Part shown: piece by piece, positions 1-64,000 of the stretch | Position numbering within the stretch: the stretch's first letter is position 1 | Layout: each line of letters begins with the position of its first letter | From: a bacterium | Lineage (GTDB): Bacteria; Patescibacteriota; Saccharimonadia; UBA4664; JBBRNT01 | Assembly (NCBI GenBank): GCA_043767845.1 | Contig: JAYUFZ010000010.1 | Coordinates: 7,182-71,181 of the forward strand | Reading direction: 5' to 3' | Length of the DNA stretch: 64,000 nt | Position numbers and translations under genes: made by a program | Notes under the pieces: generated by a model | What the model was told of the DNA's origin: nothing | The model's database searches: none | The model's input: the letters and a program-made list of their open reading frames with translations, nothing else

Positions 1-71
1 AGCGGGTAGCGGGAATCGGACCCGCGTCTCAACCTTGGGAAGGTCGCGTTCTACCACTGAACCATACCCGC
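1..71 (-). tRNA. tRNA-Gly (anticodon CCC); 3' side at window edge (discriminator = nt 1, CCA not within window)
   Basis: Reverse complement folds as a cloverleaf: acceptor GCGGGTA/TACCCGC, D-arm GTTC-AGTGGTA-GAAC, anticodon arm CGACC-TTCCCAA-GGTTG (anticodon CCC), T-arm GCGGG-TCCGATT-CCCGC. Confidence 0.8.
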
Positions 72-147
72 TCGTTGTGCGATCAGATTCAATGGTACAA
101 GTCAGAATCGGCTTAGGCAAGGGGAGTGAGGCGATCTGGACCCTGTC

Positions 148-156
148 TGGTATAAT
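148..156 (+). promoter_or_regulatory. Extended -10 promoter element TGgTATAAT only 6 nt upstream of the ATG at 163 (predicts a leaderless mRNA)
   Basis: tggtataat at 148-156 with ATG at 163; no room for a Shine-Dalgarno sequence. Confidence 0.5.
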
Positions 157-162
157 ACTTCC

Positions 163-564
163 ATGAAGCGAATCTCGCTCAGGGCCCTGCCAAACCGAAT
201 CACTAGCTATGTGTTGCACCTCCGTGGGCAACGCATTTTTCGCGATAAGCTGAGCGTCGCCGTGGCGGCGCTGAGTCTTGGGCTCAATCTGCTAACCCTG
301 GTGCTTTTGATCATGCGCCTGCGTCCGACGGAGTTTCTCGTACCCATCAGGTATTCAAGCATCACCGGGTTTGACATGCTTGGATCGTGGTACGAAATAT
401 ACAGTATCGGCTTTTTCGGGCTGTTCATTACGCTAGCCAATACTTTCTTGGCGATGAAGGCCTTCAATCGGAGCCGCATTACCAGCTTTTTTCTGCTTGG
501 CTCAAGCCTGGTTGTCGGCATCCTTTGCCTCATCATTAGCTTAGCCTTCGTGGCGGTCATCTAA
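163..564 (+). CDS. Small polytopic membrane protein, first gene of the GT2 operon (TAATG overlap with the next gene)
   Basis: ORF with several hydrophobic helices; stop overlaps the start of the 564 ORF (taATGa). Confidence 0.55.
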   Translation: MKRISLRALPNRITSYVLHLRGQRIFRDKLSVAVAALSLGLNLLTLVLLIMRLRPTEFLVPIRYSSITGFDMLGSWYEIYSIGFFGLFITLANTFLAMKAFNRSRITSFFLLGSSLVVGILCLIISLAFVAVI

Positions 565-2261
565 TGACCGAGAAAACCATTAAGGCATATCAGGATTTGG
601 CCGATAAACACTGGTTCATCCGGTTGCTTGAAATTACGCCAGGCTTCATCACCTGGGCTTTTATCATGATGCCAGTCATCCTCAGCCGCTTCGAACCGGT
701 GTGGGTAGCCTACTTCATTATTGGTTTTGACCTCATCTGGTTGGCAAAATCTTTCCGCCTGAGCTACTATCTTGTTCGCGGCTACACCAAGCTCCGACGT
801 GACCAAAAGATCGACTGGCAAAAGCGTTTAGCGCAGCTTGGCAATCCAGGTGGGGCTATCGCATCGTTGCAAAGGGAGTTGAAAGAGTTGTCTTCCGAAC
901 CCGTTGCCGGTCACTGGTGGGGTTATTTTAGCCGTAAGGGCTGGCGCTGGATTGTAAAACACCGTGGGCTGGTGGCCTCTATTCGCGAGCTCGAAGACCT
1001 GGCTTACCACAAGAATGTCATTCTCGATCCCAAAGACATCATCAATGTTGTAATAATAGCAACTTATAACGAATCGTTAGAGATACTCGAGCCCTCGTTA
1101 GAATCACTTTTAACAGTTAACTACCCCTTATCTCAGCTGATGGTGGTATTCGCCTATGAAGAACGTGGGGGAGCGGCAACCGAATCGAACGTCAACTACC
1201 TGGTCGAAAAGTATGGATCGAAATTCGCTATGACTATGGCTGTTAAACATCCAGTTGATATACCCGGGGAAGCCATCGGTAAGGGCGCCAATATTAGTTT
1301 TGCAGCCCGCAAGCTTACGGCCGAGCTAGAAAAGCGTAAAATAGCACCAGAGAATGTTATAATTACAACATTTGACTCTGACCACAGACCCGATGAGCAA
1401 TACTTTGCCTACCTGAGTTACGTCTATGCCATCAATCCCAACCGCACCCATAAGTCGTACCAGCCGGTTCCTATGTTCTATAACAATATCTGGGATGTTC
1501 CAGCCCCGATGCGAGTTATAGCTACTGGTAATTCTTTCTGGGTCATCATGGAAGCTATGCGGCCGCACCGGTTGCGCAATTTTGCGGCGCACGCGCAAAG
1601 CCTTAAGACATTGATCGATACCGATTACTGGAGCATCACCTCAATAGTCGAGGATGGACACCAGTACTGGCGGACCTACTTCACCTACAACGGTGATCAT
1701 CAGGTGGTGCCACTGTTTATCCCGGTCTATCAGGACGCGGTGCTGGCAGATGGATATATTAAGACTTTTAAAGTCCAGTATTTGCAGTTGCGGCGCTGGG
1801 CTTGGGGGATATCCGACTTCCCATATGTGGTACGCCAGTCTATGAAGAATCGCCAGATCGCCTTGGGTGACAAGTTAATTCATATTTGGCGGCTGTTTGA
1901 GGGCCACTTTAGTTGGGCTACGGCGCCATTGATCCTAACTTTTGTTGCTTGGCTGCCGCTCTACCTTAACCCCCGTTTTGCTGACATGCTGCTGGCCCAT
2001 CAGCTACCGATCATCGCCAGCCGTATCCTAAACCTTGCCATGCTTGGTCTGAGCATCACAGTTATTATTAGTCTTATATCGCTTCCGCCACGGCCCAAAC
2101 GCTATGGGCGGGGGAAGATTATTGAGGTGGTTGCACAGTGGTTGCTACTGCCAATCATCGCCATTGTTTTTAGCGCCTTCACTGCTATTGACTCACAAAC
2201 CAGGCTGATGCTGGGCAAATACCTTGATTTCCGGGTGACTGATAAGGCACGTAAGCAATGA
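564..2261 (+). CDS. Processive family-2 glycosyltransferase (cellulose synthase/NodC/PgaC-like membrane beta-glycan synthase)
   Basis: N-terminal VVIIATYNESLEILEPSLESL, D-x-D-like TFDSDH and QLRRW (QxxRW processivity motif), flanked by N- and C-terminal TM helices. Confidence 0.75.
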   Translation: MTEKTIKAYQDLADKHWFIRLLEITPGFITWAFIMMPVILSRFEPVWVAYFIIGFDLIWLAKSFRLSYYLVRGYTKLRRDQKIDWQKRLAQLGNPGGAIASLQRELKELSSEPVAGHWWGYFSRKGWRWIVKHRGLVASIRELEDLAYHKNVILDPKDIINVVIIATYNESLEILEPSLESLLTVNYPLSQLMVVFAYEERGGAATESNVNYLVEKYGSKFAMTMAVKHPVDIPGEAIGKGANISFAARKLTAELEKRKIAPENVIITTFDSDHRPDEQYFAYLSYVYAINPNRTHKSYQPVPMFYNNIWDVPAPMRVIATGNSFWVIMEAMRPHRLRNFAAHAQSLKTLIDTDYWSITSIVEDGHQYWRTYFTYNGDHQVVPLFIPVYQDAVLADGYIKTFKVQYLQLRRWAWGISDFPYVVRQSMKNRQIALGDKLIHIWRLFEGHFSWATAPLILTFVAWLPLYLNPRFADMLLAHQLPIIASRILNLAMLGLSITVIISLISLPPRPKRYGRGKIIEVVAQWLLLPIIAIVFSAFTAIDSQTRLMLGKYLDFRVTDKARKQ

Positions 2262-3322
2262 GCTACTGGCTAGCCTTCATACTGGCGGTAGTCGTAGCCT
2301 ATGGGGCGACGCCACTGGTCATGCGGCTTTCGAAGCGCCTCGGTGTCTACGATCAGCCCGGCGGCCGCAAAATCCACACCAGGCCGGTAGCTCGACTTGG
2401 AGGACTAGCCATAGCCCTCAGTTTCATCACACTTGTGCTGGTGTTCTTACCGATAAGCCGCCAGCTGCTGGGGCTGCTTGGCGGAGTCGTAATCCTGGTA
2501 ACCGTCGGCGCGCTCGACGATAAGTTCGATCTCAGCCCCTGGGTAAAATTGGGTTGGCAAATTGTCGCTGCGCTGGTGGCACTTGGTGGGGGGATTGGGG
2601 TGCAAGCGGTTACCAATCCATTCGGCGGCACGATTCTACTAGATTGGGGCCGTTTTGCTGTCAACTATGGCCCGCTGCACTTCCACGTAACACCACTCGG
2701 GAACCTACTAACCATCCTGTGGATGGTGGGTGTTATTAACGCTATTAATTTCCTTGATGGGCTCGACGGACTGGCCGCCGGTGTATCGAGTATCGCCGCC
2801 GCCATCATGTTCTTGGTGGCAGTCAGCCCGCACATCCGGCAGCCGGAGGTCGCTATGCTTGCAATCATCGTCTGCGGAGCCACTTTAGGCTTTCTGCCGT
2901 TTAATTTCTTCCCGGCCAAGATCTTCATGGGGGATTCGGGTTCCTACTTTTTAGGGCTTGTCTTGTCGCTCCTAGCCATCTACTCAGGAGCCAAGCTGGC
3001 CACGGCTACGCTTGTCTTGGGGCTGCCAATTATCGACTCGCTTTGGGCAGTGCTCCGGCGGCTCTACCATAAGACATCGCCCTTTAAACCAGATCGCGGG
3101 CATTTGCACCACATGATGCTTGATGCTGGCCTGACCCAGCGTCAGTCGGTGGCTATCTTTTATGCCATATCCGCTACCTTTGGGTTGATAGCCGTCTTTG
3201 CCGGCACATCCGGCAAGCTCGTCGCACTAGTGGCGATGGTACTCTTCATATGGCTGCTCATGACTCGATTACTGTTGGTCTCAGTCACTAGGCAGCGCCG
3301 ATCGGCTACAGGCAAGCTATAG
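2258..3322 (+). CDS. Polyprenyl-phosphate N-acetylhexosamine-1-phosphate transferase (MraY/WecA/TagO family, GT4 superfamily)
   Basis: NAINFLDGLDGLAAG and FMGDSGSYFLG motifs; about 10 TM helices; ATGA overlap with the upstream GT2 gene. Confidence 0.8.
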   Translation: MSYWLAFILAVVVAYGATPLVMRLSKRLGVYDQPGGRKIHTRPVARLGGLAIALSFITLVLVFLPISRQLLGLLGGVVILVTVGALDDKFDLSPWVKLGWQIVAALVALGGGIGVQAVTNPFGGTILLDWGRFAVNYGPLHFHVTPLGNLLTILWMVGVINAINFLDGLDGLAAGVSSIAAAIMFLVAVSPHIRQPEVAMLAIIVCGATLGFLPFNFFPAKIFMGDSGSYFLGLVLSLLAIYSGAKLATATLVLGLPIIDSLWAVLRRLYHKTSPFKPDRGHLHHMMLDAGLTQRQSVAIFYAISATFGLIAVFAGTSGKLVALVAMVLFIWLLMTRLLLVSVTRQRRSATGKL

Positions 3323-3379
3323 ATTGTCAGATCTGGCTCCGGCTGCTATAATAGTCCCATCTTAAGTGGGGTATGCATT

Positions 3380-3718
3380 GTGAGTCGTAAATATCTACAG
3401 GACTTGATCAAGAACCTGCAAGAGTTTTACAAATGCCCAACTTGTGATACGAACTATCACTTTGATGATATTAAGTTTCTCGGGCAGATCGACCAGTATT
3501 GCTTCGTGCAGCTGAGCTGCCACAATTGTTCACTACCGGTGCTAGCTACCGTTTCTGCTGGCGAGAAGAAGCTCGGCGGCCGTAAGAAAACCGACTTGCG
3601 AAGCAAAGAGAAGGCCAAGTTTGCCACTAAGGGGCAGATTAGCTCGGATGAAATAGCTGGCTTCCATGCCTTTATCCGTGATTTCCAGGGTAGCCTGTCG
3701 GATCTGCACCACTCCTAA
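3380..3718 (+). CDS. Hypothetical zinc-ribbon protein (CPTC...CHNC), GTG start
   Basis: Two CxxC pairs; basic C-terminal half; upstream of rplY. Confidence 0.4.
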   Translation: MSRKYLQDLIKNLQEFYKCPTCDTNYHFDDIKFLGQIDQYCFVQLSCHNCSLPVLATVSAGEKKLGGRKKTDLRSKEKAKFATKGQISSDEIAGFHAFIRDFQGSLSDLHHS

Positions 3719-3757
3719 AATAGTTAACTGAAAGGTTGGCCACTCGGCCAAAATTGT

Positions 3758-4411
3758 ATGGATAAGATTGTACTCGAATTACATAAACGGACCGAAAAGG
3801 GCAAGGCTAATGCCAAGCTGCGCGCCGAAGGTATGACCCCTGGCGTTGTTTATGGCCACGGCGCCGAGCCAGAGTCAGTAAAGGTTCCAACCAAGGAGCT
3901 TACGAAGGTCTTTAACCAAGCTGGTTGGAGCAAGATTATAGGACTAAAGATCGATGGTACTCGCCAGACCAATGCCCTCATCCAAGATGTTCAGCACAAC
4001 CCGTTGACTGGTGGTATTAACCATGCGGATTTCTACCTGGTACGTATGGACGAAAAGCTTGAGACCGAGGTTCCATTGCACTTTATTGGCGAGTCCACAG
4101 CCGTCTACCAGATGGAAGGCACATTGGTTAAGACTATGGAGACGCTTGAGGTTCGCGCCTTACCCGGCGACCTGCCCGAGAGCATTGAAGTTGATATCTC
4201 AGTTCTCGATGATTTTGAGAAGACTATCCATGTTAGTGACTTGAAGGTTCCGAAGGGTGTCGAAGTATTGGCTGACCCCGAAGAGCTAGTTGTGAAGGTT
4301 GACGCGCCGCGCAGTGATGAAGAGATGGCCGCCCTGGATACCGAAGTAGTTGAAGAACTACCAGAAGGTGTTGCTGATGAACCAGTAGCCGAAGAGGAAG
4401 CTGGCAAGTAA
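3758..4411 (+). CDS. rplY: 50S ribosomal protein L25 (general stress protein Ctc form, with acidic C-terminal extension)
   Basis: N-terminus MDKIVLELHKRTEKGKANAKLRAEGMTPGVVYGHG and L25 beta-barrel signature; 217 aa Ctc-type length. Confidence 0.85.
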   Translation: MDKIVLELHKRTEKGKANAKLRAEGMTPGVVYGHGAEPESVKVPTKELTKVFNQAGWSKIIGLKIDGTRQTNALIQDVQHNPLTGGINHADFYLVRMDEKLETEVPLHFIGESTAVYQMEGTLVKTMETLEVRALPGDLPESIEVDISVLDDFEKTIHVSDLKVPKGVEVLADPEELVVKVDAPRSDEEMAALDTEVVEELPEGVADEPVAEEEAGK

Positions 4412-4429
4412 AAGCTTTGTTCGATGAAT

Positions 4430-4462
4430 AAGAATCCCCCCGCCAATGGCTGGGGGATTCTT
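4430..4462. terminator. Bidirectional hairpin between convergent rplY and nrdR
   Basis: aagaatccccc-gccaatggct-gggggattctt perfect 11-bp stem. Confidence 0.6.
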
Positions 4463-4463
4463 A

Positions 4464-4910
4464 TTACTGGTACTTTTTCAGTTCTCGCTTGAGTTGGGCG
4501 TCGTTTGCTAGGTCGGTTTGGTAGGCAAGGTAGCGTAGGAAGGCTGCCGTGTTGTAGTGCTTGAGGGTAATGAGCACAATTCGGGCGATGTCAGAGCTTT
4601 GAATTTCACGCTGCTTGCTATCAAGGATCTTTGCCTCCACAGTGTCGGTAATCCCATCAACTGTTGTTTCCTTAGCTGGAATGCTCAGGAAGGCACCATA
4701 GATTCCCGAATAGAGTTTGGCGCGTGAGTAGCGCTGCTTTTTCTTGGTTTTTTTAATGACCTTCAGGAAGCCGAGGTCCGGGGCTTCGTAGGTAGTAAAG
4801 GATTCGTGGCAGGCTAGGCATTTCCGGCGGCGCCAAATCTGCGTCCCAAAGCGGGTTGGCCTGGAGTTAAAAACATCAGTTGTAGTTTCACGGCAAAATG
4901 GACATTTCAT
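4464..4910 (-). CDS. nrdR: Transcriptional repressor NrdR (zinc ribbon + ATP-cone)
   Basis: MKCPFCRETTTDVFNSRPT...RRRKCLACHESFTTYE matches the NrdR N-terminal zinc ribbon; ATP-cone follows. Confidence 0.9.
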   Translation of the reverse strand: MKCPFCRETTTDVFNSRPTRFGTQIWRRRKCLACHESFTTYEAPDLGFLKVIKKTKKKQRYSRAKLYSGIYGAFLSIPAKETTVDGITDTVEAKILDSKQREIQSSDIARIVLITLKHYNTAAFLRYLAYQTDLANDAQLKRELKKYQ

Positions 4911-5072
4911 GTCTATATATTGTCATATGACTGGTAAAAAGGCGAGTGGAAAACTTTAGTCTAATGGGGAAAAAGGGTCGGGTAGTTGCCCAAAACATGC
5001 CCACTGGTAGCGCTATGATCTTTCGCTTAGGCTACTACAATCTGAAGTGACCCCACGAACATGGAGTAGCAC

Positions 5073-5852
5073 ATGAACAACTTAAAGCCCTACATTGGCA
5101 TTACTGGTCTGACTGAGCGTAGTCAAACCGACTATCTGCTCGATCAAACTTATCAGCTGGGCTGGCCTTACTCCCGGAAGCTGATGCTCGGGTACCTGGT
5201 CGGCTACAAGGGATTGGCTTTCGGAGAGATAGCCAATCCCGAGCAATATATACCGCGAAACAATATTGAGTCTGTCATGCTGACCAATGAGCATGCTATG
5301 AATATCATTCACTATAATAGCCGGGCGTCTGGACTTTACCTGCAATTGTCAGACCTGTTGCGACCGATGCAATTAGTCGATGGCGTGCAGCTGAATATTG
5401 CTTGGCCAGCCGTTGCTCAACTTCGTCGTTTTCGACGCTGGAACTATTGTCGAGTTATCTTGCAACTTGGTCGGACATCAGTTCGGCTTATAGCCGGAGA
5501 TTGTCGGCTGCTTGTTGACCGCCTGAGGCCATACGAACAGTTTATCGACTATGTTTTGATCGACATGAGCGATGGCAACGGTATCCACTTCGATCTCAAA
5601 CTAGCAGAGCAGATGATCACCGCGCTGGTGTTAAGCGGGCTCGATATTCGTTGGGCCGTGGCCGGTGGGCTGTCGGCCGGGGGAGTCGAGCGCCTTGCGC
5701 CGCTACTGGATATCTACCCCGAGCTATCTTGGGATGCTACCGGCAAGCTGCGCGACAGAGCCGACAAGCTCGACCCCGGTGCCTGCCGAGCTTATCTAGA
5801 ATCGAGTTTGGGGATGGCTCGGCGTTTTGGGGCTTTTGAACTGGAGGCTTAA
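5073..5852 (+). CDS. TIM-barrel protein with phosphoribosylanthranilate-isomerase (TrpF)-like C-terminal motifs; orphan (no other trp genes nearby)
   Basis: IDYVLIDMSDGNGIHFDL and RWAVAGGLSAGGVERL resemble the TrpF phosphate-binding segments; the rest is divergent. Confidence 0.35.
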   Translation: MNNLKPYIGITGLTERSQTDYLLDQTYQLGWPYSRKLMLGYLVGYKGLAFGEIANPEQYIPRNNIESVMLTNEHAMNIIHYNSRASGLYLQLSDLLRPMQLVDGVQLNIAWPAVAQLRRFRRWNYCRVILQLGRTSVRLIAGDCRLLVDRLRPYEQFIDYVLIDMSDGNGIHFDLKLAEQMITALVLSGLDIRWAVAGGLSAGGVERLAPLLDIYPELSWDATGKLRDRADKLDPGACRAYLESSLGMARRFGAFELEA

Positions 5853-5929
5853 CCGAAGTGCTAACGCTTGAAAACCTGGCGCAAAGCTAGTAGAGTAGGC
5901 GACAACCAAGCTACCTGAGAGGAGTCACA

Positions 5930-6523
5930 GTGGATGACGGGCTGGTTGTGATAGTGTCCGGACCCTCTGGGTGCGGTAAGGGAACCATTGTGTCGTACTT
6001 GCGCGATTCAGACAAGATCGACTTCGCTTTGACAAAATCTGATACTAGTCGTGAGAAGCGGCCAGGGGACCCAAATGACGCCTACAACTTCATTAGCCGT
6101 GAGGAGTTTGAGAGTAGGATCAGGGCGAGCTATTACCTCGAATACAATGAATTCGCTGGCAACTACTACGGTACACCCATTGCCCAGGTAGAAACCGCCC
6201 GCGAAGCCCGCAAGGTTACGCTGCTTGAGGTGAATGTCGACGGTGCGCTCAATATCCGTAAGCGTATACCGGCAGCTAAGCTGATCTTCATCCAGTCGCC
6301 TGGTCGGATCACCAACATCCGGCGCTTGCGCCACCGAGGAACATCATGGTACCAGGTCTACCGAAGGACAGCTGAGTCATTTCGCGAGTATGTTCTAGCA
6401 CCTTTCTTCGATCACCGGGAAGTTAACTTCACTAATAGCGAGCGCCAGATTGCAGACACAATCGAGGCACTGATCGTCTCTGGCCAATACCGGGCCAGCG
6501 GCCAATCGACTGTCGCCGCATAG
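5930..6523 (+). CDS. gmk: Guanylate kinase
   Basis: P-loop VSGPSGCGKGT; YYLEYNEFAGNYYGT matches the Gmk GMP-binding segment. Confidence 0.85.
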   Translation: MDDGLVVIVSGPSGCGKGTIVSYLRDSDKIDFALTKSDTSREKRPGDPNDAYNFISREEFESRIRASYYLEYNEFAGNYYGTPIAQVETAREARKVTLLEVNVDGALNIRKRIPAAKLIFIQSPGRITNIRRLRHRGTSWYQVYRRTAESFREYVLAPFFDHREVNFTNSERQIADTIEALIVSGQYRASGQSTVAA

Positions 6524-6556
6524 CCATCTCTCCATCAGGAGAGGTGGTTCTTTTTT
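6524..6556 (+). terminator. Intrinsic terminator after gmk
   Basis: ccatctctcc-atcag-gagaggtgg stem followed by ttctttttt. Confidence 0.6.
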
Positions 6557-6600
6557 GTCTAACAATTCTAGACCCGCGCTCTATGCTCGTCTTAGTACGC

Positions 6601-7845
6601 CTACCCTAGTAATTCCTTAGCCACCTTCGGCGCATTCCCGAAACCAATTCGATCAGTTACCCGCTTGGCTGTTAGGTGGCGGGCAGGGACTATGGTATGA
6701 CGGCCATAGCGTTGCTCAATCTCATCGAGCGCTCGGCTGAGGTTATTGTTTCGCTGAGTCTCAAAAAGACTCAGCGGTTGGGCGGCTGACGGTATAAGGT
6801 CGAAAGTGATCACCGATATGAGTCGGACGGCCTTATGGAGCGGAGCGTCGCTTAGTAGCTCAGTAACTTTTTCGAACAACCCGATTGAGTCAGTAAAAAG
6901 GGCAGTCTTGCGACGAGCCTTGGACCAATAGCTGCGGTCGGAGTAGCGCAGACCAACTGCCACGCTCGAGGCCGAGAAGCCGCCCACCCGCAAGCGGGTA
7001 GCGACCTTATAGCTCAGCTGGCTAGCAATGCTCAAAATCTGTTCCTTGGAGCGGCTAGCCGGTCCGCCGAGAGTTGTCTGATGGCCAATCATACTGCGCT
7101 TTGTCGGTTTTTGGTCTACTTCATAGCCGCGCAGCCGCAAGTACCAAGCCTGTCCAGGCATGCCAAAGGCTTTGGTGAGCAGGGCATAGGGCGCATGGTA
7201 AAAATCAATCGGTCGGTAGATACCTAGGTCACCCAGCCGTCTTGCCATCCGCCAAGAAATGCCTTGCAAGTCGGTCAACTGTAAACTGCTGTAGAATTCG
7301 ATTAGTTCATCCGGTTCTGGGCGGATACTTGAAAGGCCATTAACCTTGCGCACCCGCGTACCCATTTTAGCTAGAAACATATTACTAGAAATACCAACTG
7401 AACAGTTTAGCCAGTCACCGACATCCCAGATGAGTGCCTTGATATCATGACCAACCGCCTCGGCCTTCAGCCACAGGTCCCGGGGTGCAAGCAGGAATGC
7501 TTCATCGATGCTTTTTATACTGACTTGGCAGCGGGTTTGGTCGAGTGCTTCCATTACTCGCCGATGGTAATCGCGATACAGCCCGACGTTATCGCTGACA
7601 AGAATTATTTCCGGGCATAATCGCCGGGCTTCAGGAATTGGCGTGCCAGTTTTTATGCCCAGGCGCTTAGCTTCGACTGAAGCCGCGATAATACAAGTAC
7701 TGTCATGGACAAAAGGGCAAACACCCACGGGTTTTCCACGCCACTCCGGCCGGACCTGTTGTTCGACAGACGCAAAGAAAGAATTCATATCGACAAACAG
7801 GGCCTGGCCAAAGTTTGGCTGGTGGCTGAGCATCTGCTCTAGCAT
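6601..7845 (-). CDS. dinB: Y-family DNA polymerase (DNA polymerase IV / DinB-type)
   Basis: ALFVDMNSFFASVEQ (catalytic Asp region) and SIKSIDEAFL (catalytic D-E motif); little-finger domain follows. Confidence 0.85.
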   Translation of the reverse strand: MLEQMLSHQPNFGQALFVDMNSFFASVEQQVRPEWRGKPVGVCPFVHDSTCIIAASVEAKRLGIKTGTPIPEARRLCPEIILVSDNVGLYRDYHRRVMEALDQTRCQVSIKSIDEAFLLAPRDLWLKAEAVGHDIKALIWDVGDWLNCSVGISSNMFLAKMGTRVRKVNGLSSIRPEPDELIEFYSSLQLTDLQGISWRMARRLGDLGIYRPIDFYHAPYALLTKAFGMPGQAWYLRLRGYEVDQKPTKRSMIGHQTTLGGPASRSKEQILSIASQLSYKVATRLRVGGFSASSVAVGLRYSDRSYWSKARRKTALFTDSIGLFEKVTELLSDAPLHKAVRLISVITFDLIPSAAQPLSLFETQRNNNLSRALDEIEQRYGRHTIVPARHLTAKRVTDRIGFGNAPKVAKELLG

Positions 7846-7857
7846 GATTGGCCTGTA

Positions 7858-8295
7858 CTAGCGGGCGGCAACAAGCTCGTCACTAGCTTTCGTATTCTCA
7901 CGTAGCTGCTTCTCGTTTTGCCGAGCCTTTAAATACTTGAGCAAACCCCAGCACTGCTTAATGACCGCAGTGTAATCTTCAACGAGCTTAGTAGTATCGC
8001 CATGTTTCTGGTCGGCGTGAGCAGCGAGCAGTTTCTTGGCGTGCTCGGCTTCTGCTACAGCGGATTGTAAATTATCGATCTTGAGCGTATAGCTGTAGCG
8101 CTGATGGGCCTCATAGATATAGTGCGAGACCGCTGTGCTGGCACGGTGCAGGTCGTTCGCCAAACGGTAGGCCTCCTCCTTTGGCAGCTTACTCGCTAAC
8201 TTGAGTACAGTTTTCTCGAGCTCATAGGCGAGTGTGTAAACTCGCAGGTTTTGTATTGATGATTCGGCCATTGTAAATCCTCCCTTATGTGTCAC
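7858..8295 (-). CDS. Four-helix-bundle protein (23S rRNA-intervening-sequence-protein-like family), immediately upstream of dinB
   Basis: LRVYTLAYELEKTVLKLASKLPKEEAYRLANDLHRASTAVSHYIYEA fits the KEE..Y.L..QL.RAS.S...NI.EG four-helix-bundle pattern; low-confidence family call. Confidence 0.45.
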   Translation of the reverse strand: MTHKGGFTMAESSIQNLRVYTLAYELEKTVLKLASKLPKEEAYRLANDLHRASTAVSHYIYEAHQRYSYTLKIDNLQSAVAEAEHAKKLLAAHADQKHGDTTKLVEDYTAVIKQCWGLLKYLKARQNEKQLRENTKASDELVAAR

Positions 8296-8396
8296 CTGGG
8301 CTCCAACGCGCCCAGGCTTTAAATAGTGTCACCTCACCTCGCAATCACTATAAACGAACATAAACCGAACAGTCAAGACAAAAAATAATAAAGTTG

Positions 8397-8672
8397 TCAG
8401 AGCTGTATTGGATCATCATTATAGCCGTCGAGTGACGCAAGATCACTTTGGAGTTGGGCGAGCTGCTCCTCGCTCAGGGTCAGCGGGATCTCATCCTTTG
8501 AATTCTCGCTGAAAGCTTTTTCGAGCTGGTCGAAGTTGCTATAGGCTTCCAACTGTTCAAAGAATACTGAAAACTCATCGTCCAATTGCAAACCCTCATA
8601 ACTTAAAGTAGTAAATTCTTCTTTTGGCGAAGAGACTAGATATAGAATAGCAGCTAGCAAATCCAAAGACAA
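8397..8672 (-). CDS. Hypothetical small acidic protein
   Basis: 91-aa ORF, highly acidic (D/E rich), downstream of the CdaR-like pair. Confidence 0.35.
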   Translation of the reverse strand: MSLDLLAAILYLVSSPKEEFTTLSYEGLQLDDEFSVFFEQLEAYSNFDQLEKAFSENSKDEIPLTLSEEQLAQLQSDLASLDGYNDDPIQL

Positions 8673-8749
8673 AGTCTAAAGCACCAATAATTAGTTGGTG
8701 AGGGATGAATAATTTGTAAGAATGTTAGAAAACCTAATGCTTATAGTGT

Positions 8750-9967
8750 TCAAGCGGCTTCCTGGTAGAACATGAGGCCGAGTTTTATTTGTAGTGCGTC
8801 TTCAAAGTGGCGCGGATCAAGGTTGATAAGCTTCTTTGTCTTATCAAGTCGATAGATGAGCGTGTTTCGATGAACATGGAGTTGTTCGGCGGCATTGGTA
8901 AGGTTAAGATTGTGATTCAAAAAAGTTTGAACCGTCTTAAATAGTTGTTGATTTCGCAACAAAGGACTCAGGATTTGATGAGCCAACTCGGCCTTGCGCT
9001 CGGCGGCAACGTTAGCAAGAGTAATAAACATGCCCACATCCTTTATATGATGAGTCTTACCAGTGCCCCATACTTTTATGCCTACATTAAGGGCTAATTT
9101 GGCATCCATATAGCTTTTTCGTAAGCCACCGAGGTCAGGATAATACTGGCCAACACCCAAAGTTACATTTTTGTGATGTAATTTAGTCAACGTAGAGTGT
9201 ATATATTCAGCCTTTTCACGCAAGAAACGAATAGTATTCATCGTGTTAATGTCATCACCTCCAATACCCTTTAAAACGACGAAGACATCGCTGCCAAAGT
9301 AGGCAATAATATTGTCTTGATAGTTGCGGAAGCTTTGCCGGAAGCTTATGGCAATATCTTCGGCGGCTTTGCTGAGGGCGAGTTGCTGTTCTTCGCTCGA
9401 TATATCGGACAGTTGTTTTTTAATATCAGCCTCGAAATCCTGGAGGTGGAGGAGGAGTACGGCTTGGGGTAAGCGCAGGTTGAGCTTGAGGATATCGGCT
9501 TGCCGATAGGCCTCGGCGGAACTCAGTTCGCCGGACTGTAGAAGCTGTTTGATAAACTGCGCCCTGAGCACCTCGCTGGAGTGCAAGCTATCAAGCACCG
9601 TGTACTGGTGCACGATAACTTCGGCTAGTCCCTGTAGTAGGCTAATACCCTCAGGGGTAATCTGGCCATCCTCGAGCGATATTCCGAAAGCGCCGATGGT
9701 TGAAGCTTCGTAGACGAAAGGGCACCAGGTGAGGCTGATGCTGTCATGGTGGCTCGTAAAGAGCTGGCCCTGCTGGATAGCTCTGAGGGCTTGAGGTATA
9801 ACCTGGTCTGGGGCAATTGATTCCTGGCCTACCACCACCAGCCCATTCTCGTCGGCAATCAGTATTCGTCTGCCTAGAATGGCATCAGTCTTGGCGGCTA
9901 TCTGGAGGGCAAGCTCTTTATTGATGCGCATAAGCTCCCTCGATAAACTTTGTGAATAGGATAGCAA
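8750..9967 (-). CDS. CdaR/PucR-family transcriptional regulator (sugar-diacid-regulator-like), paralog 2
   Basis: C-terminal PucR HTH HVHRNTLIYRLDKTKKLINLDPRHFEDALQIKLGLMF; N-terminal putative diacid-recognition region; 50-nt frame overlap with the upstream paralog. Confidence 0.75.
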   Translation of the reverse strand: MLSYSQSLSRELMRINKELALQIAAKTDAILGRRILIADENGLVVVGQESIAPDQVIPQALRAIQQGQLFTSHHDSISLTWCPFVYEASTIGAFGISLEDGQITPEGISLLQGLAEVIVHQYTVLDSLHSSEVLRAQFIKQLLQSGELSSAEAYRQADILKLNLRLPQAVLLLHLQDFEADIKKQLSDISSEEQQLALSKAAEDIAISFRQSFRNYQDNIIAYFGSDVFVVLKGIGGDDINTMNTIRFLREKAEYIHSTLTKLHHKNVTLGVGQYYPDLGGLRKSYMDAKLALNVGIKVWGTGKTHHIKDVGMFITLANVAAERKAELAHQILSPLLRNQQLFKTVQTFLNHNLNLTNAAEQLHVHRNTLIYRLDKTKKLINLDPRHFEDALQIKLGLMFYQEAA

Positions 9968-11051
9968 GTTTTATCTGCACGGCGTCATCAAAGACTCGCG
10001 GATCAAGGCCCAGTGTCTCGTGGATCCGGTCCAGCCGATAGACGAGTGTGTTGCGATGTAGACCTAGAATATCGGCGGTAGTAGTCAGACTCATATCGTG
10101 TTCAAAGAAAACTTCTAAGGTTTGTATAATCTCGCTGTTTTCGCCCAGCTTTTCTAAGAGCTCACGACTAAAGTAAATATTCTTTTCATCAATACCAGAG
10201 AGTAGGGGAGCCACAACGCCGAAGTCGTCGATATGGTAGACTCGATCCTCGTGCCAAACCTGTTCTCCAAGCTCAATAGCCGAGCAGGCTTCCTCGAAAC
10301 TTTGCTTAATTCCGGAGATATCGTTGTGAAAATTACCTATGCCAACTGTGGTTGGCAACTTAATCTCTGACTTAAGAATCTCATATATTGTGTGGATTGA
10401 TTTCTTGAAACTCTCGAGGTTTTCTTGGAGGTTTGCGCTTTCACTCTGCAGGTCTTTTAGGATGCAAAAGCGATTTTCTCCAATGTAGACGACGATATTA
10501 TCACGGCTTGAGGTGTAATAGGAGTGCAGTGCGCGTGAGATACCGGCCTTATAGCGGCTGATACGAGTGTCGCGGTCGTTCGATGGCGCCCGAAAGCTGG
10601 TTGTGAGCAAGGGATCTTCGATGGCGATTACGATAGCTATGCGCGGGCGCTCCAGCTCCAGGTTAAAAGCCTGCGCTTGCGAGACTAGGGTGGGTAGGCT
10701 CTCCGGCGTATGGTGGAGTAGGTCGTAGACGTATTTGTCGAGCCGCTCTTCTTGCTTTGGTATCTGATCGATGAGTATAGACTGATGCATGACTAATTCG
10801 GCAATCGACTTGATAAGCGGCGCTATGCTTTCGTGGTTCGGAAGTTCTTGGTTGAGCGAAACATATCCAACAACCTCGCCTTGATAGTTAAAGGGGACTG
10901 CCCATTTCAGTTCGCCCACATTGAGCTTGCCCTGGAGCGTACTCTGCTCGGAGGCCAGAATATTCCCATCGCTGTCCAGAACACTTATCGGGAAGCTCAC
11001 AAGACTAGCGACCTTAAGAGCAATCTTGGCGGCGATTTGGGAATTCATCAT
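9918..11051 (-). CDS. CdaR/PucR-family transcriptional regulator, paralog 1
   Basis: C-terminal GLHRNTLVYRLDRIHETLGLDPRVFDDAVQIKLAILF; same three-part architecture as the neighbouring paralog. Confidence 0.75.
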   Translation of the reverse strand: MMNSQIAAKIALKVASLVSFPISVLDSDGNILASEQSTLQGKLNVGELKWAVPFNYQGEVVGYVSLNQELPNHESIAPLIKSIAELVMHQSILIDQIPKQEERLDKYVYDLLHHTPESLPTLVSQAQAFNLELERPRIAIVIAIEDPLLTTSFRAPSNDRDTRISRYKAGISRALHSYYTSSRDNIVVYIGENRFCILKDLQSESANLQENLESFKKSIHTIYEILKSEIKLPTTVGIGNFHNDISGIKQSFEEACSAIELGEQVWHEDRVYHIDDFGVVAPLLSGIDEKNIYFSRELLEKLGENSEIIQTLEVFFEHDMSLTTTADILGLHRNTLVYRLDRIHETLGLDPRVFDDAVQIKLAILFTKFIEGAYAHQ

Positions 11052-11227
11052 GGCTCGTTACTCATCTCAAATTGGTATACGTATCGTAGCCCTAGAACAT
11101 TGCTTTCTGCAAGCTTAAGCAATTTGAGAATTGTCTATTCATGGCTTCAGAGAGAGTTTTGAGCAAGCGATGTAGAAAGCACAACAGTAAAAATGCGCAA
11201 ATAGAAATATATAACTCGCTGGTTTAT

Positions 11228-11256
11228 AAAAAATAACACCCGTTCATAGGGTGTTA
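11228..11256 (-). terminator. Intrinsic terminator downstream of tRNA-Val (minus strand)
   Basis: aataacaccc-gttcata-gggtgttat hairpin; the minus-strand reading is followed by ttttttat. Confidence 0.55.
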
Positions 11257-11280
11257 TCTCGTTAGAAAAGTAATAATTCC

Positions 11281-11357
11281 TGGTGGGTCCTAGAGGAGTC
11301 GAACCTCTGACCTCTTCCACGTCAAGGAAGCGCTCTAGCCAGCTGAGCTAAGGACCC
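11281..11357 (-). tRNA. tRNA-Val (anticodon GAC), CCA encoded
   Basis: Reverse complement GGGTCCTTAGCTCAGCTGGCTAGAGCGCTTCCTTGACGTGGAAGAGGTCAGAGGTTCGACTCCTCTAGGACCCACCA; anticodon loop TTGACGT. Confidence 0.9.
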
Positions 11358-11469
11358 ATGGATAGTATTATGATTGTGAATCAAGTTAGCTATTATCAAG
11401 AAACACACAGATATCGTACAAGGCAAAACTATAGCCGAAAAGGGTTGCAAAATCAAGGCGCTAGAAGCA

Positions 11470-12867
11470 ATGTATAATAATACTATGAGTAAGAAAGAAC
11501 ACCTGCATTTTCTAGGAATTGCTGGCCACGCCATACGCGGCGTGGCTTTGGCCGCTCAAAAACTTGGCTACGAGGTTAGCGGTACCGACGAGACGGCCTA
11601 TCCACCGGGTAGCGATTGGCTCAATGCGCGCGACTTGCGTTGGTGGCGTGAGGCCGATACCGCCCATCTAAAAACTGTCGATACGCTCGTTTTAAGTGGT
11701 GGATCGAAGCCGGACCATCCACTAATCGAATACGCGCTCGACCGCGGTTTACGCGTAACATCCTTTGCCGAGTTAGCTGGCCAACTGGCCGCCGACAAAC
11801 ACCGCATCGCCGTATCCGGGACGCATGGCAAGACAACCACCACCTCGATGATCGCCTGGCTACTTGAATCGGCTCATCGAACTCCCGATTTTCTGATTGG
11901 CATTCAACCACATAATTTTGATACTAGCGTGCGTATTACCGACAGTCCAGTCATGGTTTTTGAGGCCGACGAATACTCCAGTTCGCAGGTTGATAAGCAG
12001 CCAAAGTTTAACTATTATAAGCCGGACGTACTCATCATCACCTCAATTGAGATGGACCATCCTGATGTATTCAAGGATTTAGCTGAGATAAAAGCTTGTT
12101 TTAGCAGACTAGCTAGGGGAGTGCCAAGTTCGGGCAGGATTCTGTGTTGGGACGGGCTGGTCGGGGCGGGTGAGGTCTTAGAGCATGCCGTCGCACCTGT
12201 CGAACGCTACGGGTTGAGTGACGGTGCTGAGTGGCGAGCAGTCAATATTCGCTTTGAACCCGCTGGATTGCGCTACGTGGTGCAGTGGAAGGCTCGAGTG
12301 CTTGGCGAGTTGTTCGTGCCGCTCTATGGCCTGCATAATGTCCTGAACTCCCTAGCGGCCACGGCAGTGGCCGTAGGTGAAGGGATGAGCTTCGAGCAGA
12401 TCAAAACCGGATTTGAGACTTTCCTTGGCGCTTCGCGGCGCTTCGAGCGAGTGTCTGAGCCTGGCGCGGCTATCACTATCATTGATGACTACGCCCACCA
12501 CCCGACTGAGGTGGCGGCGACTATTGCGGCTGCTAAGCGTCATACGGATGGCCGAGTGCTAGCCATTTTTAGGCCCCACACCCATTCGCGCACTCAGTCG
12601 TTGTTAGCCGAATATCGCTTGGCTTTCGCCGAGGCAGACGAGGCCTGGGTTGTTGATATCGAGGGAGCGCGGGAAGCGCACCTGGAGGGGACTGTATCAT
12701 CAAAGGACATCGTTGATGGTGCCATCGGTAATGTCCACTATGCCCCAGACCGCGAAACCCTGCTTGCTGACGTCAAGAAAGCTGCCATGCCAGGCGACAT
12801 CGTGCTGGCTATGACCGTCAGTGGCTACGATAAGCTGGTAAACGAGCTTAACTCACTACTGAATTAG
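11470..12867 (+). CDS. Mur ligase family enzyme, Mpl-like (UDP-N-acetylmuramate:L-Ala-D-Glu-meso-DAP ligase) / MurC-like
   Basis: HFLGIAGHAIRGVALAAQKLGYEVSGTDETAYPPGS (Mpl-type SD..YPP), GTHGKTTTTSMIAWLL, EADEYSSSQVDKQPKF, DDYAHHPTE. Confidence 0.8.
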   Translation: MYNNTMSKKEHLHFLGIAGHAIRGVALAAQKLGYEVSGTDETAYPPGSDWLNARDLRWWREADTAHLKTVDTLVLSGGSKPDHPLIEYALDRGLRVTSFAELAGQLAADKHRIAVSGTHGKTTTTSMIAWLLESAHRTPDFLIGIQPHNFDTSVRITDSPVMVFEADEYSSSQVDKQPKFNYYKPDVLIITSIEMDHPDVFKDLAEIKACFSRLARGVPSSGRILCWDGLVGAGEVLEHAVAPVERYGLSDGAEWRAVNIRFEPAGLRYVVQWKARVLGELFVPLYGLHNVLNSLAATAVAVGEGMSFEQIKTGFETFLGASRRFERVSEPGAAITIIDDYAHHPTEVAATIAAAKRHTDGRVLAIFRPHTHSRTQSLLAEYRLAFAEADEAWVVDIEGAREAHLEGTVSSKDIVDGAIGNVHYAPDRETLLADVKKAAMPGDIVLAMTVSGYDKLVNELNSLLN

Positions 12868-13053
12868 CCCTGGCTATACCACAAGTGATATAGCAAATAA
12901 ATCGTGGAGTATTATATATCAAATATGCGATATATATCATGTAATGCATGTGTTGTAGTTATGCTTGGCTGGTGAGATACTAATTTTTGACAGATCGATC
13001 TAACCAATCTTCTGTAGTAAGCTCCTCCAACAACCCGAAAGCCGAGGTCTACT

Positions 13054-13491
13054 ATGTCTACTGGCACAGTTGCCGCGCAACGCCTGCACCACCCTTGGGA
13101 CGGCAGTCCGGAGTCGTCGCTGCTGGCCAAACTGCGGCCAGCCATCCACTTCTTGCTTTGCTATCGGGCGCATGCCGAGAACCACGGTCACGACGCCGCC
13201 GACCTGGATGAGCTCATGGAAGTCTGGAAAGGCGCCATGTCGTTAGCCCGCTATGGCACGGAAAGCGCCGACTTCGATCTGGGCCACCGCCTACTCGGTG
13301 AATGCCTGCTGATCATGCAGTGCTTTGGCCGCGCTTCAGCTGATGCCCAGGTGCTGGTTGACCTGGTAGTCGAACTTGGAAAGGTCTATGGAACACTAGA
13401 CGACTTGCGCAAGGGCCGCGATGTCGATTCGATGCGCATCAAGTTCGTCTACGACCAGCTCAACCAGCTCTCGCGTAGCATTGACTACTAG
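13054..13491 (+). CDS. Hypothetical protein
   Basis: 145-aa ORF with no recognisable motifs. Confidence 0.35.
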   Translation: MSTGTVAAQRLHHPWDGSPESSLLAKLRPAIHFLLCYRAHAENHGHDAADLDELMEVWKGAMSLARYGTESADFDLGHRLLGECLLIMQCFGRASADAQVLVDLVVELGKVYGTLDDLRKGRDVDSMRIKFVYDQLNQLSRSIDY

Positions 13492-13577
13492 CTTACGGAT
13501 ATCCGTAAGCTTTTTTGCTATCATTTGGGTCTTATGCCACAATAATTCTGATACATCAAACCTGGAAGAAGGTAGTC

Positions 13578-14045
13578 ATGCCTATCGGTGTCTCATGTAT
13601 AGGACCTGTAGTAAAAGACCGTGATGTCTGGATAGCGGCCAATGCCCTAGGTATGCAAGTTGGCTCAGTGAATTTGGCCGTACTACGCCGGCTGAAAGAG
13701 AAATGGGCCGTGGGTGGGTGCTTTCCCGATGACGAAAGAGCACTACAACCAATGGCGGCGCTTCTGGCCGACGCGCGAGAACAATTAATACATGGCTCTA
13801 CAGCGGGCTTTATAGCTCGAACCAGCCATCAGGCGGGCCAGCTCAAACTGCTGCTTGATTACTGCCGGGATAAGTATTTCCGGGGCCTTGGTGATGCTGC
13901 CCTGGCTGATATGCTGGGAGCATTCGAAGATGTGCTAAGGGCGCTGCTGGTCGAGCCGTTCGACATCTGGTCTGAGCCTGCTGAACTCTTTGGAGCTTTC
14001 CTAGATCAATTCGACCGTTATCTGCTCTACGTTGGAATGGGCTGA
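13578..14045 (+). CDS. Hypothetical protein (ORF-track start 13515; ATG at 13578 has a GGAAGAAGG SD-like sequence)
   Basis: ORF; intrinsic terminator immediately downstream. Confidence 0.35.
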   Translation: MPIGVSCIGPVVKDRDVWIAANALGMQVGSVNLAVLRRLKEKWAVGGCFPDDERALQPMAALLADAREQLIHGSTAGFIARTSHQAGQLKLLLDYCRDKYFRGLGDAALADMLGAFEDVLRALLVEPFDIWSEPAELFGAFLDQFDRYLLYVGMG

Positions 14046-14054
14046 GGGGGTCAA

Positions 14055-14085
14055 ACGTAAGTCCCGTCGCAAGCGGGACTTTTAC
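14055..14085 (+). terminator. Intrinsic terminator
   Basis: aagtcccg-tcgcaa-gcgggactttt. Confidence 0.65.
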
Positions 14086-14286
14086 ATACTTACTAGGAAC
14101 TTGTTTTTTTGGCTGCGCAGTGCTAGATTCTAGACAGTACAATAGAGCGTTGAGTGGGAGTACCGCCCCATGAGCTCCGTTCTCGGGTGACGCACACCCG
14201 GCAAGAGTAGCCGCCTGGCAATCTGAGTGGAACCGTCCCAATAGGGGCCTCAGTAGCGAGCGGTTTTTGTGTTAAAAGGAGTAAAT

Positions 14287-16152
14287 ATGGCAAAAGTAGA
14301 GAAGCACGCACACAGAGCTGAGACTGACCAGCTATATGCTATGCGGCATTCGCTAGCGCATATTATGGCGACAGCTATCGGGCAGCTATGGCCTAAGACA
14401 AAGTTTGGCGTTGGACCGGTGGTTGATAATGGCTTTTACTATGACGTCGATGCTGGAAATCCTATCTCAGAGACTGATCTAGCTACTATCGAGTCCAAGA
14501 TGAAGGAGATTATCAAAGCTAATCAGCCTTTTGAACGTAGTGAGCTCGATCTTGAAGAGGCGATTGCTCGGGTGAAAGCTGCAGGACAAGATTATAAGGT
14601 TGAACTACTCAGTGACTTGAAAAAGCACGGCACTACCAGTACTAAAGATATCGCCGCGACGGATATGGGCTTATCGACAGATGATGCAAAAATAACAACA
14701 GTTAGTTTCTATAAGAATGATGATTTTGAGGATTTATGCCGTGGGCCGCACGTTGAGTCAACTGGCAAAGTCGGTGCTTTCAAGCTCATGCGCATCAGCG
14801 GTGCTTACTGGCGCGGGGATCAGAAAAAAGCGCAAATGCAACGAATATACGGATTGGGCTTTGCCGAGAAATCGGAATTAGCTGCCCATTTAGATATGCT
14901 GCGCGAGGCCGAAAAGCGCGACCATCGTAAGCTAGGCGCAGACCTAGATCTCTTTGTTTTTAGTGATCTAGTCGGTCCTGGCTTGCCGCTGTGGACGCCA
15001 CGCGGTACCGTACTGCGCAGAGAGTTGAATAATTACGTTCAAGAACTGCGTGATGAGTATGATTTTCAGGAGGTAGCTATCCCGCACATTACCAAAAAAG
15101 ACCTCTACGAGAAAAGCGGCCACTGGGCCAAGTTTTCGGATGAACTCTTCCAGATCAAAACTCGTGAAGGCCACCAGTTTGCTATGAAGCCTATGAATTG
15201 CCCGCACCACACCCAGATCTATGACTCACGGCCGAGGAGTTATCGTGAGTTGCCAGTCCGCTATCGCGAGACGACCATGGTCTACCGTGATGAGCAGAGC
15301 GGTGAGCTGGGCGGCCTCAACCGCGTGCGCTCGATCACCCAGGACGACGCCCACGTATTTTGTCGTCAATCTCAGATTAAGGACGAAGTCTTGATGCTCT
15401 GGGGCATTATTGGTCGCTTCTATGGCGCCTTTGGCTTGGAGCTGCGCCTGCGCGTTTCGACGCATGATCCAGAGGACATGGGAGCTTATAGCGGTTCTCC
15501 AGAGGCCTGGGAAAGCTCGGTAGGGCAGCTCAAAGCGATTGCCGAGTCGATGCTAGGTGACGACTATGAGATTGGCGTTGGCGAGGCTGCCTTCTATGGC
15601 CCGAAACTCGATTTTATGGCTAAAGACGCCTTGGGTCGTGAACACCAGGTAGCCACCATCCAGCTGGACTTCAATCAACCCGAGGGTTTTGACCTTACTT
15701 GTGTAAACGAATCAGGTGAAGCTGAACGGATTGTGATGATCCACTGCGCAGTAATGGGCAGTATTGAGCGCTTCCTAGTAGTCTTAATCGAACACACTGC
15801 CGGCCGTTTCCCAGTTTGGTTGGCTCCAGAGCAGGTCAGGGTTGCCACGGTTAACGCTACCGACGAAATGATTAGCTTTGGCCGCCAAGTTATCGCCCAA
15901 TTCAAGGCTGCCGGTCTACGGGCAACACTTGATGAGGCCAACGAAAGTGTCGGCAAGAAAATCCGGGCAGCCGAACTTGGCAAGGTGCCATATACGATTG
16001 TGCTTGGAGAGAAGGAACTGGCCAGTGGCGAAGTTGTTCCCCGGATCCGAAAGGATTTGAGTATCAGCGAGCCGCAACCAATGCAGATCAAAGACTTTGT
16101 CCAATCAGTGGCCAATGAAAGCCATAGCCGGACTACTAAGTCATCGTTGTAG
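14287..16152 (+). CDS. thrS: Threonyl-tRNA synthetase lacking the N-terminal TGS domain (starts at the N2 editing domain)
   Basis: HSLAHIMATAIGQLWPKTKFGVGPVVDNGFYYDVD (N2 domain), MNCPHHTQIY, class II motifs and a C-terminal anticodon-binding domain; SD AAAGGAG before the ATG at 14287 (ORF track begins at the in-frame GTG at 14269). Confidence 0.9.
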   Translation: MAKVEKHAHRAETDQLYAMRHSLAHIMATAIGQLWPKTKFGVGPVVDNGFYYDVDAGNPISETDLATIESKMKEIIKANQPFERSELDLEEAIARVKAAGQDYKVELLSDLKKHGTTSTKDIAATDMGLSTDDAKITTVSFYKNDDFEDLCRGPHVESTGKVGAFKLMRISGAYWRGDQKKAQMQRIYGLGFAEKSELAAHLDMLREAEKRDHRKLGADLDLFVFSDLVGPGLPLWTPRGTVLRRELNNYVQELRDEYDFQEVAIPHITKKDLYEKSGHWAKFSDELFQIKTREGHQFAMKPMNCPHHTQIYDSRPRSYRELPVRYRETTMVYRDEQSGELGGLNRVRSITQDDAHVFCRQSQIKDEVLMLWGIIGRFYGAFGLELRLRVSTHDPEDMGAYSGSPEAWESSVGQLKAIAESMLGDDYEIGVGEAAFYGPKLDFMAKDALGREHQVATIQLDFNQPEGFDLTCVNESGEAERIVMIHCAVMGSIERFLVVLIEHTAGRFPVWLAPEQVRVATVNATDEMISFGRQVIAQFKAAGLRATLDEANESVGKKIRAAELGKVPYTIVLGEKELASGEVVPRIRKDLSISEPQPMQIKDFVQSVANESHSRTTKSSL

Positions 16153-16158
16153 GTTTTA

Positions 16159-16779
16159 ATGAAGAGCAAGCCGATACTCGCTATCGATATCGATGATACT
16201 GTCACGGCCTCAACCGAGGCTTGGCGCAAACATGCCAATCGGCGAGCTGGCATTGACCTCGGCCCAGAGCAATACCAAGTAAGAGACGGTTATTGGGGTT
16301 ATTACGACCGAGTTTGGCAGCGCAACGGTGTTAGTCATCTGGTGACTTTCGATGAAATCGATGCCGAGCTAGCCGCTAGCCAGGCTGAAATCGTCGTTTT
16401 GGACAAAGCCAAGGAAGCTATCGGACAGCTTTCCGAAAAGTACCAGATTTTGTTTGTCACATCAAGAAACCTCATACAAAAGCCAGCAACTCTGTTGTGG
16501 TTCAAACAACATTTTCCGACGCAAAAATATAAAATCTACTTTACGCAAAAAGCTGACAAGCCAAAAAGTGGGTCGAAAGGCGAACCAAAAGGTCAGTTGT
16601 GTCAGAGGCTCGGGGCTCAGATATTAATCGATGACCATATCGAACACTGTGAGTCGGCGAAATCTTTCGGTCTCGAAGCTATCCTTTTTGGTGACTACGG
16701 TTGGCATACCCACAAGCCCGACGGAATTGTCAATTGCCAGGACTGGCCAGCAATTATGGAGTACTTAGATGGACGTTGA
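16159..16779 (+). CDS. HAD-superfamily hydrolase (nucleotidase-like)
   Basis: Motif I ILAIDIDDTV; HAD-like motifs later in the protein. Confidence 0.6.
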   Translation: MKSKPILAIDIDDTVTASTEAWRKHANRRAGIDLGPEQYQVRDGYWGYYDRVWQRNGVSHLVTFDEIDAELAASQAEIVVLDKAKEAIGQLSEKYQILFVTSRNLIQKPATLLWFKQHFPTQKYKIYFTQKADKPKSGSKGEPKGQLCQRLGAQILIDDHIEHCESAKSFGLEAILFGDYGWHTHKPDGIVNCQDWPAIMEYLDGR

Positions 16780-17116
16780 TCAAAGCTTTAGGGAGCAGGT
16801 TTTCGCGCTAGTTGCCCGTATACCACGCGGCCGAGTGATGACCTATGGTCAGATTGCCGCCTTGTGTGGTAGCCCACGGGCGGCTCGTCAGGTCGGCCAG
16901 GTAGCTCACTGGGGCGACCCAAGTTTGCCGTGGCAGCGGGTAGTAAACAAGAGTGGTGGCCTAGCAGGTGGTTATACGAGCGGCGGCCGAGAAGCTCACA
17001 AGCGGGATATTGAGGCTGATGGCGTGGCCGTAGATAGTGAGTATCGCGTCGATGCGGAGGGGCTTTTGTGGTGGCCCGAGGAGTCTGGGCCGGCGCAGCC
17101 AGGCTTATTCGAGTGA
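16769..17116 (+). CDS. Alkyltransferase-like protein (ATL; MGMT/Ogt DNA-binding domain without the catalytic Cys)
   Basis: RIPRGRVMTYGQIAALCGSPRAARQVGQV...PWQRVV: Ogt helix-turn-helix with PCHRV replaced by PWQRV (Trp in place of the acceptor Cys, as in ATL proteins). Confidence 0.7.
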   Translation: MDVDQSFREQVFALVARIPRGRVMTYGQIAALCGSPRAARQVGQVAHWGDPSLPWQRVVNKSGGLAGGYTSGGREAHKRDIEADGVAVDSEYRVDAEGLLWWPEESGPAQPGLFE

Positions 17117-17646
17117 ACTCGAAGCTTATGACACTTGATCAGGCTTTGGACGGCAGTGCCGCGCCAAGAAAGCTGCTTGAGCAGTTGTCACTTATCGACG
17201 TGGACTACCTTGATCTCCAGGGTCGTGGCCAGACTGGGCAACTTGTTGTGGCTAGTGATCTTGCCAGTGAAGTTAGTGAGATCTTCAGGCAACTGTTTGT
17301 GATGGCCTTTCCTATCGAACACATTGAGCCGATTGTAGCCTACCACTGGGATGACCTTTGGGCCATGGAGGCCAACCTGACATCAGCCTATAACTATCGG
17401 ACGATCATGGGCACCACTAAGCTTTCGCAGCATGCCTACGGCCGAGCGATTGATATTAATACCAGGCTCAATCCATACTACGTTGGCGATCAAATACTTC
17501 CAGCTGGTGCCGTCTACCAGCCAGGCCGCCCAGGAGTGATTGTTGCTGGCGATCAGGTTACGGAACTATTTAAAAGCTACGGTTGGCGCTGGCTAGGCGG
17601 TGACAAAATACCAGATTATCAACATTTTCAGAAGGCACTATTATAA
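17068..17646 (+). CDS. Peptidase M15 family D-Ala-D-Ala carboxypeptidase (VanY-like); GTG start with SD GGAGGGG
   Basis: HAYGRAIDIN zinc-binding motif of the M15/VanY family; GGAGGGG lies 7 nt upstream of the GTG at 17068. Confidence 0.7.
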   Translation: MVARGVWAGAARLIRVNSKLMTLDQALDGSAAPRKLLEQLSLIDVDYLDLQGRGQTGQLVVASDLASEVSEIFRQLFVMAFPIEHIEPIVAYHWDDLWAMEANLTSAYNYRTIMGTTKLSQHAYGRAIDINTRLNPYYVGDQILPAGAVYQPGRPGVIVAGDQVTELFKSYGWRWLGGDKIPDYQHFQKALL

Positions 17647-18542
17647 TGTCTCCAAAACTGATCGTGATTGTTGGTCCAACAGGTTCAGGGAAGTCCGATC
17701 TGGCTATGGAACTAGCGGGGCTATATGGTGGGGAACTGATCTGTGCCGACTCCAAGACGATTTACCGGGGCATGGATATCGGCACAGCTAAGCCGAGCGC
17801 CGCCGATCGGGCACTTGTGCCGCATCACTTGCTCGACGTCGTAAACCCGGACCAGCCCTTTAGCGTATTTGACTTTCAGCGCATGGCGAGGCAGGCGATA
17901 GGCGAGATAACTGCCCGCGGTCATATACCGATTATGGTCGGGGGGAGCGGGCTGTATGTTGATTCTATTTTGTATGACTTCCATTTTCCAACTACTGCCG
18001 AAGCGTCACGACGCGAAGAATTAAATACCAAATCGATAGAAGAATTGCGTGAAATACTGAAAACAGAAAATCCAATTAAATACAGTGAAATTGATTTAAT
18101 GAATATTCGGCGAATTATTCGGGCCATCGAAAATAATGAAAATAATGAACATAAATCCCGCAAATTGCGAACTAATACTTTACTACTCGGACTTGATATG
18201 AACAAATTAGTTATTCAAAATAGAATTGAGCAGCGCGCAAAAAAAATGCTTAAAGAAGGCATAATCGAAGAGGTTAGAGGGGTTGGATACAAATTTGGAT
18301 GGGAGTCTGAGGCGATGAGTGGGATCATTTATCGGGCATTTAAAGAAATAGCAAAAAATGATGATAAAAATCCTGAAAAAATAAAAGCCGCGCTGGACAA
18401 ATTTATACAGGGAGACAAAAAATTGGTTAAAAAACAATTAACTTGGTTTCGGCGAAACAAGGACATTGTCTGGCTAGAGGCAGAGGACACAACAGAGCTT
18501 TTGGCACGGGCTGGACGGCTAGTGAGTGAATTCATTACCTAG
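17646..18542 (+). CDS. miaA: tRNA dimethylallyltransferase
   Basis: LIVIVGPTGSGKSDLAMELA...ICADSKTIYRGMDIGTAKPS. Confidence 0.9.
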   Translation: MSPKLIVIVGPTGSGKSDLAMELAGLYGGELICADSKTIYRGMDIGTAKPSAADRALVPHHLLDVVNPDQPFSVFDFQRMARQAIGEITARGHIPIMVGGSGLYVDSILYDFHFPTTAEASRREELNTKSIEELREILKTENPIKYSEIDLMNIRRIIRAIENNENNEHKSRKLRTNTLLLGLDMNKLVIQNRIEQRAKKMLKEGIIEEVRGVGYKFGWESEAMSGIIYRAFKEIAKNDDKNPEKIKAALDKFIQGDKKLVKKQLTWFRRNKDIVWLEAEDTTELLARAGRLVSEFIT

Positions 18543-18548
18543 CGTATA

Positions 18549-19901
18549 ATGGGTACTATGAAGACTCGTCTCGCCATCACTGTCGCCAAACTGGCTCGCC
18601 ATAGTTCCAGACTTATTGGCCGTGGTGACGGCTCAGCACTGCCGGGGCTGGTGGCGGAACGAATTGACAACCAGATACTGAGTAAGCTCGGAGCTGAGCT
18701 AGACCAAGGTTCGATTCTCATCACTGGCACAAACGGCAAAACAACTACGGCTAAGATGATACGGGAGATAATGGCTGCTTCGGGATACACTGTGGTGGCT
18801 AACTCGGCCGGCTCAAACCTTCACCGTGGTGTAGTATCGAGCCTGATAGCAGGCGCTAAGGGCAGCAAAAAGTTGGGAGTATTTGAGGTTGATGAAGCAG
18901 CGATGGCTAGTGTCGCTAGGGCCCTGCAGCCCAAACTGATAGTCGTGCTCAATCTGTTCCGCGACCAGCTTGACCGCTATGGGGAACTGGATACCACGGC
19001 TGCATTGATTGGTAGAGCGATAGCCGCCACAGAGGCCGAGCTGTGGCTGAATGCTGACGACCCCTTAGTCGCCAGCCTTGCTCAGTATGCTAAAGCTGGC
19101 AAAGTTCACTACTTTGGTGCCAAGATTGATTATCGCTCCGCGCTGAAGCACGATTACACCGCAGATTCGGTACACGACCCAAAAACTGGTAAAAAGCTTG
19201 AATACTCACGGGTGTACTTCGGTCATTTGGGACAATATAGCGGCCAGCCCAAACCCGATATCATTCTTACCGCTTATCGACCCAGTCAAACAGCAAGTCA
19301 GCTTGAGTTCCAGGTCAACGGTAGCTCACTGTTAGTCAAGCTGGCTCTAGCTGGTCTCTATAACGCCTACAATGCCCTGGCGGCTGTGGCAGTTTGTGCC
19401 GCCATTGGGAGTAGCCCTATTCAAATTGCCAGCTGCTTGAATGGTACAAAAGCGGCTTTTGGTCGTATTGAGCGCTTTGACCTGGACGAAGGGCAAATAG
19501 TGCTCCTGCTTATTAAAAACCCCACTGGTTTCAATCAGATAATCGAATCCTTCTTGTTGTCGAAACAACAACAGAACGTTGCAATTATTATCAACGATAA
19601 CTATGCCGATGGGCGCGACGTATCCTGGCTGTGGGATGTGGCTATCGAGGATTTATCTAGTAGGAGGCATAAAATACTAGTTGGTGGTCTACGAAAATAC
19701 GACATCGCTTTAAGGCTCAAGTACGCCGGCATCGATTCGGACATTGGTGGGGATGATGACTTTACAAGTGTCACGAAGCATTTCCGGCAGATGTATAAGG
19801 GTGAGGTGCTCTATGTGCTAGCAACCTACACCGCAATGACCTCGATTCGTAAGCGCCTTGCTAAGTCAGTCGGACGTGGCCGGGCAGGGGAGGAATTATG
19901 A
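18549..19901 (+). CDS. murT: Lipid II isoglutaminyl synthase, Mur-ligase-like subunit MurT
   Basis: Mur ligase central domain ILITGTNGKTTTAKMI; C-terminal DUF1727-like region; ATGA-coupled to a CobQ-type GATase (GatD). Confidence 0.8.
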   Translation: MGTMKTRLAITVAKLARHSSRLIGRGDGSALPGLVAERIDNQILSKLGAELDQGSILITGTNGKTTTAKMIREIMAASGYTVVANSAGSNLHRGVVSSLIAGAKGSKKLGVFEVDEAAMASVARALQPKLIVVLNLFRDQLDRYGELDTTAALIGRAIAATEAELWLNADDPLVASLAQYAKAGKVHYFGAKIDYRSALKHDYTADSVHDPKTGKKLEYSRVYFGHLGQYSGQPKPDIILTAYRPSQTASQLEFQVNGSSLLVKLALAGLYNAYNALAAVAVCAAIGSSPIQIASCLNGTKAAFGRIERFDLDEGQIVLLLIKNPTGFNQIIESFLLSKQQQNVAIIINDNYADGRDVSWLWDVAIEDLSSRRHKILVGGLRKYDIALRLKYAGIDSDIGGDDDFTSVTKHFRQMYKGEVLYVLATYTAMTSIRKRLAKSVGRGRAGEEL

Positions 19902-20617
19902 AGCAATCTATAACTATCCTGCACCTCTACGCTTCCGAAATGAACATCTACGGCGATCTTGGCAACATCATCACTCTTAGCAAGCGACTAGAGTGGCGGG
20001 GCATCGAAGCCAAGGTGCTGAGTTTGGGTATTGGCGATGAGATCCCTTGGGGCGACGTGGATTTAGTTTTTGCTGGTGGTGGCCAGGATCGAGGACAGAT
20101 CGCCGTCGGTGTGGATTTGCAGTTGAAATCGACTGCTCTGGGGCAGGCTGCCGATAGTGGTTTACCAATGCTAGTAATCTGCGGCAGCTATCAGCTGTTT
20201 GGGCATAGTTTTCTGCCAGCTGAAGGTGATGAAATCAAAGGCATTGGTATTTTCTCGGCCCATACTGTCGCCTCAACTCAGCGTATGATCGGCAATGTGG
20301 CTATCGAAAGTCCATGGGGCGAGCTTGTTGGCTTTGAGAACCATAGTGGTAAAACCTATCTTGACCCAGAGCAGGCGGCATTTGGCAGGGTAGTCCGCGG
20401 CTTTGGCAATGATGCCTCAAGCGGCTTTGAGGGCGCTGTCGTAAAGTCAGTTTACGGAACCTATCTCCACGGCCCATTACTCCCCAAAAATCCGCGTTTT
20501 GCTGACCATCTGTTGCAACTGGCGGTTGGTCGGAAGTACCCTGGAACTATTCTCGCCCAACTCGATGACAGTCTGGAAAACGAGGCCTATGTCGCCGCCA
20601 GATTGCGACCCCTGTAG
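19898..20617 (+). CDS. gatD: Lipid II isoglutaminyl synthase, glutaminase subunit GatD (CobB/CobQ-type glutamine amidotransferase)
   Basis: LVICGSYQLFGHSF (catalytic Cys) and a later H-containing motif; 239 aa; overlaps murT by 4 nt. Confidence 0.8.
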   Translation: MKQSITILHLYASEMNIYGDLGNIITLSKRLEWRGIEAKVLSLGIGDEIPWGDVDLVFAGGGQDRGQIAVGVDLQLKSTALGQAADSGLPMLVICGSYQLFGHSFLPAEGDEIKGIGIFSAHTVASTQRMIGNVAIESPWGELVGFENHSGKTYLDPEQAAFGRVVRGFGNDASSGFEGAVVKSVYGTYLHGPLLPKNPRFADHLLQLAVGRKYPGTILAQLDDSLENEAYVAARLRPL

Positions 20618-20654
20618 ACAAGAATCTATGACTGGATTATGCTTATGCTAAATC

Positions 20655-21998
20655 ATGTCTACAGCCGATTCTCAACATTCTAATAATGCACTGAAACCAA
20701 TAGCCGTTGTCCGTAAGAAGGCCAAGGGTCTTGGCCGCTTTTTAAAGATCCTGGGGCCAGGCATTATAACTGGTGCAGCCGATGATGATCCATCGGGCAT
20801 AGCTACTTATTCCCAGGCTGGAGCCCAGTTTGGTATGCAGCTTCCCTGGACTATGCTTTTCACGCTGCCGCTTATGACTGCTGTCCAGGAAGCGTGCGCG
20901 CGGGTAGGGGCAGTGACAGGCAAGGGGCTAGCAACCACGATTCGTGAACATTATCCGCGCAAGGTGCTATACCCAGTTGTAGCCTTAGTGGTCGCTGCCA
21001 ATACCTTCAATATTGGCTCAGACATTGGTGCCATGGCAGCGAGTGCAAAATTAGTGGTTCCTATGGTACCTTTTACAGTACTTGCCATTGTCTTTGCCCT
21101 GGCGATGATTGGCCTCGAAGTATTGGTGAGTTACCAGACCTACATCCGAATACTGAAGTGGCTAGCCGTGGCACTTTTCTCTTATTTTATCACAGCCTTC
21201 CTGGTACAAGTACCATGGATTGATGTAATTAAGACAACATTCGTGCCTCATCTCGAATTTAATAAAGAGTTCTTATTCATTATTGTCGCTATATTTGGTA
21301 CAACAATTTCTCCATATCTTTTCTTCTGGGAAACCAGCAACGTAGTCGAAGATGAGATAGCTGAGCACCGTTTGTCGCAGGAAGGGGGTAGGCCGAGGCT
21401 TACCAAGCCTTACTTACGCCGGCTTCGAATCGACAACTTCGTAGGGATGCTTTTTTCAAATGTTACGGCTTGGTTCATTATTGTCGTCGGCGCCGTGGTG
21501 CTCAACTCTCATGGTATTACGACAATTAATTCAGCGGCCGATGCTGCCAAAGCCCTTGAACCATTGGTACATGGCTTTCCTAACGCCGGCTTCCTAGCCA
21601 AGCTCGTTTTTGCGATTGGTGTAATCGGTATCGGACTACAGGCGGTGCCGGTACTGGCTGGGTCCTCGGCATATGCTATTTCCGAGACCTTCAGCTGGAA
21701 AGAAGGCTTATTTAGAAAGTTTAAAAAAGCCCGCCAGTTTTACTACGTCATTATTGCCGGTACGCTTATCGGCTTATTGTTTAACTTTATCGGCATAGAC
21801 CCAATAAAAATGCTTGTTTTGACAGCTGTTTTTAATGGCATTGCTGCTGTGCCACTCATATACTTCATCGCTAAAATTTCTAGCCGTGACGATGTCATGG
21901 GTGAGAATGCCAGCGGCCGCTGGTCGCGGCTTGGTCTTTGGACGGCCTTTGGTGTCATGGCGGTTTTTGGCGTAGCTCTGCTTGTTTCTTTCTTATAG
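20655..21998 (+). CDS. NRAMP-family divalent metal cation transporter
   Basis: GPGIITGAADDDPSGIATYSQAGAQFG N-terminal Nramp motif; about 11 TM helices. Confidence 0.8.
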   Translation: MSTADSQHSNNALKPIAVVRKKAKGLGRFLKILGPGIITGAADDDPSGIATYSQAGAQFGMQLPWTMLFTLPLMTAVQEACARVGAVTGKGLATTIREHYPRKVLYPVVALVVAANTFNIGSDIGAMAASAKLVVPMVPFTVLAIVFALAMIGLEVLVSYQTYIRILKWLAVALFSYFITAFLVQVPWIDVIKTTFVPHLEFNKEFLFIIVAIFGTTISPYLFFWETSNVVEDEIAEHRLSQEGGRPRLTKPYLRRLRIDNFVGMLFSNVTAWFIIVVGAVVLNSHGITTINSAADAAKALEPLVHGFPNAGFLAKLVFAIGVIGIGLQAVPVLAGSSAYAISETFSWKEGLFRKFKKARQFYYVIIAGTLIGLLFNFIGIDPIKMLVLTAVFNGIAAVPLIYFIAKISSRDDVMGENASGRWSRLGLWTAFGVMAVFGVALLVSFL

Positions 21999-22144
21999 TT
22001 CGGCGGCCTGAAAATGTGCTCAAAAACCCTTAATACTTTTCGTGCTCAGACAAATGTATTCAGGTCTGTTGGAAATGGAGTAAGTTTGCTATAATTCTAG
22101 CCAAAGAGCGTATCTGTTAGTCAGATATGTGAAGGGAGCAAAGT

Positions 22145-22846
22145 ATGTTCGATCAACTATTTGGTTCAAAGACCCGTGTCAAGCTGCTGAGCTTGTTCTT
22201 AAATAATCCCGAACGTCCTTTCTATGTCCGTGAAATAACTCGCAAAATCGATGAGCAAATTAATTCGGTGCGTCGCGAACTATCGAACCTTTTGTCGATC
22301 GGTATTATAAAGTCGGACAGCGCCAACAATAAACTGTATTATCAAGTAAATCCGAAGTACCAATATTACCCAGAATTACGAAAAATATTTAGCACTATTC
22401 CGATTAAAAACAAAGCAATTCGTGAGACCAAAGAAGAAGACCAAATCGCTACTAAACTGCGGGCTACCGGCTCCATTGAGCTGGCTTTCTTGACTGGTAG
22501 TTTTGTGCGGGAACCCTATGTGAGCATTGATATCCTGGTGGTCGGCGACGTGAACCGCGCCCGGGTGGCCAAAGTAGTCGCCGAGCTAGAGAAAGAAATG
22601 AGCCGCGAGATTAATTACGCGATATTCACCCCCGACGAGTATGCTTATCGAACAAATCTCAATGATCGTTTTCTAGCTACCGTCTTGGATGCCAAGCGCA
22701 TCATGCTTATCGATAGTAAGAATGAGCCGGCGGCAGTGCAGGAGGTAGCCTTGCCCCAGGACGTTGATGATTTCGAGGCCGAGCCCTTAGCTGTGCCACG
22801 AGTAAGTCTTGGTAGTGATGATAATTTAGTGGAGGATGAGTTTTAG
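22145..22846 (+). CDS. Winged-helix DNA-binding domain fused to a minimal nucleotidyltransferase domain
   Basis: N-terminal ArsR/winged-helix-like region; C-terminal GS...IDILVVGD (NTase fold). Confidence 0.5.
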   Translation: MFDQLFGSKTRVKLLSLFLNNPERPFYVREITRKIDEQINSVRRELSNLLSIGIIKSDSANNKLYYQVNPKYQYYPELRKIFSTIPIKNKAIRETKEEDQIATKLRATGSIELAFLTGSFVREPYVSIDILVVGDVNRARVAKVVAELEKEMSREINYAIFTPDEYAYRTNLNDRFLATVLDAKRIMLIDSKNEPAAVQEVALPQDVDDFEAEPLAVPRVSLGSDDNLVEDEF

Positions 22847-23451
22847 TGGATATTAGCTTTTTAGGTGGTTCAAGCGTCAAGCTGAACGGCCGCGGTATTT
22901 CTGTGTTGGTTGACCCACCTATGGGGAGTAAACTTTCTGGCGATGTCGTTTTATTGACCAATCCGGAGTTGAAATTCCCGAGCAGTAAGAGCCTAATGGT
23001 TATCGATGGACCAGGGGAGTACGAAGTACGCAGCAGTATGATTACCGGCCTGCCGGCGAAGCTGCACATTGATGAGACCGGCCAGCGGGGGACAAGCTAT
23101 GTCATCGAGATCGATGATGTCACGGTTGTGGTGCTAGGAAATATTGCGCCTACTCTTACCAACGACCAAGTCGAAGCCTTTTCTGGCGCTCACATACTCG
23201 TAGTGCCAGTTGGGGGACATGGTTTAACGCTGGATGCCGGTGGCGCGCTAGAGGTTATAAACCGCCTTGAGCCCAATTATGTTGTGCCAGTGCATTACGA
23301 TGATGGGAAAACGGTTTATGCCATACCTCAAGATAAGCTTGAACTCTTTTTGACCGAAATAGGTTCGGCTCCCGAACCGGTAGCTAAGCTCAAGGTAACG
23401 GCCAAAGAGTTGCCTGAGGAGCCAACGGTCGTCGTCTTATCGTTGAGCTAG
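22846..23451 (+). CDS. Metallo-beta-lactamase-fold-like protein lacking the HxHxDH motif
   Basis: Resembles UPF0173/MBL-fold hydrolases, but the expected His motif is replaced (LLTNPE). Confidence 0.35.
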   Translation: MDISFLGGSSVKLNGRGISVLVDPPMGSKLSGDVVLLTNPELKFPSSKSLMVIDGPGEYEVRSSMITGLPAKLHIDETGQRGTSYVIEIDDVTVVVLGNIAPTLTNDQVEAFSGAHILVVPVGGHGLTLDAGGALEVINRLEPNYVVPVHYDDGKTVYAIPQDKLELFLTEIGSAPEPVAKLKVTAKELPEEPTVVVLSLS

Positions 23452-23467
23452 AACGACGTGAAGCGTA

Positions 23468-23500
23468 TTAAAAAACTCCCCGATAGGGGAGTTTTTTAAT
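23468..23500. terminator. Bidirectional intrinsic terminator
   Basis: aaaaaactcccc-gata-ggggagtttttt. Confidence 0.8.
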
Positions 23501-23510
23501 ACGGGCCAAG

Positions 23511-23741
23511 TTATTTGGCGGCTACAGCTGATTCGGTAGCGGCTTTTGCGTCCTTAGCACTGTACTTGGCGAGAGTGCGCAAACAGCCAGTGCAGATCTT
23601 CACCTGCAGGCGTGTACCTTGGACTTCCAGGGTTTGGCGCTGCAAATTTGGCTTCCAGACCTTATTGGTCTTGCGCTGTGAGAAGCTGACATTGTTTCCA
23701 AATTGTTTGCCCTTGCCGCAGATTTCGCAAGAATAAGCCAT
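23511..23741 (-). CDS. rpmB: 50S ribosomal protein L28
   Basis: MAYSCEICGKGKQFGNNVSFSQRKTNKVWKPNLQ matches L28; C-terminal CxxC. Confidence 0.85.
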   Translation of the reverse strand: MAYSCEICGKGKQFGNNVSFSQRKTNKVWKPNLQRQTLEVQGTRLQVKICTGCLRTLAKYSAKDAKAATESAVAAK

Positions 23742-23990
23742 AAGATACCTGAATTTAACCTAGCAATGGTAGCAATTAACAGGGTAATTGTCAACGGGTC
23801 GGGCGTGAATCATCAATTATGAATCACCAGGCATGTGATCGACAAAGAATTGTCATGCTGAACTTGATTCAGCATCTTCCGATGTGATCCTATAGTCCTC
23901 GCCACAGTCATCAATATTCTTGATAACTCTGGTGAGGACAGCGTGAGACAATTGCTATTCTCGACCCCCGGTTGAACCGGGATCATGGTG

Positions 23991-24761
23991 TTATTTGGGG
24001 CAGGGCCCGGCGACGAGTCGCAAGGTGGACCACATGCCGGCGTCATTCGGCGCAACGCCATACTGGGTAGCCTCGGTGTAGACCTCAGTTGCCTTGGTGT
24101 TGCCAACGTCGGCGACTCCGATCGCTGGGTAGCCCGTGATGGCGTTGGGTTCTTTGAGCTGGGTAACAACACCGATTCCTGTGATCTCCATGCTCGACAT
24201 GATGGCATTGTTGCCCTCCATGGGGCAAACGACCATTCCAGGTTTGAGATCGTTCAGCTTTAGGGCGTCGGCATAGGCTGGGTGCTGGTGACCCGAAGGG
24301 ATGCCATATTTGGCATAGTCCCCGGCGTTTTTGAGCTGGATGCGTCCCTCGCCAAAGGAGTTGAATTCCCCATGGGAGGGCGGGATGAAGGTCCAGATGT
24401 CGGCGTCGCTGCCTTGGTAGAACCAGCCGAAGCGGCGGGTTCCGTCGCAGTACCCGGAGAAGCCATATCCTAGCGGAGCATGCTCATTGATGAGCGCATC
24501 CTCGCCACTGGTGTGGATGCTGGCACAGTCCTGGGTGGCCTGCTCCTCGGGGGAGCGGTAGACCGTTGTGACCGTTTCGGAGTAGATGGTGGTCGGAGGG
24601 GTCAGGCGCTCAACTTCTTTCTGGAGCGACTTGATCTCCCGCTGCTGAGTGGCAGACTTGCCTTCGAGGCGCATGATAGTTTGGCCATGCGAGTACTGGG
24701 TGATGGACAAGATCGCTGTTACGAGCAGGACTGCTACGCCGGCGACATAGGACTTCTTCAT
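23991..24761 (-). CDS. Secreted/anchored hypothetical protein (signal-anchor MKKSYVAGVAVLLVTAILS); start set at the ATG with SD AAGGAGA
   Basis: ORF-track start 24890 is upstream of a strong SD/ATG at 24761; N-terminal hydrophobic segment, then a coiled-coil-like stretch and a Gly/aromatic-rich C-terminal domain. Confidence 0.5.
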   Translation of the reverse strand: MKKSYVAGVAVLLVTAILSITQYSHGQTIMRLEGKSATQQREIKSLQKEVERLTPPTTIYSETVTTVYRSPEEQATQDCASIHTSGEDALINEHAPLGYGFSGYCDGTRRFGWFYQGSDADIWTFIPPSHGEFNSFGEGRIQLKNAGDYAKYGIPSGHQHPAYADALKLNDLKPGMVVCPMEGNNAIMSSMEITGIGVVTQLKEPNAITGYPAIGVADVGNTKATEVYTEATQYGVAPNDAGMWSTLRLVAGPCPK

Positions 24762-25107
24762 TTGAATAGTTCTCCTTGCGTGGTGGGTCGGTTGAGTTGG
24801 TTTTGCCTTCACGGGTACAAAATTGCACCAATAAAGGCGAAACCAACGGCGACTGCCGCGCAGGGGGTGTCTCACGCTGTTAAGATACAACCTTCTTCAG
24901 ATATTAACCTGAATAAAGATCACGCGCACTATATTAGCATAAGTATTATGGTATGTCAAGTTTACTTCGAGAAAGTTACTAAAAAGGGGCTTCTTAAATA
25001 TATACCCCTCAACGAAGGTATTTACCTAGATCTGGTGTCCCTTGTTGAATCACACGACTTGCAAAGGCAATCTGCATACATCCGCCTTTCAATGGTAAAA
25101 TAAAACT

Positions 25108-25740
25108 ATGATTCTATCTTTTGTGTATTTAATAGTGGCCTACATCATGGCCATCACTTTCCATGAGTTTATGCATGCCTACACGAGTGATAGGCTTGGG
25201 GATGGGACGGCCAGGAGCCAGGGGCGGATCAGCCTGAATCCTTTTGCCCACGTCGACCCCTTCATGACACTGCTTTTGCCTGCATTACTCATCATCGCGC
25301 ACTCACCGGTCATCTTCGGCGCGGCCCGTCCAGTGCCGTTTAATCCTTGGGCGGTGAAGGGTGGCAAGCGGGGAGTGGCGCTCATTGCTGCTGCCGGCCC
25401 GCTTACTAATCTATTTGTGGCCGCCTTTTTCGCCCTCTGGCTGCGCTTCGCACCAGTTTCTGCCAATCTGGTAGAATTTTTCGTCAAAATAATCCAGGTA
25501 AACGTCGGTTTCTTCGTTTTTAACCTGATTCCATTTCCACCCCTGGACGGCTCAAGGTTACTCTACGTAGTGGCACCAATTGGGGTTCGAGATGTCATGG
25601 ATCGCATCGAGCGAGCCGGCATGATGGCACTCTTGCTCTTCATGTTCATTGGCGGCCCCTTACTTAGCCCGATCATCGGCCAGCTAGTTGGCTCGGTGCT
25701 CAGGTTCTTGATACCCGGGCTCACCAGCCTGAGTGGCTAG
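25108..25740 (+). CDS. Site-2 protease family (peptidase M50) membrane zinc metalloprotease
   Basis: HEFMHAY (HExxH in a TM helix) and NLIPFPPLDGSRLL (LDG motif). Confidence 0.75.
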   Translation: MILSFVYLIVAYIMAITFHEFMHAYTSDRLGDGTARSQGRISLNPFAHVDPFMTLLLPALLIIAHSPVIFGAARPVPFNPWAVKGGKRGVALIAAAGPLTNLFVAAFFALWLRFAPVSANLVEFFVKIIQVNVGFFVFNLIPFPPLDGSRLLYVVAPIGVRDVMDRIERAGMMALLLFMFIGGPLLSPIIGQLVGSVLRFLIPGLTSLSG

Positions 25741-25906
25741 AAACTGGCCCTGTCTTGAAGTATAATGAGCCTACTCTGCATCGTTCGTGTAAGGCTGCCA
25801 ATTTTTCTCTGTTATATTCTTATCGGGAGTTCTAGATTGTCTGGCACCTTGGTGCTCAGATTGCGGACACCCACCTGTCATCTTGGCAGGGAAAGAATGG
25901 GTGGCT

Positions 25907-26581
25907 ATGACGGCGATGCGGAGCTGCAATTATTTTGGAGTCGGTATGTATATTATGGGTTTATCGAAGGGGCTCGGCGCAGTCAAACTGGCCATCGATG
26001 AAGGTATACTGCCAAACCGACGATTAGCTTTCGTGCCAACCGCTGCCCATACAGCAAAGAACCCGTATTGGGTGGAAGAATCCCGGGTGCAGCTGACCAC
26101 GCTTGGGCTAGATCTTTTTGAATTAGATATACATCAGCTCACGAGAGAGGAGTCGCTTCAAATACTTGATGATGTTGACGGCATATACTTCGCAGGTGGT
26201 AACACTTTCTTTTTACTGCAGGAACTGCTTGCTAAGGATCTTGTTGCTGATCTAGTAGGCCGCGTTCGTTCAGGATTCCCATATTTCGGTGAGTCAGCCG
26301 GCGCCGTGCTACTGTGTGAGTCTATAGAGCCAGCGATTCCTCTCGATGATCCTAGCGATGCGCCTAAACTTACCCAATACGCCGGGCTGGGGTTAACTGA
26401 TTTCTTCATACTGCCGCATGTTGACCGGGAAAAGTATCGTGATTTAATGGCTCAGTTCGTAGTAGATAATCAAGCTAGCCTCCAGATAGTTCAGATAGGC
26501 GATGCTCAGGCTGTTATCACTCGCGATGGCAGTAGCTACGAGATTGTGGATTCCATCCTTGTCGAATCGGCTAGCAAATAG
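25907..26581 (+). CDS. Peptidase E-like (S51 family, type 1 glutamine-amidotransferase fold); start uncertain (TTG 25883 / ATG 25907 / ATG 25944)
   Basis: GIYFAGGNTFFLLQELL matches the S51 GGNT motif; a Ser/His are present in the conserved GESAG...H context. Confidence 0.65.
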   Translation: MTAMRSCNYFGVGMYIMGLSKGLGAVKLAIDEGILPNRRLAFVPTAAHTAKNPYWVEESRVQLTTLGLDLFELDIHQLTREESLQILDDVDGIYFAGGNTFFLLQELLAKDLVADLVGRVRSGFPYFGESAGAVLLCESIEPAIPLDDPSDAPKLTQYAGLGLTDFFILPHVDREKYRDLMAQFVVDNQASLQIVQIGDAQAVITRDGSSYEIVDSILVESASK

Positions 26582-26640
26582 GCCGTATAGATTATACGGT
26601 GTAGTTTCAGAGTAATTCGAGTATAATCTACTGGTGGTAT

Positions 26641-26716
26641 CGGGGTGTAGCGCAGTTGGTAGCGCGTACGGCTGGGGGTCGTGAGGTCGCAGGTTCGAAC
26701 CCTGTCACCCCGACCA
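26641..26716 (+). tRNA. tRNA-Pro (anticodon GGG), CCA encoded, C1-G72
   Basis: CGGGGTGTAGCGCAGTTGGTAGCGCGTACGGCTGGGGGTCGTGAGGTCGCAGGTTCGAACCCTGTCACCCCGACCA; anticodon loop CTGGGGG. Confidence 0.85.
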
Positions 26717-26758
26717 CACATAAATAGTAAAAGTATTTACTATTTATGTGTGGTCGGG
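26709..26758 (+). repeat. Perfect 23-bp hairpin that includes the last 8 nt of tRNA-Pro(GGG); followed by a GGAA-tetraloop hairpin and a degenerate second copy (26805-26850)
   Basis: cccgaccacacataaatagtaaa-agta-tttactatttatgtgtggtcggg; then ggctcGGAAgagcc; copy 2 gtatttactacttacatgtggtcggatctcGGAAgagat + agtgaactat. Confidence 0.7.
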
Positions 26759-27080
26759 CTCGGAAGAGCCGGTATCTGATTATTCGACCTTCTAGGCGGT
26801 GGACGTATTTACTACTTACATGTGGTCGGATCTCGGAAGAGATAGTGAACTATATGGTTTGCTCAACTGGTCAGTATCGCCAGGCTTACATACTCTGACA
26901 TCTGAGCATTAAAACAAACAAATACATTTGAAATCTGCTAATTGATCGTATGTAAGCCGAGCCAATCCAAGGAGGCACCACCTAAAGGGGCCGACTGAAT
27001 GGCGAGGCTAGAGGAATAACCACATATAAGCTGGAATCCCCGCACTGGCGGGGAAGCAAGCTGAAATGTGGTTATGACGA

Positions 27081-27156
27081 CGGGGTGTAGCGCAGCTGGT
27101 AGCGCGCGTCGTTCGGGACGACGAGGTCGTGGGTTCAAGTCCCGCCACCCCGACCA
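27081..27156 (+). tRNA. tRNA-Pro (anticodon CGG), CCA encoded
   Basis: CGGGGTGTAGCGCAGCTGGTAGCGCGCGTCGTTCGGGACGACGAGGTCGTGGGTTCAAGTCCCGCCACCCCGACCA; anticodon loop TTCGGGA. Confidence 0.85.
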
Positions 27157-27215
27157 CGGAAAAGGGCTCGTAGAAACGAGTCCTTTTCCGTGGTCGATGC
27201 CGGAAGGCATGGTGA
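27152..27215 (+). repeat. 15-bp-plus perfect hairpin overlapping the tRNA-Pro(CGG) 3' end, then atgccGGAAggcat hairpin and a GGTGAACTAT motif (same module as after the first tRNA-Pro)
   Basis: cgaccacggaaaagg...ccttttccgtggtcg; atgccggaaggcat; ggtgaactattac. Confidence 0.65.
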
Positions 27216-27364
27216 ACTATTACTAGCCCAAAGAGGACTGATCCTTTTGGCCAACAAAGCGTAGTGTAACCATAGATTCTTGTGATCACAAGGGCAGTGT
27301 AAACCCGTGATATCTCGAAATCGGCCTAAACTGCTATAATAAACCCAAACTAACCGAGAACTCC

Positions 27365-27904
27365 ATGGTCACCATCATCTTCGAAGCTCACGGCACCACC
27401 TACGACAACGAAGCCCACCTCTCATCGGGATGGAATGACGTTGAGCTGTCGCCACTTGGTATGAAGCAGTCTGGCGAAATGGGTGATAGATATAAAGATA
27501 CAAATTTTGATGTAATATTCACATCGGATTTACAACGCGCTAACCTGTCGGCTAAGATTGGGTTTGTCTATCGCGATTTTCCAATTATTGCCGATGAACG
27601 CTTACGAGAGTGCCATTACGGAGAATTAACCCAGCATCCAAGTAAGGAAGTCGACAGTGAAAAGCCAAAACGCATCACAGAGCCATTCCCCGGTGGTGAA
27701 AGTTATGAGCAAACTGGCGAGCGGATGAAAAGCTTCTTGTCTGACCTTTTGCGGGACTATGATGGCACGAAGGCCATGATCATCGGTCACCGTGCAACCC
27801 AGTACGGGCTTGATCACTGGATTAAAGGCCTTAGTTATGAAGAGATCATTGCTGCTAAATGGTCTTGGCAGCCTGGCTGGACTTATGAGTTGGGGAAGTT
27901 GTGA
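27365..27904 (+). CDS. Histidine phosphatase superfamily (phosphoglycerate-mutase-like) protein
   Basis: IIFEAHGTTYDNE...SPLG.KQ resembles the RHG motif region (Ala in place of Arg) and a downstream His motif (IIGHRAT). Confidence 0.55.
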   Translation: MVTIIFEAHGTTYDNEAHLSSGWNDVELSPLGMKQSGEMGDRYKDTNFDVIFTSDLQRANLSAKIGFVYRDFPIIADERLRECHYGELTQHPSKEVDSEKPKRITEPFPGGESYEQTGERMKSFLSDLLRDYDGTKAMIIGHRATQYGLDHWIKGLSYEEIIAAKWSWQPGWTYELGKL

Positions 27905-36826: not shown

Positions 36827-36900
36827 GACGTCTCCTTAAAGCTCTCCCAGGATTCTAGCAGAAATATCCGAGGTGGTCAACGATAATCAGCTTTGGAGCC

Positions 36901-37785
36901 TTAGTTTTCAGCTGGTCGGAAGCTATTACTCGGTTTTTCGCAGATAAACCTAATTTTCTTGTCCGTCATACGGATAACAATAGGCGTTCGACCGCTGACC
37001 TTGCCATCGATCATGATGCCGGTCGTCGGCTCGGTTTCGATCATTAGTTTGGTGGCGCCAAAGCGAGTTGTAGCCCGGTCATCGGTGCTCGTTTGAGCGT
37101 GTTTAGCCTTGCTCCAGAGGAACCTGGTGAGTTCACGACGGTTAGGCTGCCTAGTAATACTTACTAGTAATTGGTTTTGGGAGAGGGGATTCAGAAATTT
37201 CTGATTAACCACAGTCAGGCTAAAGATGTCTAGGTCGAGCTCGTAGCTGTCGTCTACTTCGATATGGCCTTTGAGTGTGCCAAAATTGCGGGCATGCCCC
37301 CAACTCTTAGCGGTCTGGGACAGCTTGGCTGCTAGCCTGGTGTCTTGGTTGTACTCCAGGCGCTTATCAAGATCAGTTTCAAAGCCGAGTGTTAGGTTGG
37401 AGAGGAAATACTTCTGGCCACTAGCAATCAGGCTGTAGTCCGATAGGCGCCGTGCTGCAAGTACTGCCACAGCCTGTTGCCAGGTAGTAATCCCGAAGTG
37501 CTCGGCTAGGTTGTTAGAATTACCAATTGGGATAATGCCTACTGCCGACTTGGCGTCGGAGAGACCGTTGATGACTTCGTTGACCGTCTCGTCGCCGCCA
37601 ACGGCTACGATCGTAGCAAATCCGCTAGCAGCCGCTTTTTGAGCGAGTCTGGTGGCGTCACCGGGGCCAGTCGTCTTCACAAACTCCCCGGATATACCAC
37701 ATTGGTTGAGCGCGGCGCGTAATTTCTCCTGGATGGTAGTGAATTTGCCCCGCCCAGCCGTTGGATTGATAATGTAATAGTACAT
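36901..37785 (-). CDS. Diacylglycerol/lipid kinase catalytic-domain protein (YegS/BmrU family)
   Basis: MYYYIINPTAGRGK...IVAVGGDETVNEVINGL. Confidence 0.75.
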   Translation of the reverse strand: MYYYIINPTAGRGKFTTIQEKLRAALNQCGISGEFVKTTGPGDATRLAQKAAASGFATIVAVGGDETVNEVINGLSDAKSAVGIIPIGNSNNLAEHFGITTWQQAVAVLAARRLSDYSLIASGQKYFLSNLTLGFETDLDKRLEYNQDTRLAAKLSQTAKSWGHARNFGTLKGHIEVDDSYELDLDIFSLTVVNQKFLNPLSQNQLLVSITRQPNRRELTRFLWSKAKHAQTSTDDRATTRFGATKLMIETEPTTGIMIDGKVSGRTPIVIRMTDKKIRFICEKPSNSFRPAEN

Positions 37786-37786
37786 A

Positions 37787-38182
37787 TTAGTTTGCCTTAT
37801 GGGTCTCGGCAGTAACCATTTCTCGAGCTGCCCCAGAGAGATTCATGTGGCAGGCTCCCAAGAAAATTGCCCCCGAAGCAATCATGAGAGTGGTTGTTTT
37901 GATATTACCTTCCAGCCGGCCAGTTTCGGTGATTGTCGTTTCGCCCGTGCTTGAAATGTCACCAAATGTTTGGCCACCAATAGCCACGTTTACACCGCTA
38001 ACATTGCCGTGGACGATGGCATTTACGCCAATTGTAACGTTCCCACCGGCGCGTAAGTTGCCAGTTAATTGGCCATCGAGAGTGATATCTCCCTCGGTCG
38101 CTAGATTGCCCTTTACTACCACCCCGGCTGCGATAATGGTTTCTGGCCCTTGGACTACAGATAGAACGTCACGTTTGCGCAT
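37787..38182 (-). CDS. Bactofilin (polymer-forming cytoskeletal beta-helix protein)
   Basis: Repetitive G.V.G.v...G beta-helical repeats: VVVKGNLATEGDITLDGQLTGNLRAGGNVTIGVNAIVHGNVSGVNVAIGG. Confidence 0.75.
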   Translation of the reverse strand: MRKRDVLSVVQGPETIIAAGVVVKGNLATEGDITLDGQLTGNLRAGGNVTIGVNAIVHGNVSGVNVAIGGQTFGDISSTGETTITETGRLEGNIKTTTLMIASGAIFLGACHMNLSGAAREMVTAETHKAN

Positions 38183-38185
38183 AGT

Positions 38186-38665
38186 TTACTCCTTTACAAT
38201 TGTCTGAGTAGCAACTCGTTTGATGGCACCGGACATGGCCTTCTGCTCTTCAGCCGACAACTGGTATTTGCTCTTTCCAAAATCGATTGGTTTAACGTAA
38301 ACCCTCGTACCTCCGCGGCCGTGGATGCTGGTGAGCACATAGCCTGAGTCATGTGAATCGAGAACGGCTAGGCTGAAGCTTTGGTCGCCGCCAGTGTCAC
38401 CAAAAGGATTGAAACGGATAATGGATACTTTCTGAGAGGCGAGACTGGCCATACTGCTGACCGAGCCATAGAGTCTATTCAGCTCATCTAGTCGTGATTC
38501 GACTGACCGTACTTTCTTGTGGTAGCTCACCAATCCCTGCTCGATAGACTTCGTATCGCTGCCGCCGAGTACGTCACCCAGGCGGCTAGTGAGAGCGCGG
38601 AGCTTTCGGTATGTAACGACCCAAGCGACAAATAAAATAGCCAGTCCAGCATAGACAAAATACAT
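38186..38665 (-). CDS. DUF4446-like membrane-anchored protein (commonly paired with bactofilin)
   Basis: N-terminal TM; IIRFNPFGDTGGDQSFSLAVLDSHDSGYVLTSIHGRGGTRVYVKP. Confidence 0.5.
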   Translation of the reverse strand: MYFVYAGLAILFVAWVVTYRKLRALTSRLGDVLGGSDTKSIEQGLVSYHKKVRSVESRLDELNRLYGSVSSMASLASQKVSIIRFNPFGDTGGDQSFSLAVLDSHDSGYVLTSIHGRGGTRVYVKPIDFGKSKYQLSAEEQKAMSGAIKRVATQTIVKE

Positions 38666-38763
38666 ATAATCCTCAAACGATAACAGCTTACAGTATAGCT
38701 GAGTGGGAGCTCATTTAGCAACGGACTTGGCAGGCCTGACAGATATGATATGATAGCTGCATT

Positions 38764-39063
38764 ATGAGTAAGAAGAAGAACCGAAAAAAGCATCAGTTCA
38801 AGCATACTGCTCCACCAAGTGTTCAAACCGAAGGGGTTCAAACTCAGGCCATGGGGCAGCAGGGTTCGAATAGTAAGCCATTAGCTCCACGTAAGTCTTC
38901 AAATGCGGCTCTTGCTGGCGTTGATAATTTTGACTATGTTCCAGGCGATATCAAGCGCGTAGCGATACTGGCATTCGGCTTTATTACCCTACAAATGATA
39001 CTCTGGTATCTCTTTAATCATACCGGGCTTGGTGCTCATGTCTATGGCCTCGTTAAGCTATAA
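38764..39063 (+). CDS. Small protein with a Lys-rich N-terminus and a C-terminal TM helix
   Basis: 99-aa ORF; MSKKKNRKKHQFKH...; hydrophobic C-terminus. Confidence 0.4.
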   Translation: MSKKKNRKKHQFKHTAPPSVQTEGVQTQAMGQQGSNSKPLAPRKSSNAALAGVDNFDYVPGDIKRVAILAFGFITLQMILWYLFNHTGLGAHVYGLVKL

Positions 39064-39094
39064 AGTTCAATAGTTGTAGTAGATTATACAACGA

Positions 39095-40591
39095 TTAGCG
39101 ATAACTTATCGCTTCAGCTAGGTGCTCCACAGTAACATCACTGCTTGAGCCTAGGTCGGCAATAGTCCGAGCAACTCTCAGGCAGCGCATCATTGCTCTG
39201 GCAGAGAGGCTGAGTTTTGATGAAGCAGCGTTGAGGAACTCGCTTGCCTCCCTCGCTAGCGAGCAGAAGCGCTGGGTTTGCTCGGCTGTCATCTGGCTAT
39301 TGGTACTGGCTGGTTCTTTATGTAGGCGCTCCGCTTGAATGGTGCGAGCCGCTTGCACACGATTGGCAATCTCGAAAGTACTTTCGGAGTGGCTTGCCAT
39401 TAGTAGTTGGTCATTCGGTAAGCGGTTCATTTGGATGTGGAGGTCGATCCTGTCGAGTAGCGGTCCGGAAATTTTGGTGGCGTAGCTGGCCACACGGGCG
39501 GGGGAGCAGACACAGGATTGCTGGGTATCGCCGGCATAACCGCAGGGGCAGGGATTGGACGTCGCTACCAGCAGAAAGTTGGCTGGATAGGTAACTTTAA
39601 GATTGGCTCTGGTAACGGCAATCGATCCATCCTCAAGCGGTTGGCGAAGTGCTTCTAGGACCGATCGAGGGAACTCGGGTAACTCATCAAGAAATAGGAT
39701 GCCATTGTGGCTGAGGCTTATCTCACCTGGCAGCGGTATACGCCCTCCGCCTACCATCGCAACCGAACTAGCAGTGTGGTGCGGTGACCGAAAGGGCCTG
39801 GCGGTTATAAGGTTTGTGGCGTCGCCCGCCGAGTAGCTGTGTATTTTGGTTACCTCAAGACTTTCTTCTAGGGTTAACCTAGGCATGATCCCAGGCAGTG
39901 CCTTGGCCAACATGCTCTTACCGCAGCCGGGTGGGCCGCTCAGCAAGATATTATGCCCTCCCGCTGCAGCGATCTCGAGACCTCGCTTAGCGAGGGCTTG
40001 ACCTTTAACATGTGCAAAATTTGTTGTAATACTCGCAACATTATTATTAAACTTTGAGTTTGGGAGGATGGTAAGTAGCTGCTCATTCGTCAGATGCCGA
40101 TAGACATCAGTCAAGCTGGTGGCCGCGTAGACCTTTACGCCTTGCAAGTAGGCCAGCTGACGAGCATTGGCATGGCTGGTAATGATAGACCTGAAACCCT
40201 GGGCCATGGCTAGCTCACCGGCTGCTAAGGCGCCTTTTGTGGGGCGCAAGCTACCATCAAGGGCCAGCTCTCCAATAAACAATACGCCAGCAATGCTATC
40301 GTGGCTCACTTGCTCACTTGCGGCTAATATAGCCACAGCCATGGCTAGATCAAAACTGGTCCCATCTTTTGGGAGATCAGCAGGGGCAAGATTGAGTGTA
40401 ATACGCTTGGGCGGCATGACCAGCTGACTATTTTTGATAGCGCTACGGATTCGGTCCTTGGCCTCGCTTACTGCTTTGTCGCCCAGCCCCACAATAATAC
40501 AGCCCGGTAGGCTATTACTGATGTCGCATTCGACCTCGATTTTTTGGCTACCGACTCCAATCGGCACGGCACTCAGTGCTGTAGCTAACAT
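39095..40591 (-). CDS. comM: YifB/ComM family Mg-chelatase-like AAA+ ATPase
   Basis: ILLSGPPGCGKSMLAKALPGIMP, LDELPEF, C-terminal ChlI-like domain. Confidence 0.85.
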   Translation of the reverse strand: MLATALSAVPIGVGSQKIEVECDISNSLPGCIIVGLGDKAVSEAKDRIRSAIKNSQLVMPPKRITLNLAPADLPKDGTSFDLAMAVAILAASEQVSHDSIAGVLFIGELALDGSLRPTKGALAAGELAMAQGFRSIITSHANARQLAYLQGVKVYAATSLTDVYRHLTNEQLLTILPNSKFNNNVASITTNFAHVKGQALAKRGLEIAAAGGHNILLSGPPGCGKSMLAKALPGIMPRLTLEESLEVTKIHSYSAGDATNLITARPFRSPHHTASSVAMVGGGRIPLPGEISLSHNGILFLDELPEFPRSVLEALRQPLEDGSIAVTRANLKVTYPANFLLVATSNPCPCGYAGDTQQSCVCSPARVASYATKISGPLLDRIDLHIQMNRLPNDQLLMASHSESTFEIANRVQAARTIQAERLHKEPASTNSQMTAEQTQRFCSLAREASEFLNAASSKLSLSARAMMRCLRVARTIADLGSSSDVTVEHLAEAISYR

Positions 40592-40709
40592 TATTTACTC
40601 CCGTTGGATTGAATATACCGAACGAAATACGAACAGTCAAGATTATTTTGTACGGAAGTGTTGTCAGTGACCTTTGACAGATCTCTAAACTTCGTCTATA
40701 GTAGTCCAA

Positions 40710-41504
40710 ATGAATGAAGAACTCATAAGTAGCGTCGAAGACCTGGGGCTGAGCGAGAAAGAAGCTCGGGTTTATATTGCCTGCCTGACGCTTGGGCCTG
40801 CACCGGTGCAGAAGATTGCTGAGCAGTCGGGGATTAAGCGGGTTACTACCTATGTGATTCTCGAGGCTTTGAGTGGGCTTGGGCTGGTGAGCCAGAGTAC
40901 CAAAGCTAAAAAGACGCTGTTTATTCCAGAAGACCCTACAGCGTTGCGCCGCTTATTAGTTAAAAAGGAGCAGTCTCTCAAGGAGCAGAAGAGTAGTTTT
41001 GAAGAAATCCTGCCCAAACTCCAGCTCCTCGAATTTTTGCCGACCGATTCGCCAACTGTGCAGTTCTATGATAGCCCCGAGGGTATCAGGAATGTGATGA
41101 GTACTTTTTACGAGCGGCATAAGGGTATTGATATGGTCTACGGCATGACTAATCTAGATCAACTGTTCGAATTTTTCCCTGAAATTAGCCAGGAGAGCAG
41201 TAACCCAGAACGCACCAAGGCACGAATTTCTAGCCGGATCATCTATACTACCAAAAAAGGTCCGATTCTGCGTGATTCCGACTCGGAGAGAAACCGAATA
41301 TCCAGGTATGTACCAATCGATAAGTATCCTTTCAGTGCCGACATTAGCATCGTAGGTAATTTTATCGTGATGATGACGCTTTCAGGTAGTAAGCCGATTG
41401 CGGTTACAATCGAGAGCGTGCTGCTGGCCCAAAGCCTGACAGCCGCTTTTAATCTGGCTTGGGTAGGCGCTGAACCATACAATGACAGTTCTTCTAAGAA
41501 TTAA
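40710..41504 (+). CDS. TrmB-family transcriptional regulator
   Basis: N-terminal HTH SEKEARVYIACLTLGPAPVQKIAEQSGIKRVTTYVILEAL. Confidence 0.6.
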   Translation: MNEELISSVEDLGLSEKEARVYIACLTLGPAPVQKIAEQSGIKRVTTYVILEALSGLGLVSQSTKAKKTLFIPEDPTALRRLLVKKEQSLKEQKSSFEEILPKLQLLEFLPTDSPTVQFYDSPEGIRNVMSTFYERHKGIDMVYGMTNLDQLFEFFPEISQESSNPERTKARISSRIIYTTKKGPILRDSDSERNRISRYVPIDKYPFSADISIVGNFIVMMTLSGSKPIAVTIESVLLAQSLTAAFNLAWVGAEPYNDSSSKN

Positions 41505-41540
41505 TCGTAAGTAGTATAAGATTTTTGGCGCCATAAACTA

Positions 41541-41570
41541 TTGACGATACTGGCCAAATAGTAGTAGAAT
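41541..41570 (+). promoter_or_regulatory. Sigma70-type promoter (TTGACG-18-TAGAAT) driving the non-coding region
   Basis: ttgacg 41541-41546; tagaat 41565-41570. Confidence 0.5.
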
Positions 41571-41576
41571 GGTCTC

Positions 41577-42126
41577 GCTTCCTCTATTATGGCTAGTAGT
41601 GGAGGAAAAGTTCTCAGTTCATTGCAACACCAAATCTTAGGCGCTCGCCTAAGGCGTACGGGGCAGATCGTCCCGTCCGTGTCCCTCAGAAGGGAGCAAG
41701 ATGAATGTCTAAGCGCATTCTCCAGTCGCTCACTTCTGTCTACCTCACGCCGCCAACGTGACCTGACAAGAGGTGAGCGCTGTCACTGTTTGGCTTTTCG
41801 CTCTTAACCGACAGCGCGGAGCGACTAGCCGAAAGAGGGGCAAGAAGCGGACAGGATAGGCCTATCCACCCAATTCAAGCCTCTCACCCCCCTTGAGACC
41901 CCACCTCCCAGCGAATTGGGGACTCAAGAAGCCGCGTTGGGGTGGACCCGCCGAAGTATGGCGGGTTCATCCCAGCAAAGCAGCATCGTCGGCCTTCGGG
42001 CCATATCCTGCAGTCTCACTGCAACCCCGAAACACAGTTCAACCGCAACACATGCGACCCAGTTACCTAGCTACGGCTACGCGACTGGGTCGTAAGCATT
42101 TTATGGCCCCAAGTAGGGCTTTTTTT
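41577..42126 (+). ncRNA. Candidate about 545-nt structured non-coding RNA of unknown class
   Basis: No credible ORF; many GC-rich hairpins with UUCG/GNRA-like loops (ggccTTCGggcc, cccgccGAAGTATggcggg, ggataggcctatcc, cgcctaaggcg); bounded by the promoter above and a T7 run at 42119-42126. Confidence 0.45.
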
Positions 42127-42151
42127 GATTCCTAAGCTGGTGAAACCTAGA

Positions 42152-43201
42152 TTAAGCTTCGCCTTTATACCACTTGGCTGCAAATTCAGGTGCGATAGGA
42201 TTGATGATAACGCCCGTAGAGAGTTCAAAGCCGGCCCAAATATTCGGCCGTGGCTCAATCTTGAGGTGGAAATGTTGCTCTTCGCCGGGCAAGGAGTCTT
42301 GGAGGAAGAAATTGTAGTCGATTTGGGCCGAATCTAGCTTCTCAGTAATCTTCTTGAGCATAATAGCGATAGAGTGGCGTTCGCCGGCTGAGAGGTCGCA
42401 GAAGCGTGGACGGGGGGTCTTAGGTAATATCCAGACGCCAAAGGCCTCACGGACTGCGTAGGGAGAGATAGCAATGGCCTGGTCGTCCTCGAAGATGACC
42501 CTTTCCTTTTGCTCTTGTTCCCAGCGGATGATGTCGGCAAATGGGGAACTGCCGTGTTTACGGACATATTCGTCGAAAGCGGCGGCTTCCATCTCGACCG
42601 TCGGTGGTATAAACGGGAGCGCCACAATCTGGGAGTGGGAGTGGCCAATGCTTGCGCCGGCTCGCGGTCCGCTATTCTTGAAAATGACTACATAGCGAAT
42701 ACCAGGTTCTTGGATTAAGACTTTGTAACGGGCCAAATAAGCTTCAAAAACTGCCTCCATATGGTCGACACTGAGCTCTGAGAAGAAGGCATGGAAGTCT
42801 GGGGTGTCGACTACGACTTCTTGGCTGCCAAAAGCCTTTTCATTGGTCATGGAGAGCGCTGAATACAAATTTTTGACTACTTTGGTACGCCAATTTCCGG
42901 ATAAATCCTTCACTTCAAAGATACTCTCATCCTTGGTAAAGGCTGCTTTTTCGGCGCGCGGCCGTGGGGCGTCATGGAGTCCACCAAAACTATCCGGCCG
43001 CTGGTTGCGCCGGGGCGCCACGATTACATAACGGTCAAGGAAGTAGTGTTTGCGGATTTCGGAATCGGGTGGCGTCGCTGGGGCAGGTTGCCCTGGTGTC
43101 ACGGCTGGCTGTGCCTTAGGGGTCTGAGGCGTAGACTCGAGGCGAGAGCTTGGCAGCATGCCTCGACGGTGGAGATATTGTGCGTGTTTTTCTATTTCCA
43201 T
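42152..43201 (-). CDS. galT: Galactose-1-phosphate uridylyltransferase-like HIT-family enzyme (GalT) with a Pro-rich N-terminal extension
   Basis: GASIGHSHSQIVALPF (H-x-H-x-Q active site), IRKHYFLDRYVIVAPRRNQRP; low-complexity PQTPKAQPAVTPGQPAPATPP N-terminus. Confidence 0.75.
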   Translation of the reverse strand: MEIEKHAQYLHRRGMLPSSRLESTPQTPKAQPAVTPGQPAPATPPDSEIRKHYFLDRYVIVAPRRNQRPDSFGGLHDAPRPRAEKAAFTKDESIFEVKDLSGNWRTKVVKNLYSALSMTNEKAFGSQEVVVDTPDFHAFFSELSVDHMEAVFEAYLARYKVLIQEPGIRYVVIFKNSGPRAGASIGHSHSQIVALPFIPPTVEMEAAAFDEYVRKHGSSPFADIIRWEQEQKERVIFEDDQAIAISPYAVREAFGVWILPKTPRPRFCDLSAGERHSIAIMLKKITEKLDSAQIDYNFFLQDSLPGEEQHFHLKIEPRPNIWAGFELSTGVIINPIAPEFAAKWYKGEA

Positions 43202-43290
43202 ATGACATTAGCATAACAACTAACCGGGCACTCGGCTAGCGGTTGGCCTGCAATTATGGATCAGCTTTATTTCTGGGTTATACTAAGGGC

Positions 43291-44463
43291 ATGGAAGAAG
43301 CTAAGCCGTCCAAAATCCATATCTTAGTTCTCACAGCCCCGGTAGGCGGCGGTCATGTAGCAACAGCCCGTGTTCTCGCCGAAACCTTGGCTGAACGGAG
43401 TCCGGCTCATGTTGAAGTTAAGCTTGTCGATGTCATGGAGAAAGCCAGCGACCTTATCCAGGTCGACAAGATGGCAAGTTCCACATACCAAGCGGCTACT
43501 CAGTACCTAAAATCTTACCCTTATAAGCTGTTTTATGATTTTGCCGATAGCAAAGCGAAGCTAGTAAATCGGTTTTTTACAGCAGTTTTTCGCGACGCAG
43601 CTGTCCAATTACTCGAAGACTACAGGCCAGATGTTGTAGTTTCTACATTTCCTATCATCAGCTATGCCGCGACGCGAGTGATCCGCGAGCGCAGCCCCAA
43701 GCATATTCCGGTTATCAGTATCGTTACCGACGCCGGTGACGTCCAGCGGTTATGGTTGATGGGTGTCGAGGACGCAATTCTTGTAGCCACACCGGAAACC
43801 AAGGACTATGCTGTGGCGCATGGGGTTGAGGCTAGCCGCCTGCAATACCTAGGCTTCCCAGTGTCCAAAGCCTATACCCGGCTCCTAGGCAAGTCCCAGG
43901 CTCGTAAGGAGTTGGGCCTAGCCGATATGCCGACTGTGCTTCTGACATGCGGTGGTTTGGGCCTCAGCCCCGGCAAATTCTTCAAAGTGGCCAAGGAGTT
44001 TGCCCGCCAAAAGCTGGATTATCAGCTAGTGTTCGTCTGTGGTCGCAATCAGGCGCTGGCAACCAGAGTGGCTAAACTAAAGTTTAGCGGGCCAAGCGTG
44101 GTCTACGGCTATGCCAATAATCAGCCGATGCTGGTGGCGGCTTGCGATATTATCGTTGGTAAAGCTGGCTGGATAACCCTAGCTGAAGCTATAACCGCCA
44201 GGCGGCCTACAGTCATATTTGATGTCATACCTGGCCAAGAAGAGCCAAATGCCGCCTTTATGGAGCGGCACAAAGTGGGCGTGGTAGCCGAGCAGCCAGA
44301 GATGGTACCCGGTATTGTAACTGACTACCTTGAAGATGAGTTGGCCATGCGACGCTACGAGAAGGCAGTTGAACGCCTTGGTTTCGATGGGTCGGCAGCC
44401 GCACGGATTGCTGACTTTATTATTGCTCAGGTTGAGCCAGCGCCTAAGCCGGCTAAGATTTAG
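43291..44463 (+). CDS. GT28-family diacylglycerol glycosyltransferase (MGDG synthase / UgtP-like)
   Basis: IHILVLTAPVGGGHVATARVLAETL N-terminus and a C-terminal Glyco_tran_28-like domain; start taken at MEEAKPSK (ORF-track start 43243). Confidence 0.7.
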   Translation: MEEAKPSKIHILVLTAPVGGGHVATARVLAETLAERSPAHVEVKLVDVMEKASDLIQVDKMASSTYQAATQYLKSYPYKLFYDFADSKAKLVNRFFTAVFRDAAVQLLEDYRPDVVVSTFPIISYAATRVIRERSPKHIPVISIVTDAGDVQRLWLMGVEDAILVATPETKDYAVAHGVEASRLQYLGFPVSKAYTRLLGKSQARKELGLADMPTVLLTCGGLGLSPGKFFKVAKEFARQKLDYQLVFVCGRNQALATRVAKLKFSGPSVVYGYANNQPMLVAACDIIVGKAGWITLAEAITARRPTVIFDVIPGQEEPNAAFMERHKVGVVAEQPEMVPGIVTDYLEDELAMRRYEKAVERLGFDGSAAARIADFIIAQVEPAPKPAKI

Positions 44464-45163
44464 CTTCGTGGCCTTTCATACGCTTGCCGTGCAGAACTGA
44501 CTTCATCCAGCGCAAGGGGTAATCGGTGTAGGCGGCAGGAGATTTCAGGCGCCTAGCGGACATCGAGCTCACCAGCAACGGGTCATATTTGATGACGCCG
44601 TGGCGAGACAGGTGGCTCGCAAGGTCCATATCTTCGTGCATACCGCTATCATCAACGCAGACTTCGCTGCTGATCAATTCCCAGGCACTTTTGCGCATGG
44701 CCATATTGGAGCCGAACAGCACCTCATGGCCCATGAAGATTTTACTAGTTTTAAAGTAGAGGCCAGTATGCAGCCGCTGTCCAACCCCTTTAATCTTATT
44801 CAAGGCATCCCAGTCGTAGAAGAAGCAGGGCCCGGTAATGCCAATGATACTTGGGTCAGCTTCGAAATCAGCAATGATCTGCTCTACCCAGTCCGGCGGC
44901 ACGATGGTATCAGCATCGCAACGTGCGATGATATCACCCTTGGCGGCGTTAAAGCCGGCATTGCGGGTGGGAGCAATTCCTTGCTTTGACTCGCTGATGA
45001 CTGTGGCTCCGAGACTCTCCGAGATTGCTCTGGTATCGTCCTTGGAATTATTGTCGATCACCAGAATTTCGAGTGGTTTGACGGTTTGTTCGGCGAGGCT
45101 GGAGAGGCAATTCTCTATGAAACCACTCTCATTGTAGGCTGGGATAACGACGCTAACTTTCAT
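44453..45163 (-). CDS. Family-2 glycosyltransferase
   Basis: MKVSVVIPAYNESGFIENCLSSLAEQT...LVIDNNSKDDT, DAD-like motif. Confidence 0.8.
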   Translation of the reverse strand: MKVSVVIPAYNESGFIENCLSSLAEQTVKPLEILVIDNNSKDDTRAISESLGATVISESKQGIAPTRNAGFNAAKGDIIARCDADTIVPPDWVEQIIADFEADPSIIGITGPCFFYDWDALNKIKGVGQRLHTGLYFKTSKIFMGHEVLFGSNMAMRKSAWELISSEVCVDDSGMHEDMDLASHLSRHGVIKYDPLLVSSMSARRLKSPAAYTDYPLRWMKSVLHGKRMKGHEAKS

Positions 45164-45208
45164 ATCTTAACTTTAGCATAAAGTTTTTGATCATGACAAT
45201 TTGGTGCT

Positions 45209-46030
45209 ATGATCAGTGAGATGAAGAAAAGCAACGCTAAATTCCAAGGGGCAGCGCTGATTACCGGAGCCTCTTCCGGCTTTGGGCTGGAGTTCGCTAA
45301 GCTGTTTGCGGCTGATGGTTACGACTTGTTAGTAACGGCTCGTCCAGGCAGTAAGTTGGCTAAAATTGCCACCGATCTGGCTGGGCAATACGGCGTGCGC
45401 GTTGAGTTTACGGAGCTCGATTTAGCCGAACCTGCGTCGGCCGCGCAGCTTCATGCTTGGACGACCAAACTTGGCTGGAAGGTGAGTTATCTCATAAACA
45501 ATGCCGGGGTTGGTATATATGGTAAGTTTGCGAGTAATGCCTGGTCACGTGAGCTAGAGCTAATTGAGCTCAATGTCCGGGCACTTGCCGAACTCTGCCA
45601 CCTATACTTACCGGATATGGCTGGTTATGGTGGCGGCCGGGTACTCAATGTCTCCTCAATTGCCGCATTCCAGCCAGGTGCTTACTACTCAACCTACTTT
45701 GCTAGTAAGGCCTTTGTACTCCTCTTTAGTGAAGCTCTGGCTTTGGAGTCAGCTGAAGATAACATTACTGTTACCACGCTTTGCCCAGGTGTCTCACGGA
45801 CCAACTTCTTTGACCGTGCCCAGATGAAACGAAGCTCACTCATTCTCCGAACCTATCTTATGAACCCTAAGGATGTGGCCAGCGCTGGCTACCGAGGGCT
45901 GCACCGTGGCGCCGGCCTTGTAACCCCTGGCTTACGGAATCAAGTTGTCTCTAAGAGTTATCGTTGGCTGCCGCGCCAGGCGATAGCCAAAATAACCCGC
46001 GAACTAGTCAAAAATGCCGCCCGTGGCTAG
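45209..46030 (+). CDS. Short-chain dehydrogenase/reductase (SDR)
   Basis: AALITGASSGFGLEFAKL (TGxxxGxG), NNAG, YxxxK (YFASKAF). Confidence 0.85.
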   Translation: MISEMKKSNAKFQGAALITGASSGFGLEFAKLFAADGYDLLVTARPGSKLAKIATDLAGQYGVRVEFTELDLAEPASAAQLHAWTTKLGWKVSYLINNAGVGIYGKFASNAWSRELELIELNVRALAELCHLYLPDMAGYGGGRVLNVSSIAAFQPGAYYSTYFASKAFVLLFSEALALESAEDNITVTTLCPGVSRTNFFDRAQMKRSSLILRTYLMNPKDVASAGYRGLHRGAGLVTPGLRNQVVSKSYRWLPRQAIAKITRELVKNAARG

Positions 46031-46287
46031 TCTTTATGGCGTTTTTGCTTGTTCAGTTTATGATAGATAACTGCCATCAATAGGATTACTGGCAGTGTGC
46101 AGATCACGGTCACCGTCGGCGTGTATTCGAGCGCCGGGAAAATGAGCTTCAGGTCGAGAATGTCGGCAATATTCAGGTAGGTCCATTGTTGATGTGAAAC
46201 GGCATAGAAGAAAAGGATGGCTAAATGTAGAAGGGCCATGCACAGAACGGTCAAAAGTACGGTTTTGAGGTAGGTATTATTTTTCAT
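46027..46287 (-). CDS. Small two-TM membrane protein
   Basis: 86-aa hydrophobic ORF. Confidence 0.4.
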   Translation of the reverse strand: MKNNTYLKTVLLTVLCMALLHLAILFFYAVSHQQWTYLNIADILDLKLIFPALEYTPTVTVICTLPVILLMAVIYHKLNKQKRHKD

Positions 46288-46361
46288 GAGCTTATCGTAG
46301 CATAGCCAGGCTTAAGCGGGAAGAAATTGCTAGTCGAGGGCCAGCATGTCATAATCTACTT

Positions 46362-47432
46362 ATGCTTAAGCCTCACCCGAAGAAATTCCACCTTAGTAAA
46401 AGAGTAAAACAGATACTGTGCTACATATTTGCAGCCGTCGCAGTCGCCATGATTGCGGTTTTTATTATAGTTTGGAGCTATTGGAGAGCCGAATCTAGGC
46501 TACCATTTCGTGCTGGTGTAACATTCTCGGCCAAGTATGCTCGTGAGCTTAATCTTGAGCCCAGAGAAGTTATGACAGCCCTGGTAGATGATCTACGTAT
46601 CCGTCACTTTCGCCTGATGAGTTACTGGGATGTTAGTGAGGCCGAACAGGGTAAATACGACTTTAGCGAGCTTGACTGGCAGATGAAGCTAGCTGAAGAC
46701 TCAGGCTCGAAGGTGAGCCTTGCAATCGGATTGCGCCAGCCACGTTGGCCAGAATGTCACACTCCCGAGTGGGCCAAGAGCCTCTCACCTACTGAAAAGC
46801 GCCAGAAGCTGTTGTTATATATGCAACAAGTTGTTGAACGCTACAAGGCTAGTAAGGCACTAGAATCTTACCAGCTTGAGAATGAGGCGCTAAATACTGC
46901 TTTTGGTGAGTGCATGGATTTTGATAGGGCTCGTTTAGTAAATGAGTTCAATTCCGTAAAACTCTGGGATCCTGGCCACCCAATCATTATTAGTGTTAGT
47001 AACGAGTTTGGTCTACCGATAGGAATGCCTCGAGGTGATGAAGTTGGGTTCTCCATCTATCACCGTGTTTACGATGCCAATCTGACGCACCGCTACGTCG
47101 AGTATCCGATTCCAGCTTGGTACCATGGCTTGAGGGCAGCAATCATTAAGTTCGTTACTGGACGCAATACAATCATCCACGAACTCCAAGCCGAGCCGTG
47201 GGGTCCCAAGGCCACTGCCCAGTTAACGATTGCCGAGCAGTCCGAGTCTATGGATGTTCCACGCTTGAAAGCTAGGATTGGTTACGCCAAGGCTACGGGT
47301 ATACGTAATTTCGACCTCTGGGGAGCGGAGTGGTGGTATTGGCGTAAAACAAAGTTTAACGACAACTCACTCTGGGAAGCTACCAGGCCATTCTTTGACT
47401 CCCGTTTACAGACAAAAGATTGTTGTAAGTAA
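46362..47432 (+). CDS. Membrane-anchored putative glycoside hydrolase (clan GH-A-like TIM barrel), paralog A
   Basis: N-terminal TM; YQLENEALN (NE acid/base-like) and IHELQAEPWGP (nucleophile-like); about 45% identity with the downstream paralog. Confidence 0.45.
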   Translation: MLKPHPKKFHLSKRVKQILCYIFAAVAVAMIAVFIIVWSYWRAESRLPFRAGVTFSAKYARELNLEPREVMTALVDDLRIRHFRLMSYWDVSEAEQGKYDFSELDWQMKLAEDSGSKVSLAIGLRQPRWPECHTPEWAKSLSPTEKRQKLLLYMQQVVERYKASKALESYQLENEALNTAFGECMDFDRARLVNEFNSVKLWDPGHPIIISVSNEFGLPIGMPRGDEVGFSIYHRVYDANLTHRYVEYPIPAWYHGLRAAIIKFVTGRNTIIHELQAEPWGPKATAQLTIAEQSESMDVPRLKARIGYAKATGIRNFDLWGAEWWYWRKTKFNDNSLWEATRPFFDSRLQTKDCCK

Positions 47433-47446
47433 TACTATGTTTTTGA

Positions 47447-48400
47447 ATGATATTGTGTCTCAAAATGCCTGAGCATGAGATAAGGGGCCATAGTTTTAGT
47501 CTCGGGGCAAGCTTTGCTGCTAGCTACTGCCATGACCTTGGTCTAGATCCTGGGGTAACGCTGAAGGCTTTGATAAATGAATTAGGTATTCGACGCTTTC
47601 GCCTCGTGAGTCACTGGGATCAGATCGAAGCTCGGCAAGGGACGTATGATTTTAGAGAGTTGGATCGGCAGTTAGCTGAGATAAGCCGGGTGGCAGGCCA
47701 GGTAACGCTGTGCCTGGGTATCCGTCAGCCGCGCTACCCTGAGTTTCATCAACCGGGTTGGGCCAAGGCTATGGGGCCTGGAGACGAGCGTAACAAGGCC
47801 TTGAGTACATTTATTAAAGCAGTCGTAGAGCGCTATAAAGGTAATCCTGCCATCATCAGTTGGCAGCTAGAGAATGAAGCCTTGAACAGAAGCTTTGGGG
47901 AGGGTGATGATTTTGATCGGCACCGCTTGCGCGATGAGTACCGCTTGGTCAAGAAGCTTGATCCGAGTCGATCGATTATCATGACCACTAGTAACTCCTG
48001 GGGTATACCAATTCGAAGGCCCATACCTGATATAGTTGGCTTATCGCTGTATAGAATACAACATAAGAATAATGCATATAGGTTATCGCCGTTCTTTGCA
48101 GATAGCTATAGGTTTCGTGCTTGGCTTATTCAACTGATATGGCGTATACCAACCCTTATCCACGAGCTGCAGGCCGAGTGTTGGGGGCCAACAAGTACAC
48201 AGGAATTGTCGCTGGAGGAGCAATGCTATTCCATGAGTGCCAGCCAGCTGGTAGAGAATGTGCGTTTTGCGATCGCTACCGGGATTAACTATGCTGATCT
48301 ATGGGGAGCGGAGTATTGGTACTGGCGGATGAAGCAGCACGGTGATGATAGTCTGTGGCTCTCGGCCAAGCAGTTATTTAAGGATTACCCAGCAACCTAG
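47447..48400 (+). CDS. Putative glycoside hydrolase (clan GH-A-like), paralog B (no TM anchor)
   Basis: WQLENEALN, IHELQAECWGP; collinear with paralog A. Confidence 0.45.
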   Translation: MILCLKMPEHEIRGHSFSLGASFAASYCHDLGLDPGVTLKALINELGIRRFRLVSHWDQIEARQGTYDFRELDRQLAEISRVAGQVTLCLGIRQPRYPEFHQPGWAKAMGPGDERNKALSTFIKAVVERYKGNPAIISWQLENEALNRSFGEGDDFDRHRLRDEYRLVKKLDPSRSIIMTTSNSWGIPIRRPIPDIVGLSLYRIQHKNNAYRLSPFFADSYRFRAWLIQLIWRIPTLIHELQAECWGPTSTQELSLEEQCYSMSASQLVENVRFAIATGINYADLWGAEYWYWRMKQHGDDSLWLSAKQLFKDYPAT

Positions 48401-48405
48401 CCGGC

Positions 48406-48434
48406 TTGATCAAAATGCCCTCCGAGAGTAGAAT
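48406..48434 (+). promoter_or_regulatory. Sigma70-type promoter of ssrA (TTGATC-17-TAGAAT)
   Basis: ttgatc 48406-48411; tagaat 48429-48434. Confidence 0.55.
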
Positions 48435-48459
48435 AGGTCTACTCTTAAGAGTAAATCAT

Positions 48460-48848
48460 GGGGCTGACATAGCTTTGACGTGGGTACCTTTACAACCTAA
48501 CTGGCAAGTCGTAGGCATGCGTTAAATCCAACTTTTTCAAATGACAATTCATTTGTATCGCGCGTGAAGTCGCTGTTCGCAGTTCCTTCATTCGCACCAG
48601 CTCTAGCCTAATCGCTTAAGCCATCGGCCTCCTGACGTCAAATGGGGAATCGGCCGGTGTTATATCATTTGACTGCTGTACAACTGAGATAGGCGTTGTA
48701 TTTAAGACTACAATCTGCTCTGTCCGCACATTTCGTTTGCTTCGAGTGCGGGTAGCTAAGAGGGCTCGTCCCACATAAGTAAACTACGCTTGTAGAAGGT
48801 TAGGGAGTAAACTCGCGGACTCGGGTGCGATTCCCGACAGCTCCACCA
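48460..48848 (+). ncRNA. ssrA: tmRNA (transfer-messenger RNA)
   Basis: 5' GGGGCUGACAUAGCUUUGACGUGGG (acceptor/D-like, compare E. coli GGGGCUGAUUCUGGAUUCGACGGG); 3' CGGACUCGGGUGCGAUUCCCGACAGCUCCACCA (T-arm + acceptor + CCA); internal tag frame ...GCA GUU CCU UCA UUC GCA CCA GCU CUA GCC UAA (48579-48611). Confidence 0.9.
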
Positions 48849-48850
48849 CA

Positions 48851-48877
48851 AATGACCCACTTCGGTGGGTCATTTGT
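48851..48877 (+). terminator. Intrinsic terminator after ssrA
   Basis: atgacccac-ttcg-gtgggtcattt. Confidence 0.75.
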
Positions 48878-49123
48878 GTTATTAAGATGATTCATACCGG
48901 GCTTCTCCTGTGGATTTGCACGGCTTAAAGGATTGCCAGTCGCCAACCTGGTAAGGTTGCGCGCTTGTAGGGTACAGGTTAGAATTTGGGGTTGTGTATC
49001 TTTACGAGGTAATCGACGAACGACTGATATTACAATCTATAATAGCAAATCTCCACCATAATTACAAGTCTTGTCAAGCTTTTGATTGGGCGATATGCTT
49101 AGCTTCTACGTAAAGGAGCCTCT

Positions 49124-51163
49124 ATGTGGGATTATCCCAAATCAAGAGTTGACGCTGTGAGCGAACAAATTCACGGACGTACGATCGTTGACAATTATCG
49201 TTGGCTGGAAGATGCCGAGAGCCCAGAAGTTAACGGCTGGGTGCATCGCCAAAACACCCTGACCGAGGCAGTCTTAACTAGACGACCTGAGTTTAAGAGG
49301 GTCACCATTGAGTTGGAAGAAGATTTTGATAGCACAATATTCAGTAGTCCTGTGCGTGTCGCTGGCAAGTACTTCTGGCATGAGCGACGCCCTGGACAGG
49401 ACCAATTCGTGATATACGTTAGTGACAGCTTGGAGGGCGAAGAAAGGGTATTAGTCGACGCTAATGGTCTAGGGGGCGGTAATACAGTCGCGCTCGACGG
49501 CTGGACTGAGTCACCTCAGGGGACTTACCTGGCTTATGGACTGTTTAAGGACGGTGATGAGATCCCGACAATCAGTATCAAGAACGTTGCAACAGGTGAC
49601 GATTTGATCGAACAATTCGTTAATGCACCAGTTAGTTCACTCCGCTGGTTGCCCGACGAAAGTGGCTTTTACTATGTGCGTGCCCCCAAGCCGGGTAGCG
49701 TAGCGAAGAATGAGTTGCGCTACCATGCTAAGGTTTACCTCCATCTTCTTGGTGATGATCAAGAAGATGACGTGATGATTTTCGGTAAAGATCGACCCAA
49801 GGACGACATGCTCAGCTTATCGTTAACACCTTGCGGGCGTTATCTAGGGGTTCGTGTCGCTCAAGGCTGGAACCGCAGTGAACTTTTTCTCTTCGACCAA
49901 CAATCCCAGCAGACAGTTGCTTTGACTGCTGGCCAGGATGCCTTGTTCTCTATGACCTCAACCAAGGAGTGTTTTCTGGTTCGTACCAACCTAGGCGCAC
50001 CGAACTATCGGATATTGTCCGCGCCTATTGGAGATATTGGTAAGCAGATTGAAGATTGGAGCGAGCTTATTCCCGAGTCGGGGAGTATCCTGAGTATGTT
50101 TGCAGTCACCGCTGATAGGATACTAGTGAACTACATGGTTGATGTATCTGACCAAGTCAAAATGTTCGATCACCAGGGCAAATTTCTGGCCGATCTACCA
50201 ATGCCAGCTTTTAGTCGGTTAGGTGGGTTTAGCTCTAATCGGGATGAAGCAGAGTTCTTCTTCAGCTGTATTTCGTTCTTTATCCCGAAACAGACTCAGC
50301 GCTTTGATCCACAAACAGGTAATTTTAGCTTGTATCGTAGTAGCAAGGTGGTGATTGATCCGGCTGACTATATCGTAAAGCAGGAATGGGCTGAGTCCAG
50401 AGACGGTACCAAAGTACCGATGTTTATTTTACATCATAAAGAAGTTACTCGAGACGGACATAACCCAACAGTCATGTACGGCTATGGTTGTCATGGTATT
50501 TCGCAGCACCCCGGTTTTATGCGGACCTATTTGCCGTGGTTAAGGCATAAAGGTGTTTTCGTCCAAACCAATATCAGAGGTGGTGGTGAATATGGCGAGC
50601 AATGGCATCGCGACGGCAGCCTGGAAAAGAAGCAAAACACTTTTGATGACTTTATAGCCTGTGCTGAATATCTGATTGCCGCTAGATACACCAATACTCG
50701 CCAGCTGGGGATTGTGGGAGGGAGCAATGGCGGTCTGATGGTGGCTGCAGTCATGACGCAGCGCCCAGAGCTGTTTAAGGCGGTTGTTTGTCAGGCGCCG
50801 GTACTCGACCTATATCGATTCCAAAAGTTCTTGATTGCCAGCCGCTGGGTTAAAGAGTTTGGCAACCCAGACATTGCTGCACAGTTCAGCTGGCTCGAGA
50901 ACTGGAGCCCGTATCACCATGTCCGGCAGGGCGTTAGCTATCCAGCCATTCTCTTGACGACCGGCATGAACGATACCCGGGTGCATCCACTTCATGCCTG
51001 GAAAATGGCGGCGTTGCTGCAGGCTAGCACCAAAGATTCGCCGATTCTCCTGAGAACCGACCTGGCAGCTGGACATGGTCCGGGTAAGCCACTGAGCCAA
51101 CGCTTGTCTGGCCAGGCTCAAGTGCTTACTTTGTTTGCCTGGCAGTTAGGTTTAGAGATCTAG
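49124..51163 (+). CDS. Prolyl oligopeptidase (S9A family)
   Basis: DNYRWLEDAESPEVNGWVHRQN N-terminus, beta-propeller, catalytic GGSNGGLMVAAV (GxSxGG). Confidence 0.85.
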   Translation: MWDYPKSRVDAVSEQIHGRTIVDNYRWLEDAESPEVNGWVHRQNTLTEAVLTRRPEFKRVTIELEEDFDSTIFSSPVRVAGKYFWHERRPGQDQFVIYVSDSLEGEERVLVDANGLGGGNTVALDGWTESPQGTYLAYGLFKDGDEIPTISIKNVATGDDLIEQFVNAPVSSLRWLPDESGFYYVRAPKPGSVAKNELRYHAKVYLHLLGDDQEDDVMIFGKDRPKDDMLSLSLTPCGRYLGVRVAQGWNRSELFLFDQQSQQTVALTAGQDALFSMTSTKECFLVRTNLGAPNYRILSAPIGDIGKQIEDWSELIPESGSILSMFAVTADRILVNYMVDVSDQVKMFDHQGKFLADLPMPAFSRLGGFSSNRDEAEFFFSCISFFIPKQTQRFDPQTGNFSLYRSSKVVIDPADYIVKQEWAESRDGTKVPMFILHHKEVTRDGHNPTVMYGYGCHGISQHPGFMRTYLPWLRHKGVFVQTNIRGGGEYGEQWHRDGSLEKKQNTFDDFIACAEYLIAARYTNTRQLGIVGGSNGGLMVAAVMTQRPELFKAVVCQAPVLDLYRFQKFLIASRWVKEFGNPDIAAQFSWLENWSPYHHVRQGVSYPAILLTTGMNDTRVHPLHAWKMAALLQASTKDSPILLRTDLAAGHGPGKPLSQRLSGQAQVLTLFAWQLGLEI

Positions 51164-51167
51164 TACT

Positions 51168-51212
51168 AGCACCATCACCGCTGAAAAGCTGGTCGTGGTG
51201 CTATTTTTTTTG
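51168..51212. terminator. Hairpin + T-run between convergent genes
   Basis: agcaccatcacc-gctgaaaagc-tggtcgtggtgct atttttttt. Confidence 0.5.
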
Positions 51213-51923
51213 GCAAACAAAATAAACCCGCTCGTCGGCCTCTTCAGAAGCTGGTGACCCGTCCGTCATGGTGTATTCGAGCACTTTAAAGTGCTTTTCT
51301 AATGTAGATATTACAACGTTAAGTGGATAGGCTGTCTCAGCGATGGTTTCTTGGTGCAGCTTGTAGCTATCTTTGCTGATCTGTTCAAAGATCCGAATAT
51401 CGAAGTCGAAGATGTTTTGGCCGACATCGTGAATCTTCATGAGCAAGTAGTTATTCTTGAACTCTAGCGCATAGGCCGGATCCTGGCTTATCTTCGCTAG
51501 GCGGCCGAGCGTGTTGATATCGAAGATGAAGATGCCGCCGCTCGCCAGGTGTCGAGCAGCCGAGGCAAAGACCTTGTCCCAGCCATACTCAGTAGTAACA
51601 TGGTTGAGGGAATCATAGATGCAGTAGATTCCGTCGTATTTCCGAGACAGTTCAAAGGACGTCATGTCGCCATGGAATAGTCGGGCCTTGGGCAGCTTAG
51701 CTTGCGCAATAGTTAGCATGTCGTCGGAGAGGTCGAGGCCATCAACCATATAGGTCTTAGATAGGGGCCGCATCATGGCACCAGTACCACAGGCTAACTC
51801 CAACAACTTATCACCCAGCTTAAGGTACTTGGCTAATAGCCTTGTCATAACCGCTTCGGCCTCGGGCCTGTTACCCATAACGTCATCATAGAAGTGTGCG
51901 AATATGTAATAGGAATTACTCAT
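51201..51923 (-). CDS. Class I SAM-dependent methyltransferase
   Basis: LLELACGTGAMMRPL (motif I), DGIYCIYDSLNHV. Confidence 0.75.
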   Translation of the reverse strand: MSNSYYIFAHFYDDVMGNRPEAEAVMTRLLAKYLKLGDKLLELACGTGAMMRPLSKTYMVDGLDLSDDMLTIAQAKLPKARLFHGDMTSFELSRKYDGIYCIYDSLNHVTTEYGWDKVFASAARHLASGGIFIFDINTLGRLAKISQDPAYALEFKNNYLLMKIHDVGQNIFDFDIRIFEQISKDSYKLHQETIAETAYPLNVVISTLEKHFKVLEYTMTDGSPASEEADERVYFVCQKK

Positions 51924-52016
51924 AGCAGTAGTATAGCCTAGTATGAGCCAATCAGTGCTTTATAGATTAAGCAGACGTGCTATTCTTAGGCAGTAAGTAG
52001 CTTACTTCTAGGATGG

Positions 52017-52352
52017 ATGGGATGGAAGAATATGACGACAGCCAGCCATGATGAGTTTTCTATCTACACTGTCGGAATCAATTTCAATACGCTGCCAGAG
52101 GCTAGCTTGTGGCCTAGAGATCGGATAGTCGCCGAGAGGCTGAAAAATAACCCTACGGGGGCGCGGATTGGGGCCTATAGCGGGCGATGTGTGCGTTGCG
52201 CGAGCCGTGGCCTTTCCAAAACGGATACATCGCACACCTGCAATAACTGTGGAGTGAAGATCTATCACCAGACTGGTACGAATGTTGCAATAACCTTTAG
52301 GCCGATACAAAGATTGGCTGATACGAGATATGAAATAGAGCACTTATCATGA
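52017..52352 (+). CDS. Hypothetical Cys-rich protein (CVRCAS...CNNCG); a fully antisense ORF 52008-52343 also exists, so strand is uncertain
   Basis: ORF only. Confidence 0.25.
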   Translation: MGWKNMTTASHDEFSIYTVGINFNTLPEASLWPRDRIVAERLKNNPTGARIGAYSGRCVRCASRGLSKTDTSHTCNNCGVKIYHQTGTNVAITFRPIQRLADTRYEIEHLS

Positions 52353-52420
52353 TGATGAGTGTTTTTTCGTTGTAGTAATTACACAAATAATTAAAAAATA
52401 GCTCATCCAAGGATGGGCTA

Positions 52421-53503
52421 TTAGAGCATTCGCCGCTGCTCGGAAGGTGGTCGGGACCTTGGGCGCAGAACAAGCAGCTGGCCCTTGCGGGTATAGTAGG
52501 CGTTGGGTATGTCGACGTTGCAAAAATCCTCCACGGGGCAGAGGGCGCAGGTATTGGCATGGGTTCGGAGTTCAGCCTTGGTCCAGGCTGGGTTATAAGG
52601 CGTTAGATCGGTAAAACGCGCTTTGTAGCCGCGTGTTCCACGTGTTCCATCCTCCAGACCTACTAAGCTGATGTTACCGGGGTGACGACTACAAAGTTGG
52701 TTTGAGGGCAGCCAGATGACATTGGTAAGGATGATGGGGCTAATGTTATGCCTGGCAGCATAGTCTTCGTAGAGTCGTCGCAGCCGGGCTAGCAATTCCT
52801 GACTATAAACATCACGATTGTCTGGAATATCTCGAAAATTAACCATGCCGGTCGCTATCGAAACACGCAATACATGGAAATCGACAGGAACTGGAAAATT
52901 GAAACTTTTCACTAATCCGGCTTCCATGTAGTAATAGCTCAGCATGCTGGCCATTTTCTCCCTGAAGCCAAAGAAGCCTTGGCGGCGGGTGAATTCGGCC
53001 GAGCCTTTCTTGCGCTTGCTTTCATTACAGAGACGTAGACAGATAGCTTCGAAGCTATCTACCTGATCATAGATGTTACGTGGGTCTCCGTCGTACCATT
53101 CGTTGAGTCGCTTGGCATTCTCTATCCAAAAGGCAGGTATTATCCGCGAGAGGTATGCGAGCCCAGCGCGACGCAGCATGTGCTCGACGGAAACTTCGTC
53201 AAGTAGTGCAGCCTGGCGGCTGTCAAACAATTGTGGACAGCGAATATAAAGGATGCTGAGTCTTTGGGCCGCCACTACGCTCTGGATACCGCCACGCATG
53301 TAGTAGCATAGACAGAAGAGCCACATGGCATGCTGCCCAGGGTTATCAGTAAGCCCGTGCGGCAGGTGTTTGGCGTCCTGGGGTAATACCGCGCCGGGCA
53401 GATTGTAGGGGAACTCGCCATTCTGGTAGGTACTGAGTAGCCTGTCGAGCACCAGCACGACACGCTTTTTGTCTACGGTCGTAATCATAGGTCTCCATGT
53501 CAA
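52421..53503 (-). CDS. Hypothetical protein with a C-terminal Cys cluster (CALCPVEDFC)
   Basis: 360-aa ORF; no family recognised. Confidence 0.4.
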   Translation of the reverse strand: MTWRPMITTVDKKRVVLVLDRLLSTYQNGEFPYNLPGAVLPQDAKHLPHGLTDNPGQHAMWLFCLCYYMRGGIQSVVAAQRLSILYIRCPQLFDSRQAALLDEVSVEHMLRRAGLAYLSRIIPAFWIENAKRLNEWYDGDPRNIYDQVDSFEAICLRLCNESKRKKGSAEFTRRQGFFGFREKMASMLSYYYMEAGLVKSFNFPVPVDFHVLRVSIATGMVNFRDIPDNRDVYSQELLARLRRLYEDYAARHNISPIILTNVIWLPSNQLCSRHPGNISLVGLEDGTRGTRGYKARFTDLTPYNPAWTKAELRTHANTCALCPVEDFCNVDIPNAYYTRKGQLLVLRPRSRPPSEQRRML

Positions 53504-53687
53504 TATGCAAGCTTAGTAGAATGATACCTATGCTTTCGGACAAGTTCAATCTGTACAAATACCACTATCAGATATGTAGCTATCATGATTAGGTTTAAAA
53601 AGTGATTATAGTAGCAAATAATACAACGATAAGTACAAATATTAAGCATAATTTGTTTAAAATCAGATTACGTCATACACTAGGAGC

Positions 53688-54386
53688 ATGCGACGTTTAG
53701 CAATAATCTCGGTTTCAAGTAGCTTATTGGTTGTAGGCTTGAGCGCTGGTTTCTATGCCTATAAAACTCGTTCCTTTGGAGGTGGTAGCTCGAGCCAGAC
53801 ACCAGCTGGCAGTGTCGCCTTCAATTCAGACAGTAGTGAGCAGCTGTCGAAGCCTATATCACTTGATCCATCTACCAGCAACGCCGGCCCAAGTCCAACG
53901 CCAGATACTGGGGGTCTGAAAGTTACGACGAATAGCGGCAATACGAGTGCGGGTCAAGCCATGGTTGGTGGCGGCAATTCAAGCGATTCCAGCTCGCCGG
54001 CACCAGCCGTCTACCGAGAGCCGACGTTGAGCGAGCTCGCAAGCTACGCTCAGTATAAGGACGGGCAGCAAGCTCTCTTCGGTGAACTCATCGTCGGCAC
54101 AGGCAGCCAGGCAGTTATGAATAAGCGTGTGGCAGTCTACTACAAGGGCTGGCTTACCGACGGTACTGTTTTTGACCAGTCCAGGGTAGGTACGCCGTTT
54201 GTTTTTGCGCCTGGTGAGCATAAGGTTATTGCTGGCTGGGAGTCAGATATCCTGGGTATGAAAGTTGGTGGCAAGAGAAGGTTCATTATTCCAAGTGTCG
54301 TAGGTTATGGGAGTCAGGCAACGGGAAAGATACCAGCTAACTCCTTACTCATCTTTGATGTAGAGTTGCTCGAAGTTGAAAAATAA
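53688..54386 (+). CDS. FKBP-type peptidyl-prolyl cis-trans isomerase, membrane-anchored with a Ser/Gly/Thr-rich linker
   Basis: C-terminal VAVYYKGWLTDGTVFDQSRVGTPFVFAPGEHKVIAGWESDILGMKVGGKRRFIIPSVVGYG...LLIFDVELLEV. Confidence 0.85.
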   Translation: MRRLAIISVSSSLLVVGLSAGFYAYKTRSFGGGSSSQTPAGSVAFNSDSSEQLSKPISLDPSTSNAGPSPTPDTGGLKVTTNSGNTSAGQAMVGGGNSSDSSSPAPAVYREPTLSELASYAQYKDGQQALFGELIVGTGSQAVMNKRVAVYYKGWLTDGTVFDQSRVGTPFVFAPGEHKVIAGWESDILGMKVGGKRRFIIPSVVGYGSQATGKIPANSLLIFDVELLEVEK

Positions 54387-54576
54387 GTTTGCAAGCCAGG
54401 AGGATAGATCTGAGCTGCCATGCAAAAGTAAGCTTGGCTATGACAGTGAGTCGGCTGTGCGCGCAGCTGTCAGCTACGCTGTCTGGCAGTATGGAGGCAA
54501 GGGGAGTGATTATCAGGTCTACGTTTGCAGACACTGTAGCCGCTTCCATATAGCTCGCAACACTGAGTTGGAGTGA
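54376..54576 (+). CDS. Small hypothetical zinc-ribbon-like protein (C..CRHC)
   Basis: 66-aa ORF overlapping the FKBP stop by 11 nt. Confidence 0.3.
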   Translation: MKNKFASQEDRSELPCKSKLGYDSESAVRAAVSYAVWQYGGKGSDYQVYVCRHCSRFHIARNTELE

Positions 54577-54588
54577 TCTGCTGTAATC

Positions 54589-56049
54589 TTAGTCGAAAGC
54601 CTCGGCAGCAAATAGTTGGCTCAACTCTATTTTTGATAGTACTTTGATCTGGATACCTTTAACTCTCGTGCTGATAAAACGGCGAACAATTTTATACATG
54701 TCCAAATCAAAGACTTTATCGATTTTTTGGATAGTGGGTTGATCTGTGAGTTCATCCTCGAGCTTAGCCACAAGCTGCCAGTTGTCGAAGATGTAGCCGC
54801 TGGTACGCTCTAAGTCGCTACTTCTTTCAACAACCAGCACAGGGCCGGAAAATGGCCAATTGCTGAGCCTAGTTGCCGCAAAAGCTTGGCCCAAGCGAAG
54901 ATTATGAGGCTCGGCTGCTTCGCTTTGATCACAGGCGCCAAGGCAATTGGATAGCTGTCTGGCGAAACAACTGCCTCGGGATTTGTCTAGGCCAACTAGT
55001 TTAGGGCAGAGTTGGTAATCTTTGGCTAACTTCTGGATGGCCTCCTTATATTCCCGTCGATTCTTGAAGATCGCCAGTACTTCCTGGGGGTCTATATCTG
55101 TTAAATTACTATCGTCGACAATTTCACAACCCAAGTAATCATGAATATTAGTTGTAGATTTTACAACGATAAGATCCTTTTTACGTCGTAATTGGCGATT
55201 GTGAAGTGGTAAGCGAGACTTTATAAGCTCTGATTCCAAAAGAAGGGCACTCAGCTCGCCGGTAGTAGCAATACCTTCAATGTGGCGGACCTGAGACGAT
55301 AAGCGTAGCTCGCGCTAGTCGCGGTGATCATCGCTGAAGTGTGATAATACGCGGCTATAGACATTAACACTCTTACCTATGTAGAGCGGTTGACCGTCCT
55401 CGTCTTCGTATATGTAAACACCAGGCCCATGAGGCAAGTTCCCGACGGCCTCGGCCGGTAGGTTCGGTGGCAGGCTTTGGCTGGCCAGCTGTTGCTTAAG
55501 GGCAGACTCGACTGTATCGATATCGAATTCGCCTAATACCAGGCGGTAGAAGTCCCACAATACTTTGGCATCGTCATAAGCCCGATGCCTGGCGGTAGTT
55601 GTAAAGCCATGACGCTCGATAAGCTTACCCAAACTGTGGCCTTTGACGTCAGGGTATAACGCTCTAGAAAGGCGAACAGTACAAAGCAACTTGGGGTTAA
55701 TATCCTGTCCCAGCCGTTTGTATTCTTGCTTGATAAACGAGTAGTCGAAGCGAACATTGTGGGCCACAAAAAAAGCCCCCTCGAGGACCTCACGAAGCTG
55801 GTCGGCAATGTCTTCAAAGCTGGGCGCGCCAGTCAGCATCGCATTGTCGATACCGGTCAACTCAGTGATAAAGCTTGGAATATGTTCTCGTACAGAAAGC
55901 AGCGTTTTGAAGGTGGATACTACCTGGCCATCCTCGACGCGTAAGACGCCAACCTCAAGGACACGGCCAAAGTGATAATTGGCGCCTGTGGTTTCAATAT
56001 CCACGAAAGCCATTGGCTGGTTGTAGAGGCTGTTTGTTGACTGAGGCAT
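54589..56049 (-). pseudogene. Cho-like nuclease gene (DnaQ-type 3'-5' exonuclease + GIY-YIG/UvrC-N-like domain) interrupted by a single in-frame TAG at 55315-55317
   Basis: N-terminal FVDIETTG...FFVAHNVRFDYSFI (DEDDh exonuclease); GIY-YIG GVYIYEDEDGQPLYIGKSVNVYSRVLSHF -[TAG]- ...LLESELIKSRLPLHNRQ continues in the same frame; downstream UvrC-like Cys region CFARQLSNCLGAC. Confidence 0.7.
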
Positions 56050-56096
56050 AAGCTTATTATAACGCTAAGCCAGACCGAATACATCCCGAAAATTGA

Positions 56097-57674
56097 TTAT
56101 TTGCCCTCCACGACGCGGTAGACTTCGATGGTGGTGGTTATCCCAGCCAAGGCCTTAACTAGCCCACCTTGCAACAGGCTGATCATGCCTTCTTTCTCGG
56201 CCAGTTCCTGGACGGCGTGGCTGGTGGACATAGCAATGCCGCCCGATATGAGGCTTTCCATAGCCGGGGTCATGGGTAGCTGCTCTACGATTGCCACCCG
56301 GCCTTTGTAGCCATAGCCATTGCAACTCTCGCAGCCTTTACCGCGGTATAAGGTTATTTTTTCAGTCGGCTTATAGAGTTCTGCTGGGAGGTTTTTGAGC
56401 TCGGCCTTAATCTCTTTTGCCTCATCAATAGTCGGTTCATAGCTTTCTTTGCAGTCCTCGCAGATTTTGCGAACCAGGCGCTGAGCCTGGATGAGTCGGA
56501 CAGCAGAGGCCATAATCGGGTTTTGGCCGATCATGTCCATGAGGCGGGCGATGGCGGCCACAGCCGAGCTAGCATGGAAGGTCGAGAGTACGAGGTGGCC
56601 GGTGAGGGCGGCTTGCAAGGCGGTTTTAGCTGTATCGACATCGCGGATTTCACCAATCATGACAATGTTGGGGTCCTGGCGGACAACGGCCCGCAGCTTC
56701 TCAGCGAACAATTCGTTCTTATCGCTACGCACAGGAATTTGGCTGGTGTCGGGTAAGTCGTACTCTACTGGGTCTTCCAGGGTGACGATTTTGATTTCCG
56801 GGGAGTTAGCCTTGTTGATCATGGAGTAGAGCATAGAGGTTTTACCAGAGCCAGTGGGGCCGACGGCTAGCACCATGCCGTGCGGGCGAGCAATAATGTC
56901 GTCGATGGCCACGCGCTGGGGCGATGTCAGCTGCATATTATCTAGATTAAGGTAGGTAATATCCATGCTGAGCAGGCGGACAATCAGCTCCTCGCCATGC
57001 ATTGTCGGAATAGTTTCTAGACGCATATTGATGTTAGTCTTTTTTCTGTCAGTGGCTACAAGCTCGATACTGATACGTCCACCCTGGGGCATATCCGAGC
57101 CCCACTTCATGCCAGCCATGTTCTGAAGTCCAGAAAGAATCAACTGATACTTTTCGTTGGCTAAGTTGGCTATGGGGTGGAGGGTGCCATCGATACGGAA
57201 GCGGATGCGGGCTTCCTTGGCTTTGGGTTCGATATGGATGTCTGAGGCGTCGAGCTGGTAGGCGAGCTGGCTAATAAGCCGGAAAGCATCGTCTTTGTGG
57301 GCGGTCAGTAGGCGATCGGCAAAGGCCTTATAGCCGTTACCAGTGGCCATTTCCAAACTAGAAACGTCGATCTTGGAGAATAGCTCATCGAAGCCGGACT
57401 CAGTAATGACGTAGAAATTGCAGGTTTTGCCTGGGAACTTTTGGGTAAAGAGAGCAAGGCGCGACCTATCGGTCTTGTCGGTGTAGCCGAAGTCGATACG
57501 GCCGGGGGCAATGGCCAGGGGGATGATATGAAAAGTGGCGATGTCGCTATTGCTCGATATACCGGAGATAGCCGTTATATCGTTGATAAGCCGAGTGTCG
57601 ACGTAGTAGGTCTTATTTGACTCTGCCCAGGCCTGCGCCTTCTTTTCTTCGTCTTGTCTGGCCTGAGTATTCAT
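56097..57674 (-). CDS. pilB: Type IV pilus assembly ATPase PilB (GspE family)
   Basis: Walker A VGPTGSGKTSMLYSMIN; GspE signature; C-terminal CxxC...CxxC; start placed at MNTQAR (57674) because the longer ORF would run into the upstream terminator. Confidence 0.85.
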   Translation of the reverse strand: MNTQARQDEEKKAQAWAESNKTYYVDTRLINDITAISGISSNSDIATFHIIPLAIAPGRIDFGYTDKTDRSRLALFTQKFPGKTCNFYVITESGFDELFSKIDVSSLEMATGNGYKAFADRLLTAHKDDAFRLISQLAYQLDASDIHIEPKAKEARIRFRIDGTLHPIANLANEKYQLILSGLQNMAGMKWGSDMPQGGRISIELVATDRKKTNINMRLETIPTMHGEELIVRLLSMDITYLNLDNMQLTSPQRVAIDDIIARPHGMVLAVGPTGSGKTSMLYSMINKANSPEIKIVTLEDPVEYDLPDTSQIPVRSDKNELFAEKLRAVVRQDPNIVMIGEIRDVDTAKTALQAALTGHLVLSTFHASSAVAAIARLMDMIGQNPIMASAVRLIQAQRLVRKICEDCKESYEPTIDEAKEIKAELKNLPAELYKPTEKITLYRGKGCESCNGYGYKGRVAIVEQLPMTPAMESLISGGIAMSTSHAVQELAEKEGMISLLQGGLVKALAGITTTIEVYRVVEGK

Positions 57675-57734
57675 ACAACTACTATAGCATGAGCAGTATG
57701 CCAACCAAAGCCTGCTGGGCCTGTTGCGCAACTA

Positions 57735-57775
57735 AAAAGCCCCGTCTGGCAGTTGCCGGAGCGGGAGCTTTTTAG
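57735..57775 (-). terminator. Probable terminator between the repeat-protein gene and pilB
   Basis: aaaaagccccg...cgggagcttttt; imperfect GC stem flanked by A/T runs. Confidence 0.4.
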
Positions 57776-57790
57776 AGGGCTAGAAGGGGA

Positions 57791-58639
57791 CTAGTTGGAG
57801 ACTGAGACACCTGAGCTAGTACCATTGTTGTTTCCAGCGTTGCCAGTTGTTGCTGAGCCAGCGTTGGTGTTGCCTGAGACATTTGCGTTACCGCTGACAG
57901 CAGACTGGCTGTTGACGTTGGTGACACCAACTTCGTTCACGTTTTGTGCGAAGAAGTTGTTGTTGTTCGAGACGTTGACCTGGTTGGTCGAGCTTGGGCC
58001 AGTCGTGCCGACGCTGATTGTCGAATCGGCTGGATTGGCGATTGGGGCTACAAGTCCGCTACCGTTTGCGACGTTGACTGATGTGTTGGTAGTATTGTTG
58101 TTGCCGGCTGCGCCAGTTGTTGCTGAACCACCGTTGGTGTTGCCTGAGACATTTGCCGAACCGCTAGCTGCCTGTTGCTCGCTTTGGTTCTGGACTTGAA
58201 CTTGGTTCAAGTTCTGTGTAAACCAGTTGCTGTTTGAGCTAACGCCAACTTGGTTGATAGAGCTTGGGCCGGTTGTCCCAAGGTTGACGACAGTCATGCC
58301 GCCAGCTAGTGGTAATACTAACGCTCCGCCAGAGTTGCTGATCCCAACACCTGTGTTGGTTGAGTTGTTGTTGTTTGCTGCGCCGGTTGTAGCTGAACCA
58401 CCATTGGTGTTACCTGAAACATTACTCCAGCCGCTACCAGCTAGTTGGCCATTGAAATTAACGATTCCAACACCATTTGAATTAGACTTGGTCCAGTTCT
58501 GCGTTCCTGATACCCACACTTGATTAAGCGATCCCGGACCGGTCGTACCGACATTTATGACAGCTGCCGAGGCGCTACCAAGGCCGAGACCTATGGTTGC
58601 TACGGTCAGTGCTGCATAGCGAAGTAAAGACTTCTTCAT
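57791..58639 (-). CDS. Secreted Gly/Asn/Thr/Ser-rich protein with three roughly 90-aa tandem repeats (Sec signal MKKSLLRYAALTVATIGLGLGSASA)
   Basis: Repeats VGTTGP(S/G)S.NQV.VS...NVSGNTNGGSATTG.AGNNN.TNT; start at the ATG 58639 (ORF track starts at TTG 58675). Confidence 0.65.
   Translation of the reverse strand: MKKSLLRYAALTVATIGLGLGSASAAVINVGTTGPGSLNQVWVSGTQNWTKSNSNGVGIVNFNGQLAGSGWSNVSGNTNGGSATTGAANNNNSTNTGVGISNSGGALVLPLAGGMTVVNLGTTGPSSINQVGVSSNSNWFTQNLNQVQVQNQSEQQAASGSANVSGNTNGGSATTGAAGNNNTTNTSVNVANGSGLVAPIANPADSTISVGTTGPSSTNQVNVSNNNNFFAQNVNEVGVTNVNSQSAVSGNANVSGNTNAGSATTGNAGNNNGTSSGVSVSN
57840..58620. repeat. Three tandem DNA repeats of about 270 bp inside the CDS
   Basis: gttgctga(g/a)cca(g/c)cgttggtgttgcctgagacatttgc recurs at about 57841, 58123 and 58385. 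Confidence 0.7.
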
Positions 58640-59450
58640 TGCACCCTCCAAACTATATTTATTATTGTTCCTCAATGTCTATTCTACTATACATAAGCGC
58701 ATACCTGTCAATAACCTGTTATGTTTTTCTGTGCATAATTTGGTGTTCAGTGCCTTTTGGGGCTTTTGCGAAGCCTCTTTTTGACATAAAGTTTATTGTT
58801 GGTCAAATTGGTTTGATTTGGTAATAAATGAACATGGTCGGCCATTATATAGTAGGATCTTTTATTTGACGCGTGGGCCTCGAGGTTTTGCTTGAGCGAC
58901 TCAACTCCCTTCCATTCTCATTTCAGCCTGACGACTAGTCCGTGAGTTACTCTATAGTTCTCAATGCTTGCCAATACAGCACAGCTTCGGCTCAGGCAGC
59001 TACGAACCGGGGGAGGGGACGGCGCGTAGCTTATGCCGCTAGTGGTAGGGAAGGTATAGACGGGCCACGTAGATGGTGTTTGGGGTGCTCTGGTGGTTGC
59101 TCATAGTATGTTGCGCAGCAATGTTGAGAAGCGCCAGTGTGGGTCTGTGTGGCACGTCCTACTGGCCACCAAGGACCTATGACTGCTGCAGATCTATAAC
59201 TTGCTGGGCCATCTCGACATGGGATGGGAACCGGTAGGGCAGTCATACACCTATTATTCTTATGCTCCAGATGGTGATAATCCCGGAATCAAAATAACGG
59301 CCTTGTTAAGCCGTTATTTTGAGTGGAAAGGTTGTTTTTTTGTTTTGAGCACTTAATTTACTCAGTGCTAATATACACTTTAAAGCATTAGAAATACGGG
59401 TGTCAACACAATTTTTAGAATAGTGCTTATGCTACTCTGTTGGCAAAATT

Positions 59451-59891
59451 TTAACGGGCAAAGCGGCGGGCGATATCGCGGGTAACTTCACGCTCTTTAA
59501 TACTAGCCCGTTTATCAAAACGCTTTTTGCCGCGGCCAATGCCGAGTTCTACTTTGACCAAATTGCGGCCAAGTAAAACTGCCAATGGGATGACTGATAG
59601 GCCGGCTTGCTTATCGCCAGTCAGCCGGTCGATTTCTTTGCGCTTCATTAATAACTTGCGACTGCGGGTGGGGTTGGGTTGCGACTCTTTGGTAGCATAG
59701 GCGTAGTCGGTGACGTGGGCATTAGTTAAAAAGGCCTCGCCACCACGGAAGGCCACAAAGCTGCCCTTGAGGCTAATGTGCCCGGCCTTGATGCTTTTGA
59801 CCTCAGCACCGGTTAATTCCAATCCGGATACCAGCTTCTCGGTAATGTCGTAATCGAAGCGGCCACGCTTGTTGCTAGCTAATACTTTCAT
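59451..59891 (-). CDS. smpB: SsrA-binding protein SmpB
   Basis: MKVLASNKRGRFDYDITEKLVSGLELTGAEVKSIKAGHISLKGSFV; start at the internal Met (ORF track 59990). Confidence 0.85.
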   Translation of the reverse strand: MKVLASNKRGRFDYDITEKLVSGLELTGAEVKSIKAGHISLKGSFVAFRGGEAFLTNAHVTDYAYATKESQPNPTRSRKLLMKRKEIDRLTGDKQAGLSVIPLAVLLGRNLVKVELGIGRGKKRFDKRASIKEREVTRDIARRFAR

Positions 59892-59961
59892 AGAGCTATT
59901 ATACAGCCTCCCGTCGTTCAGGTATAATGAGGCTAATATATAGGTATCGAAAGTAGCTACT

Positions 59962-61572
59962 ATGAAATTGGTCGAATTACAGATGATCATCGAGAGCGCC
60001 GCCCTGGCAGCCTTTGATTTGCCCGAGATACCTGCCTTTGAGGCCAGCTACGTAAACAGTGAATTTGGAGACTTCAGCACCAATATCAGCTTTAAGTTGG
60101 CGGGATTATTAAAAATGTCGCCAAAGCAGATAGCGCAGAAGCTTGTCCATGAGTTAAGCGATGAGCGTCTGAGCAAGGTCGAGGTGGCGGGGGCTGGCTA
60201 TATTAATATGACAGCTAGCGACCAGGTCTGGAAAGACCTGCTCAAGTCCGTGAACAAAGACTTTGGTTCCAGTAAGTACGGGGCCGGTCAGAAGGTCCAG
60301 GTAGAGTTCATATCCGCCAACCCGACCGGTCCGACTACCTTTGGCAATGCCCGTGGTGGCTTTATTGGCGACACAGTTGCCAGGGTATTGCGCAGCCAGG
60401 GCTACGATGTGACGAGCGAATACTATTTCAATGATGCCGGCACTCAGATCTCAAAGCTAGTCGAGTCGGTCAAGGTTGCTGCCGGGCTGATAGAGGCTGA
60501 AGATGTGCAGTATAAGGGACAATATATCGAAGAATTAGCAGAGGAATTCAAGGCTGAGCTCAAAGACGCGACTGACCAGCAAGCGGCCACTATCCTAACG
60601 ACAGCGATCGTCAAGCGCTATATAGAGCCAGCAATCGGGAAAATGAACGTTCATTTTGATATTTGGTTTAACGAAAAAAGTCTTGGGCCAGATGGCAAGG
60701 TAAAGGCTGCTTTTGCGGCACTCGAGGCAAAAGACCTTATATATGAGTCGGATGGTGCTCAGTGGCTAGCTTCCAGCAAGCTTGGCGATGAGCGTGACCG
60801 GGTGTTGGTAAAATCGAGCGGCGATCTGACATATCTGGCCAATGATATCGCTTACCACCTTGATATCTTTACTGGCCGTGGTTTTGACCGTGCTATCAAA
60901 GACTGGGGCGCAGATCACGTCGGCCAGGTGCCGTCTTTGTCGCTTGTTATGAAGGCTTTGGTCCCGGATGCGGAACTCGACTTTATTCTTCACCAGTGGG
61001 TCAGACTCATGAAGGACGGCCATGAAGTTAAGATGAGTAAGCGGGCTGGCAGCTATGTGACTGTTGAGGAAGTGGTAGATATAGTCGGGAGCGACGTGGC
61101 CCGGTTCTTCTTTCTGATGCGCAGTGCCGATAGCCAGCTTGACTTCGACCTAGGCTTAGCCGAGGAGCAATCCCAGAATAACCCACTCTACTATGTAATG
61201 TATGCCTACGTTCGGGCCAAATCGATACTCGGGAAGGCTAAGCTAGCCGGGCTGCAGCCTTTGGTTGGTGAGTCGCTAGCGCTTGGGCATGAGCAAAGGG
61301 AAGTTGTTAAACTGATGGCCCGCTGGCCGGAGCTGCTGGGCGAACTGTCAAACAGTTATACTGTTCACAAGTTGACTCATTATGGCATTGAAGTAGCTAC
61401 GGCCTTCCAGAAGTATTATGAGGCTGGCCAAATCTTAACCTTGCCAAAGGCCGAAGCCTCAAATCAACTCTACTTCCTAGTAAAGTATTGTGAATTTATG
61501 GACAGCTATTGGTCGGTCTTGGGTATCCAGCCGCAGGAAAAGATGATTCGCGAGCAGCCCTTAGAAAGTTAG
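59962..61572 (+). CDS. argS: Arginyl-tRNA synthetase
   Basis: SANPTGPTTFGNARGG (HIGH-region equivalent), KMSKRAG (KMSKS), DALR-type C-terminal domain; -10 TATAAT at 59923-59928. Confidence 0.9.
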   Translation: MKLVELQMIIESAALAAFDLPEIPAFEASYVNSEFGDFSTNISFKLAGLLKMSPKQIAQKLVHELSDERLSKVEVAGAGYINMTASDQVWKDLLKSVNKDFGSSKYGAGQKVQVEFISANPTGPTTFGNARGGFIGDTVARVLRSQGYDVTSEYYFNDAGTQISKLVESVKVAAGLIEAEDVQYKGQYIEELAEEFKAELKDATDQQAATILTTAIVKRYIEPAIGKMNVHFDIWFNEKSLGPDGKVKAAFAALEAKDLIYESDGAQWLASSKLGDERDRVLVKSSGDLTYLANDIAYHLDIFTGRGFDRAIKDWGADHVGQVPSLSLVMKALVPDAELDFILHQWVRLMKDGHEVKMSKRAGSYVTVEEVVDIVGSDVARFFFLMRSADSQLDFDLGLAEEQSQNNPLYYVMYAYVRAKSILGKAKLAGLQPLVGESLALGHEQREVVKLMARWPELLGELSNSYTVHKLTHYGIEVATAFQKYYEAGQILTLPKAEASNQLYFLVKYCEFMDSYWSVLGIQPQEKMIREQPLES

Positions 61573-63645
61573 AGCGGCCTTGTAGAGCTTGCCGTCGGCT
61601 AGAATATAGAGCAGGCTATTTTTCGAGTCGGGTGCGGTATCGAGAACTGTTTGCAGGCCGTCGAATTGGTACTGCTTTTTATATACCAAAGCATCGTTCT
61701 CTAAGCTCAGCAACCCAACCCGCCCAGTAGTTTGGTCTGTCATTAAGAATAGGCTGCCGTCGGCAAAGGACCGCATACTCGATGGGTGAGTTATCTCGGA
61801 TGGTAGCTGGCTATTACTCTGTTTAAGTATGCCAGCAACATAGCGCCGTAGCCCATCTGATCCGCTGGCGATAATCGCTCCATCAACGGCAATGGCTGTC
61901 GTGCCCTTCAGGCTATCAAGTTCGGCTGTGCCTAGGTAATTTGATCGGCCATTGAAGCCGCTCAGCGTTCGTCCGAACTTATAGATTTGGCTGCTATCAT
62001 CGGCTAGTAGGTAGAGATTACTATTGTAGCTGGCAATCGAGCGGCCTTTTGGCCAATCACCCAGTGCTAGGAATTGCTCGGTCAGGCTGTCGTCTTCGAA
62101 GCGATAGAACCACAGGCTTGGCTTGCTGGTGAGCAGGAAAAGACCATCACCGAGACCCGAGGTGGTCATCGAAACGACTGGTGGGATGGCTTTATTGCCA
62201 GCACCTGCCTTGAGCTTACCGGCTGCTAGATCATAGATATAGATGCTTGTCGCGCGATTATCATAAAAGTAGGCTTTGCCAGCAACCAATTCAAAATAAT
62301 TCGGTGCCGCGCCGGTCAGCGCGCTGAAATTGGTTACCAGGGTTGTCTTGGATTTCGTAAGGCCATCGACTAGGTCGATCTTGCTATCAATGAGCGCGGC
62401 GAGGCCAGCTAGGGAAGCTGGATCGTATTCGGCATGGCTTGATTTTTTTAGGAGCAGATCGAGTTTTGGAGCGAGTGGCTCACCCCGCAGGGTAGTAATC
62501 TGCTGCTTGGCAACCTTCAAGGTTTTGCGGGCGCCAACCTGGTCATTATGAGTCATCTGCTTTTCGGCCTGTTGCTCACTCTCCAGGGTAGTAAGATAGC
62601 GGGACTTGAGCCGGTTGAGGCTCTGGGTTTGTAAGCGCATATAATTCAAGTAGAAGACTCCGAGGATGATTGTGAAGGCGCCTATTAAAAGGTATTTGTG
62701 GTGCTTGCGATTGCCAAGCCAGCCTCGTAGTGAGCTGACTATCTTGATGAGTCCTCGCTTGAGCAGGGGTAGTACACGGTCTTTGAAGAAGCGGCCAAAA
62801 CGGACCAATAGTCGGCCGGTAAACCCGGCAGCGGCTTCTGCGGCTGGGGCGGCGGCAATTTTGGCGGCTTCCAGTGGGCTTGATGGGGCTCCAAGTTCAA
62901 CCTCATTACTCTCAGTCGAAAGGGTGTGAAGCGAAGCGAGCTCGGGGGTGGTCACCTCTACAACTAACATCGCGACCCGCTCGGCTTGGTTACTGCCGCT
63001 AAGCCGCTCATGGATCTTGTGGATTGCGCCGTTTGGTGAGCTATCGTGTACGTAGTTCTTTAGTTCGGCTACCGAAAGGTGGTGCAGCAAGGCCGGAGTG
63101 GCAAATACCAGCTTATCTGAGGCCTGGAGTTGGCCATTGGCAATACTTGGGAAGGTCTGGTCTGAACTCTTCTCGCTGGCCGAGGGGCTATGGCTTAATC
63201 GTGTCGTCCGGCTTGCTCGGTAGAGATTAATTTCAACCGACCCTGCCTGGCTAATCTGCAATTCACCCTCACAGATAACAGCTATGACGGCGCTCAATTT
63301 CCCGACCCAACTCGAGTGCCCGCTGGCTAAATACTTGGTCAGTTGGGTGTTGACTGCCTTGATAGCTGCTTCAAAGCGTTGGAGATGAGCAGGCTCCTTG
63401 CTATCTGTGGGGGTCGGAAGTGCCTGGTTGTAGTAGCTATGGCCGGCAGTTTGGATGATGAGGTCGCTAACTTCATGGGCCTGCTTGGAAGTGCCGAGTA
63501 CCTCGAGTACCACAAAGAGCGATCCAAAGTTCTGATCGCCTATGACTTCTGGCTCAAACATGAAAGCGGTAGCAATGCCAGAAAGTGCCTTGGGACGCTT
63601 ACTGTAGGGCACCAACTTTGCTACGCGCGTGATAAGCTCTGACAC
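61561..63645 (-). CDS. Large single-pass membrane protein; the N-terminal cytoplasmic domain has weak PP2C-like features and the C-terminal extracytoplasmic domain is uncharacterised
   Basis: TM HHKYLLIGAFTIILGVFYLNYM; N-terminal ISQAGSVEINLYR / ERVAMLVVEV reminiscent of PP2C motifs 8/11, but no clear metal-binding Asp/Gly motifs. Confidence 0.4.
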   Translation of the reverse strand: MSELITRVAKLVPYSKRPKALSGIATAFMFEPEVIGDQNFGSLFVVLEVLGTSKQAHEVSDLIIQTAGHSYYNQALPTPTDSKEPAHLQRFEAAIKAVNTQLTKYLASGHSSWVGKLSAVIAVICEGELQISQAGSVEINLYRASRTTRLSHSPSASEKSSDQTFPSIANGQLQASDKLVFATPALLHHLSVAELKNYVHDSSPNGAIHKIHERLSGSNQAERVAMLVVEVTTPELASLHTLSTESNEVELGAPSSPLEAAKIAAAPAAEAAAGFTGRLLVRFGRFFKDRVLPLLKRGLIKIVSSLRGWLGNRKHHKYLLIGAFTIILGVFYLNYMRLQTQSLNRLKSRYLTTLESEQQAEKQMTHNDQVGARKTLKVAKQQITTLRGEPLAPKLDLLLKKSSHAEYDPASLAGLAALIDSKIDLVDGLTKSKTTLVTNFSALTGAAPNYFELVAGKAYFYDNRATSIYIYDLAAGKLKAGAGNKAIPPVVSMTTSGLGDGLFLLTSKPSLWFYRFEDDSLTEQFLALGDWPKGRSIASYNSNLYLLADDSSQIYKFGRTLSGFNGRSNYLGTAELDSLKGTTAIAVDGAIIASGSDGLRRYVAGILKQSNSQLPSEITHPSSMRSFADGSLFLMTDQTTGRVGLLSLENDALVYKKQYQFDGLQTVLDTAPDSKNSLLYILADGKLYKAALTF

Positions 63646-63773
63646 GCCGGTTAAACCTCAACTAGTGCCATAAGCATAACATTTTTCGGTCATTCTCGGT
63701 AGTAGCCAGGCTGTTTGTTACTAATACGCGGCTCATGAATTACGAGACGCGCTGAATCTGGTATGCTAGATGT

Positions 63774-64000
63774 ATGGATATATCCGATCTTAACGCCGAG
63801 CAAAAACAGGCAGTACTGCACGACAAAGGTCCAATGCTAGTAGTTGCTGGTGCCGGTACAGGCAAAACCAATGTCATTACCCGCCGCATAGCCCATTTGA
63901 TTGGATCGGGGCGGGCTAAGCCGGAGGAGATCTTGGCACTGACTTTCACTGAAAAGGCGGCAGGGGAGATGCTCGACCGGCTCGATGGCCTTATCGGCTG
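63774..64000 (+). CDS. UvrD/PcrA-family DNA helicase, N-terminal fragment (runs off the window end)
   Basis: [44 protein letters not shown] (Q-motif + Walker A). Confidence 0.8.

Follow-up and report, generated by a model that had tools for sequence, protein, structure and literature searches.

Long hairpins at the 3' ends of two neighbouring tRNA-Pro genes: candidate RNA processing elements in a Saccharimonadales-like bacterium

Organization of the locus

The stretch of DNA analysed here, referred to as the window, covers 64,000 nucleotides (64 kb) of a bacterial contig. Its host is Saccharimonadales-like (CPR); homologues of a neighbouring M50-type protease carry the name Candidatus Saccharimonadales. 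At the locus under study, two tRNA-Pro genes with encoded CCA ends lie on the same strand, tRNA-Pro(GGG) and tRNA-Pro(CGG), hereafter tRNA1 and tRNA2, each identified by ARAGORN and Rfam (Table 1). A preliminary description of the locus had placed them about 365 bp apart, in agreement with the gap of 364 nt found here (440 nt from start to start). The two genes have a 26-nt 5' half in common and, in direct orientation, an identical 12-nt 3' end. Overall they are 75% identical and each is closer to its own isoacceptor elsewhere; they are therefore not recent duplicates.

A likely promoter of the tRNA unit is the TATAAT hexamer that can be read upstream of tRNA1. It was missed, owing to a poor -35 element, by a two-hexamer promoter scan, which is a crude tool. 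The same crude scan revealed no sigma-70-like promoter for tRNA2, whose leader consists of hairpin C, with its 3' edge 5 nt upstream of the gene. This leader had earlier been described as a 10-bp inverted repeat plus a separate ccccgc...gcgggg hairpin; the pairing is real, and the two belong to one composite hairpin rather than to separate elements. The spacer between the two units is mildly structured and includes an 11-bp stem (26883-26893 / 26948-26958). It contains no ORF with a usable start, and an Rfam scan assigned it to no family. The idea of a pseudo-tRNA remnant in the spacer was dropped, as its similarity to tRNAs is not significant against shuffled sequences.

Downstream of the second unit, an extended -10 promoter-like site precedes genes for a His_Phos protein, a GNAT acetyltransferase and RNase HI. 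An RVT_3 match to the last of these had raised the idea of a retron; the gene is an ordinary RNase HI that is kept in all relatives.

Table 1. Features of the tRNA-Pro locus, in window coordinates.
Feature	Position	Strand	Remarks
TATAAT, -10-like hexamer	26622-26627	+	13 nt upstream of tRNA-Pro(GGG); read directly from the sequence
tRNA-Pro(GGG) (tRNA1)	26641-26716	+	CCA encoded; ARAGORN and Rfam RF00005, 60.7 bits
Hairpin A	26709-26758	+	Arms 26709-26731 / 26736-26758; 23 bp, 100% complementary; loop AGUA
Small hairpin 1	26757-26770	+	GGCUC-GGAA-GAGCC (GNRA-type loop), then GTATCTGAT, a degenerate 9-mer
Half copy A'	26805-26853	+	Copy of the hairpin A 3' arm, small hairpin and GTGAACTAT (26845-26853)
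Small hairpin 2	26830-26843	+	AUCUC-GGAA-GAGAU; part of half copy A'
Spacer between the two units	26854-27015	+	Mildly structured, z = -1.96
Hairpin C, composite leader hairpin	27016-27075	+	28-nt arms, 82% complementary; base AUAACCACAU/AUGUGGUUAU
tRNA-Pro(CGG) (tRNA2)	27081-27156	+	CCA encoded; ARAGORN and Rfam
Hairpin B	27151-27196	+	Arms 27151-27171 / 27176-27196; 21 bp, one G.U; loop AGAA
Small hairpin 3	27197-27210	+	AUGCC-GGAA-GGCAU, then G, then GTGAACTAT (27212-27220)
Further hairpin	27226-27252	+	9-10 bp, one G.U; no T-run
TGCTATAAT, extended -10 promoter-like site	27332-27340	+	For His_Phos-GNAT-RNase HI; read directly from the sequence
His_Phos	27365-27904	+	Pfam
GNAT acetyltransferase	27901-28443	+	Pfam
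RNase HI	28440-28856		Conserved backbone

Two long hairpins include the tRNA 3' ends

Each of the two tRNA genes runs directly into a long hairpin. As the preliminary description had it, the last 8 nt of tRNA1 (C69-A76) open the 5' arm of a perfect 23-bp stem, hairpin A. A hairpin had also been noted at the end of tRNA2, with its stem understated as 15 bp or more: hairpin B, whose 5' arm begins with the last 6 nt of the tRNA (C71-A76), pairs over 21 bp with a single G.U (G27166-U27181; G:T at the DNA level). An exhaustive scan ranks these as the two longest hairpins in the 64-kb window. Their folding z-scores are -6.4 (A) and -9.6 (B), and both are stable stem-loops containing G+C, at -37 and -40 kcal/mol, respectively; the upper half of hairpin A is rich in A/U, almost purely so. 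Their geometry is the same: the 5' arm continues for exactly 15 nt beyond A76, and the 4-nt loop is in both cases of the AGNN type.

Neither of them is a classical terminator, just as the earlier reading of the sequence had stated. No T-run follows hairpin A or B, the next bases being CTCGGAAGAG and ATGCCGGAAG, respectively, and a terminator scan of the plus strand between 26300 and 27500 returned none. Canonical U-tract terminators are present in the same window, after tRNA-Val, after tmRNA, at 23464-23503 and 35713-35746, so the organism does use them. Among the Rfam covariance models only tRNA passes, leaving the trailer hairpins without a family. MicroRNA matches that surfaced at a relaxed threshold (26-29 bits against gathering scores of 58-100) are a reflection of hairpin shape, that is, noise.

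A small hairpin and a 9-mer behind the long stems

The long hairpins are each followed by a small one with a 5-bp stem and a GGAA loop, an arrangement that had been recognized before. Across the three copies at the locus, compensatory changes are found at four of the five stem positions. The 9-mer that had been reported behind both long hairpins is there in exact form only at hairpin B; the unit of hairpin A ends in GTATCTGAT, not in GTGAACTAT. An extra copy of the unit at the first locus had been described too, and it does exist as half copy A', which is where the exact 9-mer of this locus sits. The arm copy within A' (26805-26829) is 88% identical to the 3' arm of hairpin A and 86% complementary to its 5' arm. 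The remainder (26829-26853) is 80% identical to 27196-27220, with two compensatory pair changes. Exact copies of GTGAACTAT occur just twice in 64 kb (26845-26853 and 27212-27220), and variants with one mismatch are at chance level (16 found versus 11.6 expected in 64 kb). A role of GTGAACTAT as a -10 box was considered and rejected: on inspection it matches TATAAT poorly, and the real promoters of this region come close to the consensus. An independent Logan assembly, from SRR23617225, matches 27100-30904 at 100% identity; this segment spans hairpin B and the small-hairpin module, which are therefore not peculiar to one assembly.

Despite the 75% identity of the tRNAs, the two trailers have the hairpin foot, the small hairpin and the 9-mer in common. 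The simplest origin of this shared module would be a local duplication, or a gene conversion, via the 12 nt that are identical at both tRNA ends, with compensatory drift thereafter; the chimeric half copy A' fits such an origin. One could go further and regard all of these hairpins as copies of a small palindromic repeat (REP-, MITE- or PATE-like), or as the result of local duplication or gene conversion at ACCAC, with no role for the tRNA at all. A stretch of 500 nt does contain four hairpins with an ACCAC...GUGGU foot (A, B, C and, in the form of a half copy, A'), A' joins the arm of A to the small hairpin and 9-mer of B in a way that looks like duplication or conversion, and the absence of the module from relatives makes it evolutionarily young. 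We nevertheless regard this alternative as distinctly improbable. In their inner stems, A and B agree at 4 of 14 positions; these stems are unrelated in sequence, unlike copies of one element, and homology between hairpins C and A was rejected, their similarity being not significant against shuffles. The 9-mer, the GTGGTCG...GGAAG unit and the ACCAC...GTGGT hairpins are confined to 26.7-27.2 kb within the 64-kb window; a generic repeat family, which the preliminary description had named as speaking against its reading, is not seen within these 64 kb. TRF finds no tandem array, target-site duplications are lacking, the flanks are inverted and not direct, and no transposase or RAYT-like gene lies nearby. 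The wobble pairs on the sense strand in B and in a relative, described below, argue for selection at the RNA level instead. Known REP/BIME palindromes resemble the locus in being imperfectly conserved palindromic units clustered in an intergenic region, with a possible effect on RNA stability. Unlike them, the units here have no dispersed copies in 64 kb, no relation between their stem sequences, no conserved flanking tetranucleotide and no RAYT gene.

Relatives and the variable slot behind tRNA-Pro(GGG)

A metagenome scan with the 26-nt 5' half common to both tRNAs gave at least 120 tRNA-Pro loci, mostly from gut. Among the matches listed, tRNA-Pro(GGG) genes with 93-96% identity to tRNA1 are present at seven loci, several of which share synteny with the window; five further relatives were obtained via the M50 protein. 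Their backbone reads MurT-GatD … L28 – M50 – conserved structured element – tRNA-Pro(GGG) – variable genes – RNase HI – RNase P RNA – sugar transferase, the variable genes being small and one or two in number. Relative to this backbone, three blocks are additional in the window: an S51 peptidase gene (25946-26581), tRNA-Pro(CGG) with His_Phos and GNAT (26717-28443), and a five-gene operon on the minus strand (28867-32483). The tandem tRNA-Pro(CGG), the GGAA hairpin and the 9-mer are absent from all syntenic relatives examined. The locus thus carries lineage-specific insertions, and the slot behind tRNA-Pro(GGG), judged from these gene orders, is clearly a hotspot of gene content in the clade. 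The downstream genes had been said to look accessory, and synteny had been proposed as a check on whether 27.3-32.5 kb is an insertion. In part this is supported: relatives lack tRNA2 with His_Phos and GNAT, and the operon at 28.9-32.5 kb, at this position. RNase HI is not accessory and belongs to the conserved backbone.

Other routes to relatives were less productive. Scanning genome contigs for the S51 peptidase uncovered no relatives, and around homologues of the S51 peptidase and of His_Phos the neighbourhoods are not conserved and have no tRNA nearby. A genome-contig scan with the pattern CCCCGACCAC-N(20-44)-GTGGTCG proved too loose: it gave at least 120 loci, and those among the matches listed are all chance hits in high-GC coding DNA, none of them at a tRNA.

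Variable cargo immediately 3' of a tRNA gene is also what the att sites of tRNA-targeting elements look like, and the preliminary description had considered scars of repeated site-specific integration. In such a scenario, attL-type remnants of integrative elements would sit in the tRNA-Pro 3' ends, and these elements would have brought in the downstream accessory genes. In every relative, a different set of genes lies between tRNA-Pro(GGG) and RNase HI, the 12-nt 3' end is identical and directly oriented in both tRNAs, and His_Phos, at 70-75% identity to proteins named from other CPR classes, looks horizontally acquired. The sequence repeated from the tRNA end, however, is inverted and forms a hairpin arm, not the direct repeat that an integrase crossover leaves. 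The exact CACCCCGACCAC occurs in the window only at the two tRNA ends, its 2-mismatch matches being scattered and mostly on the minus strand. Pfam searches of 18 neighbouring ORFs detected no integrase, excisionase or recombinase, nor was a transposase or any match to a mobile element found at the locus. Scans of IMG/VR for the module and for a tRNA end plus hairpin gave zero or two chance matches in coding DNA, and BLAST against phages and plasmids matched the tRNA body only. The same kind of hairpin also stands before different cargo in a relative (L255, below). We consider integration scars very improbable.

Trailer hairpins in relatives point to constraint at the RNA level

An orthologous hairpin is present in the relative L255, whose tRNA-Pro(GGG) is 100% identical to tRNA1 within flanks unrelated in sequence. 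Its trailer, ACCA-GGAGUGAGUGCUGGA-UAAU-UCCAGCGUUCGCUUC-UGGU, folds into a hairpin of 19 bp that is anchored on A73, has 15 nt between A76 and the 4-nt loop, and includes four G.U pairs; no T-run follows it. The hairpin takes up all of the 53 nt that separate the CCA from the next gene's start codon, with the ribosome-binding region and ATG directly behind, which fits a tRNA-mRNA co-transcript. Among the other Saccharimonadales-like tRNA-Pro(GGG) loci, three (L254, L151, L256) have shorter or imperfect pairing with the tRNA end. Six of the eleven loci (L253, L257, L130, L181, L211, L216) have no such hairpin, which is therefore not essential for tRNA-Pro maturation in the clade.

Four trailer hairpins, namely A, B and those of L255 and L226, were aligned. 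They superimpose without gaps in a single register, consisting of A73-CCA plus 15 nt, a 4-nt loop, and 15 nt plus UGGU. In this alignment 97.4% of the cells are paired and both sides have changed in 13 of the 19 pairs, a high degree of pairing that is partly ascertainment, as the four were chosen as hairpins, so that only the shared register and the strand bias of the wobbles count as independent evidence. Sliding the partner by 1-3 columns lowers the pairing to 41-47%. All seven wobble pairs (one in B, four in L255, two in L226) read as G.U when the tRNA-sense strand is folded; the opposite strand, or a DNA cruciform, would have A.C mismatches in their place. In addition, folding of 26700-27260 favours the sense over the antisense strand by 15 kcal/mol. 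Together, the sense-strand wobbles, the compensatory changes and the difference between sense and antisense folding point to selection on an RNA structure on the tRNA strand, not on a DNA palindrome or a protein-binding site. Of the roles that had been suggested at the outset, one in RNA processing or regulation is the best supported, by the sense-strand G.U pairs and the compensatory changes in one register.

How unusual are such elements? For comparison, pairing between trailer and CCA (at least three of A73-A76, in a helix of at least 8 bp) was found in 12 of 86 unrelated tRNA-Pro loci among the matches listed. These twelve are ordinary terminators, in which the U-tract pairs back onto the CCA and an A-rich linker, with arms of 14-20 nt and loops of 3-5 nt. 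A trailer hairpin that overlaps the CCA is thus no rarity. The elements described here stand out by the lack of a U-tract, by how long and how perfect their stems are, by the reach of these stems into the acceptor stem and by the constant geometry.

These controls lend some weight to the view that the hairpins are non-canonical terminators or strong pause hairpins without a U-tract, being lengthened descendants of tRNA terminators that have lost the T-run. Control tRNA-Pro genes usually have a terminator directly behind them, the tmRNA terminator in the window also begins at the CA of its CCA, and the hairpin of L226, which shares the register, is itself a canonical A-tract/U-tract terminator whose outer pairs include the CCA; the elements may thus derive from terminators. 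As an account of what they are now, this is unlikely. A, B and the L255 hairpin are without a T-run, the genome of the window has U-tract terminators elsewhere, the almost pure A/U of the upper half of A is unlike a terminator stem, and tRNA2 and the gene behind the L255 hairpin follow directly, with no recognisable promoter of their own.

Effect on the tRNA fold

The preliminary description had expected the hairpins to compete with acceptor-stem folding, which overstates the matter. An overlap exists and is limited to 1-3 acceptor pairs. Minimum-energy structures computed with the trailer retain a cloverleaf in which six of seven acceptor pairs form, and the hairpin starts at G72. If all seven acceptor pairs are enforced, the energy rises by 1.2 kcal/mol in tRNA1 and by 0.3 kcal/mol in tRNA2, so that by these predictions any competition would be marginal. 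In the predicted precursors, cloverleaf and trailer helix coexist and abut, hairpin A stacking on an acceptor stem of 6-7 bp. What the hairpin really does in these models is to bury A73-CCA in a helix that stacks on the acceptor stem.

A processing or insulating function

Can a function be proposed for these elements? With moderate confidence, we interpret the long hairpins as processing or insulating RNA elements in a read-through tRNA operon. This reading is based on the lack of a U-tract, the lack of a recognisable promoter for tRNA2, the L255 hairpin that abuts the next gene and the conservation at the RNA level. Co-transcription, the enzyme and the cleavage position are what we infer from these observations. 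tRNA1 and tRNA2 would probably be transcribed together from the promoter around 26622, and transcription may continue towards the genes downstream. Within the primary transcript, the hairpins would each stack on the acceptor stem, so that the discriminator base, the CCA and 1-3 acceptor pairs become part of a continuous helix of 19-23 bp. Instead of ending transcription, the hairpins may mark and insulate the junction between tRNA and trailer.

An endonuclease specific for double strands or for junctions would then cut in or at the stem. On the transcribed strand, the near-perfect double-stranded RNA amounts to about 20 bp or more (23 bp in A, 21 bp in B, 19 bp in L255), and for a near-perfect duplex of about two helical turns RNase III would be the most natural candidate. 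A cut about 11 bp from the loop would leave some 4 nt after the CCA, which exonucleases could trim back, and the leftover hairpin might serve as a cap for the neighbouring RNA. The same processing module may include the small GGAA-loop hairpin together with the single-stranded GUGAACUAU.

A more specific version is conceivable, which we put forward as a speculation with little probability. In one subgroup of the Saccharimonadales, the trailer hairpin would serve as a molecular ruler by which the 3' end of tRNA-Pro matures in a single step: an endonuclease would read the stacked helix or the tetraloop and cut 15 bp from the loop, exactly after A76, replacing the RNase E route of E. coli, with the GGAA hairpin and GUGAACUAU as a docking or second-cut site. 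Such a ruler is compatible with the combination of 15 nt and a 4-nt loop in all four long hairpins and with the AGNN loops of the two in the window. The distance of 15 nt between CCA and loop loses force as evidence, since ordinary control terminators give 14-20 nt.

Little is known about tRNA maturation in the reduced genomes of CPR bacteria and Saccharibacteria. If the hairpins are processing signals, they offer a concrete, testable substrate for finding the enzyme that makes tRNA-Pro 3' ends there, and they would also show how tRNAs and neighbouring genes are expressed from one transcript. For annotation, the locus teaches that neither termination nor past integration should be assumed automatically when a long hairpin follows a tRNA.

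Relation to known tRNA trailer elements

Most likely, the hairpins are a lineage-specific variant of tRNA trailer hairpins, a known theme and not a new kind of element. In E. coli, the terminator hairpins that abut the CCA of proK, proL and proM are removed by one RNase E cut right after the CCA, which takes off the whole terminator and depends on the C1 nucleotide (PMC5291269; PMC8860583). As in that system, the tRNAs here are proline tRNAs with C1-G72 and a stable hairpin directly behind an encoded CCA, and the trailer would have to be removed by an endonuclease and not by exonuclease nibbling. The E. coli hairpins are Rho-independent terminators of 6-12 bp with U-tracts, and the short single-stranded AU-rich linker serves as the RNase E cut site. 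In contrast, the stems described here have 19-23 bp, neither U-tract nor linker, and include A73-CCA and up to three acceptor pairs.

RNase III processing stems, as in rRNA operons and in phage T7 early mRNA, are near-perfect duplexes of about two turns near a stable RNA within a longer transcript, free in sequence and constrained in length. The hairpins of the window would resemble them in these respects. They differ in that rRNA stems pair distant 5' and 3' flanks and the hairpins are local. A further likeness is to the 3'ETS of leuZ in E. coli, a functional RNA cut from a tRNA trailer: there, as here, a tRNA external transcribed spacer holds a conserved structure.

Blocks inserted into a conserved backbone

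A comparison of synteny showed that three blocks of the window are missing at the corresponding positions of syntenic relatives, while the conserved backbone includes RNase HI and the RNase P RNA. An independent assembly, a Logan contig from SRR23617225, corresponds to window positions 27100-30904 and ends at 27100 inside tRNA-Pro(CGG), just past a 26-nt segment common to both tRNA-Pro genes. This break is probably a repeat-induced contig end.

The His_Phos protein (27365-27904) shares 70-75% identity with proteins assigned by name to Paceibacterota, Minisyncoccia or Parcubacteria, which exceeds the 68% identity between the backbone M50 protein and its closest Saccharimonadales relatives. Because of this difference in protein identity, horizontal transfer of the His_Phos gene among CPR lineages is suggested. 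In L247, a locus with homologues of both the His_Phos and the S51 genes, the two are separated by 1 kb. Just 5' of the promoter-like site TGCTATAAT of the His_Phos gene lies a direct repeat (AAGCGTAGTGTAA / AAGGGCAGTGTAA), a possible operator.

Features of the window and of relatives carrying the tRNA-Pro(GGG) locus (L handles; own coordinates)
Feature	Position	Strand	Remark
S51 peptidase block	25946-26581		absent here in syntenic relatives
tRNA-Pro(CGG), His_Phos and GNAT block	26717-28443		absent here in syntenic relatives
Five-gene operon including ABC ATPase	28867-32483	-	absent here in syntenic relatives
Near-consensus promoter TAGAAA-17-TATAAT	25738-25766		upstream of structured element
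Structured element, window	25800-25925	+	upstream of inserted S51 gene
Structured element, L253	6671-6811
Structured element, L257	3672-3812
Structured element, L255	1669-1809
Structured element, L254	1706-1846
Structured element, L256	3659-3799
Structured element, L226	1361-1500
Structured element, L130	1775-1913	-
Structured element, L216	793-931	-
Direct repeat	27257-27269 / 27290-27302		33 nt apart
18-bp hairpin with G.U pairs, without T-run	41936-41976		fourth longest in window
tmRNA terminator stem	48847-48878		14 bp, UUCG loop, then UUAUU

A structured element upstream of tRNA-Pro(GGG)

The window and eight relatives share a conserved structured element, roughly 130 nt long, in the interval from the M50 protease gene to tRNA-Pro(GGG). 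Within it, GGGAG and CCCACCTG do not vary among the copies. Of the 14 pairs that RNAalifold predicts, 7 show compensatory changes. A search of Rfam with the element returned no family match, and we regard it as a candidate for a small RNA or leader in Saccharimonadales that is not yet annotated.

Hairpins at CCA ends

In the relative L253, an extended -10 box for the downstream gene (TGTATAAT, 6920-6935) directly follows the CCA of tRNA-Pro(GGG), with no hairpin. In L256, the tRNA-Pro(GGG) trailer (3910-3960) contains GGGGGGGGUG, complementary to the acceptor 3' strand CACCCC, as part of an irregular structure in which the CCA is paired too. Within the window, the tmRNA terminator is a milder form of the overlap between CCA end and hairpin found at the tRNA-Pro genes: its stem begins at the CA of the tmRNA CCA end.

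Follow-up and report, generated by a model that had tools for sequence, protein, structure and literature searches.

The gap between a trmB-like and a galT-like gene of a Saccharibacterium (TM7) very probably holds a genuine RNA gene of about 550 nt on the + strand, and the RNA is, as far as sequence can tell, a member of an undescribed family that follows a TrmBL2-like regulator in Saccharibacteria and other CPR bacteria. What unites the family is anatomy rather than sequence: a promoter, a hairpin leader of 50-130 nt, a strong Shine-Dalgarno (SD) sequence, an ORF of 3-5 codons (hereafter mini-ORF), variable stable hairpins and a terminator. Since both the adjacency to trmB and the SD with its mini-ORF recur across loci, we consider this a new regulator-linked, ribosome-engaged RNA family. 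Positions refer to the window, i.e. the whole stretch of 64,000 nucleotides that was analysed; related loci are designated L001 and so on.

The trmB-galT gap and its predicted transcript

The gap measures 647 bp and is among the few large non-coding gaps of a compact genome, of which L086 is a second, 100% identical assembly. The product of the trmB-like gene matches Pfam TrmB (PF01978, E 7e-13). Its AlphaFold model (pLDDT 86) gives a full-length Foldseek match to TrmBL2 (5bqt, E 5e-13, TM 0.54) and, as modelled, the fold of this partner protein is TrmBL2-like. The galT-like gene is the same neighbour in 12 related loci. The predicted terminator ends 25 nt short of the galT stop codon, and the 3' UTR of galT must extend into the 3' end of the RNA. 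As had been noticed before, the window encodes RNase P RNA (32605-33022) and tmRNA (48460-48848) at other places. The 64-kb window contains no pth gene, and the anticodons of the neighbouring tRNAs are unrelated, which gives no tRNA link.

The original prediction described about 640 bp without a credible ORF. Indeed, no protein-like ORF is found in the gap, the longest being 72-80 aa, rich in R, S and G, unconserved and lacking an SD. An alternative genetic code as explanation for the ORF-poor stretches was rejected, since reading UGA as sense yields no convincing ORFs. A pseudogene of pth or another gene was ruled out, since tblastn with Pth against the window and the gaps gave no match.

The predicted promoter is present and is the sole sigma70-like match within 41300-42400. 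The terminal run of seven T residues is present too but starts at 42120, one position later than originally given (42119), and the terminator stem is weak (P 0.31). GC content amounts to 0.54-0.615 inside the gap versus 0.445-0.48 in the flanks, in line with the GC-rich interior that had been described. The minimum free energy of 556 nt of the + strand is -237.9 kcal/mol, versus -179.6 +/- 6.6 for 100 dinucleotide shuffles (z = -8.85), with z = -5.27 for the - strand of the gap and z = +0.6 for a control of equal length taken from the trmB coding sequence. The locus hence combines what is generally looked for in structured non-coding RNAs, namely an own promoter and terminator, unconserved ORFs and folding beyond that of shuffles with a preference for one strand. 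This agrees with the large structured + strand RNA that had been proposed, which would be transcribed from its own strong promoter (Table 1).

Table 1. Features of the trmB-galT locus and of the RNA predicted in it (window coordinates)
Feature	Position	Strand	Remarks
TrmBL2-like regulator gene (trmB-like)	40710..41504	+	264 aa: wHTH, coiled coil, PLD-like C-terminal domain
Sigma70-type promoter TTGACG-N18-TAGAAT	41541..41570	+	37 nt past trmB stop; predicted TSS ~41577
Predicted RNA, ~550 nt, ~12 high-probability hairpin domains	41577..42126	+	z of + versus - strand, pair probabilities
5'-terminal hairpin, 11 bp, UCCUCUAUUAU / GUAGUGGAGGA	41580..41606	+	Mean pair probability 0.96
Leader hairpins CUUAGGC/GCCUAAG (7 bp, 41636-41653) and GCG-ACGGGGC/GUCCCGU-CGU (3+7 bp)	41636..41680	+	Pair probability 0.90-1.00
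Small hairpin UCCCU-CAGA-AGGGA	41682..41696	+	Pair probability 0.93; half-sequesters SD AAGGGAG (41690-41696)
Mini-ORF AUG AAU GUC UAA (Met-Asn-Val-stop)	41701..41712	+	4 nt past SD
Hairpin GAAUGU/GCAUUC	41703-41720	+	Stop codon of mini-ORF in loop
Long hairpin domain, 3+11+3+5 bp, CGCUCACUUCU / AGAGGUGAGCG	41723..41782	+	Pair probability 0.95-0.99
Two hairpin domains, 41789-41833 and 41835-41885	41789..41885	+	Pair probability 0.89-1.00
ACCCCCC linker, unpaired	41886-41892	+	Unpaired probability 0.86
Hairpin CUUGAG-CCCCA ... UGGGG-CUCAAG, C-rich apex	41892..41928	+	Apex holds CACCUCC (41902-41908), anti-SD look-alike
17-bp hairpin GUUGGGGUGGACCCGCC-GAAGUAU-GGCGGGUUCAUCCCAGC	41936..41976	+	Pair probability 0.98; its G-U pairs on + strand only
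3' hairpins UGCAGU/ACUGCA (42009-42023) and gacccagt...actgggtc (12+4 bp, 42053-42094)	42009..42094	+	Pair probability 0.92-0.99
Intrinsic-terminator-like hairpin GGCCC/GGGCU with U7	42105..42126	+	5 bp, 4 GC pairs; hairpin 42105-42120, T7 42120-42126
galT-like gene, convergent	42152..43201	-	Pfam GalP_UDP_tr_C and GalP_UDP_transf; bounds element, not part of RNA

Unpaired bases of the predicted RNA are A/C-rich and G-poor, like those of genuine structured RNAs. The stems named in the original prediction are present, including ggaua/uaucc at 41854-41867 and the gacccagt...actgggtc hairpin (pair probability 0.97-0.99), but ggcc-UUCG-ggcc at 41991-42002 has a P of 0.30 only. Across the family GNRA and UNCG account for 9 and 2 of 68 predicted tetraloops, respectively; because this enrichment is only modest, capping by tetraloops is not a defining property. 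The 5' arm of the 41723-41782 hairpin (41727-41737) can alternatively pair with the SD region in a local fold.

Known RNA classes were screened with cmscan, as had been suggested. At gathering thresholds the whole window yielded only RNase P, tmRNA and tRNAs, and the 4227 families of Rfam 15 gave nothing but chance matches in 41450-42200 at E <= 10 (Histone3 15 bits, Bp2_287 12 bits). Rfam gathering searches of 32 related loci identified nothing in the gaps. The earlier failure to match a known class was therefore borne out, whereas the comparison with OLE, ROOL, GOLLD and HEARO, whose sequence and tertiary-structure cores are conserved, was not: these and raiA were ruled out by the lack of a covariance-model match in Rfam 15. 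Moreover, no alignable sequence or consensus structure exists between genera, predicted length ranges from ~130 to 550 nt among loci and many Saccharibacteria do without the RNA, so that it cannot be a housekeeping one. That the element would be a divergent OLE, ROOL, GOLLD, HEARO, raiA, 6S or SRP RNA, a T-box, a group I/II intron or a TIGR/CRISPR-like array is suggested only by its size range and high degree of structure and is, given these searches and the lack of repeats, hardly credible.

Motif counts removed further candidates. The window RNA has 8 GGA motifs versus 8.2 expected and 4 SD-like sites versus 2.9 expected, with 123 SD-like sites versus 91 family-wide. Both a CsrB/RsmZ-type sponge and a multi-SD ribosome sponge were ruled out, since GGA is not enriched and SD-like sites at most 1.35-fold. 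A C-rich, SD-targeting seed was likewise rejected: the window RNA has its CACCUCC loop, for which no function is claimed because anti-SD-like motifs are not enriched across the family (17 unpaired versus 23.9 expected). No conserved single-stranded seed for target pairing was found, conserved sequence between loci being absent. Tandem or direct repeats were not found in the element, which is single-copy in the 64 kb, and this excludes a CRISPR, TIGR or type III toxI array as well as a MITE. The promoters of trmB and of the RNA showed no operator in common.

Related loci and the mini-ORF

A contig search with a single protein as query gave one distant locus only (L001). The closest relative of the window's TrmB-like protein among 5.8 billion proteins is only 63% identical. 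A predicted RNA directly 3' of a TrmB-family gene, on the same strand, occurs in the window and in about 35 loci with TrmB proteins 33-63% identical to that of the window. In L002-L010, L023, L031 and L033 the order is ComM(-), TrmB(+), a gap of ~470-655 nt and galT(-). The trmB-galT distance is bimodal, 474-655 nt in 12 loci and 0-30 nt in 10. About ten lineages of Saccharibacteria have kept trmB and galT without the RNA, which is therefore dispensable. A TTGAC(T/A)-N17-19-TAnnAT promoter directly after trmB is present in all 17 other non-redundant Saccharibacteria gaps. For these and the window, 18 gaps in total, z on the + strand ranges from -2.3 to -12.0 versus -1.4 to +1.8 for trmB coding controls, and it is more negative than that of the - strand in 16 of the 18. 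In distant loci a clear intrinsic terminator closes the unit ahead of the next gene, which makes the RNA a unit of its own.

The comparison of syntenic regions proposed with the original prediction showed that the position is conserved in related genomes, but the gap sequences cannot be aligned. Searches of the 86 loci and the whole window with the window RNA (nhmmer, and blastn with word size 7) returned only the self-hit. No sequence of the gaps was detectably shared with the window or, in most cases, between the gaps themselves, and MAFFT of the syntenic gaps gave a meaningless alignment and no consensus structure between genera. These comparisons show that the predicted RNA body turns over rapidly between lineages. 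Between L008 and L023, which have flanks that are 97-99% identical, the C-terminal half of TrmB is only ~50% identical and has been swapped together with the 5'-most 330 nt of the RNA, and the same holds for L018 and L029. This joint swap suggests that the RNA functions in concert with the C-terminal domain of the regulator. L076 and L085 have a second mini-ORF in common and show compensatory changes in the terminator and in the helix at the second SD, with four clean compensatory pairs inside conserved blocks, in a comparison of two sequences only.

The one recurring internal feature of the gap RNAs is a strong SD followed by an ORF of 3-5 codons. In the window it reads AAGGGAG-N4-AUG AAU GUC UAA (41690-41712) and lies within the hairpins 41682-41695 and 41703-41720. 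The SD:anti-SD duplex amounts to -7.9 kcal/mol, and the SD has an unpaired probability of only 0.26. The combination was found in about 25 loci, including distant CPR bacteria with TrmB proteins that are 33-40% identical. Besides the window these are L001, L003, L005, L007, L009, L010, L012, L015, L018 and L029 and, among distant CPR, L050, L053, L057, L059, L068, L071, L076, L078 and L080-L085. The original description as non-coding stands inasmuch as there is no protein-like ORF, but it overlooked this SD and three-codon ORF, by which the window RNA is ribosome-engaging rather than purely non-coding; the mini-ORF would be translated, to judge from its SD.

Within the window alone 16 of 51 SD-like sites on the + strand lead into an ORF of at most 5 codons, and because the combination is this common by chance the mini-ORF is significant only across loci. 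The best SD-start site leads into at most 5 codons at <= -8 kcal/mol in 19 of 65 loci versus 4.2% of the shuffles, although the reverse-complement control is not clean (9 of 65 loci). The peptides nearest to the window's Met-Asn-Val are MNG (L005), MNT (L007) and MNS (L015). Codons 2 and 3 of the mini-ORF occur as GGN GGN with varying third base (GGU/GGC/GGA), a pattern expected under selection on codons. An alignment of 25 regions set by the start codon (MAFFT and RNAalifold) gave a consensus structure of 0 pairs around the mini-ORF. ORFs of 10-24 aa that overlap the mini-ORF stop are unrelated to each other, and ATGA/GTGA overlaps are expected by chance.

Possible functions and competing explanations

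The reading we tentatively prefer, without rating it as probable, is that of a regulatory RNA controlled by the adjacent TrmBL2-like regulator, in which translation of the mini-ORF is a sensing or stabilising element. The TrmBL2-like protein would control the promoter of the RNA, akin to SgrR-SgrS or OxyR-OxyS. The functional core would be the engagement of a ribosome with the mini-ORF, the SD and coding triplets being enclosed in hairpins that are short and weak. By loading a ribosome and translating Met-Asn-Val the RNA may signal the state of translation, be protected, or both. Its many body hairpins and the 3' stem-loops might provide a long RNA life and lineage-specific interaction, possibly with a trans-acting target.

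The strongest competitor, although unlikely, is a ribosome-dependent attenuator of the vmlR/lmo0919 type. Here stalling of a ribosome on the mini-ORF, caused by an antibiotic, a lack of tRNA or low activity of Pth, would refold the RNA, such that polymerase reads through the terminator, antisense into galT in the window and into pth or another gene in other CPR. The anatomy fits the B. subtilis vmlR leader with its SD, three-codon uORF in a stem-loop (Met-Ile-Asn) and intrinsic terminator (PMC9226507), and the SD of many loci can find a pairing partner in an anti-SD-like segment 3' of the mini-ORF. Furthermore, pth is the next gene in L053, L057, L068, L081 and L083, and in L081 it starts ~15-20 nt past the RNA terminator without a visible promoter between. 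However, in L053, L057 and L068 a new promoter and a separate conserved leader precede pth, both located past the RNA terminator. The next gene is convergent in the window (galT) and in at least 12 Saccharibacteria loci, while in several loci more than 1 kb downstream is free of genes on the same strand. In the window about 400 nt with ~9 independent stable hairpins separate the mini-ORF from the terminator. No antiterminator pairing is apparent in the MFE or ensemble, hairpins being independent and local, and the alternative pairing of the SD avoids the terminator.

The adjacency of pth, seen in five or six loci, also bears on a natural minigene, in which the act of translating the 3-5 codon ORF is itself the product. 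Where the SD is strong, minigenes liberate peptidyl-tRNA, and specific tRNAs run short if Pth does not recycle them; a stable, strongly transcribed and regulator-gated RNA of this type would brake growth or act as an abortive-infection switch, Pth being its natural counterweight. The SD, start, 1-5 sense codons and stop are all present, and the potency of lambda bar and synthetic minigenes is determined by a strong promoter, a strong SD and an ORF of 3-5 codons (PMC2490762, PMC8708949). The cassette is hypervariable, mosaic and lineage-patchy like toxin or defence loci, and the highly stable body would lengthen RNA half-life. Yet the evidence is circumstantial, the pth-adjacent loci representing only 2-3 independent lineages and the 64-kb window having no pth. 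The last sense codon and the stop are not conserved, and ORFs of 29-48 codons, found instead in five lineages, would not act as minigenes. In addition, the two-codon minigene of axe-txe is cis-acting, mRNA-stabilising and non-toxic (PMC8708949). We consider the minigene quite unlikely, and rate equally low a specific two-part switch, ancient in CPR, in which the TrmBL2-like protein and the mini-ORF RNA form a regulator-gated, long-lived natural minigene for growth arrest. Round after round of mini-ORF translation would then trap ribosomes and, as peptidyl-tRNA, specific tRNAs, Pth again acting as counterweight, and the arrest would amount to dormancy or abortive infection. That the C-terminal domain of the regulator and the RNA are hypervariable together would be due to diversifying selection on the specificity of cognate pairs.

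Those 29-48 codon ORFs (L008, L023, L030, L031 and L033), which have strong SDs at the equivalent position, might alternatively be the real product of a small-protein or dual-function gene, with the mini-ORFs as decayed remnants, all the more since L023 and L033 share the string VLNR..RL. Nevertheless, the peptides are mutually unrelated, and that of L023 has no homologs among 5.8 billion proteins except its own near-identical copy. The longer ORFs in the window gap lack an SD and are of implausible composition. Decay is an unlikely source of mini-ORFs since about 25 independent lineages have their stop at exactly this distance, 3-5 codons. A small conserved protein was ruled out, given the lack of homologs and the unrelated overlapping ORFs, and we deem a gene of this kind very improbable.

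Finally, the gap may have no dedicated function and be a fast-evolving spacer or 3' UTR between two convergent genes in which GC-rich palindromes have accumulated (terminators, insertions that form hairpins, or the remains of a mobile element), its promoter and SD being fortuitous. The lack of sequence conservation and the patchy occurrence among lineages fit this. The element is flanked by one imperfect 23-nt inverted repeat (41525-41547 / 42090-42112, 78% complementary) and by a TCGTAAG direct repeat, and the gap doubles as the 3' UTR of trmB, which lacks its own terminator. Against this, promoter, SD with mini-ORF and terminator recur at the same place next to TrmB proteins that are 33-63% identical, and the gaps consistently fold in excess of expectation, with a + strand bias. 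The element is single-copy without repeats elsewhere in the window, L076 and L085 show compensatory changes and the genome is compact. Lack of function is decidedly unlikely on balance.

Known systems and significance of the family

The vmlR and Listeria lmo0919 leaders resemble the window RNA in having an SD, a three-codon ORF in a small stem-loop, more hairpins and an intrinsic terminator. These leaders, however, measure ~200 nt and lie 5' of a same-strand resistance gene, whereas the window unit has 550 nt, faces a convergent gene, spans ~400 nt between uORF and terminator, always follows a TrmB-like gene and has no evident antiterminator. Translation of a mini-ORF can sequester tRNA as peptidyl-tRNA or stabilise mRNA in cis (PMC2490762, PMC8708949). 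The minigenes of phage lambda bar and axe-txe share the strong SD and the ORF of 2-5 codons but are short elements inside other transcripts, whereas the present case is a dedicated, structured and regulator-linked RNA gene that occurs throughout an entire bacterial radiation and has the mini-ORF as its conserved core.

SgrR-SgrS/SgrT, OxyR-OxyS and agr-RNAIII/hld are comparable as regulatory RNAs beside their transcription factor, some with a small ORF. The likeness consists of an independent promoter and terminator, an adjoining (sugar-family) transcription factor gene and a 5' part that holds the ORF and is most variable. RNAIII measures 514 nt, and the window RNA is similar in size and hairpin richness. 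Unlike these RNAs, that of the window has a three-codon ORF, no conserved seed and no sequence conserved between genera, and its gene lies downstream on the same strand instead of being divergent. A conserved small protein in the style of SgrS/SgrT or RNAIII/hld is absent, the ORF having three codons and the longer ORFs being unrelated and without homologs. Rfam models detect OLE, GOLLD, ROOL, HEARO and raiA, whose sequence is conserved and whose cores covary. The window RNA resembles them in its hundreds of nucleotides, extensive predicted structure, lack of a protein and occurrence in uncultivated or unusual bacteria, but it lacks a conserved core and an Rfam match and has a ribosome-binding site.

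TrmBL2 is a chromatin-like TrmB-family protein of Thermococcales, for which we know of no RNA partner. Both TrmBL2 and the partner protein have 264 aa with a wHTH, a coiled coil and a PLD-like C-terminal domain. The partner is only 16-18% identical, bacterial (CPR), and has a C-terminal domain that is mosaic and hypervariable jointly with the RNA.

CPR/Patescibacteria constitute a large share of bacterial diversity and, to our knowledge, almost nothing is known of their regulatory RNAs. Because only the anatomy is conserved (promoter, SD with mini-ORF, hairpins, terminator and TrmB-family partner), the family is invisible to sequence and covariance screens, and a search by context, as carried out here, offers a way to discover further members. 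Should its functional core be the mini-ORF, the family would represent the first case of a dedicated RNA gene that stands on its own, is organised around a three-codon ORF and is conserved across phyla. Laboratory results on minigenes, on peptidyl-tRNA drop-off and on uORFs that sense ribosomes would thereby be tied to a natural system coupled to a regulator.

The trmB-galT interval

The 647 bp that separate the stop codons of the trmB-like gene (41504) and the convergent galT-like gene (42152) contain no credible ORF, as the original prediction had it, and its other sequence observations were likewise reproduced: the sigma70-type promoter is present, as the only such match within 41300-42400, a hairpin followed by a T-run closes the unit, GC content in the gap (0.54-0.615) exceeds that of the flanks (0.445-0.48), and all the short stems it named were found. 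The + strand RNA (556 nt) folds at -237.9 kcal/mol, compared with -179.6 +/- 6.6 for dinucleotide shuffles (z = -8.85); z was -5.27 for the - strand of the interval and approximately +0.6 for the trmB coding sequence, used as control. Partition function analysis yields some 12 hairpin domains (pair probabilities 0.9-1.0), including a 17-bp stem whose G-U pairs form on the + strand only. The region is single-copy within the window and no direct or tandem repeats were found in it.

A C-rich stretch combines a linker, ACCCCCC, that is unpaired in the fold with a hairpin loop carrying CACCUCC, identical to the 16S anti-Shine-Dalgarno (anti-SD) core. Its sequence would allow pairing with the SD of the same RNA or with those of mRNAs; across the family, motifs of this kind show no enrichment. 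The RNA gene is flanked by an imperfect inverted repeat of 23 nt, its arms 78% complementary, and by a direct repeat, TCGTAAG; an old insertion may have left them behind, or they may have arisen by chance.

The proposed cmscan search against all 4227 Rfam 15 families gave no match in the interval, and a permissive rescan of the RNA region at E<=10 gave two chance matches only (15 and 12 bits), which makes membership of a known RNA class extremely unlikely. RNase P RNA and tmRNA, correctly set apart in the original prediction, were identified by Rfam elsewhere in the window, as were four tRNAs; neither SRP RNA nor 6S RNA was detected inside the 64 kb.

Coordinates of features in the window and in related loci
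Feature	Location	Strand	Description
Promoter, sigma70-type	window 41541-41570	+	TTGACG-N18-TAGAAT
Mini-ORF	window 41690-41712	+	AAGGGAG-caag-ATG AAT GTC TAA
C-rich stretch	window 41886-41908		
Terminator	window 42105-42126	+	hairpin and T7
Bracketing repeats	window 41505-41547 / 42090-42112		
RNase P RNA	window 32605-33022		Rfam, class A, 239 bits
tmRNA	window 48460-48848		Rfam, 90 bits
Four tRNAs	window 1-71, 11284-11357, 26641-26713, 27081-27153		Rfam
Additional non-coding DNA after trmB stop	L047:3281-3801		missing from L043
Mosaic cassette	L008:2885-3612 vs L023:2885-3618		
Second SD and mini-ORF	L076:1230-1260, L085:3590-3625		
pth leader	L053:3640-3745, L057:2330-2440, L068:3630-3745		own TTGACT promoter

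A recurrent unit with a mini-ORF

The window was compared with 86 related loci (L001-L086). Database names place the relatives of its regulator in Candidatus Saccharimonadia or Saccharimonadales, the nearest being only 63% identical (C-terminal domain <=57%). Saccharibacteria keep the order ComM-like(-), TrmB(+), gap, galT(-). Since the distance between the trmB and galT stops is bimodal, 474-655 nt in 12 loci (647 nt in the window) and 0-30 nt in 10, the element is either full-size or cleanly missing. Neither nhmmer nor blastn found similarity between the window RNA and other loci, and similarity among the other RNAs is almost nil; the suggested likeness to OLE or GOLLD did not hold, this not being a conserved-fold RNA of that kind. 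A near-consensus promoter, TTGAC(T/A)-N17-19-TAnnAT, lies right behind trmB in 17/17 other non-redundant gaps. Folding of the + strand gives z from -2.3 to -12.0 in 18/18 gaps (trmB coding controls -1.4 to +1.8) and is more negative than that of the - strand in 16/18, while A is abundant (35%) and G scarce (15%) among unpaired bases, as in genuine structured RNAs. In distant CPR loci (TrmB 33-40% identical) the RNA measures 130-560 nt and is closed by a clear intrinsic terminator ahead of the next gene, which makes it a self-contained unit. The finding is real and previously unannotated, and very probably concerns a true RNA gene that belongs to a conserved, undescribed family.

Inside the RNA, some 60-130 nt past the predicted start site, a strong SD is followed 4-9 nt on by ATG (rarely GTG), 2-4 codons and a stop. 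Predicted peptides are MNG (L005), MNT (L007), MNS (L015), MVS (L009), MTH (L012), MLT (L029), MCGV (L010), MCGG (L018) and VSI (L003) in Saccharibacteria, and MGGD (L001), MGGGW (L050), MGRTH (L053), MGG (L057), MTSW (L059), MSG (L068), VGGF (L071), MND (L076), MGGGC (L078), MPTG (L080), MGK (L081), MGGQ (L082), MGV (L083), MGGG (L084) and MSC (L085) in distant CPR loci. When the best SD-start site within 350 nt past trmB was taken from 65 non-redundant loci, 19/65 combined <=5 codons with an SD duplex <=-8 kcal/mol, against 4.2% of dinucleotide shuffles, and mini-ORFs made up about two thirds of strong-SD sites where some 20% were expected. Within the window alone, chance often produces an SD-like site with a short ORF, and the reverse-complement control was raised too (9/65 loci), probably because SD/anti-SD hairpins look SD-like on either strand; the signal therefore lies in recurrence across loci rather than in a single instance. 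GGN GGN codons differ in the third base, at sequence level a pattern such as selection on codons produces.

Two loci have a second SD and mini-ORF within the same RNA, AAAAGGAGUCCUCC-AUG AAC ACC UAA in L076 and seven codons in L085, better conserved between them than the first. Close to this SD, UCCUCC pairs with GGGAGGGGA further downstream, and two compensatory changes fall in the pairing. No consensus switch structure was found around the mini-ORF, which leaves a switch of that type unsupported.

Turnover and neighbouring genes

L008 and L023 are 97.5-99% identical in both flanks, with an unalignable 728-nt block between, comprising the C-terminal half of TrmB (~50% identical; N-terminal 120 residues 94%) together with the RNA's initial 330 nt. 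The pattern recurs in L018 and L029, where TrmB identity is 86% N-terminally and ~40% C-terminally, the flanks are 79-83% identical, and the breakpoint again falls around TrmB residue 120-130. In L076 and L085, with flanks 82-90% identical, the 5' thirds of the RNAs are unalignable and the 3' two-thirds keep the second SD and mini-ORF, a long-range helix and a terminator, the last with clean compensatory changes between the two sequences. These comparisons indicate that the RNA body turns over rapidly, in part by replacement, while remaining strongly folded, and the RNA appears to travel jointly with the regulator's C-terminal domain. L047 carries ~520-550 nt of non-coding DNA behind trmB that L043 (TrmB 96% identical) lacks; with neither promoter nor mini-ORF on its + strand, this DNA is an insertion of a different sort at that junction.

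Peptidyl-tRNA hydrolase (pth) is the gene after the RNA in L053, L057, L068, L081 and L083, and lies upstream of trmB in L027 (2-463). Given what minigenes do this adjacency is intriguing; it represents only 2-3 independent lineages. No promoter is visible ahead of pth in L081. In L053, L057 and L068, three genera, a further promoter stands ahead of pth, along with a leader of ~110 nt that is distinct from the RNA, conserved in sequence (79% column identity) and absent from Rfam. It folds as a long helix GUUCCGUUUCAG...CUGGCGGAAC with the anti-SD look-alike ACCCCCUCCAA as loop of its capping hairpin; this leader RNA may regulate peptidyl-tRNA hydrolase in cis. Six loci (L050, L059, L071, L080, L082, L084) have long ORF-poor stretches 1-2.5 kb downstream of trmB, unusual in compact CPR genomes, in which neither code 11 nor a reading of UGA as sense yields a convincing ORF; they may hold more RNA genes, and those of L050 and L082 contain a second SD and mini-ORF.

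Regulator and possible mechanism

The partner protein has a TrmB wHTH domain (Pfam), and its AlphaFold model (pLDDT 86) matches TrmBL2 (5bqt) over its full length (E 5e-13). A PLD-like fold (Zucchini match) characterises the C-terminal domain, which contains no invariant His or Lys. The protein is a predicted DNA-binding regulator with a putatively non-catalytic C-terminal domain that would bind ligand or nucleic acid. The trmB-RNA pair is closest in genomic logic to SgrR-SgrS/SgrT and OxyR-OxyS, where a regulatory RNA is encoded beside its transcription factor.

We tentatively favour, as plausible though short of probable, a regulator-linked regulatory RNA, the functional core of which would be ribosome engagement with the mini-ORF, for sensing or stabilisation, within a hairpin body that is stable and lineage-specific. 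Among described RNAs, the vmlR leader comes nearest in anatomy: it is ribosome-sensing and composed of an SD, a three-codon uORF (MIN), stem-loops and a terminator (PMC9226507). By this model the RNA would be a read-through attenuator, which is unlikely, since here the next gene is convergent and ~400 nt separate mini-ORF and terminator. Translation of mini-ORFs can act in cis to stabilise the RNA, or can tie up tRNA in the form of peptidyl-tRNA (PMC8708949, PMC2490762), and the latter could make the element a natural minigene or growth brake with Pth as balance, which we consider unlikely with pth absent from the window and adjacent in so few lineages.

In L008, L023, L030, L031 and L033 ORFs of 29-48 codons replace the mini-ORF. 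These are mutually unrelated, and the L023 peptide has no homolog among 5.8 billion proteins; hence the predicted translation of a short ORF would be conserved rather than a specific peptide, and a small-protein gene is very improbable. A non-functional spacer is quite unlikely. A decayed gene is unsupported, with no residual similarity, as is tRNA linkage, none having been found; a sponge RNA is unsupported too, GGA and SD-like motifs not being enriched, and so is an SD-targeting seed, for which no enrichment was found either.

The original description, a large structured RNA of unknown class, stands as to structure and lack of a known class; what it overlooked is that the RNA carries a predicted ribosome-binding mini-ORF. 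Together with the favoured regulatory reading, the element is best filed with regulatory RNAs that adjoin a transcription factor and engage ribosomes, as a new variant.

Follow-up and report, generated by a model that had tools for sequence, protein, structure and literature searches.

An in-frame amber codon in a Cho+Exo-type nuclease gene of a Saccharimonadia lineage: probably a recent nonsense mutation

Layout of the interrupted gene

The stretch of DNA that was analysed (hereafter, the window) comprises 64,000 nucleotides of a bacterial contig (GCA_043767845.1, JAYUFZ010000010.1:7182-71181), about 90% of which is covered by ORFs. Its minus strand carries a gene divided by one amber codon into two ORFs of the same frame, the features of which are listed below, with positions counted from the first letter of the window and residues numbered as in the read-through product.

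56056..56061, minus strand: TATAAT, a perfect hexamer, separated by 6 nt from the ATG at 56049
54589..56049, minus strand: the disrupted Cho+Exo gene in full, with 486 codon positions (internal TAG counted) and the terminal TAA; homologues align with it end to end
55315..56049, minus strand: 5' ORF, with its ATG at 56049, 244 sense codons and the TAG at 55317..55315
56013, minus strand: second in-frame ATG (Met13), the start used by the Logan gene call
55558..56007, minus strand: DEDDh (DnaQ/RNase T-type) 3'-5' exonuclease domain, aa 15-164 (Pfam PF00929, E 7.6e-32)
55177..55452, minus strand: GIY-YIG nuclease domain, aa 200-291, broken at codon 245
55315..55317, minus strand: in-frame amber TAG, codon 245 (plus-strand bases C-T-A)
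54589..55314, minus strand: 3' remainder, 241 sense codons (55314..54592) and a TAA at 54591..54589
55237..55239, minus strand: TTG, the ORF-finder start of the second ORF, within the conserved LLESELIK helix of the GIY-YIG domain
54931..55008, minus strand: four-Cys motif C348-x12-C361-x3-Q365-x3-C369-x3-C373, which fits the UvrC/Cho consensus
54592..54912, minus strand: Cho-type C-terminal domain, about aa 380-486

An earlier note on this DNA had described two ORFs in one frame with a single amber codon between them, and reconstruction of the frame (244 codons, TAG, 241 codons, TAA) gave the same picture: 56049..55315 and 55314..54589 on the minus strand form a single continuous reading frame. 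The read-through product has 486 aa, the approximate length given in that note, and the peptides quoted in it, those on either side of the stop (...VYSRVLSHFSDDHRD*RELRLSSQVRHIEGIATTGELSALLLESELIKSRLPLHNRQ...) and that of the downstream Cys region (CFARQLSNCLGAC), are both present as written. The 5' ORF contains the whole DEDDh exonuclease, the linker after it and the N-terminal half of the GIY-YIG domain, the other half of which follows, with the Cys motif and the Cho C-terminal domain, in the 3' remainder without a further stop or frameshift. As had also been pointed out, the second ORF starts only at an ORF-finder TTG (55239); no GGAGG-like sequence was seen by eye upstream of it, and this TTG is not a credible independent start. 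The Logan gene caller splits the gene into two pieces of 232 and 216 aa, and an exact look-up of the 244-aa ORF gave no match because this public gene call begins at the second ATG.

Upstream of the gene, no Shine-Dalgarno sequence was seen by eye before the ATG at 56049, and the promoter scan reported no full promoter because a good -35 element is absent. The position of the TATAAT hexamer so close to this ATG, taken together with the lack of a Shine-Dalgarno sequence, suggests that the Cho+Exo transcript may be leaderless.

The gene adjoining the Cho+Exo gene is that of a type IV pilus/T2SS ATPase (56097-57731). Partial synteny was observed between positions 39000-63700 of the window and JBBRNT010000003.1, the contig with the closest relative of the gene (see below), and includes SmpB, ArgRS, a protein of about 690 aa without a Pfam match, a ComM/Mg-chelatase-like protein, GalT, MGDG synthase and a GH42-like protein; the gene list of that contig contains no T2SSE-family match on the genes flanking Cho+Exo. 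At the thresholds used, Pfam gave no match for several long ORFs of the window (294-694 aa), namely 564-2261 (+), 29148-31435 (-), 61561-63645 (-), 52421-53503 (-) and 57791-58675 (-), and the 694-aa ORF among them corresponds in position and length to the 690-aa domain-less gene of the related MAG.

Additionally, a tmRNA gene was reported by Rfam (48460-48848, plus strand, RF00023, 90.5 bits) and missed by ARAGORN, with SmpB about 10 kb off (59451-59990, minus strand), and a full-length bacterial class A RNase P RNA (239 bits) was located at 32605-33022 (plus strand) in an apparent intergenic gap. Two tandem paralogous regulators of the PucR/CdaR type (Diacid_rec + GGDEF_2 + HTH_30) occupy 8750-9967 and 9918-11051 on the minus strand and overlap by 50 nt. 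A second DNA-damage-tolerance gene of the window encodes a translesion polymerase of the DinB/Pol IV type (6601-7845, minus strand) and lies directly downstream of, and in frame with, an ORF for a "23S rRNA-intervening sequence protein" (7861-8328, minus strand), these being separate genes with a TAG between them.

Domains and active-site residues

The exonuclease residues D17, E19, D102, H155 and D160 are all present and fall in family-invariant columns, and the PDB matches of this domain are the DinG exonuclease, the PolC exonuclease and Pol III epsilon. The GIY-YIG motif had been described as continuous through the TAG, and this was also seen with profile models, since a single Pfam GIY-YIG match (aa 210-280) runs across codon 245, as does the match to the NCBIfam "excinuclease Cho" model NF007833, in which aa 200-464 align with model positions 26-281 of 289 (E 1.2e-54).

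Alignment to the solved structures of the UvrC N-terminal domain (1YD6 and 1YCZ) relates Y212, Y223, K226, R233 and H237, before the stop, to Y19, Y29, K32, R39 and Y43 of Thermotoga maritima UvrC, and E272 and N284, after it, to E76 and N88, with codon 245 at about E49. The roles of these residues we take to be those reported in the UvrC N-domain study behind 1YD6 and 1YCZ, the E76 equivalent being the metal-binding Glu. The catalytic Tyr, Tyr, Lys, Arg, Glu and Asn of the UvrC/Cho-type GIY-YIG domain are all present on read-through, and the stop divides them 4 + 2. The TAG falls between the Tyr/Tyr/Lys/Arg half and the Glu/Asn half, so that neither piece of the gene can act as a GIY-YIG nuclease.

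In the alignment of homologues, the columns of C348, C369 and C373 are invariant and that of C361 is at least 90% conserved. The consensus of UvrC and Cho, CX6-14CX3(H/Q)X3CX3C, is the iron-sulfur cluster site in UvrC (PMC10085695), and the fit of C348-C373 to it agrees with the UvrC-like Cys region that had been noticed downstream of the stop. For the 216-aa 3' piece, as found in the public collection, Pfam gives PF27115 Cho_C (weak) and PF27096 UvrC_M.

Homologues and the ancestral codon

A protein search over 5.8 billion sequences gave 2,740 matches at E <= 1e-10, the best 120 of which are all single proteins of 469-513 aa (~480 aa), with E values down to 1e-168; those with a named source organism are from Saccharibacteria/Saccharimonadia/Patescibacteria. 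The continuity of the read-through frame with these full-length proteins goes well beyond chance. The closest relative, 55% identical, comes from the Candidatus Saccharimonadia MAG JBBRNT010000003.1 (hereafter, the sister), and no closer one was found in this search, in a GTDB genome scan or in a metagenome contig scan. In public sources the homologues are mostly labelled "DNA polymerase III subunit epsilon" or "polC", which is a systematic mis-annotation because the proteins carry GIY-YIG/Cho modules.

Comparison with orthologues had been proposed as a check, and orthologues split in the same way had been named as the observation that would argue for two genuine genes. None of the 30 best orthologous DNA loci, genomic and metagenomic, has an internal stop, none of the 120 listed homologues is split, and the sister has the sense codon TAC at this site. 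In alignments of 25 and of 121 sequences, every family-invariant residue of the gene is kept on both sides of the stop. The column at codon 245 is variable among the 120 homologues (S 35, G 34, V 14, T 13, E 9, Y 7), and therefore no special residue is needed there.

Around this column the sister reads GAC GAC CAT CGC CAG TAC CGC GAG and the window GAT GAT CAC CGC GAC TAG CGC GAG, the Tyr codon TAC of the sister being one base from TAG in the otherwise conserved ...HR-x-Y-RELRL... context. The most parsimonious origin of the TAG would be a third-position substitution from a Tyr codon, TAC or TAT, and if the ancestor had TAC, the change would most parsimoniously be G to C at plus-strand position 55315; the ancestral codon is here deduced from the sister rather than observed, because the nearest relative is just 55% identical.

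Second assembly and the use of TAG in the window

The same locus was found in Logan, a second, k-mer-based assembly, in which contig SRR23617225_1381758 (2,665 bp) is 100% identical to positions 53607-56271 of the window, TAG included; three more Logan contigs, about 12.5 kb in total, match the window without a mismatch. Exact look-ups of neighbouring proteins place the organism on public record in one run only, SRR23617225, and for this reason the two assemblies probably share reads; a literature search for this run gave no result. About 50 other genes of the window were checked, and none is interrupted. Three overlapping ORF pairs considered as possible frameshift splits proved to be complete separate genes, and this explanation was rejected for them; the genes checked beyond the same-frame and overlapping pairs likewise show complete domain matches. 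With about 50 other genes intact and no frameshift-like splits, the assembly is therefore not noisy. As the base was reproduced by a second assembler and no other gene is broken, an assembly error is unlikely as the source of the TAG.

Among 49 other long ORFs of the window, 24 end with TAG, 17 with TAA and 8 with TGA, which makes TAG the commonest stop (25 of 50 when the TAG of the 5' ORF is counted), and several of these TAG stops come directly after complete domain matches. The statement of the earlier note that TAG serves as a genuine terminator elsewhere in the window is thus upheld, and so is its argument against global reassignment. The possibility of window-wide in-frame TAG codons was rejected, since all five other same-frame ORF pairs with a TAG between them are unrelated, distinct and complete genes; by Pfam, they are ThrRS/HAD hydrolase, MiaA/MurT, MraY and an ORF with no match, DinB/23S-rRNA-IVS protein, and an ABC ATPase and an ORF with no match. 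The tetranucleotide CTAG is not depleted in the window (249 observed vs 249 expected).

The tRNAs of the window, from ARAGORN and Rfam, are Val-GAC, Pro-GGG, Pro-CGG and Gly-CCC, the anticodon of the last being read by eye, and none of the four is a suppressor with a CUA anticodon. The Gly-CCC tRNA lies at the window's edge (1-71, minus strand), was matched by Rfam and missed by ARAGORN, and has the anticodon loop TTCCCAA, so that it is no suppressor. No match to pyrrolysine genes was obtained among the window ORFs scanned against Pfam. The RNA around the TAG folds no better than shuffled sequence (z = 0.24). The base following codon 245 (+4) is C, as it is after 8 of the 24 genuine TAG stops; in E. 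coli termination studies, C after the stop is the weakest 3' context. The hallmarks of programmed readthrough were looked for and not seen, in that there is no stop at this site in the orthologues (30 loci), no stimulatory structure and no unusual context.

Age of the lesion

When identity downstream of the stop (C-terminal) is divided by identity upstream of it (N-terminal), the window's protein has the lowest value among 121 sequences. As a sign of decay of the 3' part this raw ratio was rejected, since the same lineage effect is seen in the sister, which is intact, and since the two tests that follow show no excess. At columns conserved to at least 90%, the window has violations at 7 of 94 upstream and 7 of 53 downstream, against 9 of 94 and 8 of 52 in the intact sister. 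Relative-rate counts with the sister, and with the consensus of the other 119 sequences as the outgroup, were 25:32 upstream and 30:27 downstream, neither being significant. Excess divergence 3' of the stop was therefore not detected by the conserved-site or the relative-rate test, for which a sister at 55% identity gives little dating power.

From the 241 codons after the TAG, a stop can be reached by 31.3 one-step routes, and the fact that no second stop has appeared limits neutral divergence since the event to less than about 0.10 substitutions per site (95%, indels ignored). The lesion would then be recent, or unfixed, or the 3' half would still be translated, three cases that a sister at 55% identity cannot separate. 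What is seen is the picture of a young nonsense pseudogene, namely a single lesion against intact orthologues and no other decay.

Origin and meaning of the amber codon

It is probable, in our judgement, that the TAG is a genuine and recent Tyr-to-amber nonsense mutation in one Cho+Exo gene, which would make this gene a young pseudogene or a segregating null allele. A single nonsense substitution at codon 245 would stop translation at the TAG and give a protein of 244 aa (or 232 aa) with its exonuclease domain whole and the Cho-type 3' incision lost; the 3' half would remain untranslated, as a very young pseudogene remnant, or the TAG allele may be segregating in the sampled population. In the mechanism proposed for the intact relatives, UvrB would hold the lesion, the GIY-YIG domain would make a nick on its 3' side, and from this nick the exonuclease part of the fusion would digest the damaged strand; UvrB-dependent 3' incision with exonucleolytic resection has been proposed for the fusion proteins (PMC1564403).

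The earlier note had left the choice between recent pseudogenisation, a sequencing or assembly error and stop-codon readthrough, and pseudogenisation is favoured among these by the intact orthologues, the TAC of the sister and the occurrence of the TAG in a second assembly, error and readthrough being less favoured. An artefact of sequencing or consensus calling, or a minority allele fixed by the assembler, would mean that the organism has a sense codon (e.g. TAC) and an intact Cho+Exo gene. This is unlikely: a single substitution is the smallest possible error, it would leave the downstream frame and all invariant residues perfectly kept, as they are, and both assemblies probably come from the same reads of the one run on record, but the k-mer-based assembly gives the same base in a 2,665-bp contig of 100% identity, its three further contigs do not differ from the window over about 12.5 kb, and no frameshift or stop interrupts any other of about 50 genes. 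There is little chance that functional readthrough, by near-cognate decoding or a suppressor tRNA, supplies some full-length nuclease and keeps the 3' half under selection. The 3' half without a second lesion or detectable relaxation of constraint would suit such readthrough, which would likewise leave an intact downstream frame, and the C after the stop would suit it as well, but the same base follows a third of the genuine TAG stops (8 of 24), TAG is the most used terminator of the window, the RNA at the site has no stable or unusual structure, none of the four tRNAs carries a CUA anticodon, no second gene of the window is interrupted by TAG, none of the 30 orthologous loci is stopped at this site, and the variable column calls for no special residue. 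A particular form of decoding, for which the chance is very small, is that the amber is partly read by a near-cognate Tyr or Gln tRNA or by an unseen suppressor, yielding mostly the 244-aa exonuclease and a little, possibly stress-tuned, full-length nuclease; if this were true, a Saccharibacterium would provide a natural example of isoform control through readthrough, and the pristine 3' half would be accounted for.

It is extremely improbable that the locus holds two real genes, one for an exonuclease on its own and one for a protein with the Cys motif and the Cho C-terminal domain, whose products act apart or reassemble. The 5' product does have a complete exonuclease domain, and the Logan gene caller also lists two genes, but the break lies within the GIY-YIG fold and between its catalytic residues, the second ORF would start at a TTG in a conserved helix with no visible ribosome-binding site, and the gene is split in 0 of 30 orthologous loci and 0 of 120 listed homologues. 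For a change of the genetic code or pyrrolysine incorporation, with UAG read as an amino acid in this organism, the probability is close to nil; the in-frame TAG itself is all that speaks for it, and against it stand the 24 of 49 other long ORFs that end at TAG, several of them directly after complete domains, the lack of a pyrrolysine gene among the Pfam-scanned window ORFs and the ordinary, variable residues found at this site in homologues.

The appropriate annotation is a single Cho+Exo pseudogene, or Cho+Exo gene with an internal stop, and not a "DNA polymerase III epsilon subunit" followed by a hypothetical protein. Should the mutation be real and fixed, a Saccharimonadia lineage would have just lost an accessory excision-repair nuclease for which all related Saccharibacteria/Patescibacteria sequences examined have one intact gene, and this would be a small case of ongoing gene loss in a reduced genome. 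To our knowledge, the Cho+Exo family is biochemically uncharacterised in the Saccharibacteria phylum.

Comparison with known systems

By homology, the read-through protein belongs to the "Cho+Exo" subfamily of UvrC-like GIY-YIG nucleases, as a disrupted copy. The architecture of this subfamily, which consists of an N-terminal ExoIII domain, a GIY-YIG domain, a C4 motif and a Cho C-terminal domain, was initially reported from a few Betaproteobacteria (Dunin-Horkawicz et al. 2006, PMC1564403). The same four modules are found in the present gene, the match to the Cho model spans nearly its whole length, and identity with loci from Burkholderiales and Bordetella is 36-38% over query residues 1-477. 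Unlike the other members, the present copy has a TAG at codon 245, so that its frame is interrupted, and it comes from a Saccharimonadia lineage without a relative above 55% identity.

E. coli Cho (YdjQ) resembles this protein in its GIY-YIG domain, Cys-rich motif and Cho C-terminal domain, whereas it is without an N-terminal exonuclease domain. In nucleotide excision repair it is the second endonuclease that makes the 3' incision (Moolenaar et al. 2002, as cited in PMC10085695 and PMC1564403), and UvrB-dependent 3' incision is presumably the function of the intact relatives as well. The score against NF007833, the equivalog model of E. coli-type Cho, is 185.4 bits vs a cut-off of 367, which marks the present protein as homologous and not as an equivalog.

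The earlier note had compared the gene with the mycobacterial Rv2191-type fusions; the fusion of a Cho-like GIY-YIG nuclease with an exonuclease was confirmed by Pfam and NCBIfam, but the Rv2191 type was not, since the C-terminus is Cho-type and not UvrB-binding. What the mycobacterial proteins (NCBIfam PRK07883) have in common with it is the DEDD exonuclease, followed by GIY-YIG and the Cys motif, and their models give its best NCBIfam matches, over aa ~11-380 with 244 bits. In the actinobacterial "Cho-like+Exo" proteins (Rv2191), a UvrB-binding domain follows the Cys motif in place of the Cho C-terminal domain (PMC1564403), and these mycobacterial proteins are about 560-640 aa long, with a region of the UvrB-binding type after the Cys motif. 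The best PRK07883 model, NF005906, is matched at positions 6-383 of 563 (244 bits vs a cut-off of 495), and the other models are likewise matched in part, with scores far under their equivalog cut-offs. "Cho-like+Exo" identity was ruled out because the Cho model is matched up to position 281 of 289, whereas the PRK07883 matches end at about position 383-402 of 563-584. The abundant Saccharibacteria proteins are of the Cho+Exo type, with the Cho C-terminal domain, and not of the mycobacterial type.

Ordinary single-nonsense pseudogenes likewise have one internal stop where the orthologues are intact, with the rest of the gene and its neighbours undamaged, and nothing distinguishes the present case from them except that it is very young and carries no second lesion. 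With this locus a known family gains a further, disrupted member, and the phenomenon, a nonsense pseudogene, is an ordinary one.
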